Below, in pieces: positions 1-64,000 of a stretch of DNA of 64,000 nucleotides. Within the stretch, counting starts at the first letter, position 1. The number at the start of each line of letters is the position of its first letter. A model generated the notes under the pieces. That model was not told the origin of the DNA. It was given only the letters and a program-made list of their open reading frames with translations, and searched no databases. Both the position numbers and the translations under genes were made by a program. This stretch comes from Gammaproteobacteria bacterium (lineage in GTDB: Bacteria > Pseudomonadota > Gammaproteobacteria > Ga0077554 > Ga007554): the NCBI GenBank assembly GCA_021731145.1, contig JAKFXX010000005.1, positions 18,821-82,820 on the forward strand, read 5' to 3'.

Positions 1-308
1 TTTCCATATCGTGCAGACTCACTTACTACGCTATTTCCCCAACCACTGGCATCGCCAGCTACATTGCCAGGCAGCATAAAATGATTCATTCCACCTATTC
101 CAAAGACCGTATCCCTGATGCAGGCTGAGATACATGACCCAAGCACAGTAGCGATCATTTCATTGCGTGCCGTCACATAATATTCTCCAGGTAGAATTTT
201 GGCCCCGTAGGCGTTCCGGGTGGGATCCCAGTAGTGGTTGACGTGCTCAAAACCGGGCAACACGTCCGGAAAATCGTCCGAAACACCTTCAGCTTTACGG
301 ACTCTCAT
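1..308 (-). CDS. cheD: chemoreceptor glutamine deamidase CheD, N-terminal part (gene runs off the window start)
   Basis: Manual minus-strand translation from ATG at 306-308: [29 protein letters not shown]...[25 protein letters not shown]...[10 protein letters not shown], open to position 1. CheD-like motifs. Start is 7 nt downstream of the cheR stop. Not in the ORF track because the frame is open at the window edge. Confidence 0.6.
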
Positions 309-315
309 ACCACCC

Positions 316-1178
316 CTACTTCACCCTTTTATATATTGTTTTTCCAAGCAGATCAAAGCGATCCGTCACCCTATGCAACGATTCGGAATGCCCTATAAAG
401 AGATGCCCTGCCATATCTATCAGGTCGGCAAACCGGTTAAAAATCTTCTTTTGCGTTTCCTTGTCAAAATAGATAACGACATTCCTGCAAAAAATGATGT
501 CCAGCGGCCCATGAACCGGCCATTTCTCCATGAGGTTCAACTGCTGAAATGAGATTATGTCTCGCAATTCGGACGAAACCCGCACCACTCCCGCGTTAGT
601 TCCCTTCCCTTTCATAAACCATCGTGTCAAATGGCTCTGCTGCATTCCCTTGATTCTATCTTCGTTATAGATGCCTTGCTTCGCAGTAGCGAGCACATTG
701 GAGTCAATGTCGGTAGCCAGTATCTTGACATCCCAGTCTCGCGGCACACTTTCCTTGAGGACCATCGCTATCGAATAAGGCTCCTCTCCCGTTGAACACC
801 CGGCAGACCATATACGCAGCCGCCGGGTATGGGCTTTTTTTTTAACAGTTCAGGAAGAACAACTTTTTTCATATGATCAAAATGATGCATCTCTCTGAAA
901 AAGGCCGTAAGATTAGTCGTAATGGCGTTAGTGAAATTTATCATCTCCCCTTCATCACCCTCTTGCAGCAATATGCAATAATCTTTAAAACTATCCAGCC
1001 CGACCTGCCTCAACCTCCTCGACAAGCGGCTGTATACCAGTTCCTTCTTGGATTCCGACAGTGTGATGCCCATCCGTTGGTAAGCCAGCTCACGGAGCCA
1101 GTTGAAATCCTTGTCGGTGAATACGAATTCCCGATCTTTTTCCATTCCACATGTTTCCATGTTTAAAACTCTTCCCAT
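316..1178 (-). pseudogene. cheR: CheR-family chemoreceptor methyltransferase (Che2 type) split by a 1-nt frameshift inside a T9 (coding-strand A9) homopolymer at 835-843
   Basis: ORF 768-1178 is the CheR N-terminal all-alpha domain (FVFTDKDFNWLRELAYQRMGITL...LVYSRLSRRLR). ORF 316-765 is the SAM-methyltransferase domain. Reading the C-terminal frame back across the A-run gives [31 protein letters not shown], the conserved CheR motif. An A10 tract would give one continuous ORF. Could equally be a homopolymer sequencing error. Confidence 0.65.
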
Positions 1179-4078
1179 TCGCCATCATCCTTGCTGGATT
1201 TGGGAGATGGGTTAGCCTTCGCACTGCTGCGCGAGGTACTGGAAAACTTCTCTCTCAATGATGGCGCCATTCCCTGCCTTCCAGAAGGGCTTTTATTGAC
1301 GCCGCCATTTCCACGCACTGCCGATGCGGCCTTGCCATTCACACTCCTACCCATACTTGCCGAACCTTGGCGGGAGGATTTTGCGGAAAGTCTGTCGATC
1401 TGCGAGACTCCCTGCCCCTCTTCATCAACTTTGAAAAATTCCATTAATTGCCCAAGACCCTGTGCCTGTTCATCCAGGGATTCACTGGCCGCCGCAGCTT
1501 CTTCCACTAAAGCGGCATTCTGTTGCGTCACCTCATCCATCTGCATGATTGCCTTATTGACTTGTTCAATACCGGCAGACTGCTCCTGGCTGGCCGACGC
1601 GATTTCGGCAATAATGTCGCTGACTTTTTTGACGGAACCGACGATCTCTTCCAGCGTCTTGCCAGAGGCATCAACCAAACGGCTTCCCTCCTCAACCTTC
1701 TCCACGCTGTCCTTGATAAGCGTCTTTATCTCCTTGGCCGCTGTCGCGCTACGTTGCGCCAGATTACGCACTTCGGCAGCCACAACTGCAAAACCGCGTC
1801 CTTGCTCTCCGGCACGCGCGGCTTCCACCGCAGCATTCAGCGCCAGAAGATTGGTCTGGAAAGCGATCTCATCAATAACTCCGATGATATCGGCGATTTT
1901 TTTGCTACTGCTATTAATAGCAGTCATTGCAATAATTGCATTACCAACAACCGATCCGCCTTTTTCAGCCTGTTCGCGGGCGCTGGCAGCCAGTTGATTG
2001 GCCTGCCTGGCGTTGTCCGCATTCTGTTTCACGGTGCTGGTCAACTCCTCCATGCTGGAAGCGGTCTCCTCTAGCGAAGATGCCTGCTCCTCAGTCCTCT
2101 GACTTAGATCCGTGTTCCCTTGTGATATTTCAGAAGCAGATGAGGTAATGCTGGATGCCGACTCTCGGATTTCCCCAACCATCTTGAGAAGATTTTCGAC
2201 GGAGGCATTCATATTATCTCTAAGAACGGCGAACTCTCCCTTGTAGTCACCCTCCATCTTTCGGGTAAGATCACCATCGGCCAATGTTGTTGCAATCTGA
2301 GTCGCTTCTTTAATGGGTGCAACAACCGAATCCACCATCTGGTTTATGCCTTCACCCAAATTCTTCATGAATCCTTCATACCTGGAGGTATCAATACGCT
2401 TGCTCAAGTCGCCATTAGCAGCGCCTTCAATTAAACCCTGAATTTGACGCTCGGCATCCATTTGTTCAGTTATGTCATCCCACTGAACCATATTCCCCAC
2501 CCAGTTGCCATACTGATCAACAATCGCCGTGGCATTTACGCTGAATTCAACATCCAGGAGTTTGATGTTAGCCTTCGCTGGCAATCTGCTCTTGTCGGCA
2601 AGCAGTGACCTTTGATGCGCAGGGTTTTTATGGAATTTATCAATACACAGCCCAACCAAATTTTTTGCATCAAAACCAGGGAATACATGCCGCAATTTAT
2701 CCTGACGCTTTTCCAGCAAAGAAACTACGGATGGATTCACATAGGTAATGACAAGATTACTATCACAAAGCATGATCGGCGATGTTGATCCGGAAATCGC
2801 TGACTCAAGACGGGCCACATCCGTCTCCTTTGCTCTCTGCTCTGTTACATCCTGCCATTCGAGACAGTTACCGATATAAGCGCCCTCTGAATCTTTAATC
2901 GCTGTAACATTGATGCGAAATATCAAAGGACCCACTTTGATATCCGTAGAATAAGGTAAATTCTTTGGATCCCCCAGCAGATTTCTCTGATGGGAGGGGT
3001 TTTTATGGAAAATATCGATGCAGGTTCCAACCACCTTCCCCACATCAAATGCAGGGTACAATGCCTTTAGCGCATCCGCGTTCTTTGTCAGAAGTTTCCT
3101 GGTGGCCTCATTGGCATACGTTATCACAAGGTCACGGTCGATCATCATGATAGCCGTCATTGCGCCCTCAACCGATGAATGCAGCCTGACCACCTCGTTT
3201 TCCTTTGATCGAAGAGAGGTTACATCGGACCATTCAAGACAATTCCCTATATAGTCGCCATGATCATCATTAATGGCCGTGACATTAATTCTGAACTTCA
3301 ATGGGCCGACTTGAATATCCGTTGAATAGGGAAGGTTTCTCGGGTCTCCAAGGATTCTTCTCTGATGAGAGGGGTTCTTATGGAAGATGTCTATACATGT
3401 CCCAATCAGATTGTCGACGCTGAATCCGGGGTACTGCCTTTTCAAGGTATCTTCATGCTCTCTTAAAAGGTTAACCGTTGATTGATTCGCATAGGTCACC
3501 ACCAGATCCCTGTCTATCATCATGATCGAAGTCATGGCTCCGTCCACAGCGGATTTCATTTTAATAGACTCCAAATCCTTCACGACAGGCGAGGATTTGA
3601 CATTTACCGCTTTCTTAACCTGTGCCATCTTTGTATTCTCCTTTGAGTAGGCCTTCAACATGATAGAAGCAACTGAATTTAACGCATTTGACCAAGCCGA
3701 ATGAACCTCATCTGTCCAAGTATTGCCAGCAAATTCCCGCATCACATCGAGCAATGTCACTGCAACAGCCTGGTAATATTCAGGCTCGGCGCCATAACCC
3801 TGGTGTCTTTTACCAAGAGCCGAAAGAATCCGTGTCATCTCCACGGGATTTCTCATATTTTTCACAACAAGACCAAGCGCGGAAAGCAATTTTTTCTGCT
3901 GATCCTTTATTGGAACACCTGAAAAAAGAGGCTTTACTACGGGGTATCGCCTAAACAATTCATCATAAAATCGTTTGGCAATAAGATCGCCTTTAGGGGA
4001 GAGCGCATTAAATGTTTTTTCAATCAATGCGACATCATTATTTTTACTTTCTTTCCTTGAAATAACAGACCTTACCAT
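1163..4078 (-). CDS. soluble methyl-accepting chemotaxis protein: N-terminal globin + three tandem PAS domains + MCP signalling domain, with C-terminal EWEEF pentapeptide (Aer2/McpB-like)
   Basis: 971-aa ORF with GGAG RBS. Residues ~15-145 look like a bacterial globin ([31 protein letters not shown]). Three ~110-aa PAS repeats each carry FHKNPxHQR. C-terminal methylation/signalling region: [45 protein letters not shown]. No hydrophobic TM stretch seen. Ends ...[11 protein letters not shown]. Confidence 0.85.
2468..3550 (-). repeat. three diverged tandem PAS-domain repeats (~375-nt period) inside the MCP gene
   Basis: Protein repeats: [22 protein letters not shown].../[22 protein letters not shown].../[22 protein letters not shown]... 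Each ends ...GNCLEW.DVT. Coordinates derived from residue positions 177-537. Confidence 0.6.
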
Positions 4079-4117
4079 GATATATTTTCTCCGAAACAGG
4101 AATTCTGGTATTGTTAA

Positions 4118-4285
4118 CTAACCGTTCCACGCCATAGATGAAAATATCTCATCAAGAAACTCATCATCATAAACAGATAATTCGTCACCTTTATCAACAG
4201 TTAAATGATCGGCATTATTTAAAATATCATTTATGTCATTTAGAGAAATTTCACGCGACAGGTCGGCGTGATCTTTAATAATCAT
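4118..4285 (-). CDS. hypothetical small acidic protein (55 aa) between the MCP gene and cheW; below the ORF-track size cutoff
   Basis: ATG at 4283-4285 with GAGG upstream. Translation: MIIKDHADLSREISLNDINDILNNADHLTVDKGDELSVYDDEFLDEIFSSMAWNG. No recognisable domain. AT-rich like the neighbouring che genes. Confidence 0.3.
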   Translation of the reverse strand: MIIKDHADLSREISLNDINDILNNADHLTVDKGDELSVYDDEFLDEIFSSMAWNG

Positions 4286-4304
4286 ATTGACAACCTCTCA
4301 ATAA

Positions 4305-4820
4305 CTAATGGATCTGACCATCATCGGACACCATCACTCCAGCGTTAAGGAGATGGTCAATATCAAGAATAATCACCATCTTCTCGGAAACTGCCGCCAG
4401 GCCTTTTATAAAATCGACACTAACAACCTTTCCGAAATCTGGCGGCTGCTTCATCTCATCCAGCGAGACGTTATACACATCCGACACGGCATCGACCACA
4501 ATACCCATGATGCGATTCCCGCCCCCTCCAACTACCTTTAGCACAATTACAACTGTGGTTGGACCATAAGAAATATTCTCCAGGCCAAAACGGCAACGCA
4601 GATCAATGATAGGTATAATCGTTCCACGCAGATTTATCACGCCTTGTATATACTCCGGGGTGTTAGGGATCGGCGTCACCTTGTTCCATCCCTTTATTTC
4701 CTGAACCCTTAGAATATCGACACCATATTCTTCGCCAGCAAGAATGAATGTAAGATATTGATTTGCACCAGAGTTTATTTCTGATTTCTCATCATTTGTT
4801 ATATTCTGCATTACGCTCAT
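4305..4820 (-). CDS. cheW: chemotaxis coupling protein CheW
   Basis: CheW-domain sequence (QYLTFILAGEEYGVDILRVQEIKGW...INLRGTIIPIIDLR...). Start moved from track position 4919 to MSVMQNITNDEKSE (codon index 34, GGAG 4-8 nt upstream) to remove overlap with cheA. Confidence 0.85.
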   Translation of the reverse strand: MSVMQNITNDEKSEINSGANQYLTFILAGEEYGVDILRVQEIKGWNKVTPIPNTPEYIQGVINLRGTIIPIIDLRCRFGLENISYGPTTVVIVLKVVGGGGNRIMGIVVDAVSDVYNVSLDEMKQPPDFGKVVSVDFIKGLAAVSEKMVIILDIDHLLNAGVMVSDDGQIH

Positions 4821-4833
4821 AACGAACTCCTTA

Positions 4834-6912
4834 TTAGGCCGCGCTCTTGACATGATCAAGAGCCACTCTATTATTTGATGGTGAATATTGGTGGGACAAT
4901 CTGATAAGACCGGAAACATCCATTATCAGAGCTACGGTCCCATCCCCGAGAATTGTCGCACCGGATACCCCGTCCATTCTTTTGAAGTTTGTTTCCAGAC
5001 TTTTAATTACAACCTGCTGCTGCCCCAATAAATCATCAACGAATATTCCAGCTCTCTTTCCGTCGCCTTCTACGACGACAAGAAGTCCACCTGACAATTT
5101 TTTGTTTTTTGGAATGATATTGAATACTTCGTGAAGCCTGACGATAGGTATATATTCATTCCTAAGCTTGTAGACCTCAGCTCTTCCGGCAATGATATTT
5201 ACATTTTCTTCGTCAATCTGAAGCGACTCTATGATTGATACCAATGGGGTTATATATGTCTCATCACCAACACTGACAAGCTGCCCATCAAGTATTGCCA
5301 GCGTTAAAGGAAGGCGTACTGTAAAAGTCGTTCCTTTACCTTCAAAGGATGACACTTCTATTTTACCGCCAAGATCATTAATATTTCTTCGTACAACATC
5401 CATCCCAACACCACGACCGGAAACATCGCTGACTATTTCTGCGGTTGAAAATCCTGGCAAGAATATTAAATCGTTAATTTGTTCTTCGGACAGGGATTCA
5501 TCATCTTTGATGAGTCCTCGATCTTTTGCCTTTTTCGTAATTTTTTCCTTATTAAGGCCTCCCCCATCGTCTCGTATTTCTATAATAATGTTTCCACCCT
5601 TATGATAGGCATTAAGATGGAGTAACCCGGTTGATGGCTTACCTGCCGCCTTTCTATCGTGCGGCAGCTCAATTCCATGATCAATGGAGTTGCGCACCAA
5701 ATGTACAAGAGGGTCTCCTATCTTTTCCATTACCGTCTTGTCCATCTCCGTGCTTTCTCCAGACATCTTTAACTCTATTTCTTTACCAAGCTTCTTGCTA
5801 AGGTCATGAACCATGCGAGGGAAACGATTAAATGCAAAACTGATGGGCAACATGCGAATACGCATAACGCTTTCCTGGAGCTCTCTTGTATTACGCTCCA
5901 GTTGTGACAGCCCATCTCGCAACTTCATTATCTGGCTGTTATCAAAATCCTTTCCTAACTGGGCCAGCATGGATTGAATGATGACCAGCTCTCCGACCAT
6001 GTTGATAAGGTCATCAACCTTATCTATACTTACTCTAATAGAGCTATTTTCCACCGAACTTGAAGACACCCTCCTATCGGAAGAAAGCCTTTTTTCTTCA
6101 ATTTTAGGAAGATCATGAGAATGATCGTCTTTATTTTTTATGCCATCATAATGATCAGGATTATCATCATTACTTGCTATTAATTCTTTGTCTGATTCAT
6201 TTAATATTTGTGTTATTTTTAAATCACATTCGCCATCAACCCAATCGAATATTTCTGATATTTTTTCACTTGAAACATCTGTTTTTATAGATATTTTCCA
6301 TGAAAAATAGCACTCTTCTGGATTCATATCATTGAACCCTGTCATCTTTGAAGAGTCTACTTTTACTGACATATCGCCTAAAGAACTTAGCTCCCCGAAC
6401 ATCCTCACAGGGTCGTTCCCTGTTATGAGCATATTCACATACGGAATGAATTCTATATCCCATCCTTTACCGTGTTCTTTTTCTACTTTGGAATGTTGAT
6501 CAACGCATGTCCCGCCTTCTTTTTTATCAGAAAGGAGATTTTCTAGTTTTTTTTGCATATCAACCACTCTGGGAGCATCCACAGGAGATCCATCACGCGC
6601 CGATATAAGCAGGTCACGCAGACAATCCACTGACAGCAATAACAGGTTAACAGCCTCTTCGGTTACCTTTCTGCGTTGATCACGCATCTCATCAAGCAAT
6701 GTTTCCATTACATGAGTAAAACCTGCCACACTGGAGAATCCAAAGGTTGCCGCCCCTCCTTTTATGGAGTGCGCCGCGCGAAATATGGCATTCACCACAT
6801 CGACATCCGCCGTGCCAACATCAAGATTAAGGAGGCCTGACTCCATAACCCCAAGTCCTTCGAAGCTTTCTTCAAAGAACGTCTGGTGAAATTGAGACAT
6901 ATCTATCGACAT
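4834..6912 (-). CDS. cheA: chemotaxis histidine kinase CheA
   Basis: HPt domain (AAHSIKGGAATFGF), long acidic linker, dimerisation/HATPase region (GRGVGMDVV...GKGTTFTVRLPLTLAI), CheW-like C-terminal domain. Start set at MSIDMSQFHQTFFEE, 5 nt after the cheY stop. Confidence 0.9.
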   Translation of the reverse strand: MSIDMSQFHQTFFEESFEGLGVMESGLLNLDVGTADVDVVNAIFRAAHSIKGGAATFGFSSVAGFTHVMETLLDEMRDQRRKVTEEAVNLLLLSVDCLRDLLISARDGSPVDAPRVVDMQKKLENLLSDKKEGGTCVDQHSKVEKEHGKGWDIEFIPYVNMLITGNDPVRMFGELSSLGDMSVKVDSSKMTGFNDMNPEECYFSWKISIKTDVSSEKISEIFDWVDGECDLKITQILNESDKELIASNDDNPDHYDGIKNKDDHSHDLPKIEEKRLSSDRRVSSSSVENSSIRVSIDKVDDLINMVGELVIIQSMLAQLGKDFDNSQIMKLRDGLSQLERNTRELQESVMRIRMLPISFAFNRFPRMVHDLSKKLGKEIELKMSGESTEMDKTVMEKIGDPLVHLVRNSIDHGIELPHDRKAAGKPSTGLLHLNAYHKGGNIIIEIRDDGGGLNKEKITKKAKDRGLIKDDESLSEEQINDLIFLPGFSTAEIVSDVSGRGVGMDVVRRNINDLGGKIEVSSFEGKGTTFTVRLPLTLAILDGQLVSVGDETYITPLVSIIESLQIDEENVNIIAGRAEVYKLRNEYIPIVRLHEVFNIIPKNKKLSGGLLVVVEGDGKRAGIFVDDLLGQQQVVIKSLETNFKRMDGVSGATILGDGTVALIMDVSGLIRLSHQYSPSNNRVALDHVKSAA

Positions 6913-6916
6913 TGTT

Positions 6917-7279
6917 TTATCCCAATACTTTCTTGATGGTGGCAATAAGCTGCTCTGGATTAAACGGCTTCACCAGCCACCCAGTGGCCCCTGCCGCTTT
7001 GCCTTCATTCTTTTTATTATCAGCCGACTCTGTGGTCAGCATCAGCATTGGAGTGAATTTGTAGCTGGGAAGGGCTCTTAATTGGCGAATCAAGGTTATC
7101 CCATCCATATTCGGCATATTCACATCCGTCAAGACAAGATTCACCTTTTCTGTTTGTGCTTTTTTCAAGGCATCTTGCCCATCAACCGCTTCTACAACAT
7201 CAAATCCTGCCCCTTTAAGAGTGAAGGACACCATTTGACGCATGGATGCGGAATCATCAACCGCCAGTATCTTTGCCAT
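6917..7279 (-). CDS. cheY: chemotaxis response regulator CheY
   Basis: Single receiver domain (KILAVDDSASMRQMV...LVLTDVNMPNMDGI...KPF). Start set at MAKILAVDD. Confidence 0.85.
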   Translation of the reverse strand: MAKILAVDDSASMRQMVSFTLKGAGFDVVEAVDGQDALKKAQTEKVNLVLTDVNMPNMDGITLIRQLRALPSYKFTPMLMLTTESADNKKNEGKAAGATGWLVKPFNPEQLIATIKKVLG

Positions 7280-7324
7280 TTCTATTTCCCCGACCAACAA
7301 GAACTTACCATCTGAAATCCATAA

Positions 7325-7633
7325 TTATTTCAGCCTAAGTGCCTCATCAACTCCAATTAATCGTGCTGACAAACGCAGCTTCTCAGATGGATTATCCCAA
7401 GACACATCTACTCCTTTAAGGGATGCCTCCAAAAAGAATGAATACAGAACCTGCAATATTGCAGTATCTGCCCTCTCAACATTATTAGCTTCAATCATGA
7501 TTGGAGCGTTAATTTCCAATGATTTTTTTAATTTTTTATAGAATTCACTTGCGATTGATATATCCATCACATCTTCGCAGGATATTTTTTCAATCGTTCC
7601 TGATTGGCTTTTAATCATGGATCCCTCCGTCAT
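7325..7633 (-). CDS. STAS-domain protein (anti-sigma-factor-antagonist fold) at the head of the che operon
   Basis: 102 aa. The pattern ...IEANNVERADTAILQVLYSFFLEASLKGVDVSWDNPSEKL is typical of SpoIIAA/STAS proteins. AT-rich like the che genes. Confidence 0.55.
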   Translation of the reverse strand: MTEGSMIKSQSGTIEKISCEDVMDISIASEFYKKLKKSLEINAPIMIEANNVERADTAILQVLYSFFLEASLKGVDVSWDNPSEKLRLSARLIGVDEALRLK

Positions 7634-7695
7634 TTAATATTTAAAATAATTACCTTACAAATCGTTAACATTTATTAAATAATCTTATGCTGTTA

Positions 7696-7722
7696 ATATC
7701 GGCATCCTTGACGGCAACCTTA
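7696..7722 (-). promoter_or_regulatory. putative sigma28 (FliA) promoter for the STAS-cheY-cheA-cheW-...-cheR-cheD operon
   Basis: Minus strand reads cTAAGg-N15-GCCGATAT against consensus TAAA-N15-GCCGATAA. Lies immediately after the fliJ stop. Confidence 0.4.
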
Positions 7723-8166
7723 GCTGTTTTTACTTTTTTCTTTGATCTGACAGGCTCTTTCGTCCTCCGCGCTCTGCTCTCGCCGTGTTGCGGCGCGCAT
7801 ATCGTCCTGATGATACCTTTCAACAATACCGTTTAGTGCCTTAACCCTGCCACGCACCTGATGCCAGATGCGCAACTTGTCTTCAAATTCACGTTGGCCA
7901 TTTTCAACCAGCTTTTCCTGATAGGTGATCGCGGCATTCAAGTTGGCAAGGAATACCCGGTATTCATTCAACTGGATTGCAGAAATTCCGTTTTTCCCCC
8001 ATGTGCTGAAACGCGCCGTGTATTCTTCGCGGTAGGCGTTAAGATCAACGAGCCTGGCCTGCCGTTCCACAAGCATGTGCTTGCTTTCCGCCAACGCTCT
8101 GGCAGCATCACGTTCTCTGGTTTCCGACACCTTAATGACTGGCTTCAGGCGTTGTGATTTGGTCAT
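7720..8166 (-). CDS. fliJ: flagellar export chaperone FliJ
   Basis: Coiled-coil ~148-aa protein directly downstream of fliI. Start set at MTKSQRLKPVIKV. Confidence 0.7.
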   Translation of the reverse strand: MTKSQRLKPVIKVSETRERDAARALAESKHMLVERQARLVDLNAYREEYTARFSTWGKNGISAIQLNEYRVFLANLNAAITYQEKLVENGQREFEDKLRIWHQVRGRVKALNGIVERYHQDDMRAATRREQSAEDERACQIKEKSKNS

Positions 8167-8182
8167 AAGCAATCCAACAGTG

Positions 8183-8217
8183 CAATGTTGGGTCCGCTTC
8201 GCTTGACCCAACCTACA
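8183..8217. repeat. REP-like palindromic element (family A: GTTGGGTCC...GACCCAACCTACA), single hairpin
   Basis: Sequence caatgttgggtccgcttcgcttgacccaacctaca has an 8-bp stem gttgggtc/gacccaac. The same core recurs at ~13339, ~30020-30110 and ~59895-60090. Confidence 0.5.
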
Positions 8218-8238
8218 TTTAGCTACATTTCACTTTAG

Positions 8239-9603
8239 TTACTGCGCCCTTATCAGCATATTCAGCTCATTGATACTCTCTGCCAATGGCACAGGCTGGT
8301 GCATACCCTGATGGAGAAAGTCCAGGAGGCGCGGATGGTAGTCGATAGCCTGATCAATATTGGCGTCATTGCCGCGACTGTAAGCACCTATGGATATCAG
8401 GTCGCGGTTTTGTTGGTATGCGGAATAGAGCTGCTTGAAACGGCGCGCCGAGTTTTGGTGGACCGAGTCTGTAACTTCCGTCATGACACGGCTGATGGAT
8501 GCTTCGATATCAATCGCCGGATAGTGGCCCGCTTCCGCCAACTGGCGGCTTAATACCACATGGCCGTCGAGTATGGCGCGCGCGGCGTCGGCGATGGGGT
8601 CTTGCTGATCATCGCCTTCGGCAAGCACGGTGTAGAATGCCGTGATGGAACCCCCGGTTTCGTCGCTATTCCCGGCACGCTCCACCAGTTGCGGAAGCTT
8701 GGCAAATACTGAGGGCGGATAACCTTTGGTCGCAGGGGGCTCGCCTATCGCGAGCGCAATCTCGCGCTGGGCCTGGGCAAAGCGCGTCAGAGAATCCATC
8801 AACAGCAACACTTGCTTGCCCTGGTCGCGGAAATACTCGGCAATGCTGGTCGCCAGCATTGCACCGTGCAGACGCATCATCGGCGTGTGATCGGCCGGAG
8901 AGGCAACCACCACCGACCGCGCCATGCCCTCGGCGCCGAGGATGTTTTCAATAAATTCCTTCACTTCTCGGCCACGCTCGCCGATCAGTCCGACGACGAT
9001 GACATCGGCATTGGTGAAGCGCGTCATCATGCCCAGCAAGACGCTTTTGCCTACACCACTGCCGGCGAACAGGCCCATGCGCTGGCCGCGCCCCACTGTC
9101 AGCAAGGCGTTTATGGCGCGCACACCGACATCCAGGGGTTCACGTATCGGGCGGCGTGCCAGCGGGTTTAGAGGGCGCCCGGATAGTGGGATGGTTGCCT
9201 CGGTGCGTAACGGACCGCCACCATCCAGTGGCCGGCCGCCACCGTCCAGCACGCGGCCCAGCAATGCGTCGCCCACCGCCACATCATAGGCGCGCCGTAC
9301 CGGGATAACCCGCGAGTTGGGCATCAAACCACGGATTTCCCCGGTGGGCATAAGAAAGGTTTTGTTTCCGGAAAAGCCTACCACTTCGGTTTCCACCCGT
9401 TCGCCGCCCGGGCCTATCACCAGGCAACGCTCGCCTATTGCCGCCTGGCATCCCACTGCCTCCAGCGTCAATCCGACCATGCGGGTCAGTTTTCCTTCCA
9501 CGATGAGCGGCGGTGGTGAGTCAAGACGTGCGCGATGCCATGCTAAACGTTCGCGCCACGCCGCGCCGCGCTGCGCATCAATGACCGGGGTTTTCGTGTC
9601 CAC
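8239..9603 (-). CDS. fliI: flagellum-specific ATP synthase FliI
   Basis: Walker [15 protein letters not shown]1/T3SS ATPase family. Confidence 0.9.
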
Positions 9604-10237
9604 GCGCGCCTCCCAGTATGGATGCGGCGATTGCCGCTATGCGGCTGTCGAGACTGGCGTCAATCTGCGAGGTATCGGTCACAATGCGGCAGCCGCCCCG
9701 CGTCAATACCGGGTCTTCGACAATCCTCCAGATTTTATCGCCTTCCGTCAGTGACAGAGCGGCACGCACCAGTGCTGCATCTTCGGGATGAAGGTGCAGG
9801 TGAATATTGCGTGAAGCCAGCGGCAAACTTGCAACTCCCTCACGCACCACTGCGACAATCTGGCCTGGGTCTGTTTTGATCTCGCGCCGCACAATCTGAC
9901 GCGCGATGGATATGGACAGGGACACCAGTTCCTTTTCAACATCCTCGTCGAGCTGCGCCAATGGCTCGACTAGCGTGCTCAGCAACTGCTCCAGACGTTG
10001 CGCCTGCGCCTGCATTTCCGCCAGTCCTGCGATATGCCCTTTTTCGCGTCCTTGCTGCAATCCCTGGGCATATCCCTCTTCATAGGCTTGTTTCTGGATC
10101 TGTTCGATTTGGTCGGCCGTTGGGAGTGGTTTCACGGGAGCTGGGAGCACGTCCGCTTGCATAAGCGGTGCTTCCCAGCGCTGATAGGCGCTCAGATCAT
10201 CACCCGTGATGATTCTATTGGGAATGATTTTAGACAA
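9578..10237 (-). CDS. fliH: flagellar assembly protein FliH
   Basis: FliH-like sequence in the position between fliG and fliI ([17 protein letters not shown]...). Confidence 0.75.
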
Positions 10238-11240
10238 AATCCTCTCCTTTTCCGCCTAGCGATATTTCTCCTGCCTCGGACATGCGCCGTGCAATGGCGA
10301 GGATCTCTTTCTGTGCGGCCTCTACTTCGCTGAGGCGCGCCGGACCTTTGGCCTCCAGGTCGTCACGCAGCATTTCCGCAGCGCGCTTGGACATATTCTT
10401 GAAAATCTTCTCCTTGAGATCTTCGTCCGCACCTTTCAGTGCCAAAACCAATACCTCGCCCGATATCTCGCGCAATATCGCCTGCATGCCGCGATCATCC
10501 ACTGAAGCCAGATCATCGAACACAAACATCAAATCTTCAATCTTCTGACCAATATCGGCATCGACATCCTTGATGGTTTCCATAATCTTTACTTCACGTG
10601 CGCTGTCTATGAAGTTGAGGATATTCGCTGCTGTTTTGATGCCTCCGACACTGGCCGATTTAACATTGTCGCTATTTCCTGCGAACTGTCTTTCCATGAT
10701 GTCATCCAGTTCACGCAATGCAGATGGCTGAATCCCGTCCAGCGTGGCGATACGCATCAGCAAATCCGACTGCATGCGCTCCGGCATCTGCTTCAGAACC
10801 TCGGCGGACTGATCGCTATCAAGATAGGACAAGACAATGGCAATGATTTGCGGATGCTCCAGGCGAATGATTTCCGCGACTGCGCGCGGATCCATCCATT
10901 TCAGGGCTTCCAGCCCTTTGGTGTTACGGCCGATCAGGATGCGGTCAATCAAACCACTCGCTTTATCCGCACCGAGCGCCTGGTTCAGCACTTTACGAAT
11001 ATAATCTTCCGAGCCTACCCCCAGGGATGTCTGGCCATCCACCGAGGATATCAACTCATCAAGAACCTCCGATACCTGAGCCTTGCTAACATTGCTTAAT
11101 CCCGCCATGGCCTGCCCCAGCTTCTGCACTTCCTTGGGTCCCATATGCTTCAATATTTCAGCGGCGTCCTTCTCGCCCAGGCTCATCAGGAGAATGGCCG
11201 CGCGCTCCGTGCCGGATAACTGTGCATTGTTCTCAGGCAT
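10230..11240 (-). CDS. fliG: flagellar motor switch protein FliG
   Basis: FliG family (ERAAILLMSLGEKDAAEILKHMGPKEV...MFVFDDL). Start set at MPENNAQLSG. Confidence 0.9.
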   Translation of the reverse strand: MPENNAQLSGTERAAILLMSLGEKDAAEILKHMGPKEVQKLGQAMAGLSNVSKAQVSEVLDELISSVDGQTSLGVGSEDYIRKVLNQALGADKASGLIDRILIGRNTKGLEALKWMDPRAVAEIIRLEHPQIIAIVLSYLDSDQSAEVLKQMPERMQSDLLMRIATLDGIQPSALRELDDIMERQFAGNSDNVKSASVGGIKTAANILNFIDSAREVKIMETIKDVDADIGQKIEDLMFVFDDLASVDDRGMQAILREISGEVLVLALKGADEDLKEKIFKNMSKRAAEMLRDDLEAKGPARLSEVEAAQKEILAIARRMSEAGEISLGGKGEDFV

Positions 11241-12939
11241 CGCTGGCCACCCAACCTTTAACAACTTGCGCAACACGCTTCGGATCTTGCCCTACCAGCG
11301 TTCTGGCAGCATCAAGCTGCGACTCATAATTTTGCGAGGGTGAGGATGCAGGCGCGGCAAGTTGTGCAGCGCCTTGTGCTGTTGAGCTCGAACCAGGCAG
11401 GCTAATGCGATCCTCCATCATGCCTGGTAATTCCTCCATGTGTGCCGTAGCGTATTGCGAAGCAACGCGTGAAGATTCCTTGCCCTTTTCCGCAAGACTA
11501 CGCAGCACCGGGCGCAGCACGCCGAATATCAGGAACAATACCGCCAAACCACCCAGCGCCTGTTTCGCCACATCCCAAATCCACGGCTGCTCCAGCAACT
11601 TGGGCTCCGGTATGGGCGTTTCCGCCGCCACTGTAAACGGGGCATTAATCACATTCACACTGTCACCGCGTTGCGTGCTGAAACCCACCGCTTCCTTGAC
11701 CAGCGAGGTGATGCGCGCAAGCTCTTCAGGCTTCAGCGCGGTACGCACCACTTCGCCTTTTTTATTCACTTTCTGGTGGTCATCGACAACCACAGCCACC
11801 GATAATTTACGCACCGAGCCACTCGGCATTTGGGTATGACTGATGACTTTGTCCAGCTCGAAATTGCGCGTCGCACGTTTGGTGCTGTTGAGCGGCGTCT
11901 GCGCGGCAGGCACCGTATTTGCGGCAGGCACGGCACCCTTGGCATTCGGCGCGGCAGGGCTGGGAGTGGACACTGTCCCTCCCGCCGGTGGTTGATTGGT
12001 CAATGCTCCCGGCACACCTGCCACTGCGGCGGCTCCCGCCGACTGCTCATCCAGCGTCTGCTCGCTGCGTATCGCCGGTTGATCGGGATTGTATGTTTCC
12101 TGTGTCTGCTCAGTGACACTGAAGTCCAGATCTGCCACTACCTGTGCCCGAACACCGCCAACGCCGGCAATGGGCGAAATGATGTCTTCGATGCGCTTGA
12201 TGTAGTTTTCCTCAAGCCGGCGCCGGTAATCGAACTGGCTGGCAGTGAGCTGCATGCTTTTAGATGTTTCCGGTGAAGTCAGCAGACGGCCCTTCTGGTC
12301 GATAACTGTCACATGCTCTGCATTCAGGTTGGGAACACTGGAGGCTAGCAAATGCACTATCGACGCGACCTGCCCTTCTTCAAGATTGCGCCCTGGATAG
12401 AGGTTGATCAGCACCGAGGCGCTGGGTGGTTCGCGGTTGCGAATAAACACCGACTGCTTGGGGATGGCCAAATGCACACGCGCTCCCTGCACATTGCCCA
12501 ATTCGGAAATCGTGCGCCCCAGCTCGCCCTCCAACGCATGCTGGTAGCGCGCGTTTTCCATGAACTGGCTGGTCCCGAAGGTGGGCTGATCGTTGAGCAA
12601 GGCAAAGCCTTCCACCGTCCCTTTGGGCAGCCCCTGCGAAGCCATCTTGAGGCGAGCTGTATGCACCTGATCGGCGGGCACCATCACAGCGCCGCTGTTT
12701 TCATCGACCTTGTAGACAATGCCATCCTTCTGCAAGGCATCGGCGATCTGGGTTGCGTCCTGCGCGGCAAGACCACTGTACAAGACGCGATAATTCGGCG
12801 CCTGAGACCACAAAACAACGGCTACGCCCAGCGCCACGCTGGCCGCCAGGCCAATCATCAATCCCATTTGGCGCAGCGCTGGCAGACCGCTAAAGCCGCG
12901 CATCTGGGCTGTCATGTTTTCTGCTTTTATTAGCGCCAT
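11233..12939 (-). CDS. fliF: flagellar MS-ring protein FliF
   Basis: 568 aa. N-terminal TM segment, FliF/YscJ region, proline/alanine-rich linker, C-terminal TM segment. Confidence 0.9.
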   Translation of the reverse strand: MALIKAENMTAQMRGFSGLPALRQMGLMIGLAASVALGVAVVLWSQAPNYRVLYSGLAAQDATQIADALQKDGIVYKVDENSGAVMVPADQVHTARLKMASQGLPKGTVEGFALLNDQPTFGTSQFMENARYQHALEGELGRTISELGNVQGARVHLAIPKQSVFIRNREPPSASVLINLYPGRNLEEGQVASIVHLLASSVPNLNAEHVTVIDQKGRLLTSPETSKSMQLTASQFDYRRRLEENYIKRIEDIISPIAGVGGVRAQVVADLDFSVTEQTQETYNPDQPAIRSEQTLDEQSAGAAAVAGVPGALTNQPPAGGTVSTPSPAAPNAKGAVPAANTVPAAQTPLNSTKRATRNFELDKVISHTQMPSGSVRKLSVAVVVDDHQKVNKKGEVVRTALKPEELARITSLVKEAVGFSTQRGDSVNVINAPFTVAAETPIPEPKLLEQPWIWDVAKQALGGLAVLFLIFGVLRPVLRSLAEKGKESSRVASQYATAHMEELPGMMEDRISLPGSSSTAQGAAQLAAPASSPSQNYESQLDAARTLVGQDPKRVAQVVKGWVASDA

Positions 12940-12997
12940 TTTTAAGTGTCTAGTTCTGAGTTTCGTGTTCGAGACGGGAGCTGTAGTGCCTTAATTA

Positions 12998-13324
12998 TTA
13001 AATCGGCATGCTCATGACTTCTTGATAGGCCGACACCAGCTTGTTGCGCACCTGCGTCATGGCCTGAAAGGAAAGACTCGACTTCTGTAATGCCACCATC
13101 ACTTCGGTAAGCTCGACCTTGGAGTCGCCCGCTTCAAAGGCCTGCGCCAAATTTCCGGCTTGCTGCTGTACATCGTTGACTTTCTCAATGGCGCTTTTAA
13201 ACAGGCTGGAAAAATCCGTGTTAGCCGCAGCATCTGTTTCCGTGACGGACGGCTTTGCCTGCGCCTGCGCAGCCATGGCGCGCATTTGCGCCAGTAATTG
13301 GGTTGTGTCTATGGTGTTGCTCAT
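12998..13324 (-). CDS. fliE: flagellar hook-basal body protein FliE
   Basis: 108 aa, FliE family (..FSSLFKSAIEKVNDVQQQA...). Confidence 0.85.
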   Translation of the reverse strand: MSNTIDTTQLLAQMRAMAAQAQAKPSVTETDAAANTDFSSLFKSAIEKVNDVQQQAGNLAQAFEAGDSKVELTEVMVALQKSSLSFQAMTQVRNKLVSAYQEVMSMPI

Positions 13325-13338
13325 AAGATCTCCTTATT

Positions 13339-13375
13339 GTTGGGGCCGGAGCAAAGCCCCTTGGCCCAACCTGCA
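13339..13375. repeat. diverged REP-like element (family A) in the fliE-fleR intergenic region
   Basis: Sequence gttggggccggagcaaagccccttggcccaacctgca. Compare gttgggtccggagcttgcgctccttgacccaacctaca at ~60055. Confidence 0.35.
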
Positions 13376-13383
13376 TTTACTTT

Positions 13384-13402
13384 CATGCACATTCCGCACC
13401 AG
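13384..13402 (-). promoter_or_regulatory. putative sigma54 promoter upstream of fliE
   Basis: Minus strand reads cTGGtgcggaatgtGCAtg, with GG and GC spaced as in TGGCAC-N5-TTGCA. Weak -24 match. Confidence 0.3.
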
Positions 13403-13407
13403 CCCCG

Positions 13408-14760
13408 TTAGTCAGGTATCGCCACGCCTGATTCGCGCAGTCGCGCCAATTTGTAACGCAATGTGCGCGGGCTAATGCCAAGCCGTTCTGCAACCTCCTT
13501 GCGATTGCCCCTTGCCGTATGTAATGCCTCGATAATCAGTTGTTGCTCATGGGACTTAAGGTCGTCATCGAGGCATGCTTCTTCACCTGGGGCTTCCTGG
13601 CTCGACGAGGTAAGCGGCGCGATACGTGGCGAGTCTGTTTCGAAGTGCAAATCGGCCGGATTAATTATTGCGCCCGATTTCATGATCAAGGCGCGCTGGA
13701 TCACGTTATCCAGCTCACGCACGTTGCCAGGCCAGGCATGCGCCCGCAGACGCTGCGCCGCTTCATCAGACAACACAGGCAAGGGAAACGCACCATGGCT
13801 ATGGCGCTCGATGAGGCGTCGCGCGATGGGAAGGATGTCTTCCTTGCGTTCGCGCAACGCGGGCAGAGGCAATGGAAACACATTCAAACGATAGAACAGA
13901 TCCTCACGGAAACGCCCAGCAGCGACTTCCGCACGCAGATTGCGGTTGGATGTCGCCAGTACGCGCACATTCAGCGGGATCATCTTCTGTGCGCCAAGAC
14001 GCTCCACCTCGCGCTCCTGCACTACACGCAACAATTTGGCCTGTAGCGCCAGACTCATCTCGGAGATTTCATCGAGTAATAATGTTCCATTTTGCGCTTG
14101 CTCGAATTTACCCGGCGCGGCATGGTACGCACCGGTGAATGCGCCTTTTTCATAGCCAAACAACACCGCTTCCAGCATGTTCTCTGGTATCGCCGCGCAG
14201 TTGATAGCGACAAACGGGCCTGACGCGCGATGGGAATGGCGGTGAATAAAACGGGCGAAAACCTCCTTTCCTGTGCCGCTTTCCCCGGTTATCAATACAG
14301 TGGCATCACTTCCCGCCACACGCTGCGCGAGCTCTGCCGCCTCGCGCGTGCGCGCGTCCACCGCTACCAGATCGGCGTCTTCTGTATCAGCGCCTGGTGA
14401 CGAGATATAGCGGCTTACCATCGAAATCAGCACTTCGGCTTCAAATGGCTTGACCATGTAATCCGCGGCGCCCTCGTGCATAGATTCGACTGCCTTGGGA
14501 ATCGATCCATGGGCAGTCATTAAAACCACCGGCATATCCGCGCGCCGGGCCTTGATGCGTTTGAGCAAGGTATGGCCATCCATGGGGCGCATCTGCACAT
14601 CGCTCAATACCATGCCCACTTCGCCCGACTCCAACCGGGCCAGTGCGGCCTGCCCGTCTTCCGCAACAATAACGCGATACCCCGCCAATTCCAGCGTATC
14701 GCACAGCGCCTCGCGTAACGCCGCATCGTCTTCTACAACCAGCACAGTCGCTGAACTCAT
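13408..14760 (-). CDS. fleR: sigma54-dependent response regulator FleR/FlrC (receiver + AAA+ + HTH)
   Basis: Receiver domain (VLVVEDDAALREAL...VLSDVQMRPMDG), sigma54-interaction domain ([12 protein letters not shown]... GAFTGA), C-terminal Fis-type HTH. Confidence 0.85.
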   Translation of the reverse strand: MSSATVLVVEDDAALREALCDTLELAGYRVIVAEDGQAALARLESGEVGMVLSDVQMRPMDGHTLLKRIKARRADMPVVLMTAHGSIPKAVESMHEGAADYMVKPFEAEVLISMVSRYISSPGADTEDADLVAVDARTREAAELAQRVAGSDATVLITGESGTGKEVFARFIHRHSHRASGPFVAINCAAIPENMLEAVLFGYEKGAFTGAYHAAPGKFEQAQNGTLLLDEISEMSLALQAKLLRVVQEREVERLGAQKMIPLNVRVLATSNRNLRAEVAAGRFREDLFYRLNVFPLPLPALRERKEDILPIARRLIERHSHGAFPLPVLSDEAAQRLRAHAWPGNVRELDNVIQRALIMKSGAIINPADLHFETDSPRIAPLTSSSQEAPGEEACLDDDLKSHEQQLIIEALHTARGNRKEVAERLGISPRTLRYKLARLRESGVAIPD

Positions 14761-15941
14761 GTGATACCTCGTTCTTCTTTTATGACGGGTAGCCGCAACG
14801 TAAACGTGCAGCCTGATCCAGGCTGCGTATCCAGCCAGATCTCACCACGGTGCCCTTCCATCACTGCTCGCACCACCGCCAACCCCAGCCCCGTACCGGA
14901 GGACTTGGTAGTAAAAAAGGGCTCAAAAATGCGATCCCGGATTTCCTCGGCGATGCCAGGGCCGTTGTCGCTCAACTGTAAATACACCACCTCATCGCCA
15001 TCACTCACCGCCATCAGGCGCAATTCGACGCCGGTACCGCAAGCCTGTATGGCGTTGGTAGCAAGGTTCAATAGCGCGCCTAGCAATGCTTCACGATTAC
15101 CGCGCATCATCACACCGGATGCCCCGTCCATCACGTCCAGGTGTCCTGTGCAGGCCTGCAACTGAGGCTCCAGCATTTGGCGGAATTCGCTTATCAAATC
15201 TGACAGCGCAATATCATCCCCGCTCACGCCTCCACCGCGCACAAACATCAGCATGTCATTCACCATCTTTTCGATGAGGCGCAGGCTGGCAAGACTTTTT
15301 TCGGAAAAACGGCGGATATCAACGCCATCAAGATTGGCGCGGGAGAAGTGAGAGGTATAAAGCAATTCGGAAGACAAAGGTGTGCGGATCTGATGGGCCA
15401 GGGAGGCGGCCATCTCGCCCATCGCGGACAATCGTTGGTGACGGCTGAGATTTTCCTGCAGGGCGCGCGTTTCGGTGAGGTCGGTAATGAGCAGAATCTG
15501 GCCTGGCTCATCACCCAGCGAACTGGTGGAGATGCCGACGCGCCGGCCATCGCGCAACGACACTTCATGGCCGTCATCGGAACGCGGCGCGAAGGCACGT
15601 CTGATCACTTCACGCCACACCATGCCTTGCAGGGGCTCCCCCAGCAATTCCAGCGCAGCGGGGTTGCACTCCTGAACGCATCCGCCGCCATCCAGTACCA
15701 CTACCCCACCGGGCAAGGCATTCAGCAAGCGCGTAAGACGATTTGCCAGACGTTCTTTTTCGGCGGCAGCACTGGTCTGCTCAAGACGCGCGGCAGCAAG
15801 ATCCGCATTGAGCTGATCAACACGTTTTTCAAGAATCTGATAGGAGGCGGCGAGCTGCTGCGAAAGCTGATTGAAGGTATGAAAAGCGCCCGCCAGGTTC
15901 TGAGGCGAATCCTGATTTTGTTGCGCGCCTTGTAGAGCCAT
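14757..15941 (-). CDS. fleS: flagellar sensor histidine kinase FleS/FlrB
   Basis: PAS region, HisKA (SAMGEMAASLAHQIRTPLSS), HATPase_c (GTGLGLAVV). ATGA-type overlap with fleR. Confidence 0.8.
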   Translation of the reverse strand: MALQGAQQNQDSPQNLAGAFHTFNQLSQQLAASYQILEKRVDQLNADLAAARLEQTSAAAEKERLANRLTRLLNALPGGVVVLDGGGCVQECNPAALELLGEPLQGMVWREVIRRAFAPRSDDGHEVSLRDGRRVGISTSSLGDEPGQILLITDLTETRALQENLSRHQRLSAMGEMAASLAHQIRTPLSSELLYTSHFSRANLDGVDIRRFSEKSLASLRLIEKMVNDMLMFVRGGGVSGDDIALSDLISEFRQMLEPQLQACTGHLDVMDGASGVMMRGNREALLGALLNLATNAIQACGTGVELRLMAVSDGDEVVYLQLSDNGPGIAEEIRDRIFEPFFTTKSSGTGLGLAVVRAVMEGHRGEIWLDTQPGSGCTFTLRLPVIKEERGIT

Positions 15942-16087
15942 GCCGATTCTTGCTCCCGCCGTTCTGAGAAACCATGAGTACGGGGACTACCCCCTTTGCA
16001 CAGAGGGGGTGAGCAAGAATCGCGCCTAACCTACAAAATAATAAAAATCATTGTGTTATATATGTCTCAACAAAAAAACAGTCAAAA

Positions 16088-17515
16088 TTACGGCGCGTCG
16101 TCACCGCGATGCAAGCCATATTTACGCAGCTTTTCAACCAGGGTGGTACGACGCAGCTTGAGCCGTTCGGCGGCGTGAGCCACCACCCCACCCGCATCGT
16201 CCAGCGCCTGGCGGATCAGATCATACTCCAGGGTATTGAGATGCTCTTTGAGATCCAGACCTTCGCGCGGCAGGCGCGGCGGCACTTCAAAGGGGCGCGG
16301 AAGCGCTTCTTCCGGCAATACAAGATGGGGCGGCAGCGTGGCGCCGGCAGCTCCTCCCCGGAATTTTTCCGGAAAGTCCTGCACATCCACGACGCCATGC
16401 GGGTGCATGATCACCAGGCGCTCTATGAAATTGGCAAGCTCGCGCACATTGCCCGGCCAGCGATAATGGCACAATGCGATCACCGCCGCAGGCGTGAGCC
16501 GGACCGAACCGCGGTTTTCGTGTTCAAGACGGGTAATCAGCTCATTTATCAGCAGCGGAGTATCCTCAAGACGCTCGCGCAGCGGGGGCATTTCTATCGG
16601 AAAGACATTAAGGCGGTAATACAGATCCTCGCGGAACTTGCCCTCCTTGATAGCCTCCTCAAGGTTACGGTGCGTGGCGGCAATGATCCGCACATTGGCG
16701 GAAATGGTTTTATTGCTGCCGACCCGCTCAAAGGTGCGTTCCTGAAGCACGCGCAACAGTTTGACCTGCATGTGCAGGCTCATGTCGCCAATCTCGTCGA
16801 GAAACAGCGTGCCGCCTTCGGCCATTTCAAAACGCCCCTGCCGGGCACTGATGGCCCCGGTAAATGCGCCCTTCTCATGGCCAAACAGCTCGCTTTCCAG
16901 CAGTTCGGCAGGGATTGCACCGCAATTGATGGGGACGAAAGGCTTGTTACGGCGGGTGGAATAATAATGCAGGTTACGCGCAACCACCTCTTTGCCCGTG
17001 CCTGATTCACCCAGGATCAATACAGTGGCATCAGAACTGGCCACCTGCTCAATCAATTTGCGAACCTGGCGAATCACCGGGCTGTTGCCCACCAGGCTGC
17101 GGAACAACTCCAGCGAGCGATCCACAGGCTTTTGCCGTGGGGATTCGCGGGATGCCTGCGCCTGTTGCAGCAGTGCCGTCAATTGCCGCTGCTTCGGCGG
17201 CGTATCGACATAACCAAATACGCCCGCCTTTATCTCTTCGGGAGATGGCGCTTCTTCCCTGGCGTCGCTCAACAGCAGGATAGGCATTTGCGGATCCCAC
17301 GTCTTGATAGCATTAAATACCTTTATTAATGCTTCTTCAGAACCACAGTTGCCAAGCAAAACCGCAAGAACGGCATCGGCCGGCGGCAGCCCTTCCCGCC
17401 AGGTCTCGCCGCTGGCCAAATGCACCGGCCCATATTCTATAAACTCAAGTATGGCCTTGAGATTCAGACGCCTTTGCTCATCCGCATCAACAATCAATAC
17501 ACCGGATGACGACAT
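16088..17515 (-). CDS. fleQ: sigma54-dependent master flagellar regulator FleQ/FlrA
   Basis: Atypical receiver-like N-terminal domain followed by an AAA+ sigma54 activator domain ([18 protein letters not shown]... GAFTGA) and a C-terminal HTH. Confidence 0.85.
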
Positions 17516-17763
17516 TGAAACACCACCTCACACTACATATACAATTATGTATTGTAGTTAAACACCGACCGGGGAAGAAGTCAAAATTTTGTCGCTTGAT
17601 GGTATAGTGATAAAGAACAGGGGGACAGGAACTGTAGATCGGGGCTAGATTTGGTGCGCACATTGTGCCCTCATTGTGCCCTTCACGGGCATCATGGGTA
17701 CGGCGCACCCTACATTTCTGGCGATCACGCCAGGCAGCTTGCACATGCAATGAAAGATTGCTC

Positions 17764-18321
17764 CTAGCCCCGGCGGGAATGGGCAATACTGCGGCGGTGA
17801 TGCCGGAAAATAAACTTCTCAAGCCAGTCCCGAACCACCTCGCTCATTCCCTCAAGCGCCACCGTCGTCCTGAAACCACCAGGCACGGTGTTCACCTGCT
17901 GAACCTGTCCATAAAACATGATGGGGCGAGGGTATTTACGGCTGAGAAAAAATTCAACATTAAGATGGCTTCCCAGATCCGGCGCAACCTGCGCATCCCA
18001 CTGTATGGCTTTGGCACTCAAGCTGACGGGCAGCGGTTCGGGCAAGGTTGAATGGTGCGCAAGCACCTGCCCCACCAGATCCAGCAGCAGGTTAATCTTG
18101 AAATCCATACGCTGCAGCTCTTGGGTGATGGGATCATGTTCTAAGACAGCTTCGCCCTGGTGTTCCTCCAAAAACGCGACCGCGCGCAAAACCTCCGCGT
18201 TGGACTCCTGGATGCGCACCTGCTGAGCGTCTGAAGGCGCCACGGTTGCCGCTACCCAGCGCAACGGCAGGGTATCTTCATAAGTCAGACCGGTAATGCT
18301 GTGGTTTGATGTATCGCTCAT
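17764..18321 (-). CDS. hypothetical protein with a PilZ-like C-terminal fold but degenerate c-di-GMP-binding motifs
   Basis: 185 aa. The C-terminal half (LNVEFFLSRKYPRPIMFYGQVQQVNTVPGGFRTTVALEGMSEVVRDWLEKFIF) resembles the second half of PilZ/YcgR domains. The RxxxR and DxSxxG motifs are absent or degenerate (SLSAKA). Sits between fleQ and the fliT-like gene. Confidence 0.35.
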   Translation of the reverse strand: MSDTSNHSITGLTYEDTLPLRWVAATVAPSDAQQVRIQESNAEVLRAVAFLEEHQGEAVLEHDPITQELQRMDFKINLLLDLVGQVLAHHSTLPEPLPVSLSAKAIQWDAQVAPDLGSHLNVEFFLSRKYPRPIMFYGQVQQVNTVPGGFRTTVALEGMSEVVRDWLEKFIFRHHRRSIAHSRRG

Positions 18322-18364
18322 ATATTGACAACATACCAGCAGGCGGGGCGAGTTTCAAATTTTC

Positions 18365-18727
18365 TCACTCACCCTGTTCATAGGCGAGTGCCGCGCGGTG
18401 GGCATAATTAAGCTGCCGTATCCCGTCGGCAGCCTCCTTATATGCTACTTCGCTCAAAGCTATAATCTGTTTGTCTATTGCCAGAATATCCGCAACCCCG
18501 GCCCCAACCGCCGCCGCTTCCTGTGCTGGAACCGGTTGAGAAAAAAAAGCGGTCAGACTGCGACTCCGGCTTTCCTCCAGCGACGCCAGAGTTTGCCAAT
18601 CCTTGATCTGGGCCGTAAGCAGCATATTCCGGCTTAACTCAAGAATGACATCAAGTTGCTCGCCATGTGAGCAGGAATCCAACTGCAAGATATCTTGTAC
18701 CGTCAAGGGCCATGCTCCCGCGTCCAA
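18365..18727 (-). CDS. FliT-like flagellar export chaperone (hypothetical)
   Basis: 120-aa helical protein immediately downstream of fliS, the position of fliT/fleP in Pseudomonas-type loci. Confidence 0.4.
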   Translation of the reverse strand: MDAGAWPLTVQDILQLDSCSHGEQLDVILELSRNMLLTAQIKDWQTLASLEESRSRSLTAFFSQPVPAQEAAAVGAGVADILAIDKQIIALSEVAYKEAADGIRQLNYAHRAALAYEQGE

Positions 18728-18736
18728 TGCCGCTAA

Positions 18737-19180
18737 TTATACCGAAGCGCCGCCGGATAACACTCGCACGCCAGGGACGGAATTTTTCGCCGTTTCTGAT
18801 ATGGCGTCCCAGGCTCCCTTGATCTGATGCAACAACCCGCAAACCTCATTGAGCATATCAGGATCATTTTTGAGATTGGCCTCAAGCAGGCGGGTCTCCA
18901 TATAGTCGTACAAGGCACCCAGGTTCTGGGCGACCTCCCCGCCAGCCTGCTGGTCGAGGCTCGCGCGTAGCCCTTCAATAATCGAAATCGCCCAACTGAT
19001 ATGGCTGCCCTTCTGGGCGATATCACCCCGCAACATATGCCCACGGGCAAGGGCGATTTTATCCAGGGCACCGTCCAGCAACATCTGAATCAAGCGATGT
19101 GGACTCGCATAGGCCACGCCTGTTTGTGCCCCCACCTGGCTGTATTGCTGCAAGGCAGCTTGCGGTTTTGAATAACTCAC
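18737..19180 (-). CDS. fliS: flagellin-specific chaperone FliS
   Basis: 147 aa, FliS family (..VAYASPHRLIQMLLDGALDKIA...). Confidence 0.85.
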   Translation of the reverse strand: MSYSKPQAALQQYSQVGAQTGVAYASPHRLIQMLLDGALDKIALARGHMLRGDIAQKGSHISWAISIIEGLRASLDQQAGGEVAQNLGALYDYMETRLLEANLKNDPDMLNEVCGLLHQIKGAWDAISETAKNSVPGVRVLSGGASV

Positions 19181-19237
19181 GCGTTTCCCCTCTTATCGAA
19201 CTGTGTGTATGCCTATGGCAAATGTTTTACTAAAGAA

Positions 19238-19456
19238 TCATCTCGTAGCCGACAACTGACGAGTCAAAAAATCACTGGTGCTGCGTAACTTACCCAACAG
19301 GCTATCCAATGCCGTGAATTGATCCCGATAACGTTTTTCAATGTCGTCAAGACGCCGGTTCAAAACATCGCGCCTGTCGCCAAGTGTCTGGATGCTGCTA
19401 TTAATGCCACCCGCCCAGCTGGAAATTGAGCCGGAGCTGCCTAAAAGTTTGCCCAT
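19238..19456 (-). pseudogene. relic C-terminal fragment of a second, diverged fliD copy
   Basis: SIQTLGDRRDVLNRRLDDIEKRYRDQFTALDSLLGKLRSTSDFLTRQLS aligns with the FliD C-terminus SLKSLDENRQRLTDRLADTEKRYRAQFTALDMIISRMTTASNFLTQQLA (~50% identity). Confidence 0.5.
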
Positions 19457-19629
19457 AAGTTTATCCAGTTGATATGCGTAACCTTGCGAATAACTGACTG
19501 TGCCGTGGCTGCTGAAACTGTAGCGATCGCACCATCGAAGAGCCCCAAAATCAGCTTGTAGGCGACGGCGGATTCTACGCCGACATCAACCCCAAACTTG
19601 TTGTATGTGCTCAATACGCTGTTGGCCAT
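19441..19629 (-). pseudogene. relic N-terminal fragment of a second, diverged fliS copy, fused upstream of the fliD' fragment
   Basis: YNKFGVDVGVESAVAYKLILGLFDGAIATVSAA ... THINWIN aligns with the FliS N-terminus YSQVGAQTGVAYASPHRLIQMLLDGALDKIALA...SHISWAI. Confidence 0.45.
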
Positions 19630-19671
19630 AGTGCTCTTATTGTTTCCAGATCGACTTGCATTCTAACTGCG

Positions 19672-21693
19672 CTATCTTGGGTTAAGATTGGCCAGATTGG
19701 CTAATTGTTGCGTCAAAAAATTGCTGGCTGTGGTCATTCTGCTGATGATCATGTCAAGCGCAGTGAATTGGGCACGATAGCGCTTCTCCGTGTCGGCCAG
19801 CCGATCGGTCAGACGTTGCCTGTTCTCGTCAAGGCTTTTCAGGGAGGCGTTGATGCCATTAGTACGTGATGAAATCGGGCCATCCGTGCCGAGCTGCGAG
19901 TTCGCGAGATTGTCAAGCTGGTAGGCATAGCCTTGCGAGTAATTGACCGTGCCACGGATACCGATACTACCGCCGGTGATTTGTACTCTGAGTCCCTCAG
20001 ACGGATCACCCTTGGCGCCAGTGAGAAATTGTCCGGCGCCAGTCACAGCCACGCCGTTGATAGTGCCCATCGTGTCCAGGCCAGCCGCGACCGTGGCAGC
20101 GGCACCCAGAAGATTGGTCATGCCAGTGCCACCGATAACGCTGGCGCCGGATGTCGAGCCATAACGATTGGATGTGATCGTCAACACACCCGCTGATTCA
20201 GTCACTGTCGCCGATGATCCGGCGGCAACGAATGCGGCTGCGCCATTGATCTTTGATTGTACTTCTGCCGCCAGCGCAGCAGCGGTCGCATAGGTTCCCC
20301 CCGCCAACGTAATTGTTGAGGTAACACCATCCAACAGCACTTGGAGAGAATCGTTAGTGCCAGGAGTAATAGTAAGGCCAGCGGCTGCCGAGCCAATGGT
20401 ATTGCCTTGGGTGGCGAGTTGACTGACATTGAGGCTATACGCGCCAGATACTGTCTTGGCCGTGGCACTGGAATAACTGGCAAGGCTATCGCTCGCTTTA
20501 CCGACGGTGGCAAAAAGCCCTGCAATGTCGCTGAACTTGGTGTCCATGGCACTCTGTAATTTGGTGTTATCCACGGCCAGAGAACCGTCTTTTTGTAAGG
20601 TGATGCCGACTTGAGACAGTTGCGTGAAGGCGCTGGCACCCCCTGGAACGGGTGCCGATATCACGCTACGGATCTGGGTTTGGATCGAGCGCACTGAGGA
20701 CTCACCGTTCAGAATGGCAGCCTGTTTGGTAGCGGCATTAAAGGCCGATGCATCATTGAGCGTCTTGTTAATGTCGTTGTAAGACTTAACGAAGACACCC
20801 ACGGCAGCTATCACCGAACTGGTGTCGCGCGCCACCGTAATATTGGTAGGACTACCGGCATTGGTCTTTGCCAGATTGAGGGTGACGCCTTGAATCACAT
20901 CACTGGCCGTGTTGGTAGCCTTGGAGACGGCAATGCCATCCACCTTGAAAGCAGCGTTTTGGGCGCTGACCGTTTCAGAGAAAGCTTGACCTGTATTATT
21001 GGCAGGGTCTTGGCTGAGCAGGGTGGAGAGGGCCGCATCGCCCGCTACCGATATCTTCATGCTTTGGGTCTGGCCAGTGGCGTTCACGGTCAACGCCAGA
21101 CGATAAGGTGAAGCGCTGCCATCGTTCACAATAGTGGCGTTCACACCGATACTGGCCTTGTTAATCGCATCGCGGATGCCGGAGAGTGAGTTATTGGTTG
21201 CGTCTATGGTAACGGTCTTGACGCCCGCGCCATTGGTGGTAAAGCTGGCACCGGAATAGAGTCCGGTTGCACTATTAAAGGTGCCGCCGACAATCGTGCC
21301 GAAGTCGAAGCTAAGCGTAGTGGCAACGCCAGTGCCTATTGTTGCGCTATCACTAACCTGTCCTGCGGAAGCCAGTTTTTGCGCTTGTGCGAGTTTTGTC
21401 ACTTCCAGTGAATACGTACCAGGTGCCACACCTGCACTGCCGCTGGCGGATACAATACTCGCGTCAGCAGGTGTAACGCGCACCCCTTGAAACTTGCTGA
21501 TATCGGAGAGACCTCGCACCGCCGTTTGGAATTGCGAGAGCGCACCCTTAAGCGTGCCTAAACCGGAAAGTTTCGCTTGAAAGTTCGCTTCTTTCTTGTT
21601 TAGCTGGCTGAGAGGCTGCTGTTCAACACTCATCAACTGGCTGACGATGCTGTTGACATCAAGGTTCGAGCCAATGCCTGGGGAAGAAATCAT
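19672..21693 (-). CDS. fliD: flagellar filament cap protein FliD
   Basis: 673 aa with conserved FliD N- and C-terminal coiled-coil regions. Confidence 0.85.
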   Translation of the reverse strand: MISSPGIGSNLDVNSIVSQLMSVEQQPLSQLNKKEANFQAKLSGLGTLKGALSQFQTAVRGLSDISKFQGVRVTPADASIVSASGSAGVAPGTYSLEVTKLAQAQKLASAGQVSDSATIGTGVATTLSFDFGTIVGGTFNSATGLYSGASFTTNGAGVKTVTIDATNNSLSGIRDAINKASIGVNATIVNDGSASPYRLALTVNATGQTQSMKISVAGDAALSTLLSQDPANNTGQAFSETVSAQNAAFKVDGIAVSKATNTASDVIQGVTLNLAKTNAGSPTNITVARDTSSVIAAVGVFVKSYNDINKTLNDASAFNAATKQAAILNGESSVRSIQTQIRSVISAPVPGGASAFTQLSQVGITLQKDGSLAVDNTKLQSAMDTKFSDIAGLFATVGKASDSLASYSSATAKTVSGAYSLNVSQLATQGNTIGSAAAGLTITPGTNDSLQVLLDGVTSTITLAGGTYATAAALAAEVQSKINGAAAFVAAGSSATVTESAGVLTITSNRYGSTSGASVIGGTGMTNLLGAAATVAAGLDTMGTINGVAVTGAGQFLTGAKGDPSEGLRVQITGGSIGIRGTVNYSQGYAYQLDNLANSQLGTDGPISSRTNGINASLKSLDENRQRLTDRLADTEKRYRAQFTALDMIISRMTTASNFLTQQLANLANLNPR

Positions 21694-21714
21694 TACGACG
21701 TGCCTCGAGTGAGC

Positions 21715-22062
21715 TTAGGCCTGAGTTCTGATGACAATACCTTGCAGCTTGTCCAGCGCTTTAGAGATCGCCAACACTTCCTGTGAAGGGATTTGCCGCA
21801 GAACAGCCTGGGTCTCCGTATCAATAACCTTGACCAAGGTTCTGCCAGTATCCTGGTCAGTACTAAATTGAACGCCGCTGGCAATCGGCTTGAGTGATTT
21901 ATTTATCGTTTCTACCGCCTGTTTCAACTCCGCAGTACTGACAACAGTAGCTTGTGCGGGGCCGGGCTCTGGAGCACTCTGCACGTTTTTCGATAAAATG
22001 TGCGTAGCAGCCTGTGTTGCATTGGGCGCCTGCCCTGTATTTGAAATCGAATTAATGTCCAT
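21715..22062 (-). CDS. flaG: flagellar protein FlaG
   Basis: 115 aa with FlaG C-terminal motif (TGRTLVKVIDTETQAVLRQIPSQEVLAI). Confidence 0.75.
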   Translation of the reverse strand: MDINSISNTGQAPNATQAATHILSKNVQSAPEPGPAQATVVSTAELKQAVETINKSLKPIASGVQFSTDQDTGRTLVKVIDTETQAVLRQIPSQEVLAISKALDKLQGIVIRTQA

Positions 22063-22149
22063 GATTTATCCCCTCACAGTGGGTAGACGGAAAGTGGTTT
22101 CCCACCTTCCGTCCTGTTAAAACGACCCAAAAGGATCGTTTTTTACTGA

Positions 22150-23670
22150 TTAGCGTAACAGTGCCAATACGCCATTAGGCAACGAGTTAGCTTGCGCCAA
22201 CATCGCAGTACCGGCTTGCTGCAGGATCTGGCCACGGGTCAGGCTGGCGGTTTCAGCAGCGAAGTTGGTGTCTTGAATCCGGCTACGTGCTGCACTCAGG
22301 TTTTCCGAGGTGGCCTGCAAATTGCTGACCGTGGTAGAGAATCGATTCTGCAAGGCGCCGAGCGAAGCACGCGAATTGTTGATGTTGGCCAGTGCAGAAT
22401 CGATTACCTGCAATGCGTTGTTGGCGCCGGTGGGGATGCCGCTGGTCATCGTTGTGATATCGACGGATGCCACCGAAGACAGCCCGCTGGAAAGGGTAAC
22501 TGCTCCGCCTGCAAGTATACCGGCAGCACTGGCCGTGGCCGTGAAGGCCGAGGCAGAGTTAAAGGTAACCTTGCCACCTACAGTCCCCGTGTCGCCAGCA
22601 GAGCCACTAGCGGCAAAGGTGATTGCGGTTCCGGTTCCACCGTCAGCGGTTGGTGCGCCGGTATAGGTGATTGTAGTTTGCGCGGTGTTGTTTTTCACGC
22701 CAATATCATAGCCTTGGGCTTGGGTCAGCGCGATTTTCCCGGTGGTCGTGTCGGCGACTGCGGTGATGCCGGTTGAGCCAGTCTGTGCATTAATCGCCGT
22801 GGTCAAGGCGCCTACGTCGGTGGCAGAAGCGAGCGTGGCGCTAATCGTTACCGGGTTAGCTGCACCAGCAGAGGTGGGGGCACCCTGCAAGGTCAGAGAA
22901 ACTGTACCTGCAACGAAGCCTCCCAGCGTCGATACTGTAGTGGCAGAGGCAGATACCCCTGTAGAGCCGGCTGCGGCATTTACCGCATCTGCGATGGCTT
23001 TACCCGAGGCGCCAGCGGCGATAGTGAGAGCTCCGCTACTCGCGCCGTTGCCCTGAATCGTCAGGGTTCCCGCTGCAACATTGTTGGCTGGGATTGTTCC
23101 TGCGGCAGTACCTGCTTTAGAATCTACCATGGTACCCCCGCTGGCCTTTGCAAGCGTGTTATTACCGATTGCGGACCCCTGGGCGCTGCCGATAGAGAAG
23201 TTAATTGTTTGGTTGGCGTTGGCGCCGACCTGGAACTGGGCGTTGTTAAGTGAACCATCCAAGGTATTCAGGCCATTGAACTGGGTCGTATTGGCCACGC
23301 GATTAATTTCCTGCTGGATTTGGCTAACTTCCTGTTGCAGGGAAGCGCGATCCGAGGCGGAGTTGGTGCCGTTGGCAGCCTGCACGGCCAATGAGCGCAT
23401 ACGTTGCAGCAGGTCAGTGGTGGTGGCCAAGCCGCCTTCAGCGGTCTGGGCCAGCGAGATGCCATCGTTGGCATTACGGGATGCCTGATTGAGACCATTG
23501 ATCTGGCTGGTCATCCGGCTGGAGATCGCAAGTCCGGCGGCGTCATCTTTGGCGCTGTTGATGCGCAAGCCAGAAGACAGGCGTTGCAGAGAGGTGGCTA
23601 ATTCTGACGACGATGTCATGAGGTTGCGTTGAGCATTTAACGAAGCGACGTTGGTATTGATAACTGACAT
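22150..23670 (-). CDS. fliC: flagellin FliC (506 aa, Ala/Thr/Gly-rich central region)
   Basis: Conserved N-terminus MSVINTNVASLNAQRNLMTS...LQRLSSGLRINSAKDDAAGLAIS and C-terminus ...RGQILQQAGTAMLAQANSLPNGVLALLR. RBS GGAGAA. Confidence 0.9.
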   Translation of the reverse strand: MSVINTNVASLNAQRNLMTSSSELATSLQRLSSGLRINSAKDDAAGLAISSRMTSQINGLNQASRNANDGISLAQTAEGGLATTTDLLQRMRSLAVQAANGTNSASDRASLQQEVSQIQQEINRVANTTQFNGLNTLDGSLNNAQFQVGANANQTINFSIGSAQGSAIGNNTLAKASGGTMVDSKAGTAAGTIPANNVAAGTLTIQGNGASSGALTIAAGASGKAIADAVNAAAGSTGVSASATTVSTLGGFVAGTVSLTLQGAPTSAGAANPVTISATLASATDVGALTTAINAQTGSTGITAVADTTTGKIALTQAQGYDIGVKNNTAQTTITYTGAPTADGGTGTAITFAASGSAGDTGTVGGKVTFNSASAFTATASAAGILAGGAVTLSSGLSSVASVDITTMTSGIPTGANNALQVIDSALANINNSRASLGALQNRFSTTVSNLQATSENLSAARSRIQDTNFAAETASLTRGQILQQAGTAMLAQANSLPNGVLALLR

Positions 23671-23778
23671 GATAGTTCTCCTCTTGCCGTGGAAAAGCCT
23701 TAATGTAGTGACTTGATCACGGAGATTGATAATTAGCGGATATGTTTCCTAAGTTGAAACATTTACCGCTTCCGATTA

Positions 23779-23808
23779 GGTTATCGGTTAGCTGGCAATC
23801 AAACTTTA
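23779..23808 (-). promoter_or_regulatory. sigma28 (FliA) promoter of fliC
   Basis: Minus strand reads TAAAGTTT-gattgccagcta-ACCGATAA, a near-consensus class III flagellar promoter ~110 nt upstream of the fliC ATG. Confidence 0.55.
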
Positions 23809-23849
23809 GGTAATTTTTGGGGGGAATAGCTACAGAGAGTAAAAATTAT

Positions 23850-24179
23850 CTATGCTGACAAGCCACGCGCCAACGCCATCACTTCTTCGCAAGGAATCTG
23901 CCGAATAACCTCATGGGTTTCCATATCAATGACTTTGACCACCACCCGGCCACTACTTTCGTCGATGCTGAATTGCATATCGCGTCGATAATTTTGAATG
24001 AACCGGTTTAAACTGCTGACCACTCCTTTCAAAGAAACATCGGCCTGTCCGTCCTGCTCACCATAGATTTGTTGTGGTAAAGGACCCTGCAACCCATTTT
24101 CCGAGTCCGCGCTTAAACCACTTGCTGCCTGTCCCGCAGGCTGGGACACTGCGACCATTTCAGAGATGTCAGGAACCAT
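23850..24179 (-). CDS. second FlaG paralogue
   Basis: 109 aa. SGRVVVKVIDMETHEVIRQIPCEEVMAL matches the FlaG C-terminal motif. Lies downstream of the decayed fliC copy. Confidence 0.7.
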   Translation of the reverse strand: MVPDISEMVAVSQPAGQAASGLSADSENGLQGPLPQQIYGEQDGQADVSLKGVVSSLNRFIQNYRRDMQFSIDESSGRVVVKVIDMETHEVIRQIPCEEVMALARGLSA

Positions 24180-24243
24180 TATATCTACCTCATATCACTG
24201 CGTAAAAACTCACCCGGACGTCCCAACCCGAATGATCCCATCA

Positions 24244-24566
24244 TCAACTTACCGCAACACCGGCAACACTCCGCTGGGTAACGCATTGGCCTGGGCCAAC
24301 ATCACCGTACCCGCCTGCTGCAGGATCTGGTCGTGGGTAAGGATGTTGCAAAGAGGGCACGATCGAAAATTTTGCCGTGGTGAGATTAAACTGTGCATTG
24401 CGCCAGGAAATATTGATATTATTAACTAGCACATGAAATTATAAATTACGAAACATGATTCGAATCCCATGTAGGTCTGGCTTTAGCCAGACATGTCGGC
24501 CTGAAGGCCGACCTACAATCGTGCGGCATTATGCTGCACGATTTATGTGTTCATATACTAGGCACA
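24244..24566 (-). pseudogene. decayed second flagellin gene (fliC'): RBS + ATG, MITE insertion, ~28 N-terminal codons, an internal deletion (out of frame), then ~30 C-terminal codons
   Basis: VNNINISWRNAQFNLTTAKFSIVPSLQ corresponds to fliC VINTNVASLNAQRNLMTSSSELATSLQ. The 3' end encodes LTHDQILQQAGTVMLAQANALPSGVLPVLR*, 24/30 identical to the FliC C-terminus, in a different frame. The GAGGAGAAAGCACC-ATG start is at 24564-24566. Confidence 0.55.
24431..24561 (-). mobile_element. 131-bp MITE-like element, copy 1, inserted at the 5' end of fliC'
   Basis: Near-identical inverted copy at 61344-61474. Contains nested hairpins (gtaggtctggc-ttta-gccagacatg; tcggcc-tgaa-ggccga; gtaggtc...gacctac). Possible CTAG flank duplication. 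Confidence 0.5.
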
Positions 24567-24678
24567 TGGTGCTTTCTCCTCGTCCCGCGAGCGCGCAGAT
24601 TTTAAACCTGTCCACTTGCGGATGGGTTGATATTTAACGGACATATTTCTCATACGAAATATTCACTGCGTCCGGTTT

Positions 24679-24708
24679 GGTTATCGGGCTGGAGGGGATG
24701 AAACTTTA
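24679..24708 (-). promoter_or_regulatory. orphan sigma28 promoter upstream of the fliC' pseudogene and flaG'
   Basis: Minus strand reads TAAAGTTT-catcccctccagc-CCGATAA. It retains both consensus elements despite decay of the gene it served. Confidence 0.5.
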
Positions 24709-24764
24709 GGGGATGTTCATGCTGTTGGTAGGGATGCGGTTGAAACCGGCCCCTACGAAAAGAT

Positions 24765-25973
24765 TTATCTGAGAAAATTAAACAGCGACAATCCCTGTAT
24801 TTTGATAAAAGATTGCTGTGCCGCCTGCAGGCCGGTCAATTGCAAATTGAGGCGGCTGACAGCTTCTGTATAATCGAGGTCCTGTAGCGTGGAAAGGGTT
24901 GTTTGAACCTGAAGCTTAAAGCCATCGTTGATGCCTTTCTGAGCATCAATGGCATTGATCCTGGCACCGGCTTTCGCGCGAACATCAAGAATATTTCCTA
25001 ACCCTTGATCCAGATCGACAAGGGTGCGATTGATGGCATTGTTCAAATGCGCACGGGATGCCGCGCCGCTTACCGGTGTCTCCAAGGCGTTAGCAAGACT
25101 TTGCAGTGTGGTGAAAATATCCTGGTTGGCACTGGGGGTGACCGTGAAACTGTCGCCATTGGCGGGCGTGCCCGTGACATTAGTTTGCACCCCATTGAAG
25201 GCAATGGTGCTGTCACTGGTATACGTACCAGAGGTTACCACACCGCTCACCGCACCCGTCACCGTGTAAGTGATCGGCGCAGTGGGCAACGCCTGGGTAA
25301 AAGCGAGAGTGTAGGTGTCTGGGACAAATCCGCTGGTTGCAGTGCCCGGATCAATCACTCCACTGCCAGTATTAAGCAGATTTTCCTGCGTTGTAAAAAC
25401 GCCATTGCCATTACGGATGGCACGAAACACGTCCGTTCCCGAATCGCCCACCGCCACTTGCCTCGCAGGGCCGATCTGCAAATAGCGCTGCCCCTCATCG
25501 CCACTATAGGAAAAACCTCCCGCAGCATTCCGGCTAAAGGGCTGAGTACTCCCTTGGTAACCGGAAAACAGATATTCGTTGTTAGCATCCTTTACATTCG
25601 CCAGGCCCAACAAGCTATCCAGGCTTTGACGCACTTCTTGCGCGATGGAAGCGCGGTTTTCGTTACTCAAAGTCGCGTTATTGGCCTGTACGGCCAGCCC
25701 CCGTACCCGTTGCAGGAGATCACCGATGCCACTTAGTGTCTGGTCTTCCAGAGAGAGCCGCGAATTTGCCGCGTCCGCATTTGACTGATACTGTCCGGTG
25801 ACTGCCTTTTCCTGCGTCAAGCTTAGCACTTGTGCCGCGGCGGCGGGATCATCCGCCGGGGTGAGGATGCGCTTGCCGGTGGAAACCTGTAATTGCGTTT
25901 TGGCGAGCAAGGCTTGCTGCTCCAGCATGGAATTTACACCTTGCTGCTGCATTTGATTGGTGGAGATGCGCAT
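24765..25973 (-). CDS. flgL: hook-filament junction protein FlgL
   Basis: 402 aa, flagellin-like N- and C-termini (FlgL family). Confidence 0.85.
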   Translation of the reverse strand: MRISTNQMQQQGVNSMLEQQALLAKTQLQVSTGKRILTPADDPAAAAQVLSLTQEKAVTGQYQSNADAANSRLSLEDQTLSGIGDLLQRVRGLAVQANNATLSNENRASIAQEVRQSLDSLLGLANVKDANNEYLFSGYQGSTQPFSRNAAGGFSYSGDEGQRYLQIGPARQVAVGDSGTDVFRAIRNGNGVFTTQENLLNTGSGVIDPGTATSGFVPDTYTLAFTQALPTAPITYTVTGAVSGVVTSGTYTSDSTIAFNGVQTNVTGTPANGDSFTVTPSANQDIFTTLQSLANALETPVSGAASRAHLNNAINRTLVDLDQGLGNILDVRAKAGARINAIDAQKGINDGFKLQVQTTLSTLQDLDYTEAVSRLNLQLTGLQAAQQSFIKIQGLSLFNFLR

Positions 25974-25976
25974 AAA

Positions 25977-27896
25977 TTATCTCCTGATGGCACCCATAAG
26001 GGTTTGGAAGAGATTATCTGTCATCGAAATTACCTGTGCGGATGCCTGATATGCCTGTTGCAGGCGCACCATGTTGGCGGCCTCTTCGTCAAGATTGACG
26101 CCGGACACGGCATCGCGCGCCTCTAGCGACTGCTTGCGCAAAACATCCTGCGCATTGCGGGTAATATCCGCTTGATGGGCTTGTGTTCCCACATTGGCCA
26201 CCAATTCACCATAGGCGTCCTGATAGGTGGCTGTGCCGCCTCCCAGCATTTGCTGTTTCTGCAATTGACCCAGCAGCAATGCATTACGGTTGTCACTCAC
26301 GCCGCTGGTATTCGCGCCGACAGAAAATACATCGCCTGTTGCGGCAGCGCCGCTGATCTTTGCCGTCCAGCCGTTGTAGCTGATGGCTTGACCAGAGACA
26401 TAGGGAACATTCGTCGCAAGTGTACCGTTGGTTGCGTCAACGACATTAAATAGGCCGGGCGAAGTGAACGTGATGCTTACTGTGTTGCGCAGATCAGGGT
26501 CTTGCGCATTCGCCACGCCCGGGCTGATGGTGGCGGCACTTGTGTTCGTCAACGCGGCGGATGTGCGTATCGGCGCACCGGCGGCGATACTTTTGGCGTC
26601 GTTGATCACCATACCGATGGTCTGCGCGCCCTGGCGCGTGGGCTGGATCAAAAAGCTGTCGTTGACTGCCGCACCTGCGGTGATATTCAGCGAAAACCCA
26701 TCAATCGCCGCGCTGGTATAGGGATAGCTGCCGCCGGTATTTATGGCGGATGTTTGATTGTCGGAAAGCCGGGTGAGCGTGTAATTGTTGCTGCCCGTAT
26801 AGGTCAATCGGTAATCGCTGGTAGTCAACCCATTGGCATCCGCCAGCGCGGCTGTCACCGCACTGGTGCCGGTATTGAGCGATCTGGCCTGAACCTGGAG
26901 GCTGGGCGCCTTGAAAAAATCACTGCCCAGCGCGCCGTTCAAATCCTGGCCGAGTTTATGCTGGTCATTAAAGTTATCTGCCAGGCCAATCGCTACGCGG
27001 CCCAGGGTATTTTGCGCCACATCAAGCACGCGGTTGCGGAAATCCAGCACACCGCCCAACTTTCCGCCGCTCAATTGATTCGAAATATTGATCGTATCCG
27101 TGCCCATTTGATAACCGACTTCCAGGCGCGTCGCATCGAACTGGTTGTTCATCACACTCAGGGGTTGCGCACGGAAACCGGCAACCAGCGGCTGCCCGTT
27201 GCCGATAAACACATTAAGAGAGCCATCGTCTTGCGGCACGGTAGTGACGGCGACACGTTCCGACAATTGCGCAATCAACGCATCACGTTTATCAAGCAAA
27301 TCATTGGGCAGTGTTCCCGATGCCCTGCCGGGGGCGACAGAAATATCGCGGTTTACACTGGCGATCGACTGGGCAAGGCCGTTAATTTCGGTGACGCGGT
27401 TTTGCACCTCGGCATTCGCACCGTTACGCAACTCGCCAAGGCGTTGGTCCATATAATGAAATCGATCAACCAGCGTGCCTGACTCGCTCAGCAACACCTG
27501 ACGCGCCGCACCTGAACTTGGGTCGTTTGCGACGCCCTGAACGGCGTTGAAAAAACTTTGCAAGCTGGGCGTGAGGCCTGCCTGGGGATCAGCCAGCAGG
27601 TTGTCGATACGGCTGGTTAGCGTGTAAAAATTTTCCGTCTGGTTATAGGACGCCGTGTTCGTTTGCACCTGGGCAGTGAGAAAGTCGTCATACAGGCGCC
27701 GCACGCCGCCGACCGCCACACCCGTGCCCACATAGCCACCGCCGGAAAATTGCGGCGTGTTAGTAACAACATCCACGCGCTGACGGCTATAGCCTTCAGT
27801 GTTGACGTTAGTGATGTTCTGGCTCACTGTCGACAGTGAGCGCTGCGATGTCAACAGACCTGAAATACCTATGGCAAGTGAATCACCGACGGGCAT
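25977..27896 (-). CDS. flgK: hook-associated protein FlgK
   Basis: 639 aa. N-terminal rod/hook domain and C-terminal ...ANMVRLQQAYQASAQVISMTDNLFQTL. Confidence 0.85.
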   Translation of the reverse strand: MPVGDSLAIGISGLLTSQRSLSTVSQNITNVNTEGYSRQRVDVVTNTPQFSGGGYVGTGVAVGGVRRLYDDFLTAQVQTNTASYNQTENFYTLTSRIDNLLADPQAGLTPSLQSFFNAVQGVANDPSSGAARQVLLSESGTLVDRFHYMDQRLGELRNGANAEVQNRVTEINGLAQSIASVNRDISVAPGRASGTLPNDLLDKRDALIAQLSERVAVTTVPQDDGSLNVFIGNGQPLVAGFRAQPLSVMNNQFDATRLEVGYQMGTDTINISNQLSGGKLGGVLDFRNRVLDVAQNTLGRVAIGLADNFNDQHKLGQDLNGALGSDFFKAPSLQVQARSLNTGTSAVTAALADANGLTTSDYRLTYTGSNNYTLTRLSDNQTSAINTGGSYPYTSAAIDGFSLNITAGAAVNDSFLIQPTRQGAQTIGMVINDAKSIAAGAPIRTSAALTNTSAATISPGVANAQDPDLRNTVSITFTSPGLFNVVDATNGTLATNVPYVSGQAISYNGWTAKISGAAATGDVFSVGANTSGVSDNRNALLLGQLQKQQMLGGGTATYQDAYGELVANVGTQAHQADITRNAQDVLRKQSLEARDAVSGVNLDEEAANMVRLQQAYQASAQVISMTDNLFQTLMGAIRR

Positions 27897-27949
27897 GGCA
27901 AAACCTCATTAAGTTACACAGGGGCAGGTTTGGAACCTGTCCCTACTGT

Positions 27950-28837
27950 TCATGTTATCGGCCTGCTGTTTAACATCTTGAGCGCGCCATTCAGGGTGTC
28001 GCCGTGCAGAATCGCGCCGATCTTGCGCGCGTAGGCCGGATCAGTGGCATAGCCGGCATTCTGCAAGGCATTGGCAAACGCCTGTGGATCGCCCGCCACA
28101 GCCAATGCCTGACCGTAGCGCGGATTGGCACGCAGAAAATTGGCATAATCGGTGAAGCTGGCAGCGAAAGAATCATACGCGCGGAATGGCTCGTTACGCC
28201 TGCCCGCCTTGCCCTCGGCATACTCCAGCGTCGGCATGACGAGGCGCTCTCCCTGCCAACGGGCATCGGCCTTGATACCGAACAGGTTGTGGCTGCTGCG
28301 GCCATCGGGATGGCGCATGACAGACTGCCCCCAACCGCTTTCCAGCGCCGCCTGTGCCAGCAGAGCAGAGGGTGAAACACCGAGTTCCTTGCCCGCCTGT
28401 TGTGCATGGGGCCAAAGTGATTTTACGAATTCCTCGGGTGAGCCGAATGAGGACGGTGATGAAGCCACCGCTGCCGCTGGAAGATCCTGTGACGTGGTCA
28501 TCCCGGAAATATTTTTATTGTCATTTTTCGTTGTCGCGGCAGGAAGACTACCGCCAAGCTGCTTCACCAGCATATCCGCCAGTCCCATGCCGCGCCCCTG
28601 ACTGAGGGTCGTGGACAATTGCTGATCGAACATTCCCTGGTAAAACTCAGTCTGCTCGCTGTCCATAATGCCGTCACCCAGACTGGCCTCGCGCATCCCT
28701 TTCAGCATCATCTGCAAAAAAATCCCCTCAAACTGCTTGGCCACGGCACGCAATGCCTCGGGGGAATTTTCGCGCGCCTGGGTACGAAGGCGCGCGAGGC
28801 TTTGAAAGTCGGTGTAAATTTCCGGGTTGGGTATCAT
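27950..28837 (-). CDS. flgJ: rod-assembly protein / peptidoglycan hydrolase FlgJ
   Basis: N-terminal rod-binding region (AVAKQFEGIFLQMMLKGMRE) plus a C-terminal glucosaminidase-like domain. Confidence 0.8.
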   Translation of the reverse strand: MIPNPEIYTDFQSLARLRTQARENSPEALRAVAKQFEGIFLQMMLKGMREASLGDGIMDSEQTEFYQGMFDQQLSTTLSQGRGMGLADMLVKQLGGSLPAATTKNDNKNISGMTTSQDLPAAAVASSPSSFGSPEEFVKSLWPHAQQAGKELGVSPSALLAQAALESGWGQSVMRHPDGRSSHNLFGIKADARWQGERLVMPTLEYAEGKAGRRNEPFRAYDSFAASFTDYANFLRANPRYGQALAVAGDPQAFANALQNAGYATDPAYARKIGAILHGDTLNGALKMLNSRPIT

Positions 28838-28850
28838 TTGGGTTCGCGCT

Positions 28851-29981
28851 TCAAATTACGATCAGTTCCGCGCGCAACGCGCCCGCTTGTTTAAGGGCCT
28901 GGAGTATCGCCACCAGGTCGCCTGGCGCCGCGCCCACCTGGTTGACGGCACGCACGATATCACCCAGCGACACGCCGGGGTCAAACAAAAACATGCGGCG
29001 GTTTTCCTCTTTAACCTGAATCTCCGAGGTGGGCACGACCACTGTGGAGCCGCCTGAGAACGCGCCAGGCTGGCTGATGCGCGGCCTTTCCGAGATAGTG
29101 ACCACCAGATTGCCGTGCGACACGGCGGCTGGCGTGACGCGCACATGACTGCCGATCACCACGGTGCCGGTGCGCGAGTTGATGATTACTTTGGCTGCAC
29201 CTTCACCCGGCTCCAGCGTCAGATTTTCCAGAACGGATATAAACGCCACGCGCTGCGCCTGATCCTGTGGGGCGGCAACCTTGATTGATGAGCCATCCAG
29301 CGGTTGGGCCGTACTCGCACCGATGGCGGTGTTGATGGATTCCGCCAAACGTTTGGCGGTAGTAAAATCCGGTGTATGCAGGTTAAAAATCAGCGAATCA
29401 GCTTCACCAAACGAGGTCGGCGCGGGACGCTCCACGGTGGCGCCGTTGGGAATGCGCCCCACGCTGGGAACATTCACAGTGATTTTCGACCCGTCGCTGC
29501 CCGACACGCCCAGGCCACCCACCGCCAGATTGCCCTGGGCGATGGCATACACCTGACCATCCGCGCCCTTCAGCGGCGTCATAAGCAGGCTGCCGCCGCG
29601 CAGGCTTTTGGCATTGCCCAGCGACGAGACGGTGATATCCACAGTCTGTCCCGGCTTGGCAAACGGCGGCAATTCGGCGTGGATGGAAACTGCCGCGACA
29701 TTCTTGAGCTGGGGATTCACGGTGGGCGGCAACACAATACCGAATTGCGACAACATGCTTTTCATGCTTTGCACGGTAAATGGCGCTTGCGTGGTCTGAT
29801 CGCCGCTGCCGTCCAGCCCCACCACCAGACCGTAGCCCACCAGTTGGTTGACGCGCACGCCATCCACGGATGCTACATCCTTGATGCGCTCGGCATGGGC
29901 GAAGCCGGTCCATGAGACCAGCCAGGACAGCCAGGACAGCCAGAACAGCAGTATCGGTAATTTCAGGGAAAATCTATTCAT
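28851..29981 (-). CDS. flgI: flagellar P-ring protein FlgI
   Basis: FlgI family with signal peptide. Track ORF extends to 30014 from a GTG. Start set at the ATG of [13 protein letters not shown]. Confidence 0.85.
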
Positions 29982-30150
29982 CCCGGATTGTCCATTAGCC
30001 CCAAAATTGTTCACTTAAAGTAGGTTGGGTCAAGCGAAGCGGACCCAACATTGCCTGAAGCAATGATTTTGTTGAGTCCGGAGCTTGCGCTCCTTGACCC
30101 AACCTACACATTGAGCCTGTCGAGGGGCCGTTCATGTACCCAACTTGTCA
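29982..30150. repeat. composite REP/MITE-like element (family A) in the flgH-flgI intergenic region
   Basis: Sequence cccggattgtccattagcccc...taggttgggtcaagcgaagcggacccaacattgc-ctgaagcaatgattttgttgagtccggagcttgcgctccttgacccaacctacaca-ttgagcctgtcgaggggccgttcatg. The same element with a nested insert occurs at ~59867-60092. Coordinates approximate. Confidence 0.5.
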
Positions 30151-30154
30151 TTTT

Positions 30155-30865
30155 TTAAAAAGGCCACCAACCACTGTTAAAGAATCTCGCCAGCCATCCT
30201 GAAGTATTCGAGTCGGCAATCACGCCGTCACCGGCATAGGTGATTTTGGCATCCGCCACCAGACTCGACAGCAAGGTATTGTCGCGTTGAATATCGACCG
30301 GGCGAACGATTCCGGAAAACCGCACATATTCGTTGCCCTGATTGATGGCCAGCAGCTTTTCACCGCGCACCACCAGATTGCCGTTAGGCAAGACCTCGGA
30401 TACCGTGACGCTGATGCGTCCATTCAGGCTGTTGCTTTGGCTGCTATCGCCTTGACCCGAAAAATTCTGGTCGGAATTCAGTTTGGCACTCAAATCATTA
30501 TTGGCATTGCTGGCCAGCGGGATCAGCCCCGGCGCACCGAACGTCAGCGCAGACCCCAGAATGACGGGAGCGGAAACATCCACCCCGGTCTTCTTCTTGG
30601 AATTCGTGCCCGCCTTCTTGCTGGCATCGGTCTTCTCTACCAGTATCACGGTAAGTATGTCGCCGACACGGCGCGCCTTGTTGTCCTCGAACAGCGCAAG
30701 CCCATACCCTGCCTGATAAATGGCGCCATTGCTTCTCGTGGCAGGCGGCGGCGTGGCGGGGCGCACCGGCGCATAGGCGGGATCACTCTGCGGAGGCGTG
30801 GTGGTGCAACCCGCCAGCATCAGCAGCCCCAGCAAGACAAGCAAATTTTTCTTGATCTGCTTCAT
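30155..30865 (-). CDS. flgH: flagellar L-ring lipoprotein FlgH
   Basis: Lipoprotein signal with LAGC lipobox. FlgH family. Confidence 0.85.
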   Translation of the reverse strand: MKQIKKNLLVLLGLLMLAGCTTTPPQSDPAYAPVRPATPPPATRSNGAIYQAGYGLALFEDNKARRVGDILTVILVEKTDASKKAGTNSKKKTGVDVSAPVILGSALTFGAPGLIPLASNANNDLSAKLNSDQNFSGQGDSSQSNSLNGRISVTVSEVLPNGNLVVRGEKLLAINQGNEYVRFSGIVRPVDIQRDNTLLSSLVADAKITYAGDGVIADSNTSGWLARFFNSGWWPF

Positions 30866-30939
30866 GTGTGATCTCTCTGCTCACTTAAAACCCGTCGATG
30901 CCTGGAAATATGCAACATCCTTGCCGTCGGCCACTATTT

Positions 30940-31725
30940 TTACAAATTATTTGTCACAAACTTCAACATCTGATCCGCAGCGGCAATCGCCTTGGAATCC
31001 ATTTCATAGGCACGCTGGGTTTCGATCATATTGACCAGCTCTTCCACAACATTGACATTGGAGCTTTCCACTGACCCCTGCGCCAATGTGCCCAAGCCTG
31101 TTACACCCGGCGCGCCCGTTTGTGGTGAACCGCTGGAAGCAGACTCGCGGTATACATTCTGGCCAACCGGCATCAAACCGACGGGATTGATGAAATCCGC
31201 CAATTGGATTGAACCCACCTGCGTCGGCGCGGTTGAACCCGGCAACAGCACGCCCACCGTGCCATCGGAGCCTACGGTGATGCTCTGCGAATTCTCAGGG
31301 ATGCTGATTGCGGGTTGCACTACATAGCCGCTGGCGGTAACAAGTTGCCCTTGTGCGTTCACCTGAAATGAACCATCGCGCGTGTACCCCAGCGTGCCAT
31401 CCGGTGTCAGCACCTGGAAAAAACCGCGCCCCTGAATCCCCATATCCAGGGGATTGCCGGTTTGCACGATATTGCCTTGCGTGAACAGCTTTTCCGTGGC
31501 CACCGTGCGCACGCCAGTACCGAGCAACAAGCCGGATGGCAATGCTGTTTCCTGAGTACTCTGAGCACCCACTTGACGCACATTCTGATAAAGCAAATCC
31601 TCGAACACCGCCCTGCCGCGCTTAAAGCCGGTGGTGTTGACGTTGGCCAGGTTATTGGAAATCACCGCCATGCGCGTCTGCTGTGCGTCAAGGCCGGTCT
31701 TGGCAATCCATAGTGCGGGATTCAT
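30940..31725 (-). CDS. flgG: distal rod protein FlgG
   Basis: 261 aa with conserved rod N- and C-termini ([14 protein letters not shown]...). Confidence 0.9.
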
Positions 31726-31782
31726 TGGGTATTCCTTATTTTTAAAAAATATTTCTGGTCAAAGAGAAAGCGGGATAAATTT

Positions 31783-32523
31783 CTAACCCATTCTCATCAA
31801 TTGTGCCGAAGCGGCGTCGTTTTCCTGCGCGGCGCGCATCATCTTGATCTGCGTTTCAAACTGGCGCCCCAGTTCGATCATCCTCACCATCGCCTCTATG
31901 GCGTTGACATTGCTCGACTCGAGCACGCCGCTGGACAGTTGTACCGTCGCATCTGCTACCGCATCCTTCCCGTCCTTGACGCGCATCAGACCATCCGTGC
32001 CTTTTTCCATTTGTCCTTGCGGCGGCTTAACCAATTTAATTCTGTCTACCACTGCCAATGCGTTCGCCGCCTGCCCCACGGGCCGGATCGAGATCGTACC
32101 GTCGGCACCGATCTCCAGTTTCTCGAAGGGCGGCACGGCAATTGGTCCGCCGTTACCCATCACCGCACGTCCCGCGCCGGTCTCCAGTCGACCATTGACT
32201 GTCACACGCAAATCACCGGCGCGGGTGTATGCTTCTCTGCCATCGGCGTCCTGCACGGCGATCCATCCCTCACCATTAACCGCGACATCAAGTTCGCGTC
32301 CGGTGGTGGAAAATGTCCCTGCAAGCAAATCCATGCCCGGCTTTTCCGTCTGTGCATACACCCGGCTGGGGTAGCCTGGGCCATACACTGGCAGGCTGCG
32401 AAACGCCTCAAGATCGGCGCGAAATCCTGTGGTATTCACATTCGCCAGATTATTGGTGTTCACCGCCTGCGCCAGCATGGTCTGCTTGGCGCCGGACATT
32501 GCGACATAAAGCATGCGGTCCAT
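31783..32523 (-). CDS. flgF: proximal rod protein FlgF
   Basis: 246 aa, FlgF family. Confidence 0.85.
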   Translation of the reverse strand: MDRMLYVAMSGAKQTMLAQAVNTNNLANVNTTGFRADLEAFRSLPVYGPGYPSRVYAQTEKPGMDLLAGTFSTTGRELDVAVNGEGWIAVQDADGREAYTRAGDLRVTVNGRLETGAGRAVMGNGGPIAVPPFEKLEIGADGTISIRPVGQAANALAVVDRIKLVKPPQGQMEKGTDGLMRVKDGKDAVADATVQLSSGVLESSNVNAIEAMVRMIELGRQFETQIKMMRAAQENDAASAQLMRMG

Positions 32524-32548
32524 GGTTATCGCTCGCGATTAATTATTT

Positions 32549-33826
32549 TCAACGGATATTGATAATGGTCTGGGTAATCGCATCCGCAGTGGTGATCACC
32601 TGTGCATTGGCCTGGAAATTACGTTGCGCCGTAATCATGGTGACCAATTGCTCAGTGAGATCCACATTCGATCCTTCCAGCGCGCCCGATTGCACCAGTC
32701 CCAGGCTACCCCCGCCCGGTGGGCCAACCAGTGCCGCACCCGAATCATAGGTTTCCCCCCAGGCGGTGTCGCCCAACTGGCGCAGCCCCTGAGGATTGCT
32801 GAAATTGGCCAGGGCGACTTGTCCCAGCGCGCGCGACTGGCCATTGGTATAACGTGACTGCACAATACCTGTGTCGCCGATATCAATCCCGCTCAATCGG
32901 CCCGTGGCAAAGCCATCTTGCGTAAGGGCATTGACACTGAAAGGGCTACCATACTGTGAAGTTTTGGAATAATCCACATCAAATGACATGTCCGCCGCGC
33001 CGGTCTGCGGATTAACCGGGGCGTAGTCAACCGTCAGCGTGCCCGCCAGAGAAGGTGTGACTGACGTGATTCCACCGCTAGACGAAAAGTTCAGTTTGGC
33101 GGGCTGCCCCGCCACATTGCCGTTCGGGATAACCTCAATCGGCGTACCCGCGCCATTGGTCAGCCACAGATGAGTTTCATACTCGTTGAGATTGCTTGTT
33201 TTGCGGTAATACATCGTACCGAGATTCGCGTTACCCAAAGAATCATAGAGAGTCACCGCAGTTGAATTGGTGTAGCTTGTCGGATCGGTGCGATCAAATG
33301 CCGGCAAGGCTGGATACGGTGCAAACGGTGTGGCATTGGCGTTGAGATTGGCGGCTACAGATACAGCCGTCGAAGCACGCGGCGCGATATCCGACGTACT
33401 TAACTGCAAGTCACCACGCGAGCCGGTAATATTACCATTCACATCGGCCTGAAATGCCGTTAAACGCTGATTCTGGCTATTGACTATATAGCCGTCACGA
33501 TCCGCTTGAAATGCACCGGAGCGGGTATAAGCCGGCACGCCGCCGTCATTCAGCACGAAGAATCCCTGTCCGTTAATGGCTAGATCGAGATTGTTGTTGG
33601 TAAAGCCGATGTTCCCCTGGGTAAACTGCTGCGCCACCGCCGCCACCCGCGCACCGCTGCCGATGGCGTTCTGGGAAATGCCCAGGTTGCTTGTTGCATA
33701 AACGTCCGCAAACTCGGCGCGCGATTTTTTGAATCCGGTCGTGCTGGCATTGGCAACGTTGTTGCCTATGACTTTCAGTTCGGCTGATGCTGCATTTATA
33801 CCGCTTAAAGCTATACGGAATGGCAT
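32549..33826 (-). CDS. flgE: flagellar hook protein FlgE
   Basis: 425 aa, FlgE family. Confidence 0.9.
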   Translation of the reverse strand: MPFRIALSGINAASAELKVIGNNVANASTTGFKKSRAEFADVYATSNLGISQNAIGSGARVAAVAQQFTQGNIGFTNNNLDLAINGQGFFVLNDGGVPAYTRSGAFQADRDGYIVNSQNQRLTAFQADVNGNITGSRGDLQLSTSDIAPRASTAVSVAANLNANATPFAPYPALPAFDRTDPTSYTNSTAVTLYDSLGNANLGTMYYRKTSNLNEYETHLWLTNGAGTPIEVIPNGNVAGQPAKLNFSSSGGITSVTPSLAGTLTVDYAPVNPQTGAADMSFDVDYSKTSQYGSPFSVNALTQDGFATGRLSGIDIGDTGIVQSRYTNGQSRALGQVALANFSNPQGLRQLGDTAWGETYDSGAALVGPPGGGSLGLVQSGALEGSNVDLTEQLVTMITAQRNFQANAQVITTADAITQTIINIR

Positions 33827-33853
33827 ATCATTTATCCTCTTGTAAAAACCTAA

Positions 33854-34528
33854 TCACATAATTTGCCGGACGTTGGACAACTCCAACGGACCCAGTCCAG
33901 TTACATTCAACGTCGGCCCCTGAGCTCCTCGTCCGAGCGTGACACTCTCAACCTTCGCAGACATCAGCGTGTCAACGGCCGTCGTCTTGCCCTCCATCAC
34001 CGCGCTGGCAGCGACCTTGTATTTTCCTGCCGGCGCGGTATCACCCGCATCGGTCTTGCCATCCCATGTGAAGCTGGCCAACCCAGCGGGCTGCGGCCCC
34101 ATTTCCAGACGCCTGACCACCTGGCCGGACTGGTTATATACCGCCAGCGAAACACCCGAGGTACTGGCAGGCAAATCCACCGCCCCACCCAGATTGTCAC
34201 CTTGCGCCAGCACGCCCGCCTCGCCCGGCACCAGCACCGAACGTCCCACCAGCGCCGAGGCCTGTAGCGCCTGACTGGATTGCATTGCAGTTGCGAACTG
34301 GCTGAAAGAGGTTTGCAATTCCTTAATACCCGTCACAGCACTAAACTGCGCCATCTGCCCCATAAATTCGCCATTCTGCATAGGCTTCATGGGATCCTGA
34401 TTCTTCAACTGGGTAACCATCAGCTTCAAAAACTCATCCTGTCCCAGACGATCTTTTTTGACCGTCTGCTCAGGTTTCTTCGTCAGGCCAAGACTTTCCA
34501 GCGCGCCGGTATCAATTTTTGTACTCAT
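33854..34528 (-). CDS. flgD: hook capping protein FlgD
   Basis: 224 aa, FlgD family. Confidence 0.8.
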   Translation of the reverse strand: MSTKIDTGALESLGLTKKPEQTVKKDRLGQDEFLKLMVTQLKNQDPMKPMQNGEFMGQMAQFSAVTGIKELQTSFSQFATAMQSSQALQASALVGRSVLVPGEAGVLAQGDNLGGAVDLPASTSGVSLAVYNQSGQVVRRLEMGPQPAGLASFTWDGKTDAGDTAPAGKYKVAASAVMEGKTTAVDTLMSAKVESVTLGRGAQGPTLNVTGLGPLELSNVRQIM

Positions 34529-34552
34529 AACTTTTCTCCTTGGACGACTTGC

Positions 34553-34963
34553 TTACTGGCCCAGCCTCAGCGTTGCCAGCAAAAGTTGTTTGGAGGTATT
34601 CATCACCTCCACGTTGTTCTGATAAGAGCGTGAGGCAGAAATCATATTGGCCATTTGCTCAACCACATTCACATTCGGCAGATAGATATAGCCCTGCGCA
34701 TCCGCCAGCGGGTGGCCCGGCTCATAACGGCTTTGCACCGGCGCGTCATTTTCAACCACACCCAAAACACGCACACTGGCCGCATCATCGCCGGACAGCT
34801 TATCCATCACTGCCGAAAAAACCGGCTCGCGCGCCCTATACACACCTGCCGCATTGCCGCTGATGCTCTCGGCATTAGCCAGATTGCTGGCCGTCACGTT
34901 GAGGCGCAGCGACTGCGCACTCATTCCCGACCCTGCAATATCAAATATTTTGAAAGAAGACAT
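34553..34963 (-). CDS. flgC: rod protein FlgC
   Basis: 136 aa, FlgC family. Confidence 0.9.
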   Translation of the reverse strand: MSSFKIFDIAGSGMSAQSLRLNVTASNLANAESISGNAAGVYRAREPVFSAVMDKLSGDDAASVRVLGVVENDAPVQSRYEPGHPLADAQGYIYLPNVNVVEQMANMISASRSYQNNVEVMNTSKQLLLATLRLGQ

Positions 34964-34966
34964 GGA

Positions 34967-35371
34967 TTAATCTCCCCTGATCGCCGTCATCAAACCCTTG
35001 ATGCGGCCATTGAGAAAAGTGAGTGTGGCCTGATACTGAATCGCATTGCGGGTAAATTCAACCTGCTCTGTCTCCGTATCCACCGTATTGCCATCCAGTG
35101 ACGACTGCTCCGGAACGCGATATTTCACCGACCCCGACACCAAATCCAAACCAGAGGGAAGATGGGTCGCATGGGTACGCGCCAAAACGGAAGAACCACT
35201 GCTTGATTGATCCCTGGCCTGATCCAGAGCTGCTTTGAAATCAATATCCTTGGCCTTGTAATTCGGCGTATCCGCATTGGCCATATTGGCCGCCAGAATT
35301 TCCGCGCGGTGCGCGCGCAAGGAAAGCGCCTGCGGATATATTCCTAATGCTTTGTCGAGATTGATTGGCAT
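34967..35371 (-). CDS. flgB: rod protein FlgB
   Basis: 134 aa, FlgB family. Confidence 0.9.
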   Translation of the reverse strand: MPINLDKALGIYPQALSLRAHRAEILAANMANADTPNYKAKDIDFKAALDQARDQSSSGSSVLARTHATHLPSGLDLVSGSVKYRVPEQSSLDGNTVDTETEQVEFTRNAIQYQATLTFLNGRIKGLMTAIRGD

Positions 35372-35409
35372 CGATTGACTCCATCCTTACTGTACCTGCC
35401 AAGGATCAA

Positions 35410-35425
35410 TGCAGAGTCTGTGCCA
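35410..35425 (-). promoter_or_regulatory. sigma54 promoter of the flgBCDEFGHIJKL operon
   Basis: Minus strand reads TGGCAC-agact-cTGCA against consensus TGGCAC-N5-TTGCA. Sits ~40 nt upstream of the flgB ATG in the cheR-flgB gap. Confidence 0.55.
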
Positions 35426-35533
35426 AAACTTATATGATATTTTAAAACAATGAGTTACATTACAAATGGAGGGGAGGGTTCGTGTCCTGCGGCAATATAC
35501 TTCCGCTTTGCGGCAAACCTTGCAGGGGGCAGA

Positions 35534-36427
35534 TTACTTCTTTTTGAGACGATACACCATTCCGCCTTGGCAGCGAACGGTGTCAAAAGCATCCGAATAG
35601 CTCGATACGGATTCGGATGCCCCAAGAAACAGATAACCTTCCGGCGCCAGCACCTGAGCAAAACGCGCGATGATGTCTCGCTTTAAATCGTTTGAAAAAT
35701 AGATCAACACGTTGCGGCAGAAAATCACGTCAAACTTGCCCAGTGCGGAATAATCCTTTTTCATCAGATTTAATTCCGTGAAAGTGACACGTTTGCGTAT
35801 TTCATTTTTGACCTCCCACAGGGATCCTTTTGGGTCAAAAAATCGCCTTCTGCGTTCATCAGACATGCCCCGCGCCAACGTCATGGAATCGTACAGACCC
35901 GCCTTGGCGTCCTTGAGCATGGTGGGTGAGATATCAGTGGCGGATATCTGCACCCCTGCGGGAAAACTGCCCGGTTTACTGTTCAAGTATTCCTGAGCGA
36001 CGATACTGATAGAATAAGGCTCCTGCCCCGATGAGCAAGCCGCCGACCAGATCCGCATCGGACGTGCAGACTTTCCCGCCAGCTCCGGCAAAATGTGTCC
36101 CTTGAGAATTTCGAAAGGCGACTGATCACGAAACCAGAGGGTTTCGTTGGTCGTCATGGCGTCCACAATACGTTCACGCAAACCGGATTTTACGTCACGT
36201 TCAAGACGCTCCACGAGCTCACCAATTGACAGGATGCCTGCCTCCTCCAACAGGCGGTTAAGGCGACTGATCACCAAATAGTGTTTGTTGTCGCCGAGCG
36301 TAATACCGCAGGCAGACTCAAGAAAGCCGCAAAAGGCCGCATACTCTTGATGAGGGATGGTTTGGTTTGGCACGGGACTCCCTGGCATTTTATCGACCAT
36401 TGCGCCTTGGCAATCTGCATACACCAT
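35534..36427 (-). CDS. cheR: CheR-family MCP methyltransferase (flagellar-locus copy, intact)
   Basis: Carries MRIWSAACSSGQEPYSI and a SAM-methyltransferase C-terminal domain. An alternative start at MVDKMPG is possible. Confidence 0.8.
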   Translation of the reverse strand: MVYADCQGAMVDKMPGSPVPNQTIPHQEYAAFCGFLESACGITLGDNKHYLVISRLNRLLEEAGILSIGELVERLERDVKSGLRERIVDAMTTNETLWFRDQSPFEILKGHILPELAGKSARPMRIWSAACSSGQEPYSISIVAQEYLNSKPGSFPAGVQISATDISPTMLKDAKAGLYDSMTLARGMSDERRRRFFDPKGSLWEVKNEIRKRVTFTELNLMKKDYSALGKFDVIFCRNVLIYFSNDLKRDIIARFAQVLAPEGYLFLGASESVSSYSDAFDTVRCQGGMVYRLKKK

Positions 36428-36452
36428 GCAACAGATGGCGCTTATGAAATAC

Positions 36453-37400
36453 TCAAGCAGCCTGTATTTTCCCGGCGCTGTACGACTTTATCCTCTTCAA
36501 GGCCGCCGCCGCAAGGTCATCCGCACTGAATTTTGCGATAAACTCATCCGCGCCAACCTTTTTCACCATGGCGTCGTTGAATACGCCGCTTAATGACGAA
36601 TGCAGCATGACATAGAGGCCGCGTAAACGTTCGTCCTTGCGGATCTCGGTCGTCAACGTATAACCATCCATTTCTGGCATTTCAATGTCGGAAATCACCA
36701 GACTCAGACGCTGCAGGAGAGGATCTTGCGTATCAGCCCATTTTTTCAACAACTCCAGCGCCTCACGGCCATCCGGCGCCAGGGTATATGAAATTTTCAT
36801 CTGATCAAGAGTGCGCTTGATCTGATTTCGCGCCACACTGGAATCATCCACAATCAACACATGGGGTTGCATGCCATGTTGTGCAACACCTTCTTCAACC
36901 AGATCCTCGGAAATCACCGTGGAACAGTGGATGATCTCGGCAAACACCTTCTCCACATCAAGGATCTCGATCAATTGGTCATTGAGCCGCGTCACCGCCG
37001 TCAGATAACTGCTGGAACCCGTGCCTTTTGGCGGCGCCAGCACCGACTCCCAATTCATATTGACGATACGTTCCATGCCATTTACCAGCAATCCCTGAAC
37101 CGATCGGTTATATTCCGTGACAATCACATAGCCACGCGTCGGATCTACCATGGGCGTCTGGCCTATAGCCATGGATAGATCAATCACAGGGATGGTTTTT
37201 CCGCGTATCGTGGCAACACCGCAGACTGAAGGATGGGATTTGGGCAAATGCGCCAGCGGCGGGCATTGAATAACTTCACGGACCTTAAAGACATTGATAC
37301 CAAAGTGCTGCGTGTCATTCAGCCGGAACAACAACAGCTCCAGCCGATTCTGCCCCACCATTTGGGTTCGTTTGTCCACACCATCCAATACGCTTGCCAT
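36453..37400 (-). CDS. cheV: CheV (CheW-like domain + receiver domain)
   Basis: CheW-like N-terminal half, receiver-domain C-terminal half (VLIVDDSSVARNQI...VISDIEMPEMDG). Start set at MASVLDGVDKRTQ; the track ORF begins at a GTG at 37448. Confidence 0.8.
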   Translation of the reverse strand: MASVLDGVDKRTQMVGQNRLELLLFRLNDTQHFGINVFKVREVIQCPPLAHLPKSHPSVCGVATIRGKTIPVIDLSMAIGQTPMVDPTRGYVIVTEYNRSVQGLLVNGMERIVNMNWESVLAPPKGTGSSSYLTAVTRLNDQLIEILDVEKVFAEIIHCSTVISEDLVEEGVAQHGMQPHVLIVDDSSVARNQIKRTLDQMKISYTLAPDGREALELLKKWADTQDPLLQRLSLVISDIEMPEMDGYTLTTEIRKDERLRGLYVMLHSSLSGVFNDAMVKKVGADEFIAKFSADDLAAAALKRIKSYSAGKIQAA

Positions 37401-37476
37401 GCCATTCTCCTTAAGAACGTCATTTATTGATATGCGAAGTATCGGCACGGTACTCCGATACTTAAGCAGTACCTGA

Positions 37477-37683
37477 GAAACAGACGCTGCTTTTCATAAG
37501 TTCTTGTTCTTTCATACACTGAAAACCGAGCTGGTTCACCATCGTCGCTACCAGACCCGGGCCGAGGCCAAGCAGGAAATATTTGAATACATCGAGGTGT
37601 TTTATAACCGCCAGAGACTGCACTCGACTATCGATTATCAAACCCCATCGGGCCATGAAGAACAAAACCGAAATGCCGCGTGA
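37477..37683 (+). mobile_element. IS3-family transposase C-terminal remnant (~60 codons, no start)
   Basis: Plus frame reads ...[60 protein letters not shown], matching the conserved OrfB C-terminus of IS3-family elements. Confidence 0.5.
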
Positions 37684-37965
37684 AATTTTGTCCGGAAAAG
37701 GCTTGCCAGATCACATTTTTATGAAGGGCGAGATGCTGGGGCATCAGTTGGCGTATCGCCCACAAGGTCGTTCGAGAAAGGCTGGTAGCGCGCCTTATTT
37801 TTTCTTCTCTTTTGTGAAAAAGCCCACTAACTCCGAAGAATTAGTGGGCTTTAATGTGCTGGCGGTACGCCAGCACCAGGCACTATCTGTTTACTGTTCC
37901 GCACCCACTTCCACCCCTCAAGTAAAGGGGGGGGAAAGACAAGTACTTGGTTTACTGAAAACCGC

Positions 37966-39636
37966 TTACCAGGAGAAGCCAACACCTACGCCATACACCG
38001 TGGTGCGGCCGCCGTTGTTGGTGGCAACGGAAACTTTGACCACAGCATTCGTAGCCATCCGGTAGGAAGCGCCAAGTGCCAGCGCGGCCCGGCTCTGGAA
38101 GTTGCCGAGGCCGAGGCCTACCCCGAAAGTCTTGTTCTGGTCAACCTGCGGAATGTTGGCCATGGCGGAAACTCCGGCTACACCAGCAGCAACTTGCTGC
38201 ATCTGACGATAGTTGACCGCGTCGAAAGGCTGCGTACCGTCGGCTACGCCATGCACTTGAACTGGCGCACCCGTGGCGGAATTGCTGAAAGAGGCCCCAT
38301 TATCGTCAAGCGTCAGGCTGGTGGAATTGGCGCCGCCAGACAGGGTCGCCTGGGATTCCGTTACGACCAGACCATGGGTATTTCCGATTCCGTTGGTTAC
38401 CGTCAGGGATGCAGTGGTTTGCGCAACGTTGCCGGTGGTAATCTTGCCATTAGCATCCACCACGGCGCCTCTTGAACCCGTGTTGGCAATCGATGTCTGG
38501 CCACTGGTGACTTGAGTCGCGCCGCCGAGTACCGAGGTGCCAGATGTTACAGTGGTCGACGCCGAGCCATTACCGACGAACATGGTGCTATTACCGCCAA
38601 CTGCCCTCACCGTCGTGCCAGCGTTGGTGCTGCCCAACACGTTGGTGCTGGCGAATGCTGCGTTATTGCCGATGTTGTTGGTGCTGATGGCGCCGCCATT
38701 GCCGATATTATTCGTCGTTACATACGCATTGACGCCAATATTGTTGGTAGCGCTATTCAGGCTGGTGGTATTTGTCAAGTTACCCATCGTCACCGCGCCG
38801 GTGCTGCTGCCGGTGTTGATGTTGGTTGCCGCATTGATGCTGGCATTGATGCTCGTCGTGCCGGCGATATTGTTGGTGCCGCCGAGCATCCCGATGCTCG
38901 TCGTCGCGGCAGCACCTGTGGCGATATTGGTTGCCGCGCCGCCCAGCGCATTGATATTGGTGGTACCCAAAACGGTATTGGTCGCACCGGTGATGGCTGT
39001 GGTACCTGTCGTATTACCAATGTTAGTGTTGCCCGTTCCTGCGGCAGAGATATTGGTTGTGCCTGCGCCGGCGTTGTTGATATCAACCGTACCACCCGCG
39101 CCGCTCAGGGTCGTGGTTGCGGTGCCGGTGGTGTTGACGTTGGTCGCGCCCAAAACCGTGTTGGTCGCACCGGTGATGGCAACGGCGCCAGTGGTGTTAC
39201 CAATGTTGGTGTTGCCCGTTCCTGCGGCAGAGATATTGGTTGTGCCTGCGCCGGCGTTGTTGATATCAACCGTGCCGCCCGCGCCGCTCAGGGTCGTGGT
39301 TGCAGTGCCGGTGTTGTTGATTTTGGTCGCGCCGATCACATCCACGGTACCTGTACCCACCGTCACCTCTACGTCACCAGCACCGGCGTTAATTGTGGTC
39401 GCGGCCTCCACTTTCACTGCGTCAGTGCCGATCGTCAGTTCCACAGCACCGGCACCGACGTCGTTGGTAATGCCTGCTGCAGCTGCATCTGCGGTCAAAT
39501 TTATGTCGGCCTTACCAGCGGTGGCGGTATGGGTAGCCGCATTAATATCAGAAGCAGCCATGACCTTCCCACCACCCAATGATGCCACTATAGCCAGTGC
39601 CAGCGCGCTCTTACGAAACTGAAATTTACTTTGCAT
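37966..39636 (-). CDS. trimeric autotransporter adhesin (YadA-like) with signal peptide, Gly/Thr/Asn-rich repetitive passenger and YadA-type membrane anchor
   Basis: 556 aa. The C-terminus AGVAGVSAMANIPQV...NKTFGVGLGLGNFQSRAALALGASYR...VKVSVATNNGGRTTVYGVGVGFSW matches the YadA anchor domain. Confidence 0.75.
   Translation of the reverse strand: MQSKFQFRKSALALAIVASLGGGKVMAASDINAATHTATAGKADINLTADAAAAGITNDVGAGAVELTIGTDAVKVEAATTINAGAGDVEVTVGTGTVDVIGATKINNTGTATTTLSGAGGTVDINNAGAGTTNISAAGTGNTNIGNTTGAVAITGATNTVLGATNVNTTGTATTTLSGAGGTVDINNAGAGTTNISAAGTGNTNIGNTTGTTAITGATNTVLGTTNINALGGAATNIATGAAATTSIGMLGGTNNIAGTTSINASINAATNINTGSSTGAVTMGNLTNTTSLNSATNNIGVNAYVTTNNIGNGGAISTNNIGNNAAFASTNVLGSTNAGTTVRAVGGNSTMFVGNGSASTTVTSGTSVLGGATQVTSGQTSIANTGSRGAVVDANGKITTGNVAQTTASLTVTNGIGNTHGLVVTESQATLSGGANSTSLTLDDNGASFSNSATGAPVQVHGVADGTQPFDAVNYRQMQQVAAGVAGVSAMANIPQVDQNKTFGVGLGLGNFQSRAALALGASYRMATNAVVKVSVATNNGGRTTVYGVGVGFSW
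38956..39315 (-). repeat. two near-identical 180-nt (60-aa) tandem repeats within the adhesin passenger domain
   Basis: Residues 108-167 and 168-227 (NNTGTATTTLSGAGGTVDINNAGAGTTNISAAGTGNTNIGNTTG.AITGATNTVLG.TN.) are nearly identical at nucleotide level. Confidence 0.7.
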
Positions 39637-39783
39637 TTTTTATTTCTCCTGAAAAGTCAACCCTTACACTCAGACTGAAACTGTATCATACACGGAATGG
39701 ATACCCACTTCCCACTACGGCATCAAAGTGCCAAAGTAGTGGTTGTTTAACGGGCCACTCAACATAAGGAAGGCGCATCCGAA

Positions 39784-39888
39784 ATGAAGATTACGACACT
39801 GGGTATCGATTTGGCAAAGACTATTTTTGACCGCCCAGGCAAATGCGGTTCGAGCAAGGTCCAATGTTTGTCAGAGATGTCGTGTCGA
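39784..39888 (+). mobile_element. IS110-family transposase N-terminal remnant (34 codons, then stop)
   Basis: AGGAAGG RBS then MKITTLGIDLAKTIFDRPGKCGSSKVQCLSEMSCR*. The GIDLAK..F motif is the hallmark N-terminus of IS110/IS1111 transposases. Followed by short inverted repeats. Confidence 0.35.
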
Positions 39889-40052
39889 TGAAGGGTGTCT
39901 AGCATTCGGTTATGGACTCTTGAACGAAAACCGCATTTTGACACATCTTGTGACGACAGTATCTAGTAGATGTCTGTGACAACCGGATAAGCATAATTTC
40001 TTTGATTGTGCTTTTACATTTCTATTGGCTCACATTTTGCTTACTCAAGGAC

Positions 40053-40766
40053 ATGCCATACCGTACATATTTTTGGATAGCTATACTTTTCGCAGCATTC
40101 ACATCACTGCCACAGCAAGCTCGTTCCGAAACGTATCAATCACACGATTCGCTGCGCGAAACCGCCAGAACTTTTGTGCAGCAACAAATTCAAAGCACGT
40201 CTGCAACGCCATATATAGAGGTTGGCATCCTGGACACCCGACTACGCCTTCCGGTTTGCGCAGACAAACCGGAGGCTTTCCTGCCACCCGGCAGCCGTAT
40301 CCTGGGATCATCCAGCGTTGGGATCCGTTGTCATAGCCCTAAACCCTGGTCATTGTATGTGCCGGTCACTGTCAAGATTTTTGCGCCGGTCTTGGTCGCC
40401 AGCCACGCACTGAACCGCGGCAGCCAGATAACCGCCCAGGATTTCCAGACCGCCGAACTGAACATCGCCGCCCTTTCTGGCGGTTACCTGAGCATCCCCG
40501 AACAAATCCTCGGCATGACACTGAAGCGCTCAATAGACGCCGGTGCCGTATACACTCCCGCCATGCTTGAGGCTCCGAACATGGTCCGCCGGGGACAACA
40601 AGTCACCCTTCTCGCGGAAATCGCAGGAATCGAGGTGCGCATGGCCGGCAAGGCGCTCATGGACGGCAGCGCCGGGGCCTTAATCCAGGTCCGCAATCTC
40701 GCATCACAACGGGTTATTGAGGGAACGGTAATTGCTGAGGGGATAGTAAAAGTGACGGGGAATTGA
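40053..40766 (+). CDS. flgA: flagellar P-ring chaperone FlgA
   Basis: FlgA family with SAF-like C-terminal region, divergent from the cheV-flg operon. Start set at MPYRTYFWIAILFAAF (signal peptide). The track ORF begins at 40002. Confidence 0.7.
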   Translation: MPYRTYFWIAILFAAFTSLPQQARSETYQSHDSLRETARTFVQQQIQSTSATPYIEVGILDTRLRLPVCADKPEAFLPPGSRILGSSSVGIRCHSPKPWSLYVPVTVKIFAPVLVASHALNRGSQITAQDFQTAELNIAALSGGYLSIPEQILGMTLKRSIDAGAVYTPAMLEAPNMVRRGQQVTLLAEIAGIEVRMAGKALMDGSAGALIQVRNLASQRVIEGTVIAEGIVKVTGN

Positions 40767-40798
40767 CCACTTTAATTGCTGTGCATGTGCTTTTAATT

Positions 40799-40825
40799 TA
40801 AAGTAATGCCTGAATCTGCCGCTAT
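40799..40825 (+). promoter_or_regulatory. sigma28 promoter of flgM-flgN
   Basis: TAAA-gtaatgcctgaatct(15)-GCCGCTAT, located 31 nt upstream of the flgM ATG. Confidence 0.45.
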
Positions 40826-40856
40826 CCTATGCACAGCATCTGAAGAGGTATAGAAC

Positions 40857-41177
40857 ATGCCCATTGAAATCACCGGAAAACCACCCGTAAATGCAACTCC
40901 ACCCGCCGTTGCCGAAGCGTCTACTGTCCGCCAGCCCAACGCGGCACAGCGGGAGACCGGCAAATCTTCCACGGTGGATACCATCAGCTTCACGGACACC
41001 GCCGCACGGCTGCGTGGCCTGGAAAAAACCCTGTCTGCTTTGCCCGTGGTCGATATTCACCGCGTCGAAGGCGTCAAGCAAGCCATCGCCAGCGGCACAT
41101 TTGAAATTGACCCAATGCGCGTGGCCGATAAACTCTTGAGCTTCGAAAGCTCACTACACCTCCGGCGCGCCGCGTAA
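40857..41177 (+). CDS. flgM: anti-sigma28 factor FlgM
   Basis: 106 aa. The C-terminal helices [28 protein letters not shown] are typical of FlgM. Confidence 0.75.
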
Positions 41178-41192
41178 ATCAAGGATATGTAA

Positions 41193-41684
41193 ATGGCCGA
41201 GGCGGAACATCAACAGTTAATAAGTGCGTTGTTCAAGCATGAAATCAACGCCGCCTCGGCTCTGCTTGATACCTTGCGGCAAGAACATGCCGCCCTTGCC
41301 GGCAACGATATACCTGCCATCGAGCAGGCGGTTGTCGGCAAACAACCCTTGGCCTCCCGGCTGGACATACTGATCAAACAGCATGAAGAGATACTGCGCG
41401 CAGCAGGCTATTCCACCAACCCGGCAGGCATCGAAAGCTATATTCGTGACCATGACACGCATGGCGTCCACCGTCTTAGCCTCACCTGGGGGAAGCTTCG
41501 CGCGCTGAGTGCCGAGTGCCAGCACCAGAATCAGGTCAACGGTGCAGTCATCGCCATCAACCGCCTCAATGTCCAGCGGGCGCTCTCCATCTTGCGCGGC
41601 CATCCTCCTGAAAGCGAGGCTTGTTATAACGCCACCGGCGCTACGCAACCCAAATCCCGCGCACAATCACTGGGACGGGCATAA
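41193..41684 (+). CDS. flgN: FlgK/FlgL export chaperone FlgN
   Basis: 163 aa, helical, immediately after flgM. Confidence 0.65.
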   Translation: MAEAEHQQLISALFKHEINAASALLDTLRQEHAALAGNDIPAIEQAVVGKQPLASRLDILIKQHEEILRAAGYSTNPAGIESYIRDHDTHGVHRLSLTWGKLRALSAECQHQNQVNGAVIAINRLNVQRALSILRGHPPESEACYNATGATQPKSRAQSLGRA

Positions 41685-41719
41685 GAGCCTATCTGTGCTT
41701 TATTATTAGCGGGAGAATC

Positions 41720-42424
41720 ATGGACAGAATCACTCTTGCCCCCTTCATTCTGGGCCTTTTAAAGCGCATCCAAAATCAGCGCGCAATGCTCACTATCACC
41801 CTGCCCGGCTCAGACAAGAACTACAACAGCGCCGTACTTGAAATAAACGAAGAACAAGCGTATCTCGTCATAGATGAACTTAGCCCGGAAAGCGGCCACC
41901 CCTTGCTCCTAGATATCAAAGAATTGCGCGCACGGACACGTGTGGAAGGCGCCAGAATCAGTTTTTCCACCACACTGATCGACGCCGGCCGCGAATCCGG
42001 CATTGCCTATTACAACCTGACACTGCCCACAGAGATCGACTACCTGCAACAACGCGCTTCTTACCGCGTTAAAACAAAGGTGGCACAACCCATTCCAGTA
42101 ACCCTTATCCATGCGGAAGGCCAGACAATAAAGGGGGAGTTGCAAGACCTTTCCGTAGGCGGCCTTTCCATCAGGATCGCGCACAAGCAACTGCCCGCCG
42201 CACTCAAAACAACCGACACCCTGCCCTGCCGCTTTCGCCTGGCGCAGGATGAAGAGATAACGTGCACCCTGGAAATCCGCTCCATCCGCAGCAAGGACAA
42301 CAACACCCCTGTCCGCCTTGGCTGCCGCTTCGTCAATCTAGCTGCGCAACAACAGAAAATGATCCAGCGCTATGTCATCGCACTGGAACGGGAGCAGATC
42401 AAAAAAATGCCCAAGGGTGGATAG
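41720..42424 (+). CDS. flgZ: YcgR/FlgZ-type flagellar brake protein (YcgR-N + PilZ domain, canonical c-di-GMP motifs)
   Basis: RASYRVKTKV matches RxxxR and DLSVGGLSI matches DxSxGG. N-terminal YcgR-type domain. Position after flgMN as in Pseudomonas flgZ. Confidence 0.7.
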   Translation: MDRITLAPFILGLLKRIQNQRAMLTITLPGSDKNYNSAVLEINEEQAYLVIDELSPESGHPLLLDIKELRARTRVEGARISFSTTLIDAGRESGIAYYNLTLPTEIDYLQQRASYRVKTKVAQPIPVTLIHAEGQTIKGELQDLSVGGLSIRIAHKQLPAALKTTDTLPCRFRLAQDEEITCTLEIRSIRSKDNNTPVRLGCRFVNLAAQQQKMIQRYVIALEREQIKKMPKGG

Positions 42425-42503
42425 CCTCCGGCATATCCCAATGGTACAATGCCGCATTATTTTAGATGTCCGGCTTTTTTGTCACACAAGCCAACCCACT
42501 TTT

Positions 42504-42579
<76 letters not shown>

Positions 42580-42619
42580 ATCCCGCCCAAGCCGGGGCAT
42601 CATTGACTCCTCTCTTCAC

Positions 42620-42696
42620 GCCCCGGTAGCTCAGCTGGATAGAGCATCCCCCTCCTAAGGGGAAGGTCACACGTTCAAATCGTGTTCGGGGCACCA
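42620..42696 (+). tRNA. tRNA-Arg (anticodon CCU); its 3' half is the integration site of the downstream element
   Basis: 77 nt with cloverleaf and encoded CCA. Anticodon loop ctCCTaa. The 3' 45 nt (plus 4 nt beyond) are repeated at 49879-49927. Confidence 0.85.
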
Positions 42697-42700
42697 ATAA
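42652..42700 (+). repeat. attL: 49-nt direct repeat (tRNA-Arg 3' end)
   Basis: ctcctaaggggaaggtcacacgttcaaatcgtgttcggggcaccaataa, compared with the 49879-49927 copy: 45/49 identical, with mismatches compensatory in the T-stem. Confidence 0.8.
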
Positions 42701-42753
42701 AATCAATAAGTTAATAACTTGTGCCCGGTGCGAATTTTTTCATTTTCGTAAAA

Positions 42754-42783
42754 TGTAACCAGTTTGTAACCGCATTTGTTCAC
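42754..42783 (+). promoter_or_regulatory. putative integrase arm-type sites (TGTAACC x2 + TGTTCAC) next to attL
   Basis: Sequence aaaTGTAACCagtTTGTAACCgcatTTGTTCACtgg. A matching TTGTAACC x2 lies just upstream of int at ~49719-49736. Confidence 0.35.
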
Positions 42784-42825
42784 TGGCGCGGCCTCTCGCA
42801 TTTCGAGTGTGCGCGGAACGCCGGA

Positions 42826-43104
42826 TCAATGCTGCTCATCGCCATGCCGCCTGATGACGAATTTGAACTCGCTGGGGGTATCATCTTCCCCGACGATGGT
42901 TTGGATCGGGGTCGGCTTGCCGTCCAACCGGTCGGCAATCTCCCTGATCGCGGCCAGGTCGCCCTCTCCGGCCCGCATGACCAAGGCACGGGCGATGCGC
43001 TCCAGAGCGCCCTTGTCACGCGCCAAGACCTTATGCAGGGCGTCGCGGAACATTGAGCCTTTCTTCGCGTTGCTATTGCCCTTTTGCCCGCCTTTCCTAA
43101 CCAT
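42826..43104 (-). CDS. hypothetical phage-associated protein (92 aa)
   Basis: Basic N-terminus (GGQKGNSNAKKG) then ALHKVLARDKGALERIARALVMRAGEGDLAAIREIADRLDGKP. Resembles small conserved phage proteins of unknown function. Confidence 0.35.
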   Translation of the reverse strand: MVRKGGQKGNSNAKKGSMFRDALHKVLARDKGALERIARALVMRAGEGDLAAIREIADRLDGKPTPIQTIVGEDDTPSEFKFVIRRHGDEQH

Positions 43105-43149
43105 TCGATTCGAATCCCATCACCTTGTTCCGGTTGATGATTATAGCAC

Positions 43150-43632
43150 TCAAGCGCCGGGCAGTTCCGCCGCCGCCCGCCCGGTGAAGTAGTCCCGCGC
43201 ATCCGCATCTTGCTGGCACTGGCCCAACACGTCGTCGATGATCTCTTGATCGGCCTCACCGATATGTGCCAGCCATGCCCGGATTGCTTGATCTTCGTCG
43301 GCGGTCATGGCGTCGGTCGGTTGCCGCCGGATCGGCTCGAAGGGTTCAGCCGCTACCGCGTCCGGGTGCCAGGCCAGAATGTCGGCATGGGTCGCCTCGG
43401 GGCAGCAGGTCAGTTCCACAGGGTCGCGCTCTGGGTAATGAATCAGCCAGCAGCGGGAAGCGGTCGCCGTATCGCCAGCGCCGACATTCACCACGTCATT
43501 GATTATTTGTGACGTAACAGCCGTAACAGGCGTACAAGCCTGTACTGGTGCAGGTTCCGGTGTTACGTCATCCAATGTGGCAGGCGTAACAGCCCGGCCT
43601 TTCAACCTCACCAGCAGCGCATCAAGCCCCAT
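43150..43632 (-). CDS. hypothetical protein (161 aa) downstream of the primase; the track ORF 43150-44031 is trimmed
   Basis: Start set at MGLDALLVRLKG. The upstream 133 codons of the track ORF overlap the primase gene in another frame and are R/S/C-rich. Contains the V-T-P repeats that come from the iteron cluster. Confidence 0.4.
   Translation of the reverse strand: MGLDALLVRLKGRAVTPATLDDVTPEPAPVQACTPVTAVTSQIINDVVNVGAGDTATASRCWLIHYPERDPVELTCCPEATHADILAWHPDAVAAEPFEPIRRQPTDAMTADEDQAIRAWLAHIGEADQEIIDDVLGQCQQDADARDYFTGRAAAELPGA
43511..43591. repeat. iteron cluster 1: about five TGTTACG/CGTAACA heptamers at the 3' end of the primase gene
   Basis: Sequence gacgtaaca gccgtaaca ggcgtacaa ... gtgttacgtc ... 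ggcgtaaca. Confidence 0.45.
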
Positions 43633-46165
43633 GGTCGCCACCCAGCTTGTCAGCAATGATCTGGTACAACCGCACCAGGCGCCCACCAATGCGTTGCGCT
43701 TTGGCACGTTCGCCGCTGGTTGCTGGTAGCGCGCCGACTTCCTGCAAGATATCCAGCGCCCGCTTGAAGTCGAAGCCCTTGACGGCCTCGCGCAGCCCTT
43801 CGGCGTTGAACAGATAGACGCGCGCGAGGCCGTCATCACGCCACCAGCCTGCCCGATTGATACGCATGGCGTCCGCTGTCTCGTAGGCATCGGCACTGGA
43901 GAATCGGCTATCCCCATGAAGCGAAATAAACCCGGCAACCTGCTCCAATATCTGCCGCCGCTCATCGTTACCGCGTCCGCGTGTGGATCGCCACGCCTTA
44001 AAGCCCACCACTGCCGCTTCGATTGCCGCACCCTCCGGCCAGCCGGTTATGCCGTATTCAGTCGCCACCTCACCCGCCAGCGCCACCAAGGCGAAACGTG
44101 CCGCCCCTCGTTTGTCCTGCCCCTCGCCACCTTCGGCGGATAACTCCGGCAATGACTTGATCAGCTCCAGACGTTCGGCAAAGTTGCGTTTATCGCGGGT
44201 CAGCTTTTCGAGGAATGCCCGCCCAGCGTGTCCGTGGTTCGTTGCCGCTGCTTTCTTGATCGCATCGGAAAACGCCGCACCATCCTTGAAACCGTGCAAG
44301 TTATCCAGTACGCCAAAGCCCCGCACCGCCGGAATATCCAGCAGCCGCACCGACTGCCCAGCCTTAGCCCGGTGTCCTGCTTCTGCCATCGTGGTTGCTA
44401 TTGTGCGCTCGCCATTCGACAAGACAGCACAGCGCCAGCGGGTCACTGCCCGCGCATTGCCGGTGCGGCTTGCCCTCTGTTTGCCAGTGCCATTGCCCAG
44501 TGCGTAGACGATAGTACCTATTTCCTTGGGTTCGGCTTCGCTGGTGTCATCCAAGGCCAGCAGGCAATCACTGAACAGTGCCGCCACGCCCTCCATGCCG
44601 TTTGCTGTTGCTCGCCAGCTTCGGCGGAAATTCGGCCCGCCCCAGGTTGAACAGCCTGCGTCGGCTATCGTACTCTTGCCGATAGACGACTCACCGACAA
44701 AGTGAAGTCCGCCGCTCTCGGCGTTGCATAGCTTGAGCATTGGCCCCGCGAATGATACCGACATACCCAGTACCATCATGGGATTGCCAACAGCCCGTGC
44801 CGCTATATTAGCCTGCCACCCGGCCAACGTGCCGCCCTTGGTGTGTTCGTCATGTCCGCGCTCGCCACTCTGGAAGATCACGTCCGAAGCCTTCGGCCCG
44901 ATTACCGCATCCGGCAGCACAAACGAATCACCGCACCATCCCACTTGCAGCGCACAACGAATACGCCGTTTCGGTGGTATGGCTTGCAGGTAATGCCCCA
45001 GCAATGTCCGCCCGGCGTGTGGGTCAATCTCTACACCCATCGCCAGCAGCTCGCCGCGCAGTTCATCGCCCGCACCGCGCAAAAGTTCCATCGGCATAGC
45101 CCATTCGCGCCACTTGCCGACGGTGGTTTTAAATCGCAGCAGCCGCCCAAAATTATTATCCTGTCCGTCAAAAGTCACAGCCTCAACATGCACGGGTGAG
45201 CATACCCATTGTTGAGTAAGCGCGGGTGGTTCTTCACCTTTGCCGTGCTTGACCGTGAAAGACCATACCCCCGGTTTCAACTCGGCACCACCGGGCAGCT
45301 TCTGCCAATCGTCAAACACTTTGAAGCATGGCCGTTTGCTTTCGTCGGGGATAATTGGCTCAGGTGTTACGCCTGTTACGCCATCCGTTTCATCAGACGT
45401 AACAACAGAAAGCCCGCCGTTATTGGGCTGTACGTCTGTTACGCCTGTTACGTCATTTTTTATCAATGCCGCATCGTGTACCGGTGTTGCCGTGTCCACC
45501 ACGTCCGGGCTTGCGGCGTTTTCTTCGTCGGCTTGATGCTCTGACCTTGCCGATGTTTGCGCGGCCTGTAGAGCTTCTACGGTCGGCAGTGCGGCTATAT
45601 CCGCCATCGTTGCGCCGGGGTTCGCCTTCAACCAGTCCACAGCGTCGCCCTTGGAAGGAAGGTTCAAGGCATCCACGTCGATGATGCGCACCGTGCAGCC
45701 CATTGCCAACAGGATGGAAGCCACCGCATCGGCATAACGCCGCCCGGCGCCATCATTGTCCGGCCAGATCGTCACGGTTCGCCCGGCCATGATTGACCAG
45801 TCGGCTTTTTCTGCCGAATCCGCCGCGCCGCTGGTGGTGGCCAGCGCTCCGGCCTTCGGCAGCGCATCGGCGCACCATTCGCCTTCTACTACGATCACCG
45901 TATCATCGGGCCGGGTTGCCAGATCATGCAGGCGGTACAGCGGCTTGCCGTCTGGGTATTCCGGTTCGCCCAGTGTGTAACCTGCACCATTCAGCTTCAT
46001 GGGACGAATCCATTTTTCACCAGTGGTGGGATGTTTCAGGCGGATGCGCCAGTGCAGCGTGGTGCCGTCGCGGTCGGTGTATTCGTGCAGGGCTTGTGGC
46101 TTGCAACCTTTACTGATCGCTCCATCCGCCAGACGCCGCGCGGCTTGTTGGGGTGTCTCACTCAT
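43622..46165 (-). CDS. primase-helicase (Toprim domain + P4-family/D5-type C-terminal NTPase), alpha-like replication protein
   Basis: Toprim motifs IVVEGEWCADAL and IWPDNDGAGRRYA. C-terminal Walker A GESSIGKSTIA. Start set at MSETPQQAARRL, an ATGA overlap with the upstream zinc-finger ORF. Track ORF extends to 46267. Confidence 0.8.
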   Translation of the reverse strand: MSETPQQAARRLADGAISKGCKPQALHEYTDRDGTTLHWRIRLKHPTTGEKWIRPMKLNGAGYTLGEPEYPDGKPLYRLHDLATRPDDTVIVVEGEWCADALPKAGALATTSGAADSAEKADWSIMAGRTVTIWPDNDGAGRRYADAVASILLAMGCTVRIIDVDALNLPSKGDAVDWLKANPGATMADIAALPTVEALQAAQTSARSEHQADEENAASPDVVDTATPVHDAALIKNDVTGVTDVQPNNGGLSVVTSDETDGVTGVTPEPIIPDESKRPCFKVFDDWQKLPGGAELKPGVWSFTVKHGKGEEPPALTQQWVCSPVHVEAVTFDGQDNNFGRLLRFKTTVGKWREWAMPMELLRGAGDELRGELLAMGVEIDPHAGRTLLGHYLQAIPPKRRIRCALQVGWCGDSFVLPDAVIGPKASDVIFQSGERGHDEHTKGGTLAGWQANIAARAVGNPMMVLGMSVSFAGPMLKLCNAESGGLHFVGESSIGKSTIADAGCSTWGGPNFRRSWRATANGMEGVAALFSDCLLALDDTSEAEPKEIGTIVYALGNGTGKQRASRTGNARAVTRWRCAVLSNGERTIATTMAEAGHRAKAGQSVRLLDIPAVRGFGVLDNLHGFKDGAAFSDAIKKAAATNHGHAGRAFLEKLTRDKRNFAERLELIKSLPELSAEGGEGQDKRGAARFALVALAGEVATEYGITGWPEGAAIEAAVVGFKAWRSTRGRGNDERRQILEQVAGFISLHGDSRFSSADAYETADAMRINRAGWWRDDGLARVYLFNAEGLREAVKGFDFKRALDILQEVGALPATSGERAKAQRIGGRLVRLYQIIADKLGGDHGA
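45363..45455. repeat. iteron cluster 2: about six TGTTACG(C/T)C heptamers inside the primase coding region
   Basis: Sequence ggtgttacgc ctgttacgc ... gacgtaaca ... ctgtacgtc tgttacgc ctgttacgtc. Translated as ...GVTPVTP...DVTT...TSVTPVTS... in the primase. Confidence 0.5.
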
Positions 46166-46479
46166 GGTGTGACCTCCCACGCTCCCAACGCCTTGGCGGC
46201 GCCGATGAAACGCAGCCCATGACGCAGCATGTGAAATGCCAGCACATCGCCCCCATGCGCACCGCATACCATGCAGCGAAAACCGCCGGTGTCCAGTCGA
46301 ACGCGCAGGCTGGGTTGGGTGTCGTTATGAAAGGGACAAAGAGCATTTCTCCATTCGCCGCCGCCGATCAGCTTCAAGCCCTGTTCGTGGTAATACTCGG
46401 CGGGGATGGGCAGAAGGTTGCGCTTGAATCCAAAGGGTTTGCGGGTGTGTTGTCCCCGCGTGGGGTTCGCGTAGCTCAT
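46162..46479 (-). CDS. CHC2-type zinc-finger domain of DNA primase, encoded as a separate ORF
   Basis: CPFHNDTQPSLRVRLDTGGFRCMVCGAHGGDVLAF is a zf-CHC2 motif. Its stop overlaps the start of the Toprim-helicase ORF as ATGA. Confidence 0.6.
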   Translation of the reverse strand: MSYANPTRGQHTRKPFGFKRNLLPIPAEYYHEQGLKLIGGGEWRNALCPFHNDTQPSLRVRLDTGGFRCMVCGAHGGDVLAFHMLRHGLRFIGAAKALGAWEVTP

Positions 46480-46491
46480 GGTGGCGCCCCC

Positions 46492-46707
46492 TTATTGAGA
46501 TTGAGACAGCAGCGCACGGATTTCAGCAACAGGCCAAGCCAGACGGCCATTTATGCGAATGGGGCGGATGGGGCCATTCTCAAGGCACGCATATGCACGC
46601 ATTGTTTGTGGTTTGCGTAGCAGATGGAAAGCGGCGCACGCAGTTTCCACGTGGCTGCGCGTTTCCATTTCAATCGGTGGGAAAGTGTGAACGGTTGCGG
46701 TTAGCAT
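46492..46707 (-). CDS. alpA: AlpA-family phage transcriptional regulator / excisionase-like protein
   Basis: Start set at MLTATVHTF. C-terminal region PIRPIRINGRLAWPVAEIRALL resembles the AlpA HTH (..GRAVAWRESEV..W.). Confidence 0.55.
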   Translation of the reverse strand: MLTATVHTFPPIEMETRSHVETACAAFHLLRKPQTMRAYACLENGPIRPIRINGRLAWPVAEIRALLSQSQ

Positions 46708-46827
46708 TTTGTAATCCTCGTTTATGTTGATGAGGATTACTACTTTAACCATGCGTTAAAAGTTTTAAAGAGACTGATTAGGCTTGGCTGAAACCCGCGC
46801 CGCTATTGGGCTATAGGGTGGTTTTGT

Positions 46828-46862
46828 GTTAAAACTTTCGCTGAAAGTATGAAAGTTTTAAC
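46828..46862. promoter_or_regulatory. 12-bp perfect inverted repeat (GTTAAAACTTTC-N11-GAAAGTTTTAAC) over the stop codon of ORF 46858-47445, with a third half-site ~70 nt away
   Basis: Arms gttaaaactttc / gaaagttttaac. A further aaaagttttaaag lies at ~46750 in the alpA promoter region. Not followed by a T-tract, so more likely an operator than a terminator. Confidence 0.35.
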
Positions 46863-47445
46863 TCAGAACTACGTTGGCAAACGCTTTCAATATCGTTTCA
46901 CTACCAAAGTTTTTTCTATTGCCACGCTTTTTAACGCCAGCATTACTTAGCGACTGGACAACTTTATCAGCCAATATATTCCGCTTCGTAAGCAAGGTTG
47001 TATCGTCCCTGATAAGTTGACGCGCAAAGTGACGGGCCGGGGTGTACCAAGGTTGTTCTGGCGCGGGGTCGTTGGGGTCTACGATTTCCCATGGTTTCGG
47101 TGCTACGGCCTGTATCACTGGCACGGCTTCAACCTTCCCGGTAGTGGATTTGGTGACGGTTGAAAGAGTGTTGCCTGGGTGGACATCAGTGCCCGCCGTG
47201 ACTCCATGCAATTCGCATAATTCTCGTGAAATGAAATAGCCATTTTTGATAGCCCATTCAATCGCAGTACCCGCCGGGAACCATAGACCCAATTCATCCT
47301 GTATCACCAGCTCAAGGGTTCTCCCATCTGAGACTTCATTACCTGAGCCACTGATAACTGTTAGCAGTGTCGTTGGCCTCCATATTGTCTCTTGGCCAAG
47401 CCACAGTGAAGCGGATTTTAGAGCTGTAATCATATTCACATCCAT
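46858..47445 (-). CDS. hypothetical protein (195 aa), no recognisable domain; sits between the TA pair and alpA in the satellite hotspot position
   Basis: MDVNMITALKSASLWLGQETIWRP...GYFISRELCELHGVTAGTDVHPGNT...PEQPWYTPARHFARQLIRDDTTLLTKRNILADKVV... No signal peptide. Confidence 0.5.
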   Translation of the reverse strand: MDVNMITALKSASLWLGQETIWRPTTLLTVISGSGNEVSDGRTLELVIQDELGLWFPAGTAIEWAIKNGYFISRELCELHGVTAGTDVHPGNTLSTVTKSTTGKVEAVPVIQAVAPKPWEIVDPNDPAPEQPWYTPARHFARQLIRDDTTLLTKRNILADKVVQSLSNAGVKKRGNRKNFGSETILKAFANVVLS

Positions 47446-47501
47446 TTAAAATAGAGACCCCATTACGCCAGTGAGGGCGTCCGGCGTTTCCCCCGCCCAA
47501 G

Positions 47502-47954
47502 TCAGGCGGCCATCCGCCACCCCTTGGCGGTTTCCTGGAATATTTGCTTGGCCCCTTCTTCCAGTTTTTCCAGGCGGTCTATGTCGTTCCATTGGGCAAT
47601 CATTTTCGCCACCTTGGTTTCGCCGTCCGCATGTTCCAGGTAAAGCAGGCGCAGCATCCTTTCGGCGGCCACTGTTGGGCGGCGTTTGCTTCGTTCCCAT
47701 AGGGAAATGGTTTGCTCGTCAACGCCCAGGCAGTCGGCCAGTCGTTTTTGCGACATGCCCATTTCTACCCGAAGAAAGCGGATTTCCGCGCCAGACAATC
47801 GCTCGCGGTAATTTACCAAATGGTGCGCGATGGAACGATGCAGCCCGTTTATGTCGTCTATCTCCAGGCACTTGCCATGCCCTTCGATTTCCTCATATTG
47901 GTAGCCATTTTTCAGCCAGATATTCCGCAGCCCACAGTCGTCATATTTCAGCAT
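47502..47954 (-). CDS. MqsA/HigA-2-like antitoxin (degenerate N-terminal zinc-finger region + XRE-family HTH)
   Basis: HTH region GMSQKRLADCLGVDEQTISLWERSKRRPTVAAERMLRLL. Only two of the usual four Cys are present in the N-terminal domain. Follows the toxin after a 4-nt gap. Confidence 0.6.
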   Translation of the reverse strand: MLKYDDCGLRNIWLKNGYQYEEIEGHGKCLEIDDINGLHRSIAHHLVNYRERLSGAEIRFLRVEMGMSQKRLADCLGVDEQTISLWERSKRRPTVAAERMLRLLYLEHADGETKVAKMIAQWNDIDRLEKLEEGAKQIFQETAKGWRMAA

Positions 47955-47958
47955 TTCT

Positions 47959-48282
47959 TCATTCCTCGAATACCGTTGCGATGATTACCCATTCGCCATT
48001 TTCATGCAGCTTGAATACCGCTCCCACAGTAACGCGCAGCCCCGCATGTTGCCAACGGATGTTACAGCGCCAATCCGCTTTAATATCCTGGTGAAGCGGC
48101 TCGCTGATGGTTCCATGCTCCAAGGTTTCCAACACCTGTCTACGCCCAATTTTACGTTGGCGCATTCGCAGTTCGGCATGTGCGGAAAAGAGCAGGCGCC
48201 GTTTTCCCTGGGCAGCCTCCTTGAGCCATTGTTTAGCCAGTTTTTCGCTTGGCTTGTAGGGCTTAATGTTTTTCATTAACAT
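47959..48282 (-). CDS. DUF4258-like small toxin (107 aa)
   Basis: SAHAELRMRQRKIGRRQVLETLEHG...WRCNIRWQHAGLRVTVGAVFKLHENGEWVIIATVFEE matches the DUF4258 toxin pattern. It is upstream of the HTH antitoxin, the toxin-first order seen in mqsRA. Confidence 0.5.
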   Translation of the reverse strand: MLMKNIKPYKPSEKLAKQWLKEAAQGKRRLLFSAHAELRMRQRKIGRRQVLETLEHGTISEPLHQDIKADWRCNIRWQHAGLRVTVGAVFKLHENGEWVIIATVFEE

Positions 48283-48318
48283 ACATTGTATGGGTATATC
48301 GGGAAGATTTCAAGGGTA

Positions 48319-49704
48319 TTATTTTGTCACCACCCGCAACCCTGCTTGCACTGGCACAAACCCGATTCCGGCCTGCTCCAATATCCACGCTTCAATCTTG
48401 ACGTGCCACAGGTGCAGCAAGTCGAGTTCACGCTGTATGTAGTGCTTTTCTGCAATGGCGCTTGGCTTGTGCCCCATGATTTGCGCAACGATTCCAGTGG
48501 GGACTTCCACCCACTCAGACAAGGTGCCAAAGGAACGGCGCAAACCATGCAGGGACAGCGCGGGAAGTGCAGCAGCATTCAATGCCTTGACGTGTTGAAT
48601 GCGCGGTTCCTCTATCCTTCCCGATGCGGCGGTGGGGCTTGAGAATACATATTCATTGCGGCGCGGCAGTGCGGATATTAAATGCTCCAGGTAGGGTGTC
48701 AGCGGAATGGTGCGCTCGCCTTCCACTTTGTCGCGGATGGTTAAACTTTTCCACTGAAAGCCAACATCGCACCAACACAGCGTGGCCAGTTCGTTGCGGC
48801 GTGCGCCTGTCAATAACAGGCCTTGCAGATAGGCAGCAATTACCGGGTTCCCAATCTTTCGCACCGCTTCAAACCATGGCTTGATTTGCGCACGTCTCAG
48901 GCTGTCATTTTTCTTGATTTGTGGTGAAGGAACCTTCTTTCTCACGTCATCAGACTGGCACGCATCAGCGTGAACGGCGGCGCGGTAGCTGTCTTGCTTG
49001 GCGCACCATGTAAGGAAGGCACGCAAAAAGCGGAAGGCTTTGGCGGCAGAGGTCGGGGCTTGTTTGATTTCCTTGGCTAACCATGCCGCAATGGCCTTTG
49101 CGTCCAAGTCAATTAGGCGCATTGTCATCAGTGGCACCAACATGCCGGGGCGTGTTTTTTTAGATTCGCCGGGGCGGCTTCCACGTTTGCGCTTTACCCC
49201 ACCGGCTTGAACAAAATAAGCGTGGTGCGCTTTATGTCTTTCGCCCCATTCAGGCTTACCGTCAACGATAGAGGCGCTACGCTCTGCAATATAGGCTTGC
49301 CATGCTTCGGCCACGGTCACGGATTCGCGCGCCTCCTGCACCACCAGCGCGGCGGCTTGCGCCTCCTTGGCTAACTTCGCAGCTTTCTTGCTGGCTTCAT
49401 TCTCTGCTACCACTTGGCGCGGGTCATTGCCTTGGTCTATCAAGACTTGAAGGCGGCGGGCTTCGGTTTGGGCGGCATCAATACTCCATGCCTTCACCTT
49501 GCCAATCGTAACGCGCATTGTTTGCCCGTTTACCTTGGCTTGGAAAATGTAACGCTTGCGGGCCAGTGGGTCGCTATCTTTCGCGCCACCTGTCGCACGC
49601 ACCCCCAGCCCCGGCACTTCGGCACACCATAGGAAGGCTTGGGATTTACCTTCATCGCACTTAAAGCCTGCAATCCGTCCGGCTGTTAGTTTGACCTTTG
49701 CCAT
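48319..49704 (-). CDS. int: P4-type tyrosine integrase
   Basis: 461 aa. N-terminal DUF4102-like arm-binding region. Catalytic region ends HGLRRSFGT...GHKPSAIAEKHYIQ (R...HxxR...Y). Adjacent to attR. Confidence 0.85.
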   Translation of the reverse strand: MAKVKLTAGRIAGFKCDEGKSQAFLWCAEVPGLGVRATGGAKDSDPLARKRYIFQAKVNGQTMRVTIGKVKAWSIDAAQTEARRLQVLIDQGNDPRQVVAENEASKKAAKLAKEAQAAALVVQEARESVTVAEAWQAYIAERSASIVDGKPEWGERHKAHHAYFVQAGGVKRKRGSRPGESKKTRPGMLVPLMTMRLIDLDAKAIAAWLAKEIKQAPTSAAKAFRFLRAFLTWCAKQDSYRAAVHADACQSDDVRKKVPSPQIKKNDSLRRAQIKPWFEAVRKIGNPVIAAYLQGLLLTGARRNELATLCWCDVGFQWKSLTIRDKVEGERTIPLTPYLEHLISALPRRNEYVFSSPTAASGRIEEPRIQHVKALNAAALPALSLHGLRRSFGTLSEWVEVPTGIVAQIMGHKPSAIAEKHYIQRELDLLHLWHVKIEAWILEQAGIGFVPVQAGLRVVTK

Positions 49705-49878
49705 GATGCGCCCTTTTTTGTAACCAATTTGTAACCACGTTTTCAGTATATCGCGGCATACCTATCAACACAACAAACAAGGGTATTTTTAATAACTAAT
49801 TGTTTTAATTGGAAACATGATTTTTGCGGAATGGCAATCAACGGTAAAGTATGCTTATTTTTTAAGCATTTTCACGCA

Positions 49879-49927
49879 CTCCTAAGGGGAAGGTCGTACG
49901 TTCAAATCGTATCCGGGGCACCAATAA
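49879..49927 (+). repeat. attR: 49-nt direct repeat of the tRNA-Arg 3' end; overlaps the last 8 codons and stop of the hydrogenase protease gene
   Basis: ctcctaaggggaaggtcgtacgttcaaatcgtatccggggcaccaataa. Positions 49902-49927 encode ...IIGAPDTI* on the minus strand. Confidence 0.8.
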
Positions 49928-50387
49928 TCGGCAAAAGTTCTTCTTTGATCCGCTCCACCAACATGGGCAACGCCCCGGCAGTTTCGGGCGTTAAAGTGTC
50001 GCATGGCTCAAGGTTGCACGCCTCCACGCCGTAGAGCACCAGTCTCGCTGGCAGCATCCCCAGCGTTCCACCCAGCGCCAGGCTTTCGGCCACACCAAAA
50101 CCATGGCTGGAGAGCAACGCCGCCTCCATCTCGATCTCTTCATCCTGCAAGCGGCGGATTGTGCCGGGCACGGCGCCGCTGCGCATGGCATCAATGAGAA
50201 TGACGTGGGCGGCGCCCTCCATGAGCATGAGCAATCCGCTGGCCGGCCGGTCACAGGTTTGCACACTCACCAGACCTTGCGGAAAACGCCCCAGCAACCC
50301 CGATCCGCGGATAGCCTCGACCGCCTCCCAACCAAGCTGATCGTCACCGAAGGGCGAACCGATGCCGATGATGCGGATCGGCGTCAT
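49902..50387 (-). CDS. NiFe-hydrogenase maturation endopeptidase (HoxW/HycI/HybD family)
   Basis: 161 aa. IRIIGIGSPFGDDQLGWEA...VILIDAM is the hydrogenase protease signature. ATGA-type overlap with the large-subunit gene. Confidence 0.8.
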   Translation of the reverse strand: MTPIRIIGIGSPFGDDQLGWEAVEAIRGSGLLGRFPQGLVSVQTCDRPASGLLMLMEGAAHVILIDAMRSGAVPGTIRRLQDEEIEMEAALLSSHGFGVAESLALGGTLGMLPARLVLYGVEACNLEPCDTLTPETAGALPMLVERIKEELLPIIGAPDTI

Positions 50388-51682
50388 GGGCGGCTTACGG
50401 CAAGCTTTAGAAAATGCGTAGCGCAGGAAATGCAGGGGTCGTAGTTTCTGATCACCGTCTCGGCGCGGCGGCGCAGCTCTTCATCGCTGCTGGCAAGCCC
50501 GAAAGCATCCAGTGACCGGCGCAGATCCTCTTCGATGCGCGCCTGATTCTGGCTGGTGGGCGGCACGATGCGTGCGCTTGTGATCAGACCCTGCTCGTCG
50601 GTTTCATAGCGGTGCCAGAGTATGCCGCGCGGCGCCTCGGTGCAACCATACCCAACACCCGCGCGCGGCACTACGGGAACATAAGGTGCAAATGGATATT
50701 CATAGCCTTCCAGCAATCGCACTGCCTCGCTCAGGGCATAGTAAACCTCGATGGCGCGCGCCACAATGCTGTGGAACATGTTGCTACTGGGGAAGGCAAT
50801 GCCCGTCGCCTGTACAGCGCGCGTCACCTGTTCCGGAAGTTTGTCCAGATTGAGATTGAGGCGTGCCAGCGGCCCCACCAGATAAGGCTGGTCATGCAAC
50901 AAGCTGTGCAACGCAGTGGAATGCGGCACCTGGAATTCGCGGAAGTGATGCTGGTATTCGGCAACCGGAATATCCAGACCAGCGCTTGAGACGATGCGGC
51001 CTTCGTTCATGGGGTATTCATCGGTGTGGCGCAGGGCGACGCTGGTAAAGGTCTGGTCGTCCCGAGGCAGGTTCAGCGAGGCCGTCCAGGCGACTAGCGC
51101 CTCGGCATCGGGCAAGGCGCAGCGTAGTTTTTCCAGTAGCGCACTCACGTCTTGCTGATCCGGCGCACGGTAAAATCCGCCGACGCGCACGCCCACTGGA
51201 TGCACCGAGCGCCCGCCGAACAGCCGGATAATGGCGTTGCCCAACCCTTGCAGGCGCAGGCCACGGCGCACCTCATCAGGATAATCGCGCGCCATGGCGA
51301 TGGCGTTGTCATAGCCCAGAAAATCCGGCGCGGCCAACAGGTGAATATGCAGGCTGTGGCTTTCCATCCACTCGCCACAATACAACACCCGGCGCATGGC
51401 GCGTACCCAAGAACCGGGCTGCGCACCGAAAATGCCCTCCAGGGCATGCACCGCGCTCATCTGGTAGGCCACCGGGCAGATGCCGCAAATGCGCGCCACC
51501 ATGTCCGGCACTTCATTGTAATCGCGCCCTTCCAGAAACTTCTCGAACAGACGCGGCGGTTCGTAGATACGCAGCTTCAGGTCGGCGATGTGACCGTCGC
51601 GGATGGCGATGTCGAGCGCGCCCTCGCCTTCTACACGCGCCAGCACCGGCACATGGATGTTGATTTCACGGTTTTCCGCCAT
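50384..51682 (-). CDS. NiFe hydrogenase large (alpha) subunit, cytoplasmic group 3 type
   Basis: N-terminal RICGICPVAY and C-terminal DPCISCATH nickel-binding motifs. Start set at MAENREINIHVPVLARVEGEG. The track ORF begins at 51733. Confidence 0.85.
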   Translation of the reverse strand: MAENREINIHVPVLARVEGEGALDIAIRDGHIADLKLRIYEPPRLFEKFLEGRDYNEVPDMVARICGICPVAYQMSAVHALEGIFGAQPGSWVRAMRRVLYCGEWMESHSLHIHLLAAPDFLGYDNAIAMARDYPDEVRRGLRLQGLGNAIIRLFGGRSVHPVGVRVGGFYRAPDQQDVSALLEKLRCALPDAEALVAWTASLNLPRDDQTFTSVALRHTDEYPMNEGRIVSSAGLDIPVAEYQHHFREFQVPHSTALHSLLHDQPYLVGPLARLNLNLDKLPEQVTRAVQATGIAFPSSNMFHSIVARAIEVYYALSEAVRLLEGYEYPFAPYVPVVPRAGVGYGCTEAPRGILWHRYETDEQGLITSARIVPPTSQNQARIEEDLRRSLDAFGLASSDEELRRRAETVIRNYDPCISCATHFLKLAVSRP

Positions 51683-52460
51683 GCGCCTCTCCCTTGGCGC
51701 GCAACCCTGCTTCATGGAAGGCGGGTGCGGCATTATTGATAAACAGGAAGCGCCTGGCGATATCGTCCGGCGCTAACCCCAGCCCCTCCAGGCGCCGCGC
51801 AATGCCTAACGTGTTGGGGTTCTCGGCAGGGCCGTAACAGGCATAGCAATCCCGCCCGAAAGCCGGACACAACGCACCGCAGCCGGTACGCGTCACCGGC
51901 CCCATACAGGGGATGCCCTTGGCAACCATCACGCACACGGTTTGGTTACGTTTGCATTCCATGCACACTTTATCCTGCTCCTCCACTGGCACCACACCGA
52001 AGAGCAATGCCCGCAACGCGCCCAGCACCTGACGGCTGCTGACCGGACAGCCCCACAGCTCCAGATCGACCTTGATGTGGCTGGCGATGGACGTCACCGT
52101 GGCCAGGCTGTGGATATATTCAGGCTGGGCGTATACCGCAGCGATCCATTTGCCACCATCCGCCAGATTACGCAGCGCCTGTACGCCACCCGCAGTTGCA
52201 CAGGCTCCCAAAGTCACCACAAAACGGCTATTCGCACGCACCTGTTGGATACGCGCTACCTCGTCAGGCGTAGAGATACTGCCTTCCACGAAAGCGATAT
52301 CCACTTTGGCGTGCGGTTCTACCGGACCCGCTTCGGCAAAATGCACGAAATCGACCCGCTCCGCCACGCGCAGCAGATCCTCGCCGAGATTCAAAAACGC
52401 GAGCTGGCATCCATCGCAGGAGCTGAATTTGTGAACTGCAACCTTGGGTTTCCCGCTCAT
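51666..52460 (-). CDS. NiFe hydrogenase small (delta) subunit
   Basis: Cys pattern of the NuoB-like small subunit (SCDGCQ...GACATAGG...WGCP...CMEC...GCGALCP). Confidence 0.8.
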   Translation of the reverse strand: MSGKPKVAVHKFSSCDGCQLAFLNLGEDLLRVAERVDFVHFAEAGPVEPHAKVDIAFVEGSISTPDEVARIQQVRANSRFVVTLGACATAGGVQALRNLADGGKWIAAVYAQPEYIHSLATVTSIASHIKVDLELWGCPVSSRQVLGALRALLFGVVPVEEQDKVCMECKRNQTVCVMVAKGIPCMGPVTRTGCGALCPAFGRDCYACYGPAENPNTLGIARRLEGLGLAPDDIARRFLFINNAAPAFHEAGLRAKGEAHGGKP

Positions 52461-52461
52461 C

Positions 52462-53412
52462 TCAAAAGCCTCTTACACCCAGCAGTTCTTTAATCTGGGA
52501 ATAGGCAAACACCGGCCCCTGTCGACAGATAAAACTCGTGCCAAACATGCAATGCCCGCATTGGCCGATGGCGCATTGCATGTTGCGTTCCATGCTTAGA
52601 TAGATGCTGTCCTCAGCAAGTCCACGCTCCGTCAGGTTACGCACCGCCGCGCGCATCATGCCTTCCGGCCCGCACATCATCGCCACGGTGCGCTCCGGCA
52701 TAATCTCCATTTGATCGAATACCTCCGTCACCAAACCGACATGCCACGGCCAAAGCGGACCGCCATGATCGGCAGCGAGCAGCACTTGGGTATCGGGCAG
52801 GGTATTCCAATAGGCATAACGTTCACGCCAGATCAGCTCCTCGGCATGCTTTACTCCCTGAATCACCGTGAGCCTGCCAAACCGCTCGCGGCGCATGATG
52901 ATGTAATTGATCACAGCCACCACCGGCGCGCAACCCAAACCACCCGTGACGACCACAATGTCCTTACCCTCTGCCTCCGCCGTGCAGGGATGCACAAGTG
53001 CTGGTCGCTTCCAGCATCCTGCTTCTGGCGACACTTGTGCATCCCTGCACGGCGCAGGAGGCACGATGCCAGGAGCGGCCGCCAGCGGCCAACCGCGCCC
53101 ATACGGCCCACGCAGACCCAGCCGCTCACCCACATTGAGGCGGGAAAGCCCCTCCGTCACCCGCCCCACGGCACGGATGGTGTGCCCGAGCAGGTTTGTA
53201 TCCTGCGGATCGGACGCAATCGAAATCGGTATTTCGCCTACCCCGTACAGATACACCATGTTGAATTGACCCGGCGCAAAGCGATAAGCCTTGCGTGCTT
53301 CATCGTCAACAAGGCGCAGGCGCAAAGTAAAAATCGTGGGCGACTCCTGGATGCGCTCAACGACTTCCGCCTCCCAGGGCAAATGAGGATTCATGTTGCC
53401 ACCCCGCTGCAA
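52462..53412 (-). CDS. hydrogenase gamma subunit (FAD/NAD(P)-binding oxidoreductase with C-terminal 2Fe-2S motif)
   Basis: FNR-like fold (RFAPGQFNMV...GPYG...VTGGLGCAPV) and C-terminal CAIGQCGHCMFG. Contains a ~24-codon insertion encoded by a perfect palindrome. Confidence 0.75.
   Translation of the reverse strand: MQRGGNMNPHLPWEAEVVERIQESPTIFTLRLRLVDDEARKAYRFAPGQFNMVYLYGVGEIPISIASDPQDTNLLGHTIRAVGRVTEGLSRLNVGERLGLRGPYGRGWPLAAAPGIVPPAPCRDAQVSPEAGCWKRPALVHPCTAEAEGKDIVVVTGGLGCAPVVAVINYIIMRRERFGRLTVIQGVKHAEELIWRERYAYWNTLPDTQVLLAADHGGPLWPWHVGLVTEVFDQMEIMPERTVAMMCGPEGMMRAAVRNLTERGLAEDSIYLSMERNMQCAIGQCGHCMFGTSFICRQGPVFAYSQIKELLGVRGF
52978..53054. repeat. perfect 23-bp inverted repeat with 31-nt spacer, embedded in-frame in the gamma-subunit gene
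   Basis: Left arm ccgccgtgcagggatgcacaagtg, right arm cacttgtgcatccctgcacggcg (RC-identical). Encodes PCRDAQV-SPEAGCWKRP-ALVHPCT between the conserved GPYG and VTGGLG motifs. Confidence 0.6.
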
Positions 53413-54521
53413 ATGGCCGTCGCCTCCTCAGTAATGTCGATACCCGTCGGACACCAGGTAACACAACGCCCACACCCCACACAGCCGCTGCGTCCGTATT
53501 GCTCGTGCCAACTGCCAAGCTTGTGGGTCAGCCACTGGCGATAGCGTGTCCGGGTATCGCTGCGCACCACGACACCATGAATATAACTGTGCCCACGGGT
53601 AAAACAGGAATCCCACTCGCGCGAATGTTCTGCATTGTCGCCATCGAGACTGGGTTGCTCGATCGCACTGGAACAAAAACAGGTAGGACAAACCGATGTG
53701 CAATTGCCGCATGACAGACAGCGCTCCGCCACCTCTTCCCAGCGCGGATGCTCAAGATTGGCAAACAAGGCATCGCGTAAATTACGTCCCGGCAGGCGGC
53801 GGGACTGCGAACGGGCGGCATGGGCAATCTCATCCTCCGCCTGCGCAATCTGTTCCGCTGCCGCCACTGAACATTCAAGCGCATCGAGCAACACCTTACC
53901 GCGCACACTCCCCGCCTCCGCGACAAAACCGTCATCAAGCTCAGAAAGTGCAATATCAAAACCACGCGTGGCGCGCGGCCCGTCGCCCGTCGAAACGCAA
54001 AAGCACGTCGCAGCCGGATGGCTACAATGAACCGCCACGACAAAAAGATTGTCCCGCCGTTGGGCATAAGCAGGGTCGGGATAGGCACCACCTAAAAAAT
54101 GTTGATCCTGCAAGGCAAGCGCCGCCAAATCGCAGGCACGCACGCCGATCACCGCAATCGGTTTGACATCCGGTTGCACTTCACGAAAAGTAAGGCGTCC
54201 TTTGTCATCACGCACCACACGCCATAAAGCCTCGCGCGGCGCAAACAGAAAGGGCTTGAGCGCCTGCGGCCCATTGGCCCAAGCGAACTGGCGCGGGCTC
54301 GATACCTGCTCAGCACTATATTCACCCGGCGCCTGTCGATCATGCACCCCCTGCGGCAGCGCAGCCGTCTCAGCCAAGGTTTCGTAGACGATCACGCCTT
54401 CCTTGAGCCGTGGACCGACACAGAGGAAACCACTGCCGGTCAGCGCATCAAGCACACGCTGAAGCGCATCGCGCGGTAGAAATACCCGGCTTACATCAGG
54501 CGCACCCTCCAGCATCGTCAC
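53391..54521 (-). CDS. hydrogenase beta subunit (4Fe-4S dicluster protein, sulfhydrogenase HydB-like)
   Basis: CxxCxxCxxxCP motifs (CLSCGNCTSVCPTCFC; CVGCGRCVTWCPTGI). First gene of the four-subunit operon. Confidence 0.7.
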   Translation of the reverse strand: MTMLEGAPDVSRVFLPRDALQRVLDALTGSGFLCVGPRLKEGVIVYETLAETAALPQGVHDRQAPGEYSAEQVSSPRQFAWANGPQALKPFLFAPREALWRVVRDDKGRLTFREVQPDVKPIAVIGVRACDLAALALQDQHFLGGAYPDPAYAQRRDNLFVVAVHCSHPAATCFCVSTGDGPRATRGFDIALSELDDGFVAEAGSVRGKVLLDALECSVAAAEQIAQAEDEIAHAARSQSRRLPGRNLRDALFANLEHPRWEEVAERCLSCGNCTSVCPTCFCSSAIEQPSLDGDNAEHSREWDSCFTRGHSYIHGVVVRSDTRTRYRQWLTHKLGSWHEQYGRSGCVGCGRCVTWCPTGIDITEEATAICSGVAT

Positions 54522-54591
54522 ACCTCCTCAGTTACCCTTCATTTATATAGGCTATCATACAATTATCCTGACACCACCAAGGAGTCCACCC

Positions 54592-54930
54592 ATGCACGAA
54601 TCTTCAATTTGCCGCGGCCTGCTGCAACAAGTCGAAACCCTGGCGCATGAACAAAACGCAGCATCTATTAAGCGCATCACCGTGAGGCTCGGGCCACTGT
54701 CCGGCATCACACCCTGGCAACTCGAAGAAGCCTACAACCATACACGCCAGGGCACCACAGCAGAATACGCTGAACTCATCATCGAACACGCCCCTATCCG
54801 CGTAAAATGCAAGCAATGCAATGCGGAAAGCGAAGTCACCCTGGATGATTTAAACTGCACCCACTGCGGCGACAGCCAAACGACCTTGCTTTCAGGTGAA
54901 GAATTGATACTGGTCGGGATTACGGTGTGA
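54592..54930 (+). CDS. hypA: hydrogenase nickel-insertion protein HypA
   Basis: 112 aa. MHE..ICRGLL N-terminus and CKQC...CTHCG zinc site. Confidence 0.85.
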   Translation: MHESSICRGLLQQVETLAHEQNAASIKRITVRLGPLSGITPWQLEEAYNHTRQGTTAEYAELIIEHAPIRVKCKQCNAESEVTLDDLNCTHCGDSQTTLLSGEELILVGITV

Positions 54931-57242
54931 CAATAGAGACACAACGACTGCGCCTGCAATTGTGCGGCGTGGTGCAGGGTGTGGGGTTTCGGCCGTTTGT
55001 CTATCGTCTGGCGGTGGAATTGGGGCTTGCCGGCTGGGCGGCCAACACTGCGCAGGGTTTGACTATCGAGGTGGAAGGCACCACGGACGCGATTGACCGC
55101 TTTCTCGAACGGCTGGTGCGGGAAAAACCACCGCACGCGATTATTCAGCAACAGGAAACAATGTTCATCGAAGTTGGCGGTGACACGGGCTTCACGCTGC
55201 GCGAGAGCTTTGCCGAAAGGAGCGTGGATCGTCACGCGTTGATCTTGCCAGACCTGGCGGCCTGCCCGGATTGCATCAAGGAAATCTTTGATGCTGACAA
55301 CCGCCGTTACCGTTATCCTTTCACCAATTGCACCCAATGCGGCCCGCGCTACAGCATCATCACGGCACTGCCTTATGATCGCGCCCATACCACCCTGCGG
55401 CATTTCGCTCTGTGCCCGGCCTGCACGGCTGAATACAATGACCCGCATGACCGGCGCTTTCATGCCCAGCCCATCGCCTGCCCACACTGCGGCCCCCAGC
55501 TTGCGTTGTGGAATAGAGCAGGAGCACCTCTGGCATCAGGCAACAAAGCCTTGCTCAATGCGGCAGAGGCGATTCGCGCGGGTGCAATCGTAGCCATGAA
55601 GGGCTTGGGCGGTTTTCATCTCATGGTCGACGCGCGCAACGAGGCGGCTGTGCGCCGCTTGCGTGATCGCAAACAACGCAAGAGTAAACCGTTTGCCGTG
55701 ATGTTCTCTACCTTGGACGGGATCAAAGCGCACTGTGAGGTGTCGGGCATTGAAGAGCATCTGCTGCTATCAGCGGCAAGCCCTATCGTGCTGTTGAAGC
55801 GTCAGCACGGCGGGGACATTGCGTCTTCCGTTGCGCCAGAGAATCCCTATCTTGGCGTTATGTTGCCTTACACGCCGTTACATCATCTGCTGCTTGAAGA
55901 GCTTGGCTTTCCCGTGGCGGCGACCAGCGGCAACCTTTCCGGCGAGCCGATCTGCACCGATGAATTCGACGCACTTGATCGGCTGCGCGACATCGCCGAT
56001 TTTTTTCTGGTGCATGATCGCCCTATTGCCCGGCCCGTGGACGATTCCGTGGTGCGCGTGATGATGGGACGGGCGCTGATATTGCGCCGTGCGCGCGGTT
56101 ATGCGCCGCTGCCTATTGAGGTAGACACGCCTTTGCCTGCAATACTTGCCGTGGGTGGCCACTTAAAGAACACGGTGGCGCTCTCCTTAGGTAATAGCAT
56201 TATACTCAGCCAGCCGGTCGGCGACCTTGGAACGACACAGGCTGCTAAGGCGCTGGGAAAAACCGTGGCCGATCTTAACGGGCTTTATGCCGCAACACCC
56301 TGTACTGTCGCCTGCGACGCCCATCCCGACTACTATTCCTCGCAGTTTGCAAACGGGCTGGGACTGCCGCTGATCGCCGTCCAACACCACTACGCCCATG
56401 TGCTATCCTGCATGGCGGATAACCGACTGGACGAGCCGGTGCTGGGGGTGGCGTGGGACGGCACGGGCCTGGGAACAGACGGCACACTGTGGGGCGGGGA
56501 GTTTTTGCGGGTGACGGCAGCAGGTTTTGAGCGGGCAGCTCATATGCGCACATTTATGCTGCCCGGCGCGGACCAGGCAATCAGGCAGCCGCGCCGTGCC
56601 GCCCTGGGACTACTTTATGAGCTTTTCCGCGACGATCTGATTACGATGAATGGACTCGCACCGATGAATGCCTTCGCACCGACGGAACTGGGGGTTCTGC
56701 GGCGCATGATGGAACGGGGCATCAACACGCCGCGCACCTCCAGCGCCGGGCGCCTGTTCGATGCAGTCAGCGCGTTGCTTGGCTTGTGTCAGATCAGCGA
56801 CTTTGAAGGGCAGGCGGCCATGGCACTGGAGTTCGCGGCACAGGCCCATGGCGCGGCAGACGAGGCGTATCCCTTCCGGCTCGAACAGCAGATATCCCCG
56901 CTCGTGGTGGATTGGGGGCCAATGATTCACGGCATCCTTGATGATCTGAAAAATGCCCTGTCAACAGGACGAATCGCCGTGAAATTTCACAACACCCTGG
57001 CCGACATCATCGCCACAGTTGCCACAACTCTCGGAGAGACACGCGTGGTATTAACCGGCGGCTGCTTTCAAAATAGCTATTTAACCTGTCGCACGGTAGA
57101 ACGGTTGCGCGCCGTCGGCTGCACGCCCTACTGGCACCAGCATGTTCCGCCAAATGACGGCGGGCTGGCGCTGGGGCAGATCATCGCTGCGGCGCGTGTG
57201 TTAAACTCAGATTGTCCCACGCCCCAAAATCGTTCGCCCTGA
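54927..57242 (+). CDS. hypF: carbamoyltransferase HypF
   Basis: 771 aa. Acylphosphatase domain, two CxxC zinc fingers, YrdC and Kae1-like domains. GTGA overlap with hypA. Confidence 0.9.
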   Translation: MTIETQRLRLQLCGVVQGVGFRPFVYRLAVELGLAGWAANTAQGLTIEVEGTTDAIDRFLERLVREKPPHAIIQQQETMFIEVGGDTGFTLRESFAERSVDRHALILPDLAACPDCIKEIFDADNRRYRYPFTNCTQCGPRYSIITALPYDRAHTTLRHFALCPACTAEYNDPHDRRFHAQPIACPHCGPQLALWNRAGAPLASGNKALLNAAEAIRAGAIVAMKGLGGFHLMVDARNEAAVRRLRDRKQRKSKPFAVMFSTLDGIKAHCEVSGIEEHLLLSAASPIVLLKRQHGGDIASSVAPENPYLGVMLPYTPLHHLLLEELGFPVAATSGNLSGEPICTDEFDALDRLRDIADFFLVHDRPIARPVDDSVVRVMMGRALILRRARGYAPLPIEVDTPLPAILAVGGHLKNTVALSLGNSIILSQPVGDLGTTQAAKALGKTVADLNGLYAATPCTVACDAHPDYYSSQFANGLGLPLIAVQHHYAHVLSCMADNRLDEPVLGVAWDGTGLGTDGTLWGGEFLRVTAAGFERAAHMRTFMLPGADQAIRQPRRAALGLLYELFRDDLITMNGLAPMNAFAPTELGVLRRMMERGINTPRTSSAGRLFDAVSALLGLCQISDFEGQAAMALEFAAQAHGAADEAYPFRLEQQISPLVVDWGPMIHGILDDLKNALSTGRIAVKFHNTLADIIATVATTLGETRVVLTGGCFQNSYLTCRTVERLRAVGCTPYWHQHVPPNDGGLALGQIIAAARVLNSDCPTPQNRSP

Positions 57243-57300
57243 GCCTGTCGAAGGGCCGTTCATGGTTCGACAAGCTCACCACGAACGGCGGTGTGCACTC
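57243..57300. repeat. REP-like hairpin (gagcctgtcgaagggccgttcatgg...cgaacgg) shared with the flgH-flgI composite element
   Basis: The same gagcctgtcgaggggccgttcatg motif ends the element at ~30115-30140. Could also serve as the hypF terminator. Confidence 0.35.
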
Positions 57301-57340
57301 TATTTCGCCTAATGGTCAATCTGGGTTAAAGGAGTGAACC

Positions 57341-57580
57341 ATGTGTCTGGCTGTCCCCGGCAAGATTCTCAGCATAACCGATGAAGATGACGCCCTGCTG
57401 CGCTCCGCGCGGGTGAGTTTTGGGGGCATTGTTAAAGAGATTAGCCTCGCAGGTGTGCCCGAGGCAAAGCTCGGCGACTATGTCATCGTGCATGCCGGTT
57501 TCGCACTGGCCCGGCTCGATGAACAAGAGGCGCAGCGGGTGTTCACCACGCTACAGCAAATGGAAGGATCGTCTCGATGA
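57341..57580 (+). CDS. hypC: hydrogenase maturation factor HypC
   Basis: [10 protein letters not shown]-terminus. Confidence 0.85.
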
Positions 57581-58701
57581 AGTTCGTTGACGAATACCGA
57601 GGCAAGGACGCCGCCGCGCGCATGGCGGCTGCAATCGCGCAGGTGACAACACGGCCCTGGACGATCATGGAGATATGCGGCGGGCAGACCCATGCCATCG
57701 TCAAATACGGCGTGGATCGCCTGTTGCCCGACACGATCACCCTGATACACGGTCCCGGCTGCCCGGTGTGTGTAACACCCGTGGAACTGATCGACAAAGC
57801 ACTTGAAATCGCCGCTCTCCCGGAGGTGATTTTCTGTTCTTTCGGTGACATGCTGCGCGTGCCCGGCTCACATAGCGACCTGCTCGCCGTCAAGGCCAAT
57901 GGCGGGGATGTGCGCATCGTCTATGCACCCCTGGACGCCGTCAAACTTGCACAGCGTCACCCCGAAAAACAGGTGGTATTTTTCGCGGTCGGCTTCGAGA
58001 CCACCGCGCCCGCCACGGCGCTGGCGGTGCTTCAGGCAAGCCGGCTGAACATCACCAATTTTTCCATGCTGGTTGCGCATGTGCGTGTGCCGCCAGCGAT
58101 GGAAGCGATTCTGGCCGCACCGCACAATCAGGTACAGGGCTTCCTCGCCGCCGGGCATGTATGCACCGTCATGGGCTACACAGAATATGAACCACTGGCG
58201 CAGCGTTACCGCACACCCATCATCGTCACCGGCTTCGAGCCGCTTGATATTCTGCACGGGATATACCTGTGCGTGAAACAACTCGAAGCAGGCCGCGCCA
58301 GCGTGGAAAACCAATACGCCCGTGCCGTGCGCAGAGAAGGAAGCCGCGAGGCGCAACAGCTCATCAGTGAGGTGTTTGAAGTGACCCACCGCCAATGGCG
58401 CGGACTGGGTGCCATTACAGACAGCGGCTTGGGATTACGCGAGCGCTACGCGGGGTTCGACACAGTACGGCGTTTCGGTGCAGCCGCCCCTGGCGCAACG
58501 ACACCTACTGAATGCATCAGCGGGCTGGTTTTGCAAGGGGTCAAAAAACCCCAGGAGTGCCCCGCCTTCGGCAAACGCTGCACGCCCGAACAACCGTTGG
58601 GTGCACCGATGGTTTCGACAGAAGGCGCCTGCGCGGCCTATTACCGTTACCGGCGTTCGCCGCCGCATTCACGCGCCACATTGCAAGAAACGAAGCCATG
58701 A
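57577..58701 (+). CDS. hypD: hydrogenase maturation factor HypD
   Basis: 374 aa. [13 protein letters not shown] and C-terminal [10 protein letters not shown] motifs. Confidence 0.9.
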
Positions 58702-59792
58702 CAGACGACATCGACACTGTAATCACATCAAGGCTCGTTCGCCCTGTAATCGAACCAGCACTCGTTTGCCCCGCCCCCATCAACCAGCATACACAAATCC
58801 TGCTGGCCCACGGTGGCGGCGGCAGGCTGATGCAGCAACTGCTCGACAGCGTGTTCCTGCCCGCCTTCGCCAACCCCTTGCTCAACGCGCGCCACGACGG
58901 CGCGGTGATCGAACTCGGCGCAACGCGGCTCGCCTTCACGACGGACTCTTACGTGGTACAACCGCTGTTCTTCCCCGGTGGCGATATCGGCAGCCTAGCG
59001 GTCAACGGCACCATCAATGACCTCGCCATGTGCGGCGCGCGGCCCTTGTTCTTGAGCGCGGGATTCATCATCGAAGAAGGCCTGCCCATGGAAACCCTGC
59101 AACAGGTGGTAACGTCGATGCGCCACGCCGCCCACGCCGCTGGTGTCACCATCGTCACGGGCGACACGAAAGTGGTGGACAAGGGCAAAGGCGACGGCCT
59201 GTTTATCAACACGGCCGGGATCGGCATCATCGAACACAGCTTGCGCATTGCACCTGATGCTGTGCAACCCGGCGACGCCATTCTGTTAAGCGGCGACATC
59301 GGACGCCACGGCATCGCCATCATGGCGATGCGCGAGGGATTGAATTTTGAAAGCGCGCTCGAAAGCGACTGCGCCGCGCTTGCCGCGCCCGTGCTGGAAC
59401 TCATTCACGCCGGCATCGGCATCCACTGCCTGCGCGACCTCACACGCGGTGGCCTGGCCGCCGCGCTCATCGAAATTGCCGAAGCCGCACGCCTGCAAAT
59501 CGACATTGAAGAAAGCCTCATCCCGGTGGTGCAAGAGGTACAAGGCGCCTGCGAACTGCTCGGCCTCGATCCGCTCCACGTTGCCAATGAAGGGCGCTTC
59601 GTCGCCTTTATTCCCGCCGCACACGTCAACCAAGCCCTCGACATTTTCCGTCTCCATCCATTGGGCCAAGAGGCCTGCCTGATCGGCCATGTGCAACACG
59701 GCATCGCCGGGCGGGTAACATTACAAAGCCGCATCGGCGTACAGCGTATCGTCGACAGACTCAGCGGCGAACAGCTACCGCGCATTTGTTGA
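58698..59792 (+). CDS. hypE: hydrogenase maturation factor HypE
   Basis: AIR-synthase-like fold. Ends ...PRIC (C-terminal Cys). Start set at [11 protein letters not shown], an ATGA overlap with hypD. The track ORF begins at 58512. Confidence 0.9.
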
Positions 59793-59866
59793 CAAGCCCG
59801 CAAGGCAAACCCCCGCTAAGGCTACATGTTCAAAAAAGCATACAGTTAAAGAGCGAGGCACCCATT

Positions 59867-60092
59867 AACCCGGATTGTCCATTAGCCCCAACACTGCTCA
59901 CTTAAAGTAGGTTGGGTCAAGCGAAGCGGACCCAACATTGCGCCCGTGACATTGTCACACCCGTAAAGGGCGCAATGCCTTTACGGTGAAAAGGGCACAA
60001 TGCACCCGTGAATCCCCGTGACCACCGTACACAACGCCTGAAGCGATGATTTTGTTGGGTCCGGAGCTTGCGCTCCTTGACCCAACCTACAC
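59867..60092. repeat. composite REP/MITE-like element (family A) carrying a nested ~95-bp insert of a second repeat family
   Basis: Same termini as the 29982-30150 element (cccggattgtccattagcccc...gacccaacctacaca). The insert gcccgtgacattgtcacacccgtaaagggcgcaatgcctttacggtg... has a relative at ~61559-61615. Confidence 0.5.
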
Positions 60093-60303
60093 ACTGCCAA
60101 CGCCCCTCTTCCCGCCCCCCATGAGTTTAGTCCATAAGCTTTTTCCAACATACCCCTAAAGCTCCTGTCCCACCCTGCCGATACTACCTTTGAGAGGAAG
60201 TATTTACAGTTTTCAGACTACCACGCAGGCCATTTTACAACCTATCAGTTACATATAGATGCCAACGGAAAGGCCACTGTCATTACGATGATTGAGGTGC
60301 GCT

Positions 60304-61347
60304 ATGACCAAAACAATTAATTTATTTGGCACGCTAAGCGTCTGGCTGCTGGTGACCATGGGCATACCAATCGCACAGGCGGACCACGCCGCCGGGCATG
60401 TCGACTTTAATTGGCAGCAGCGGGGCACCCTGAGCGGTACAGCGGACTTCAGTTGCGGGCGGGGCGTCTCCGACCCGGGGTGTAACATTGGCAGTTCCGC
60501 CGACCCCGACAAGACGGCATTTCTTCAGGAAATTGTTACCATCCAGGGGATCCAATATTTTCATTTGATCGTCGGCGGCGTCAACAGCAGCGGCAACCCG
60601 GTAAACCCGACCTCGGCCAACGAATCCACTGTTGCCTTCGGTCAGGAGGTCTTCATAAGAACACAAGGTGGTACGTTTTGTGTTGCAACAGTGTGCTCGT
60701 ACAGCGGCGGTAATGAGAGTGGTTTCAGCAATAACGGCAACGGCTATGATCCTCTTGCCAACAATATGACATCTAGCGGCACAGGAAATCGCTCTGGCTT
60801 TCCGACTCGGGTAATGATGAAGGAAGTAATGAACGATGGACAAATATCGCAAGTCTTTCTGAAAGACACCTTCGCCAATAAACCCATTATCACCCAGACC
60901 ATCACCTCGAAAGACACGGGTGGCACAACCGACATGACAGCCGAATTTAAAATTGACATGAGCAATAGTACATATAGCGATAATACCAAGGCCGGCTTAA
61001 TAACCAATAAGCTTACCTTCGCCGGGGCCAATGCCAAAATTCCTGGTAACTTTGATACCAATGGGCCAGATAATAGCTTTGTGACAGCCAACGCACAAAC
61101 GGGTAAAACCAATGTCACGGGCGGGCGCTATACCTTTGTTGAAGGCTCGGCGGGAAACAGCGGTACTTTTGGACAAGGAGTCTACACCTACATAAGCGGG
61201 GATGACGCCGCCACCACCCTGGATTGGAATGCCTTCCGTAATAACGTGGAGAACCCGCTTCAATATGGCACAACAACCTCTGTGCGCAAACGCTCTGGCG
61301 ATATCTGCAAATCCGCCAGCGCCGGCTCAATACCTGCCGGGTGCTAG
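60304..61347 (+). CDS. hypothetical secreted protein (Gly/Thr/Asn/Ser-rich), bounded by repeat elements
   Basis: Signal peptide MTKTINLFGTLSVWLLVTMGIPIAQA. No recognisable domain. The stop codon TAG is provided by the first bases (CTAG) of MITE copy 2. The track ORF starts at TTG at 60292. Confidence 0.5.
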   Translation: MTKTINLFGTLSVWLLVTMGIPIAQADHAAGHVDFNWQQRGTLSGTADFSCGRGVSDPGCNIGSSADPDKTAFLQEIVTIQGIQYFHLIVGGVNSSGNPVNPTSANESTVAFGQEVFIRTQGGTFCVATVCSYSGGNESGFSNNGNGYDPLANNMTSSGTGNRSGFPTRVMMKEVMNDGQISQVFLKDTFANKPIITQTITSKDTGGTTDMTAEFKIDMSNSTYSDNTKAGLITNKLTFAGANAKIPGNFDTNGPDNSFVTANAQTGKTNVTGGRYTFVEGSAGNSGTFGQGVYTYISGDDAATTLDWNAFRNNVENPLQYGTTTSVRKRSGDICKSASAGSIPAGC

Positions 61348-61474
61348 TATATGAACACATAAATTGTGCGGCGTAATGCCGCACGATTGTAGGTCGGCCT
61401 TCAGGCCGACATGTCTGGCTAAAGCCAGACCTACATGGGATTCGAATCATGTTTCGTAATTTATAATTTCATGT
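61344..61474 (+). mobile_element. 131-bp MITE-like element, copy 2 (inverted relative to copy 1)
   Basis: Near-identical to RC of 24431-24561. Both copies create the spurious ORFs beginning MIRIPCRSGFSQTCRPEGRPTIVRHYAA. Confidence 0.5.
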
Positions 61475-61748
61475 AATAGTCCAAAAGTAACGTCCCTACC
61501 CGCACGCGCCATCTTTAGGGGCCGTTAAGGAATAACCAGTGCTTTTCTGGTTAAGCCTCATTGTCACACCCGTGAAGGGCGCAATGCCTTACGGTGATTA
61601 CGGCCCCTTATGCCGTTCCCACCATTCTAAATGTACAGAGTAATTGTGAACGACGGCTTAATCATCACCGCTTAACGTCCCCAAACCCCACAATCCCTGG
61701 CGATCAGGTTATAATTTCACCCTGATCACTACATCAACAGTTATTAAA

Positions 61749-63800
61749 ATGCCTGCGACACCGCGAAAAATCCTCGTCACCAGTGCCTTACCCTACGCCA
61801 ACGGGCCGATCCACCTCGGCCATCTGGTCGAATATATCCAGACCGACATCTGGGTGCGCTTTCAGAAAATGCAGGGTAACCAGTGCATTTATGTGTGCGC
61901 CGATGACGCCCATGGCACGCCGATCATGCTGCGTGCCCAGCAGGAGGGCATTACGCCGGAGACGCTGATCGAGCGCATTGGCCAGGAGCACCGCGCCGAT
62001 TTTGCGGGCTTCGGCATCGGGTTTGACAATTATTACTCGACGCACTCGCCGGAAAACCAGGCGTTTGCGGGGCTGATCTACCAGCGCCTGCGCGAGGCCG
62101 GGCACATCACCACGCGCACCATCACGCAGGCTTACGATCCAGTAAAAAACATGTTCCTGCCGGACCGTTTCATCCGCGGCGAGTGTCCGCGTTGCGCGGC
62201 CAAGGATCAATACGGCGACAGTTGCGAGGTGTGCGGCGCCACGTATTCACCGACGGACCTGAAAAATCCAGTGTCGGCACTTTCCGGCGCGACGCCGGTT
62301 GAGAAAGAATCCGAACACTATTTCTTCAAGCTGGGCGATTTCGAGCCCATGTTGCGCGAGTGGACGCACGGTGGAGCATTGCAGAACGAAATTGCAAACA
62401 AGCTGAACGAATGGTTCGAGACGGGGCTCCAGGATTGGGATATCTCACGTGACGCGCCCTACTTCGGTTTCGAGATTCCGAACGCGCCGGGAAAGTACTT
62501 TTACGTATGGCTGGACGCGCCGATCGGCTACATGGCGAGTTTCAAGAACCTATGTGTCCGGGAAAACCATAGCTTTGACGACTACTGGGGGCCGGACAGC
62601 CAGGCAGAACTGTATCACTTCATCGGCAAGGATATCGTTTACTTCCATGCCCTGTTCTGGCCTGCCATGCTGGAGGGTGCCGGTTTCCGCAAGCCCACGG
62701 CGATCTTCGCGCACGGCTTTCTTACCATCAACGGCCAAAAGATGTCCAAATCGCGCGGCACGTTCATCAAGGCACGCACCTATCTGGATCACCTTGACCC
62801 CGAATATCTACGCTATTACTTCGCCAGCCGGATCAGCAACCGTGTAGAGGATATCGACCTTCAATTCGATGACTTCGTACAACGTGTCAATGCCGATCTC
62901 GTAGGCAAGGTAGTGAATATCGCCAGCCGCTGCGCGGGCTTCATCACCAAGCGCTTCGATGGCCGCCTGTCGGCCTACTGTAGCGAAGGCGGTTTATATG
63001 AGGTATTTTCCAGCGCGGGCAAGAGTATCGGTGAGCTTTACGAGGCGCGCGAATACAGCCGGGCGGTACGCGAGATCATGGCCCTGGCGGACCGCGCCAA
63101 CCAGTATATCGACGAAAAACAGCCGTGGGTAATCGCCAAGCAGCCAGAGCGCGAGACCGAATTGCAGAATGTGTGCAGTGCCGGCATCAACCTGTTCCGG
63201 GTATTGATGATCTACTTGAAGCCTATTCTGCCGGAGATGGCGGCCAAGGTTGAGGCATTCCTGGATATTCCGGAGCTTGCATGGAAAGACCTCCATACTC
63301 CGCTAACAGACCACCACATCAACACCTTTATCCCGCTTATGACACGCGTTGAGAAAGACAAGGTCGACGCCATGCTGGCCAGCGAAAAACCAGCGGAACC
63401 CGTTATCACAAGCGCGATTCAAACACAGAAGATCACGGAACACGCTGGTGCGCTGGCGAGCGATCCGATTAACGCCACGATCAATTTTGAAGACTTCGCC
63501 AAGATCGACCTGCGCATAGCACGTATCGCGCACGCCGAACACGTAGAGGGCGCGGAGAAGCTGCTCAAGCTGACGCTGGATCTGGGCGGCGAGACGCGCA
63601 CTGTGTTTGCGGGCATCAAATCAGCCTATGCCCCCGAAGATTTGGTAGGCAAGCTGACGGTGATGGCCGCCAACCTCGCGCCGCGCAAGATGAAGTTCGG
63701 CGTCTCCGAAGGCATGGTGCTGGCAGCCGGGCCGGGCGGCAAGGACATATTCCTGCTCTCGCCCGATGAAGGCGCACAGCCGGGAATGCGGGTGAAATAG
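61749..63800 (+). CDS. metG: methionyl-tRNA synthetase (with C-terminal tRNA-binding domain)
   Basis: HIGH motif (PIHLGH), KMSKS motif, zinc knuckle, C-terminal EMAP/Trbp111-like domain. Confidence 0.95.
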
Positions 63801-63804
63801 CCGT

Positions 63805-63885
63805 CCGCGTGGGCACGTTGTGCCCACCCTTCTTTTAAAAGCCGAGCCGAGTAGGGTGGGCACAGTTTTACCGTGCCCACGCGGT
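63805..63885. repeat. REP doublet (REPIN-like) of the GTGGGCAC family immediately upstream of a RAYT gene
   Basis: Hairpins ccgcgtgggcacgttgtgcccac and gggtgggcacagttttaccgtgcccacgcgg. The outer arms ccgcgtgggcac / gtgcccacgcgg are also complementary. Confidence 0.5.
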
Positions 63886-63909
63886 CGCAATGTCGTAAAA
63901 TACACCACC

Positions 63910-64000
63910 ATGTCACGTTATCGTCGCGCATCGGTTGCTGGTTCAACCTATTTTTTTACGGTGGTCGCTTATCGGCGGCAGCCGATTCTATGCAACGAAG
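63910..64000 (+). CDS. REP-associated tyrosine transposase (RAYT, IS200/IS605-like), N-terminal 30 codons (runs off window end)
   Basis: MSRYRRASVAGSTYFFTVVAYRRQPILCNE... matches the RAYT N-terminus (YRR...GGTYFFTV). Lies next to a REP doublet. Confidence 0.5.
   Translation, partial: MSRYRRASVAGSTYFFTVVAYRRQPILCNE

Follow-up and report, generated by a model that had tools for sequence, protein, structure and literature searches.

The 392-nt segment that lies between fliD and fliS in this flagellar locus is very probably the right-hand scar of a heterologous module replacement in the filament locus. It joins the beginning of a fliS-like gene (fliS') to the end of a fliD-like gene (fliD'). The best overall explanation, held with slightly better than even confidence, is that this scar contains a mini-gene that is probably live and would encode a FliT-binding helix. 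Taken on its own, the claim that the reading frame within fliD' is currently functional is evenly balanced.

Anatomy of the locus

The window (the whole stretch of 64,000 nucleotides that was analysed) carries a single minus-strand flagellar cluster extending from flgK to fleR. The relevant features are listed in Table 1. Three-frame translation of the segment reveals an ATG-initiated fliS' reading frame followed by a FliD C-terminus in a second frame; the two halves are joined out of frame and their reading frames overlap by 16 nt. A sequence-only reading of this DNA had described the segment as a FliS-like N-terminus fused to a FliD-like C-terminus between fliD and fliS, and this structure is borne out by BLASTP, Pfam, and the translation. 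The same reading put each half at about 50% identity to its functional counterpart. This holds for fliD', which matches the last 90 residues of the adjacent FliD at 53% identity (48/90, E=5e-28), but not for the fliS' reading frame, which is only 29% identical to the adjacent FliS (17/58, E=1e-8). The similarity to the adjacent genes is significant in both cases, the fliS' score being inflated as described below.

Table 1. Features of the flagellar locus, in order of transcription (positions are those of the window).
Feature	Position	Strand	Evidence or remark
flgK	27896-25977	minus	
flgL	25973-24765	minus	
Left-hand remains of resident unit	24708-23850	minus	
Resident sigma28 promoter	24708-24681	minus	73% identical to module promoter over 62 nt
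Gutted resident fliC	24426-24252	minus	27 N-terminal and 30 C-terminal codons
flaG2, intact flaG-like ORF	24179-23850	minus	dN/dS 0.27-0.43; in-frame indels only
Heterologous filament module	23863-19503	minus	sigma28 promoter, fliC, flaG, fliD, fliS' stub
Module sigma28-type promoter	23808-23781	minus	one mismatch to TAAAG-N15-GCCGATAA
Working fliC	23670-22150	minus	Pfam flagellin; within module
Working flaG	22062-21715	minus	Pfam FlaG; within module
Working (adjacent) fliD	21693-19672	minus	confirmed by Pfam; within module
Segment under study (392 nt)	19629-19238	minus	between fliD and fliS
fliS', first ~42 codons of module-type fliS	19629-19503	minus	own ATG; pseudogene; BLASTP, dN/dS
fliS' ORF (62 aa)	19629-19441	minus	runs on in wrong frame to stop at 19441
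Junction microhomology CAGCAGCCACGG	19514-19503	minus	9/12 matches
fliD', last 88 codons and stop of resident (orthologous) fliD	19504-19238	minus	BLASTP, Pfam, tree
72-codon ATG ORF ("mini-FliD") inside fliD'	19456-19238	minus	dN/dS, PDB match, AF2
fliD'-fliS spacer (57 nt)	19237-19181	minus	length equals L004 fliD-fliS spacer
Resident fliS, intact (147 aa)	19180-18737	minus	Pfam FliS 2.9e-39; dN/dS 0.15-0.16
fliT (120 aa)	18727-18365	minus	Pfam FliT 4.1e-8
tPilZ gene	18321-17764	minus	downstream of fliT in flagellar cluster
fleQ, fleS, fleR	after tPilZ gene in transcription order	minus	

The frame of fliD' encodes GTVSYSQGYAYQ...SATR followed by a stop, and also reads ...SFSSHGTVSYSQGYAYQLDKLMGKLLGSSG...FLTRQLSATR up to that stop, which is the C-terminus of FliD. 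It matches the Pfam profile FliD_C at 5.8e-9 over profile positions 158-235 of 236. Of the regions that characterize FliD/HAP2 proteins, the C-terminal helical region is therefore present in these 88 codons, of which the ORF comprises 72, and the FliD_N helix and central head domains are absent.

Relatives and origin of the two halves

A genome scan anchored on FliS recovered 75 loci (L-numbered here), and protein look-ups added more. Remnants are absent from the sister lineages L003, L004, and L097, whose FliS is 70-76% identical and which possess just one fliC-flaG-fliD-fliS unit. The window's own clade comprises L077, L001/L089-L092, L104/L105, L093, L002, and L094 (FliS 83-92% identical), and its members share the same working fliD (90-94% identical) together with remnants. 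Synteny with related genomes, a comparison that the sequence-only reading had proposed, bears on the segment through this division and through the collinearity, at the DNA level, of fliD' and fliS with the fliD-fliS pair of L003 and L004.

Over the last 84 FliD codons, fliD' is 76-80% identical to the intact FliD of the three sister lineages, compared with 56% to the adjacent FliD. In a neighbour-joining tree of the FliD C-terminus, the relics and the intact FliD of L003, L004, and L097 form a clade with 100% bootstrap support, and the adjacent working FliDs form a separate clade with the same support. Backbone proteins show the same divergence from L003 and L004 as the relic does (FliS 74-76% identical, FlgL 75%, FleQ 79-80%); the working FliD is only 49% identical to theirs and FlaG 37-41%. 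Since the relic groups with the sister orthologues and its divergence matches that of the backbone genes, fliD' is the 3' end of the resident gene itself and the working genes are the newcomers.

The fliS' half has a different affiliation. Its ~42 codons align to the very first residues of FliS proteins from many other genomes (44-50% identity, E ~1e-5), and the stub is nearer to the FliS of more distant genomes (47-50%) than to resident-type FliS (36-38%). Residues 44-55 of its reading frame ("VIRKVTHINW") come from fliD-derived DNA read out of frame, so the alignment of this tail to FliS is a chance match that inflates the score. With ~42 FliS-like codons, compared with a full four-helix bundle of about 120-150 aa, and no match to Pfam FliS (PF02561) at E<=0.1, the segment is not one that encodes a FliS. 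The half is evidently a dead pseudogene in neutral drift, as its disrupted frame and a dN/dS near 1 indicate. Between the window and L002, dN/dS is 0.86 and differences fall 7/5/4 by codon position. Among the relatives, the stub is frameshifted (L002/L094), cut to 10 codons (L001), or deprived of its start (L093).

The filament module and the left-hand remains

The window and L002:5406-9769 align as one collinear block of 90.6% identity, which ends exactly at 23863 and at 19503, the latter being the fliS'/fliD' junction. Both the sigma28 promoter and the fliC 3' end are duplicated in the locus. The survivors of the resident unit are its sigma28 promoter, the gutted fliC, the intact flaG2 (with a conserved C-terminal domain), the fliD 3' end, and fliS. 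The link that the sequence-only reading drew between the segment and an upstream fliC'-flaG' remnant is upheld, given that both are ends of one resident unit split by the module. Its interpretation of these remnants as a simple duplication of the filament-cap/chaperone module has to be replaced by that same split of one resident unit by a heterologous module.

A repeat search detected no att-like or direct repeats at the module ends, only paralogous matches of the fliC 3' end, promoter, and fliD 3' end. The module's donor lineage was not found; at its C-terminus, the working FliD is 64% identical to its best outside match. The module may be either a horizontal acquisition or an anciently diverged second unit with differential loss in the sister lineages. 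A recent sweep of the module was considered on the grounds that the module is less diverged than fliS-fliT. It was rejected, as flgK and fleQ are equally conserved and fliS, fliT, and the tPilZ gene are faster and mosaic.

A separate remnant occurs in L002. Between flaG2 and the module fliC, this locus contains a 352-nt AT-rich insert (35% GC) with an uninterrupted ORF of 69 codons, which would encode a C-terminal helix of resident-type FliD that shares 47-50% identity with that of the window. We estimate from base composition that an open frame of 69 codons would arise by chance in fewer than 1% of cases. A database search with the 69-aa product returned only identical copies. Campbell-type integration as a source of this second fliD 3' remnant is unsupported, the two remnants being only 47-50% identical and the left one AT-rich.

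Junction states and proposed history

Close relatives display four junction states. State A (window, L077) joins 42 codons of fliS' to 88 codons of fliD'. State B (L001 group, L104) has 10 codons of fliS' and about 122 of fliD', with a frameshift and stops in the first dozen or so fliD' codons. State C (L002, L094) retains at least 52 codons of fliS' with a frameshift, followed by 231 nt of AT-rich DNA (34% GC) and then fliS; fliD' is absent at this place. In state D (L093) the fliS' start is lost, and ~90 nt of unrelated GC-rich DNA precede the last 120 nt of C-type sequence.

The junction in the window follows L002/L094 on its left side, where fliS' continues, and L001 on its right side, where fliD' continues upstream as CATCAGCCGTGG. 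The joins read CAGCAGCCACGG/CACAGTC in the window, CAGCAGCTACGG/TGAATAC in L002, and CATCAGCCGTGG/CACAGTT in L001. Because fliS' in L002 remains FliS-like past the window's junction and fliD' in L001 reaches ~34 codons further upstream, the window's junction is secondary. The 9/12 microhomology found there fits the expectation for an illegitimate deletion; the state B junction shares only "AC". Together, the four junctions point to continuing deletion and recombination at this site.

On the basis of the anatomy, phylogeny, junction variants, and substitution pattern, we infer the following order of events. The ancestor would have carried a lone resident unit, P(sigma28)-fliC-flaG-fliD-fliS-fliT, an arrangement that persists in the sister lineages. 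A heterologous module with its own sigma28 promoter, fliC, flaG, fliD, and the 5' part of fliS would then have landed inside this unit, leaving the resident fliC gutted and the resident fliD reduced to its 3' end. The first join was presumably longer on both sides, with at least 52 codons of fliS' and about 122 of fliD'. In the window lineage, a later deletion at the 12-nt microhomology would have produced the present fliS' (42 codons)::fliD' (88 codons) structure, and in other lineages the same spot would have been trimmed or replaced differently. In the last 72 codons of resident fliD, a new ATG would have arisen, with purifying selection keeping the frame open.

Signature of selection in the 72-codon ORF

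The last 72 codons of fliD' show a clear signature of purifying selection in the allele comparisons. Three divergent DNA alleles (window, L077, and L001 type) were compared, differing at 18-22 positions per pair; with L104 there are four alleles in all, from more than 10 assemblies. Among the three, dN/dS is 0.08-0.13 at a dS of 0.29-0.41. This is below all controls from the same genome pairs, namely fliS (about 0.16), fliT (0.16-0.27), and the 3' part of the working fliD (0.26-0.35). Variable sites among the four alleles (n=33) are distributed 6/5/22 by codon position (P=9e-5). In simulations, 22 random substitutions altered 15 amino acids on average and created a stop in 51% of trials, compared with 6-7 amino-acid changes and no stop observed (P<=5e-5). 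The ORF also differs from the neutral fliS' control (Fisher P=0.008). The dN of the relic to intact L003 (0.13) is about equal to that between intact L003 and L004 (0.11).

Signs of decay come up to the borders of the ORF without entering it. No indels, stops, or frameshifts were seen within its 216 nt in any recovered allele. Upstream, L077 has an in-frame TAA nine codons before the ATG, and the L001 remnant has its frameshift and stop in the 5' part. Downstream, the 57-nt spacer is 68% identical between the window and L077 with a 10-nt indel, compared with 90% and no indel in the adjoining ORF. The start is derived: intact genes read AAA TTG GCC GAT AAA (K L A D K) where the relic alleles read AAA CTT ATG GGC AAA (K L M G K). 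The ATG was newly made by the replacement of GCCGAT with ATGGGC, five changes in 6 nt inside an otherwise conserved stretch, and ATGGGC is common to all relic alleles and present in no intact FliD. The term relic used in the sequence-only reading is therefore apt for the fliS' half and does not suit the fliD' half, given the selection signature over its 72-codon ORF.

Some observations are more ambiguous. While these 72 codons lack the features of a pseudogene, their polymorphism may be imported. The window and L077 share the junction, yet exactly there their divergence steps up: it is 3.9% on the side of fliS', 10% within the ORF, and about 30% within the spacer. This step and the mosaic nature of the locus indicate recombination with donors whose structure differed left of the junction. 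Had these donors possessed a full-length resident-type fliD, the ORF could owe its low dN/dS to them and not to selection acting now. Among the recovered loci and proteins, where sampling is thin, no intact FliD exceeded 80% identity to the relic; the word-indexed search with the relic, which gave five candidates, is insensitive and hence an unreliable negative for close intact relatives. The closest pair of alleles, L001 and L104, has only two differences, both non-synonymous. L002/L094 and L093 carry other sequence at the position of the ORF, so it is dispensable at this place in at least these lineages.

Predicted product and expression

Lacking the N-terminal and head domains, mini-FliD is not functionally a member of the FliD family, and judging from its predicted domains its product cannot be a cap protein. 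AF2 predicts a single long helix at residues 8-70 (mean pLDDT 89.6); the product includes the peptide DVLNRRLDDIEK. Of all solved structures, 5gna_B matches it best; this is the Salmonella fragment StFliD401-467, crystallised in complex with FliT. With phmmer, the product aligns to StFliD 398-463 in both 5gna_B and full-length StFliD, and L50 pairs with the conserved L443. At the sequence level, the ORF therefore contains equivalents of both the FliT-binding segment StFliD401-467 and Leu443. In Salmonella, FliT binds only the C-terminal helix of FliD, and Leu443 matters for both FliT binding and formation of the cap pentamer (PMC5493677). Most of the helix lies beyond residues 6-24, where the amino-acid differences between the alleles are clustered; residues 25-72 are almost invariant. 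This cluster partly overlaps the stretch StFliD 401-411 that is disordered in 5GNA (~residues 8-18 of the ORF). The gene for FliT lies two genes downstream, on the resident side of the junction; between the C-terminal helices of the working FliD and of the resident type, identity is only about 55%.

The ORF is annotated as a gene or CDS in NCBI and Logan records. Its Shine-Dalgarno sequence is weak (GGA, 9 nt upstream of the ATG). A promoter scan found no sigma28 promoter of its own, and a sigma54 consensus search gave nothing above chance and no hit on the correct strand upstream of fliD, the ORF, or fliS. As a terminator scan of the minus strand predicted none between fliD and fliS, the ORF is probably co-transcribed with fliD-fliS-fliT, and would be translated from its new ATG. 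The dead fliS' ORF ends 16 nt past this ATG in the window, and at or just past it in the window and L077, so termination-reinitiation may occur here.

The most likely product would thus be a free helix of 72 residues, the counterpart of the C-terminal FliD helix to which FliT binds; its partner would be the resident FliT. The helix may buffer FliT or compete for it with the foreign cap protein, whose own C-terminal helix differs from the one alongside which FliT would have evolved. That the remnant has turned into such a new small gene, with its free helix acting as a buffer or regulator of resident FliT after the cap swap, is a tentative proposal that falls a little short of evenly balanced. 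The helix could then serve as an "antidote" by which the old chaperone stays compatible with the foreign cap, or a new check on flagellar assembly, and the 69-codon FliD-C ORF of L002 would be a second case.

A metagenome scan with the 93-aa relic yielded 10 loci (best 62% identity) and no new relic alleles, all 10 apparently encoding full-length or contig-cut FliD. The 72-aa product had 1267 matches in an exhaustive representative-protein search, many of them short (67-150 aa); among these, contig-truncated FliD and true mini-proteins are indistinguishable, so the matches speak neither for nor against a broader mini-FliD family. A role as a silent cassette for gene conversion of the fliD 3' end was rejected because the segment encodes the buried D0 helix and not a variable surface.

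Alternative explanations

The structure itself can be accepted as genuine. As the sequences are metagenome-derived, strain mixtures could yield chimeric joins, and an assembly or binning artefact would make the segment a contig fusing the flagellar loci of two strains. The probability of this is practically negligible: the segment is base-for-base identical in six independent Logan assemblies, the same junction recurs in L077 at 8-10% divergence, and variants with related junctions are found in further, independent NCBI MAGs and in Logan/ENA contigs. The sequence-only reading had instead offered a tandem duplication, with the segment as its exact footprint. The duplicated stretch would reach from the 3' end of fliD as far as the 5' end of fliS, and the copies would since have diverged. 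Such an event would give precisely the observed order (fliD, fliS'::fliD', fliS) and similar copies. It is nevertheless very improbable. The two copies are not each other's closest relatives in the neighbour-joining tree, where fliD' falls with the sister orthologues (100% bootstrap support) to the exclusion of the adjacent fliD; fliS' is likewise nearer to distant FliS than to its neighbour. The junction is secondary, relatives having longer fragments on both sides, and the upstream remnant, although it looks similar, is a piece of the same resident unit. The reading's other suggestion, a deletion between two fliD-fliS units, survives insofar as two units were involved, but these were heterologous and neither was a recent local duplicate.

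The remaining question is whether the scar is wholly dead. Both halves would then be pseudogenes, and the codon bias of the ORF would be imported from unsampled strains with a full-length resident fliD, or the truncations would be too recent for decay. Several observations agree with this: the divergence step at the window/L077 junction and the mosaic identity, which establish recombination here with crossovers confined to the homologous (relic) side, the absence of the ORF from three lineages, the two solely non-synonymous changes between L001 and L104, the weak ribosome-binding site, and the drift of the L002 remnant elsewhere in the locus to 35% GC. Against it, no intact FliD more than 80% identical to the relic is among the recovered loci and proteins, bearing in mind the insensitivity of the word-indexed search. 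Every recovered allele is truncated, including all three divergent ones; all share the derived ATGGGC start and a shortened C-terminus that occur in no intact gene; and decay is seen directly upstream and downstream of the 216 nt, never inside. We consider a wholly dead scar possible, if on the doubtful side, and retain as the favoured reading a replacement scar with a probably live mini-gene.

Comparison with known systems

Pseudomonas aeruginosa strains with a-type flagellin have an extra fliS-like gene, also designated fliS', of unknown function in their fliD-fliS-fliS'-fleP region (PMC8036289). As in the window, a second fliS-like sequence sits beside fliS in a fleQ-type polar flagellar locus, and its presence is tied to one flagellin/cap type in a locus with alternative, co-inherited fliC/fliD types. 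In contrast to the P. aeruginosa gene, with which it is likened by description and not by sequence, the fliS-like piece in the window is ~42 codons long, out of frame, and neutral, and the conserved part is a fliD 3' fragment and not a fliS copy.

The ORF resembles the Salmonella fragment StFliD401-467 in complex with FliT1-94 (PDB 5GNA; fusions 5KRW, 6CH2; PMC5493677) in that it aligns to the segment that is able to bind FliT on its own. In Salmonella, this helix belongs to the complete cap protein, and the FliT released when FliD is exported exerts feedback on FlhDC. The window would instead encode the helix as a product of its own, predicted in a FleQ/sigma54 organism. A further parallel is provided by exchanged surface-structure cassettes, such as those for flagellin H-antigen, O-antigen, and capsule, at the edges of which truncated gene remnants are common. 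The segment shares with these the swap of a variable surface module as a block, truncated resident genes at the joins, and alternative junctions in related strains. Remnants at cassette edges are normally neutral debris, whereas one of those in the window has gene-like constraint and a new start codon. We know of no regulatory role for FliT in FleQ/sigma54 organisms.

Significance

Block replacement of flagellin and cap genes is familiar, as is the presence of truncated genes where the blocks join. What is unusual here is that one remnant behaves like a gene and corresponds exactly to the chaperone-binding helix of the replaced protein, while the chaperone itself is retained. No description of a remnant that matches a chaperone-binding helix and shows gene-like constraint was found in the literature. 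Should the ORF prove not to be functional, the locus would still be a clean worked example of scar formation and erosion, with four junction states in one clade and one of them at a microhomology. It would also warn against equating a low dN/dS with current function where a locus recombines. If the small-gene reading is true, the segment would provide a clear case from nature in which a recombination scar gave rise to a small protein, and would show how chaperone-substrate co-evolution limits the horizontal exchange of flagellar parts. It would further offer a natural "FliD401-467-like" peptide for studying FliT in FleQ-type polar flagellates.

Retention of resident genes beside the module

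Parts of the old resident unit persist upstream of the heterologous module that carries the working fliC, flaG and fliD. The locations of these and other features are listed in the table. Each of the two sigma28-type promoter matches departs from TAAAG-N15-GCCGATAA by one mismatch, and the 62-nt blocks that surround them are paralogous, with 73% identity. In the resident fliC remnant, the C-terminal codons are 77% identical to the C-terminus of the working FliC. A similar, non-identical fliC remnant is found in the related locus L002.

In the window, flaG2 has been kept beside the flaG of the module. Its C-terminal 60 residues are near-invariant among the window, L002 and another related locus, L090, its dN/dS is 0.27-0.43, and all of its indels are in-frame. 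The gene is probably still functional and expressed from the resident sigma28 promoter that was left orphaned.

Features of the window and of related loci
Feature	Position	Strand	Description
sigma28-type promoter match	24681-24708	minus	ahead of gutted resident fliC
sigma28-type promoter match	23781-23808	minus	ahead of working fliC
Resident fliC remnant	24252-24426	minus	degraded N-terminal part of ~27 codons, fused to 30 C-terminal codons
flaG2	23850-24179	minus	second, intact FlaG gene; 109 aa; resident type
fliS' ORF, residues 44-55	19441-19500	minus	fliD-derived DNA; out-of-frame read-through, 'SVIRKVTHINW'
tPilZ	17764-18321	minus	atypical PilZ gene (c-di-GMP receptor type) between fliT and fleQ
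L002 insert	L002:5054-5405		352 nt; 35% GC (AT-rich); exactly at flaG2 stop/module boundary
ORF in L002 insert	L002 ~5146-5352		open; 69 codons; FliD C-terminal helix, resident type
AT-rich stretch in place of fliD' and spacer	L002:9770-10000; L094:192-422; L093:2006-2125		reaches fliS ribosome-binding site
FliS of L093 and L094	L093:2078-2569; L094:375-866		called as 163 aa in both

Inserted and replaced DNA in relatives

The insert of L002 is present in neither the window nor L090, and identical copies of it occur in several public sources. Its ORF is 47-50% identical to the 72-codon mini-FliD ORF of the window. Upstream of fliS, an AT-rich stretch substitutes for the fliD' fragment (the end of resident fliD) and the spacer in three relatives (L002, L093, L094), and its last 120 nt are 79% conserved between L002 and L093. 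This stretch may be another fliS upstream or promoter region, brought in with a different fliS allele. Compared with that of the window, the FliS N-terminus scores 79% in L002 and 84-86% in the single-unit sister lineages L003 and L004, making L002 the more diverged. The FliS called in L093 and L094 consists of the 147-aa form plus a 16-residue N-terminal extension. This extension could stem from a new start that the replaced upstream region supplied, or be an artefact of gene calling. Further along the cluster, the position of tPilZ is conserved in most related loci.

Recombination across the junction

BLASTP aligned the out-of-frame tail of the ORF of fliS', the fliS 5' stub, to 'DIAQKGSHISW' of FliS; this likeness looks like chance, and inflates the FliS'-to-FliS score. 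When the window (19441-19520) is compared with the related locus L077 (830-880), divergence steps sharply, exactly at their common fliS'/fliD' junction: the fliS' side differs by 3.9%, the mini-FliD ORF by 10% and the spacer by ~30%. Across fliS-fliT, identity between the window and the related locus L001 forms a mosaic, from 97% down to 72%. The locus is undergoing frequent homologous recombination.

Follow-up and report, generated by a model that had tools for sequence, protein, structure and literature searches.

A decayed flagellin gene whose putative sigma28 promoter may still serve a truncated flaG paralogue

Flagellin and other filament genes can be replaced by horizontal transfer and recombination at their conserved ends, and cryptic or remnant flagellin genes occur at the H-antigen loci of enterobacteria. 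MITEs of the TA-duplicating IS630/Tc1-mariner type, for example the enterobacterial ERIC/IRU and the neisserial Correia elements, can become parts of mRNAs. The E. coli consensus for promoters of FliA (sigma28) is TAAAGTTT-n11-GCCGATAA (PMC2859248, PMC7286023). In C. jejuni, FlaG is a controller of filament length, and its C-terminal residues are predicted to form a strand that docks on FlhA (PMC11536152). The locus analysed here, fliC', lies on the minus strand between flgL and fliC in a 64-kb window, by which the whole stretch of DNA under analysis is meant. As at the H-antigen loci, remnants of apparently displaced genes have been left in place beside survivors of foreign affinity. Unlike those loci, the window would hold the remnants of three displaced genes (fliC', fliD' and the 5' end of fliS), and a displaced flaG paralogue, flaG', has survived under selection together with its presumed old promoter. 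The explanation favoured here, which we hold to be somewhat better than an even bet, is that fliC' is what remains of an older flagellin gene of native type, whose promoter still feeds flaG' after a foreign takeover.

The original prediction described a decayed flagellin gene that keeps a sigma28-type promoter, a ribosome-binding site and an ATG, and each of these elements, with the leader, was found in its place. The predicted orphan promoter (24681-24708) is followed by the fliC' leader (24568-24680), which includes a 7-bp hairpin (24662-24643) and the ribosome-binding site GGAG (24579-24576), and by the ATG (24567-24565). The first 9 nt of the gene (ATGTGCCTA, 24559-24567), of which the final two bases are the left TA duplication, are separated by a MITE (24429-24558) from the remaining coding sequence. 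The MITE had been placed between the start codon and the coding remnant, and it does begin 9 nt after the start of the ATG; its length is 130 bp and not the 131 bp given before. Downstream lie the right TA duplication with codons 4-30 of the N-terminal remnant (24346-24428), which align with the corresponding sequences of the relatives L007, L018 and L019, and a C-terminal remnant of 31 codons plus TAA (24249-24344) in the +1 frame with respect to the N-terminal end. A weak, terminator-like hairpin followed by T5 (24200-24235), conserved in four genomes, separates the remnant from flaG' (23850-24179), which is preceded by a ribosome-binding site of its own, GAGG. The functional fliC promoter (23781-23808), with the same sigma28 geometry as the orphan promoter, leads into the surviving filament block (19672-23670), in which fliC (22150-23670), flaG (21715-22062) and fliD (19672-21693) were assigned by Pfam matches. 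Behind this block, replacement debris (19238-19629) consists of a fliS-like 5' fragment (19629-19441) overlapping the 3' remnant of a native-type fliD' (19519-19238).

When the MITE is removed, the N-terminal reading frame is restored and comprises 30 codons (MCLVNNINISWRNAQFNLTTAKFSIVPSLQ), close to the 28 or so proposed earlier. On their own, these 30 codons gave no Pfam match and no tblastn match. The longer remnant of L007, however, matches FliC residues 3-104 (E 6e-7) and aligns base for base with the window, and the N-terminal flagellin homology of the window remnant follows from this orthologue. The C-terminal remnant is 23/30 identical to FliC (tblastn E 1e-8) and shares 74% nucleotide identity with the 3' end of fliC over 97 nt, so that the proposed alignment with fliC bore out the C-terminal end directly and the N-terminal end only through L007. 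That the last flagellin codons are preserved was correctly recognised; the earlier figures of about 30 codons and 24/30 identities become 31 and 23/30. In searches with the Pfam families Flagellin_N (PF00669) and Flagellin_C (PF00700), the window remnant scored 22.1 bits (E 2e-4) with the latter, against a cut-off of 23, and the L007 remnant had a Pfam score of 24.1 bits. The N- and C-terminal ends are in different frames with the frameshift at the deletion junction, in agreement with the out-of-frame internal deletion that had been suggested, and a stop codon lies 12 codons after the ATG, within the MITE.

Four relatives share this dead gene, including its promoter, leader and ATG. Their lesions, stops and frameshifts, are different, and the stops are independent. 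The length of the dead gene in five related genomes is 187, 187, 187, 323 and 345 nt. Values of pN/pS for the fliC' remnant range from 0.61 to 1.22, none of them significant, and the remnant evolves neutrally. A coding role of the remnant, as a small protein or as a FliS-binding C-terminal peptide, was rejected because frames and stops differ among the relatives. The relative L019 shows an exact empty site (ATGTGCC-TA-GTTAAT) and the same 187-nt remnant without the MITE, whereas L024 carries the MITE at the same site as the window. Since L019 has the same deletion without the element, the MITE entered an already dead gene, after the deletion, and is ruled out as the inactivating lesion. A metagenome scan with the FlaG' alignment returned the source of L007 as the only close relative and did not turn up an intact second flagellin in this place in any genome. 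Identical contigs are present in the samples SRR10388250-59 of the source community. Another candidate for comparison, L006, has a 92% identical flgL, but unrelated genes follow it and the locus was uninformative.

The orphan site was proposed as a near-consensus sigma28 promoter, and its sequence, TAAAGTTT-CATCCCCTCCAGC-CCGATAA (24708-24681), is one of only two zero-mismatch occurrences of TAAAGTTT-N13-CCGATAA in 64 kb, the other being the promoter of fliC itself (23808-23781). Compared with the E. coli consensus, the -35 box (24708-24701) matches TAAAGTTT at 8/8 positions and the -10 box, CCCGATAA, matches GCCGATAA at 7/8; in L007, the -10 box is a perfect GCCGATAA. The spacer between the two octamers measures 12 nt versus 11 in the E. 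coli consensus. Because the functional fliC promoter and the flagellin promoter of L008 share the 12-nt spacer, this is probably the normal geometry of the clade. As with FliA class III/IV flagellin promoters, a flagellin start codon follows the orphan site at a distance of approximately 113 nt, and the functional fliC promoter of this genome has exactly the same geometry; unlike in those cases, the gene originally served by this putative promoter is dead.

Among four genomes, 0/15 sites in the -35 and -10 boxes are variable, compared with 5/13 in the promoter spacer and 61/189 (32%) in the fliC' remnant; the third codon positions of fliC are 37% variable. At the 32% rate, 0/15 variable sites would occur with a probability of about 0.003, a value drawn from four genomes and 15 sites and from comparisons that are not independent, since the lineages recombine. 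In L018, homology to the window begins just 17 nt upstream of the -35 box and the sequence further up is unrelated to flgL; by this alignment, the predicted promoter is kept across a rearrangement. The orphan leader shares homology with those of fliC and of the flagellin genes in L008, L020 and L021. Its predicted 7-bp hairpin is supported by 95.9% paired cells in an alignment of 11 leaders, including one compensatory A-U/G-C pair, and the orphan leader lacks the loop GGA and one outer-stem pair that are both kept in fliC-type leaders. The remainder of the fliC' leader varies at 28/107 sites, about like the remnant, and an Rfam scan of 21000-26500 at E<=1 returned no family.

The 109-residue FlaG' is a native-type paralogue that scores 67.4 bits with PF03646 (cut-off 23.8), covering profile positions 27-91 of 101. 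It was previously taken for an intact second FlaG. Membership in the FlaG family holds, but compared with its orthologues flaG' is 3'-truncated and internally shortened (junctions 23859/23858 and 24058/24057). A deletion of about 376 bp fused the open reading frame to a new stop, so that the conserved C-terminal tail was lost, amounting to the last 12 or so conserved residues of the orthologues. The window, L018 and L024 have lost this tail, G-x-L-L-x-x-Q/N-A, which all other aligned homologues possess. There is also a 30-nt in-frame deletion (10 codons), and both deletions are seen against L007 and L019. The predicted fold begins with a disordered N-terminal half, after which come a helix, three strands and another helix; in a model of a full-length orthologue, the tail maps to the final helix and to the C-terminal end, where confidence is low.

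Despite the truncation, flaG' is under purifying selection. Its pN/pS values are 0.26-0.49, with P<=0.016 in all ten pairs (down to 9e-6), and they are significantly below 1 also within the tail-less clade of the window, L018 and L024. For a 52-codon core, dN/dS is 0.06-0.23, and flaG' has a dN two to three times as high as the flaG of the functional block. The present function of FlaG' is in doubt, because the conserved tail that it lost has a counterpart in C. jejuni that is predicted to dock on FlhA. As in flaG-fliD-fliS operons under flagellin-class promoters, flaG' is the next gene after a flagellin gene and has a sigma28-type promoter upstream; unlike in those operons, it is a second paralogue beside the flaG of the functional block, lacks the conserved tail, and now has neither fliD nor fliS next downstream. 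To the idea that the tail-less FlaG' became a neofunctionalised regulator, expressed from the fossil promoter through a MITE-containing leader and tuning the export of foreign-flagellin filaments, we give little weight. Such a protein, its folded FlaG core kept under strong purifying selection, might bind a FlaG partner without occupying the FlhA gate, or might be a secreted decoy.

This leads to the question how flaG' is transcribed. No strong terminator was found between the orphan promoter and flaG'. The hairpin at 24235-24200 has a predicted energy of -12.9 kcal/mol (z-score 0.39), compared with -40 kcal/mol (z-score -7.4) for the terminators after the functional fliC. Together with its T5 stretch and the fold of the MITE, it could attenuate or process a transcript bound for flaG'. 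Likewise, the stretch from the flgL stop (24765) to the orphan promoter showed no terminator-like site, so that flaG' could also be supplied by read-through from flgK-flgL. No sigma54 site was detected between 23850 and 24765, and matches over the whole window were at chance level. A sigma70 scan yielded two consensus-like matches in the interval, one at the edge of the MITE (24445-24418) and one abutting or overlapping the flaG' ATG (24206-24178); the 6 matches in the scanned region, with 3.0 expected from shuffles, are not clearly above expectation. The invariant boxes and the purifying selection on flaG' suggest that the orphan promoter was probably kept to drive flaG'.

The surviving genes of the filament block differ in affinity from the rest. 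Over its full length, FliC is 81% identical to the flagellin of Massilia cavernae, and FliD is 73-74% identical to Polaromonas-type FliD, whereas their identity to the counterparts in sister gammaproteobacterial MAGs is only 51-53%, with FliD at 52-53%. On the other hand, a resemblance to the sister MAGs is seen in flaG', in the fliD' remnant (19519-19238) and in the intact fliS. The fliD' piece (Pfam FliD_C, E 4.9e-9) is 71-73% identical to FliD of L008 and L021, compared with 52-54% to the window's own FliD and that of Polaromonas. The leader of the functional fliC is of the type found in the sister MAGs L020 and L021, not in Massilia or Polaromonas, and the switch from native to foreign similarity is located near the start codon. 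The base composition does not set the surviving block apart, and the conserved flagellin end domains do not discriminate between native and foreign; only full-length FliC and FliD do. The locus had been interpreted as an ancestral two-flagellin arrangement reduced to one. A decayed flagellin is indeed present, but the foreign affinity of FliC and FliD argues against the loss of one of two long-standing paralogues, and the history looks like the replacement of a native filament module by foreign betaproteobacterial-type coding sequences.

A large internal deletion took out nearly all of the fliC' coding sequence and a second one left the two remaining ends out of frame; the 130-bp MITE with its TA duplication landed later, 9 nt into the dead reading frame. 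In such a history of replacement, the foreign fliC, flaG and fliD would have taken over filament production under a promoter and leader of local type, which would have made the native fliC' and fliD' redundant, and flaG' would have stayed under selection after the takeover. Transcription by FliA-RNA polymerase would begin about 7 nt past the -10 box, and the transcript would run through the leader, the MITE, the 187-nt remnant and the weak hairpin with T5 before reading into flaG'. The dead gene would then make up a 5' untranslated region of approximately 490 nt for flaG'.

It is also conceivable, though unlikely, that promoter, leader and flaG' are all leftovers, the boxes having stayed unchanged by chance or because the time was short, and flaG' being a pseudogene in disguise. 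The missing 12 or so C-terminal residues and 10 internal codons would fit such a relic, as would a dN two- to threefold higher than in the functional flaG, a leader that outside the promoter varies about like the remnant (28/107), and a promoter test confined to 15 sites in four genomes. However, a mere relic would not be expected to keep its boxes at 0/15 variable sites while 5/13 vary in the spacer between them and 32% of sites vary in the remnant. Nor does it agree with a pN/pS significantly below 1 in every flaG' pair, the truncated pairs among the window, L018 and L024 included, or with the core dN/dS of 0.06-0.23, in lineages where the adjoining remnant, unlike flaG', shows neutral decay.

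Considerably less credible is that flaG' is expressed mainly by read-through from flgK-flgL or from a promoter within the remnant or the MITE, in which case the sigma28 motif could be, for instance, a boundary element or a site of FliA titration. The lack of a terminator-like site from the flgL stop to the promoter speaks for the read-through, yet in L018 a sequence with no relation to flgL precedes the promoter and flaG' is still conserved. The weak sigma70-like matches would be the candidates for an internal promoter, but they are of consensus quality only; the one at 24206-24178 overlaps the flaG' ATG, and the one at 24445-24418 needs the MITE, which is absent from L019, L007 and L018. Finally, leader and remnant might constitute a non-coding RNA that ends at 24235-24200 and acts as a decoy or sponge for a factor binding the fliC leader, with flaG' expressed independently. 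Such an RNA would account for the 5' hairpin architecture shared with the leaders of fliC and of the sister-genome flagellins and for the conservation, in four genomes, of the hairpin and T5 beyond the remnant stop. It appears very improbable, though, given a hairpin with a z-score of 0.39, a neutrally evolving body of 187-345 nt that tolerates a MITE, an orphan leader devoid of the loop GGA and the outer-stem pair kept in fliC-type leaders, and no match to an Rfam family.

On the favoured reading of a native carcass whose promoter still feeds flaG', the locus is a well-documented yet ordinary instance of a gene decaying once a foreign flagellin set had taken over, and it leaves the current understanding of flagellar regulation unchanged. 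It would provide a natural example of a foreign set displacing a native one, in which the structural genes decay while a small accessory gene and its promoter are kept. For annotation, it suggests that an 'orphan' sigma28 promoter is not necessarily non-functional, that a flaG paralogue of intact appearance can be truncated relative to its orthologues, and that flagellin and cap genes of betaproteobacterial type occur in these uncultured gammaproteobacteria. The tail-less flaG' is, in addition, a truncation variant provided by nature, on which the role proposed for the FlaG C-terminus could be tested.

The MITE itself could not be placed in a family. No match was found in the plasmid collection or among the 105 loci compared, and no parent transposase was found in these or in the window. 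The window holds a second, inverted copy at approximately 61347-61476 that is 96% identical, and no further match to the terminal repeats beyond the two copies. Read from the sequence, the ends GTATATGAACACATAAAT and GCACATGAAATTATAAAT (reverse complement) match at 13/18 positions, and on the left side of both copies the TA duplication lies in a CTAG target. As an RNA, the element has a predicted fold of -53 kcal/mol (z-score -6.4). Like the ERIC/IRU and Correia elements, it is a non-coding sequence of about 130 bp with terminal inverted repeats, a TA duplication in CTAG and a strong RNA fold, and it sits within a putatively transcribed region; unlike them, it is represented by two copies in the window, and the likeness drawn here is one of architecture. 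Five short-read metagenome contigs break within the MITE.

All genes in the flagellar region of the window are oriented on the minus strand, namely flgK (27896-25977), flgL (25973-24765), the locus studied here, from orphan promoter to flaG' (24720-23850), the functional genes fliC (23670-22150), flaG (22062-21715) and fliD (21693-19672), and an intact fliS (19180-18737). A motif search for TAAAGTTT-N13-CCGATAA with zero mismatches yielded only two copies in the 64-kb window, one upstream of functional fliC (23808-23781) and the orphan copy at 24708-24681, which belongs to the dead native-type flagellin gene fliC'. Both promoters have a 12-nt spacer, compared with n11 in the published FliA consensus TAAAGTTT-n11-GCCGATAA (PMC2859248; used also in PMC7286023), and in the sister genome L008 the flagellin promoter is spaced by 12 nt as well. 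The -10 octamers of the orphan and fliC copies are CCCGATAA and ACCGATAA. The orphan promoter is followed by GGAG (24579-24576) and ATG (24567-24565), and thus the predicted sigma28-type promoter, ribosome-binding site and start codon before a dead flagellin are all present. The orphan leader (hairpin at 24643-24662, minus strand), the fliC leader (~23743-23763) and the flagellin leaders of the sister genomes L008, L020 and L021 have a common 5' structure, an outer GCGG/CCGC stem enclosing a 7-bp hairpin and followed by TCCGCTAAnTATCAA. In this structure the proportion of paired cells is 95.9%, with one compensatory A-U/G-C pair, and no Rfam family matched; the loop contains GGA in fliC-type leaders and has GAGA in the orphan leader and L008.

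Removal of the MITE and one TA from fliC' restores a 30-codon frame, MCLVNNINISWRNAQFNLTTAKFSIVPSLQ, after which one extra base leads into 31 codons in a different frame, ILTHDQILQQAGTVMLAQANALPSGVLPVLR, and a stop. The C-terminal remnant is identical to FliC at 23 of 30 residues (tblastn, E 1e-8), aligns with fliC at 74% nucleotide identity over 97 nt, and reaches 22.1 bits against Pfam Flagellin_C, where the cut-off is 23. The 30-codon N-terminal remnant of the window, given its shortness and divergence, does not score on its own. It was aligned base for base with the remnant in the related genome L007, which keeps 53 N-terminal codons and matches FliC residues 3-104 (E 6e-7). Through this longer remnant the N-terminal end is indirectly placed as probable flagellin, and the remnant anatomy of the original prediction holds, with a MITE of 130 bp instead of 131 and a C-terminal identity of 23/30 instead of 24/30.

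The MITE occupies 24558-24429, 9 bases into the fliC' ORF, and is flanked by TA within CTAG. A second, inverted copy at ~61347-61476 is 96% identical. In another relative, L019, the site of insertion reads ATGTGCC-TA-GTTAAT, precisely the empty site that was predicted, which shows the element to be a genuine insertion. In five samples the short-read contigs invariably end inside the MITE, as expected for a repeat. As RNA it folds strongly (-53 kcal/mol, z -6.4), and no U-run comes after any of its hairpins in the present orientation. The second copy (61347-61476, plus strand) lies between a 351-codon ORF (60292-61347), the end of which overlaps the insertion site, and metG (start 61749).

Relatives were collected by an FlgL scan of species-representative genomes and by exact look-ups of FlaG' homologues. 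The same two-module layout was found in four further genomes: L007 (MAG 'Gammaproteobacteria bacterium Ga0074134', FlgL 90% identical), L018 (GCA_947085745.1), L019 (SRR22105531) and the partial L024 (ERR13655527). In all four fliC' is dead. Its ATG-to-TAA length is 345 nt in L007, where the frame is kept but holds one TAG, 323 nt in L018, which has multiple frameshifts and stops, and 187 nt in L019. The window gene likewise comes to 187 nt once the MITE is subtracted and has the same deletion junction as L019, and L024 starts inside the MITE and continues through that junction. The MITE therefore landed in fliC' after its middle was already gone. Single-module sister genomes (L008, L015, L020 and L021) have an intact flagellin gene at or near this position. 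An intact second flagellin at this position was found in none of the genomes recovered, and a metagenome scan contributed no further close relative. In L018 the sequence 5' of the orphan promoter (1-201) is unrelated to flgL, with similarity to the window beginning 17 nt before the -35 box, and in L006, a locus from another genome, the genes after flgL (from 11096) are non-flagellar, comEC-like ones among them. This implies chimeric MAG contigs, or else a filament locus that is not linked to flgL in some of the relatives.

The ORF at 24179-23850 belongs to the FlaG family (Pfam PF03646, 67 bits). It had been predicted to be intact, but it is truncated. Relative to L007 and L019, ~376 bp are missing from the window, comprising the last ~20 flaG' codons and a 69-codon remnant of native-type fliD (fliD'), up to just 5' of the fliC promoter. 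At the junction (23859|23858) the reading frame now ends in Ser-Ala and a new stop codon, and a second deletion of 30 nt (24058|24057) is in frame. The lost C-terminal tail, with the consensus G-x-L-L-x-x-Q/N-A, is kept in every other aligned FlaG homologue. An AlphaFold2 model of a full-length FlaG' orthologue (mean pLDDT 63, core blocks 83-90) has a disordered N-terminal half followed by a helix, three strands and a helix, and the segment deleted in the window corresponds to the end of the last helix and a low-confidence tail. [quoted passage not shown] By its position, the deleted segment may be the counterpart of this strand.

Selection was compared among the window, L018, L007 and L019 (n=4), with L024 added for flaG'; the pairs are not independent. 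The flagellin remnant varies at 61 of 189 columns (32%), with pN/pS of 0.61-1.22 and no value significantly below 1; third codon positions of fliC vary at 187 of 503 (37%). In the orphan promoter none of the 15 positions of the -35 and -10 boxes is variable, which at a 32% rate has a probability of ~0.003, and the 13-nt spacer between the boxes varies at five. For whole flaG', pN/pS is 0.26-0.49 in all 10 pairs (P 0.016 to 9e-6), including the three pairs within the tail-less group of the window, L018 and L024 (P<=0.003), and dN/dS in the 52-codon folded core is 0.06-0.23. Functional flaG has comparable ratios (0.18-0.43). Drift in the remnant therefore contrasts with constraint on flaG' and on the promoter boxes.

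Between promoter and flaG' this strand has just one terminator-like element, a weak hairpin with T5 (24235-24200, -12.9 kcal/mol, z-score 0.39), whereas functional fliC is followed by two strong hairpins (-40 kcal/mol, z -7.4). No sigma54-type site was found in this interval, and Rfam gave no match in the region. A separate GAGG lies 8 nt 5' of the flaG' ATG and is kept in all relatives. On comparative evidence the orphan promoter is probably still in use, and in L018, if its contig is not an assembly artefact, it would have outlasted a rearrangement that took away any read-through from flgKL.

The original prediction took the locus as two ancestral flagellins reduced to one. Surviving FliC is 75-82% identical to Oxalobacteraceae flagellins over its whole length, including the variable middle (Massilia cavernae 81%, Telluria and Herminiimonas slightly lower), compared with about 51-52% to FliC of the sister MAGs. 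Surviving FliD is 73-74% identical to the Polaromonas type and 52-53% to sister-MAG FliD (window 19672-23670 compared with loci L106, L108 and L109 from other genomes). The nearest relatives of FliC are not those of FliD, and so the surviving block is a mosaic in its own right. FlgL and the intact FliS are 74-75% and 66-68% identical to those of the sister MAGs, and FlaG' aligns with sister-MAG FlaG at scores of 195-226 versus 130-157 with FlaG of the window, Polaromonas or Massilia. Between functional fliD and fliS, 93 codons of a native-type FliD C-terminus are well preserved (19519-19238, minus strand; Pfam FliD_C E 4.9e-9), and they contain a 72-codon ORF also called in L018. This remnant is 71-73% identical to sister-MAG FliD, versus 52-54% to Polaromonas FliD and the window FliD encoded 150 bp upstream. 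A fliS-like 5' fragment of ~44 codons (19629-19441, minus strand) directly follows functional fliD, its decay too advanced for it to be traced to the native or the foreign set. The surviving fliC promoter and leader are of the L020/L021 type, unlike those of Massilia or Polaromonas, and nucleotide similarity changes from L021-like to Massilia-like at about the start codon. Instead of a long-standing pair reduced to one, xenologous replacement of a module describes the locus better, FliC and FliD having foreign affinity and the remnants native affinity. In the most economical reading, foreign filament coding sequences would have recombined in beneath the local promoter, after which native fliC' and fliD' decayed and flaG' with its promoter was retained.

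This replacement leaves some features unexplained. The fliD' remnant of L007 (12305-12514) and L019 (1325-1534), strongly decayed and AT-rich, lies between flaG' and the fliC promoter, is missing in the window, and fuses an N-terminal MASITSA motif to a C-terminal RYRxQxTxLD motif. As it overlaps the window remnant at 19519-19238 in FliD coordinates, two native-type fliD 3' ends existed, one on the left side of the block (L007, L019) and one on its right side (window, L018). With these two ends and the differing relatives of FliC and FliD, the history has more than one step. The second deletion in the flagellin remnant (junction 24344-24346) is common to the window, L019 and L024, and the flaG' 3' deletion (23858-23859) to the window, L018 and L024. 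Together they fail the four-gamete test and fit no single tree; therefore either recombination takes place among these lineages or some of the MAG contigs are chimeras. The incompatible distributions point to recombination within about 700 bp.

All the components are known types: a FliA-type promoter, a flagellin pseudogene, a flaG gene 3' of a flagellin, a MITE that duplicates TA, and horizontal gene replacement at a flagellin locus. A literature search found no published account of this locus or clade. What is new is the particular case, in which a dead flagellin gene would act as the long leader of a truncated FlaG paralogue under constraint; the principle is not new. The predicted observation stands confirmed; apart from minor changes to its numbers it needs one substantive correction, the truncation of flaG'. 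Its interpretation is partly supported. Another short repeat family, distinct from the fliC' MITE and REP- or MITE-like, occurs in the window at 8182-8222, 29982-30113 and 59869-60096, its copies being 92-96% identical with a palindromic core GTAGGTTGGGTC...GACCCAAC. At 38951-39316 a 183-nt unit is present twice in tandem (89% identical) in an apparently repetitive coding region.

Follow-up and report, generated by a model that had tools for sequence, protein, structure and literature searches.

A probable lineage-specific islet with an intact trimeric-autotransporter-type adhesin gene and truncated insertion sequences between the flagellar genes flgA and cheV

In the window, by which we mean the whole 64-kb stretch of DNA that was analyzed, a gene for a YadA-like adhesin lies between flgA and cheV, two divergent flagellar genes. 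The question raised by this locus is how the gene came to be there, and whether a sequence-only reading was right to describe it as an IS-mediated cassette inserted into the flagellar regulon. The data support, with a probability of about 0.85, a lineage-specific 2.5-kb islet in which an intact type Vc adhesin gene is accompanied by IS relics. The literature searched contained no description of an adhesin at this position.

The extent of the extra DNA was determined against L001, which was the closest relative found (CheV 92% identical) and the single close relative available for comparison (about 90% nucleotide identity). BLASTN matched L001 positions 7233-9917 to window positions 42700-40018, and L001 positions 9955-11183 to window positions 37465-36207. 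After the junctions were refined by alignment, L001 was colinear with the window on either flank, up to 37465 and again from 39981. The inserted segment, to which no strand is assigned, occupies 37466-39980 (2,515 nt) and is absent from L001, whose flgA-cheV spacer of 145 nt fuses the two window flanks to the nucleotide. The alignment showed that both junctions share 2 nt, TT/AA. The left junction, 37465|37466, falls within IS3 orfB, and the right junction lies about 15 nt past the terminus of an IS5-family relic. A search for terminal inverted repeats bounding the insert as a whole was negative.

Both flanks are ancestral. The cheV gene (36453-37448, minus strand) encodes CheW and receiver domains (Pfam CheW, E=3.8e-34; Response_reg, E=1.2e-16), and its true start is likely the ATG at 37403, since CheV of L001 begins MASVLD. 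On the other side, flgA (40002-40766, plus strand) was recognized by ChapFlgA (E=5.4e-36) and TIGR03170 (E=1.1e-41), and its true start is likely the ATG at 40053, equivalent to the FlgA start in L001. A sigma-28 (FliA)-like promoter for cheV lies at 37440-37465 on the minus strand and reads TTAAGTAT-N11-GCCGATAC, with 13 of 16 matches to the consensus TAAAGTTT-N11-GCCGATAA; this consensus match points to a putative promoter function. The element is conserved in the L001 alignment, and it directly abuts the left junction and is preserved.

The same arrangement of neighbors was seen well beyond L001. In 74 of 80 related loci flgA adjoins cheV, that is, in every locus where flgA was located, and no homologue of the adhesin was present near flgA-cheV in any of the 80 (flanks examined up to 10 kb per side). 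The presence-or-absence comparison proposed by the sequence-only reading thus bore out its view that the adhesin segment is extra in a place where flgA and cheV are divergent neighbors. Relatives did not share the adhesin at this site, nor did the IS similarities prove insignificant. That the adhesin was ancestral here and was deleted in the L001 lineage is highly improbable. Only one close relative could be compared, which leaves this view some room, but the 74 more distant loci have cheV next to flgA with no adhesin, the L001 spacer unites the flanks exactly, and the extra segment is bounded at either end by IS debris. Almost no weight can be given to an assembly chimera formed through repeated IS sequences. 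IS fragments do lie at both edges, and short-read contigs stop at 39244, inside the 183-nt repeat described below. However, the two flanks are exact neighbors in L001, an order that a chimera would not restore, and no other copies of the IS3, IS110 or IS5 element occur in the 64-kb window. Moreover, Logan assemblies of two separate sequencing runs matched the window at 100% identity over 39244-41596 (L135) and 39244-41320 (L136), and both stretches contain the identical right junction.

The adhesin gene itself (37966-39636, minus strand) is an intact open reading frame of 556 codons. Its identification as YadA-like was confirmed by a YadA_anchor domain (PF03895) at residues 496-556, corresponding to 37969-38151, with a Pfam E-value of 3.9e-16. 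The first residue is in line with the N-termini of homologues in the alignment, and by inspection residues 1-27 (39556-39636) resemble a signal peptide, MQSKFQFRK-SALALAIVASLGGG-KVMA|AS. In the AF2 model the C-terminal anchor consists of a helix and four strands. In the monomer model a helix at 476-493, a putative coiled-coil segment, directly precedes the strands with pLDDT of about 83-89. The passenger is repetitive, rich in Thr, Gly, Asn and Ala, and predicted to be all-beta; over residues 40-330 the confidence of the model is low (pLDDT about 50-60). In Pfam, the passenger matched none of the head, neck or stalk families. A phmmer search of the adhesin against PDB sequences returned nothing, and a profile of the adhesin family matched the YadA and Hia anchors in PDB, the anchor being recognized at the structural level against 2lme, 2gr7/2gr8/3emo and 9vnj. 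The protein thus has in common with the type Vc proteins YadA, Hia and AtaA the PF03895 anchor, a Sec-like N-terminus and a repetitive passenger, but it differs from them in that the passenger contains no recognized YadA head, neck or coiled-coil stalk family. By analogy with these three proteins, the adhesin would use its signal peptide for export by Sec, three copies of the C-terminal helix-plus-four-strand anchor would form a 12-stranded outer-membrane barrel, and the passenger would be threaded through the barrel and displayed as a fibre adhering to surfaces or other cells. The gene adds an environmental trimeric-autotransporter-type adhesin whose passenger holds no catalogued domain.

The passenger contains a tandem duplication (38951-39316, minus strand; TRF period 183, 2.0 copies). 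The two copies, 38951-39133 and 39134-39316, comprise 61 codons each and correspond to residues 108-168 and 169-229. The repeats had been described as perfect 180-nt units, which did not hold: the copies are 183 nt long and 89% identical, with 21 nucleotide differences in the in-frame register, and their codon changes are 13 synonymous and 5 non-synonymous. Because the copies have diverged, they favor slippage far less than had been supposed. To judge from the 89% identity, the duplication is old; the longest perfect run between the copies is 65 nt (chance p~0.001), and this identical core hints at partial gene conversion. The duplication lengthens the passenger, and none of the 120 best homologues carries the 61-codon unit. 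Placement of the repeat in a stalk could not be demonstrated either. For the Thr/Gly/Asn-rich repeat region the structure model shows, with low confidence, either beta strands or an absence of regular structure, and a coiled-coil stalk is not among its predictions. In BadA of Bartonella henselae, many highly similar neck/stalk repeats occur and variation between strains is documented (PMC8859334). Both BadA and the window adhesin are of the trimeric-autotransporter type and have passenger modules duplicated in tandem, on which recombination could act, but the window adhesin has only two copies at 89% identity. It therefore does not show the near-identical copies that mark repeat-length-variable (contingency or 'periscope') proteins.

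Downstream of the adhesin gene lies the IS3-family relic (37466-37713, plus strand), identified by profiles and alignment. The reported C-terminal OrfB relic at 37477-37683 on the plus strand was significant in both profile searches (rve_2, E=2e-16; NCBIfam NF033516 positions 320-366 of 369, E=3.7e-16). It represents the last approximately 68 codons of orfB, clear from 37477 and with the stop at 37683, and the nucleotide sequence is 77% identical to an IS3 element on a plasmid of Methylomonas sp. LL1. When the inverted repeat was delimited in the Methylomonas element and then aligned to the window, an intact right inverted repeat ending in ...AGATCA was placed at about 37685-37713. This is not a complete element with orfA, frameshift, full orfB and left inverted repeat, because only about 248 nt in total remain, the ancestral cheV-side sequence starting at 37465.

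On the other side of the adhesin gene, an IS110-type start, MKITTLGIDLAKTIF, at 39784 had been noticed in a tract extending to 39888. The IS110 start was confirmed, but the relic ends at about 39830, and 39831-39888 belongs, in antisense, to a third relic, of the IS5 family. BLASTN against 7.3 Gb found copies on Paraburkholderia sabiae plasmids (69% identity over 156 nt, E=6e-4), in which the match covers about 108 nt of the left end and 46 nt from the start of the transposase gene, in the register of the CDS start; 12 of 15 residues are identical to WP_201663008. The left terminus was mapped at 39677 from two element copies in different contexts, and the relic (39677-39830, plus strand) thus consists of a complete left end of about 107 nt and 15-16 transposase codons. 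With so few codons left, the DEDD transposase domain is absent, and a Pfam search with the 35-residue peptide was empty. No IS110 similarity was found downstream of the relic in any of the three reading frames. A bridge-RNA-type remnant in this short left end is considered unlikely by comparison with the P. sabiae element, because that relative carries its long non-coding end (right, about 300 nt) downstream of the transposase gene, against about 105 nt at its left end. A search of 37300-40100 against Rfam found no RNA family.

The IS5-family relic (39831-39965, minus strand), by its alignment to metagenome copies, is a previously unnoticed third IS remnant, joined head-on to the IS110 relic. 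It comprises the left inverted repeat, the 5' untranslated region and 25 codons. The left inverted repeat is intact, TA|GATACTGTCGTCACAAGATG, and the ATG at 39905 opens the 25 codons MLDTLHRHDISDKHWTLLEPHLPGR. Searched by itself, the peptide gave no significant hit in Pfam or NCBIfam (E=0.15 and 0.043), no entry of the protein database shared words with it, and BLASTN of 39826-39990 against plasmids returned nothing. The relic was identified by a degenerate DNA motif scan of metagenomes, and it is 87% identical over 139 nt (E=2e-43) to contigs L115, L119 and L120. When two frames of the L120 copy were translated and joined, the product matched the NCBIfam IS5 model NF033580 (E=2e-87), and the inverted repeats and TA duplication were defined from element copies in different contexts. 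In comparison with this element of about 836 bp, the window retains 135 nt, and the rest is replaced by the antisense IS110-family stump. About 15 nt (39966-39980, no strand assigned) separate the IS5 terminus from the ancestral flgA-side sequence in the alignments. These nucleotides have no counterpart in L001, and neither the rest of the window nor the loci retrieved contain a match to them. A right-end fragment of the IS5 element was considered for them and rejected by eye (7 of 14 matches).

The arrangement of the three relics bears on how the islet arose. The intact termini of IS3, downstream, and of IS110, 40 nt upstream of the ATG, face the adhesin gene, and each of these two elements is cut short at the end away from the gene. 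Because the outer junctions of the islet are not IS termini, neither simple nor composite transposition accounts for the structure as it now stands. A composite transposon would have two copies of the same IS and an outer target-site duplication; as the junctions lie off IS termini and the IS are of three different families, the islet is not a composite transposon, nor are its junctions, in their present form, the work of a transposase. With IS-bounded composite transposons and IS-scarred islets it shares a cargo between intact inner IS termini in a conserved locus, but its IS families differ (IS3 on one side, IS110 and IS5 on the other), none of the three is full-length, the duplication is at most the 2-nt TT, and the islet cannot now move as a unit. 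The IS elements would have landed around the adhesin gene and would later have been cut down by deletions or rearrangements. The fragment may then have reached, or been trimmed to, its present site by illegitimate recombination at the 2-nt microhomology, and no transposase working on the present ends would have placed it there. Of the claim of IS-mediated cassette insertion, the lineage-specific insertion of an adhesin with IS remnants stands, but IS mediation cannot be read from the structure.

A build-up in situ, in which the insertion was truly IS-mediated and the evidence has since eroded, is possible but should be held only tentatively. Here one or more complete IS copies, such as IS5 at a TA, would have entered the flgA-cheV spacer first; the adhesin would have followed by homologous recombination or cointegration between IS copies, and later deletions would have trimmed whatever selection for motility allowed. 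Relics of three IS families are found within about 540 nt of the islet, the intact IS5 left inverted repeat is preceded by TA as in other copies, and this repeat is only about 15 nt from ancestral sequence. Those 15 nt could be ancestral to the lineage, as intergenic indels are common at about 90% identity, but their absence from L001 counts against this. The deletions extend precisely up to the sigma-28-like promoter of cheV, a limit that purifying selection would set, yet the left junction is within orfB, and the window offers no other full-length copy of any of the three IS. The lineage-specific islet is ordinary genome plasticity. It indicates that foreign DNA can be accommodated at a conserved junction of flagellar genes provided the adjoining promoters survive, and that such an event may be marked by IS debris rather than intact IS copies. 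Its importance is modest, and current understanding of adhesins, IS elements and flagellar regulation is unchanged.

With respect to the flagellar regulon, the insertion is there by position but not by regulation. No flagellar promoter reading into the adhesin was found, cheV retains its own sigma-28-like promoter, and a strong double hairpin follows the adhesin gene. The two adjacent hairpins, followed by a U-run, lie downstream of the stop codon (37819-37878, minus strand) and fold with -48.2 kcal/mol (z=-7.1; none of 200 shuffles was equally stable). Inverted repeat I7 coincides with this structure, at which a simple terminator scan made no call, and the double hairpin is the probable intrinsic terminator of the adhesin. 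As the cheV promoter would have been spared and the adhesin would carry its own terminator, flagellar expression is probably unaffected by the insertion.

Upstream of the adhesin ATG, the sole non-IS sequence is 40 nt long (39637-39676, minus strand, read from the sequence) and includes a ribosome-binding site, GGAGAA. A crude consensus scan of 37350-40100 found no sigma-70 promoter (2.0 expected), and given this absence the adhesin may be silent. That it is a promoterless, transcriptionally silent passenger with no current function is somewhat unlikely. The native upstream sequence is down to 40 nt, the insert shows no sigma-70-like promoter and flagellar promoters do not read into the gene; however, all 556 codons are intact, with ribosome-binding site, signal peptide and anchor, the IS5 relic retains its entire 5' region oriented toward the adhesin, and the scan was crude. 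If the adhesin is transcribed, its original promoter would be gone and transcription would have to start inside the IS stumps, the most obvious candidate being the IS5 transposase promoter region. Decidedly unlikely is a further combination, in which the IS110 insertion would have removed the adhesin promoter, the truncated IS5 5' region about 270 nt upstream would have been captured to drive transcription, and the Thr/Gly/Asn-rich all-beta passenger may be a structurally undescribed type of trimeric-autotransporter head. If it were true, an IS stump would serve as the regulatory region of a surface adhesin inside a flagellar cluster, and promoter capture could couple or uncouple attachment and motility in the lineage.

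No donor locus for the adhesin fragment was found. The GC3 of the adhesin gene, 0.65, is inside the host range of 0.58-0.71, and GC likewise does not distinguish it, so composition gives no independent sign of foreign origin, and the gene may have come from elsewhere in the same genome. Exact-protein records were found for FlgM alone among the proteins searched, and for none of the adhesin, CheV (two alternative starts) and CheR. The best homologues of the adhesin are 76-79% identical across the C-terminal 37% of the protein only. The nearest ones are environmental; a few have a named source (Gallionella, Rhodocyclus, Aquabacterium and Desulfobacterales), and some bear the annotation 'beta strand repeat-containing protein'. 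The closest homologues, in L083-L086, have no flagellar genes nearby, and the flank shared with the window ends 66 nt past the stop codon. The homologue in L083 adjoins an integrase fragment and a gene with a DUF772 transposase domain.

The CheV protein was used to scan GTDB species genomes, which returned 80 loci. The closest came from a groundwater gammaproteobacterial metagenome-assembled genome (L001), whose CheV was 92% identical and in which flgA-flgM-flgN-pilZ was divergent from cheV across a spacer of 145 nt. Blastn matched window positions 42700-40018 to L001 7233-9917 and positions 37465-36207 to L001 9955-11183, and alignment to L001 placed the junctions at 37465/37466 and 39980/39981, with TT/AA on either side. 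The flgA gene was found in 74 of the 80 loci, always directly upstream of cheV with an estimated -34 to ~300 nt between the two, and no adhesin homologue was detected in any of these loci, with flanking DNA covered up to 10 kb per side. On this comparison, the segment 37466-39980 (2,515 nt) is derived. A search of the literature did not turn up any description of an adhesin gene located between cheV and flgA. A FlgM protein identical to that of the window is on record for six runs (SRR10388250-59) assembled in Logan. Short-read contigs L135 (SRR10388253; window 39244-41596) and L136 (SRR10388250; 39244-41320) were 100% identical to the window and independently confirmed the right junction and the entire IS110 and IS5 stumps; this identity also places the window's strain in that sample series. 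In the cheR gene of L001, a 139-nt segment (L001 11184-11322) was found in place of 57 nt (window 36150-36206), and the downstream ORF, starting with MSSALSLLEHFAQVPDPR, looks like the N-terminus of an ISAs1-type transposase; L001 may carry a disrupted cheR.

The adhesin gene (37966-39636, minus strand) encodes 556 aa, and its GC3 of 0.65 was inside the host range. The only domain that Pfam detected was PF03895, a YadA-like membrane anchor (aa 496-556, E=3.9e-16). A profile made from 51 adhesin-family members matched the YadA anchor 2lme among PDB sequences (E=2.9e-7), as well as Hia translocator domains. The N-terminus (MQSKFQFRKSALALAIVASLGGGKVMA/AS) reads, by inspection only, as a Sec signal peptide. 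The passenger (aa ~30-470) was rich in Thr, Gly, Asn and Ala and matched none of the head, neck or stalk families, and its structure model was of low confidence except for a beta-meander domain at 340-455. Going by the family membership of the anchor, the protein would be exported by Sec, assemble a trimeric 12-strand barrel and form a surface fibre with a passenger of uncharacterised type. The protein database held 290 homologues, nearly all environmental proteins without names; the few named sources were Gallionella, Rhodocyclus, Aquabacterium and Desulfobacterales. The top homologues showed 76-79% identity, confined to the C-terminal 37%. The region L083 2117-7041 of a metagenome contig holds the homologue P0002, with 60% identity across 62% of the query, alongside a DUF772 transposase-domain gene and a truncated integrase. 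Mobile-element-rich contexts recur for members of this family.

The sequence-only reading had described perfect 180-nt repeats in the adhesin. That description was wrong, since Tandem Repeats Finder and a repeat finder agreed on two copies of a 183-nt unit, 89-90% identical; the copies differ at 21 nucleotides. The copies (38951-39133 and 39134-39316) correspond in frame to aa 108-168 and 169-229, and of the codon changes between them 13 are synonymous and 5 non-synonymous. The longest identical run was 65 nt (p ~0.001 under random scatter of the differences), which may point to partial gene conversion or to a core under constraint; L135 and L136 both end within this run, at 39244. The 61-residue unit was absent from the 120 best homologues. 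Repeat variability has been described for BadA (PMC8859334), whereas it is not demonstrated for the adhesin here.

Relics of three insertion sequences flank the adhesin gene. The IS3 relic peptide matched rve_2 (E=2e-16) and, in the NCBIfam IS3 model, the final 47 positions, and its DNA was 77% identical to an IS3 element on a Methylomonas sp. LL1 plasmid. The right inverted repeat of that element aligned to window ~37685-37713, ending in ...AGATCA, so the adhesin-facing right terminus of the relic is intact; the other side is truncated within orfB, precisely at the junction with ancestral DNA. An IS110-like relic reaching 39888 had also been proposed. The family assignment held, as window 39674-39829 matched plasmid-borne IS110-family elements of Paraburkholderia sabiae (E=6e-4), but the homology ends at ~39830. 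The match was in register, covering ~108 nt of left end and 46 nt from the start of the annotated transposase gene; the window's peptide is MKITTLGIDLAKTIF, that of P. sabiae MKITTIGIDLAKSVF. The element boundary, taken from two copies in different contexts, places the left terminus at 39677, leaving just 40 nt between it and the adhesin ATG.

The third relic, newly recognised, belongs to the IS5 family. Read on the minus strand, 39831-39905 encodes MLDTLHRHDISDKHWTLLEPHLPGR, a peptide that by itself was a hint only. Scanning metagenome contigs with a degenerate motif yielded 47 matches, most of them at the start of transposase-like ORFs with nearly identical N-terminal sequence in common. Comparison of copies across contexts delimited TA-flanked elements of ~836-838 bp whose terminal inverted repeats are 21 nt long, and the transposase of one copy, its two reading frames joined by hand, matched the NCBIfam IS5 model NF033580 (E=2e-87). 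Window 39828-39966 was 87% identical to three IS5 copies (E=2e-43), with the intact left inverted repeat included. Between the IS5 terminus and the ancestral sequence lie ~15 nt (39966-39980) of no assigned origin.

Past the adhesin stop codon, at 37878-37819, come two strong hairpins and then a U-run (-48 kcal/mol, z=-7.1); the closest adhesin locus, L085, remains homologous for 66 nt beyond the stop codon, to 37899. The left junction lies directly upstream of TTAAGTAT-N11-GCCGATAC, which matches the FliA consensus at 13/16 and is kept in L001, and for this reason cheV probably retains its promoter despite the islet. The IS5 stump keeps a complete 5' region oriented toward the adhesin. No sigma-70 consensus promoter was detected in 37350-40100, and Rfam gave no RNA family in the islet region. 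A sigma-54-like motif, TGGCTCACATTTTGCT (GG-N10-GC; 40027-40042, plus strand), lies just 5' of the probable flgA start at 40053 and is conserved in L001; its function is doubtful because it is unusually near the flgA ATG.

The islet thus reads, from the cheV promoter, as a truncated IS3 with intact right inverted repeat, the probable terminator formed by the two hairpins, the adhesin gene, 40 nt of non-IS sequence, a truncated IS110 with intact left end, a truncated IS5 with intact left inverted repeat, and ~15 nt before flgA. Since the adhesin-facing termini of IS3 and IS110 are intact, both elements inserted beside the adhesin gene in the past. The outer breakpoints are not transposase products, and the present structure therefore needs deletions or illegitimate recombination; the islet is not a composite transposon. 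It is possible that an already-scarred fragment arrived en bloc; alternatively, a larger IS-mediated insertion may have been trimmed in place, the trimming being limited by the flagellar promoters. The locus, a type Vc adhesin gene in an IS-scarred islet, belongs to known kinds, and the event itself is unremarkable.

Elsewhere in the window, an integrated element (42697-49934) lies beside tRNA-Ala(CGC) and tRNA-Arg(CCT), with a ~49-nt direct repeat of the 3' end of tRNA-Arg at its two boundaries (42652-42700 and 49879-49927). It encodes a tyrosine integrase (48319-49704) and an 881-aa DUF927 protein (43622-46267). L001 is without this element, and other genes adjoin its tRNAs. The integrated element is followed by genes for a [NiFe]-hydrogenase and its maturation (HycI-type protease, large subunit and HypF; 49902-59792). 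Intergenic REP/MITE-like repeats, with nested GC-rich hairpins and GTAG at the start, were found at 24425-24561 and 61344-61480 (inverted, 96%), at 29982-30113 and 59869-60096, and at 8182-8222; one core, at 24471-24518, is also present in L001 at 5240-5287. The flagellar cluster has at its edge a low-GC chemotaxis module (1163-6945; 0.41-0.47 against ~0.55-0.60 elsewhere) that comprises a globin-PAS-HAMP-MCP receptor (971 aa), CheW and CheA and is possibly a separately acquired sensory module.
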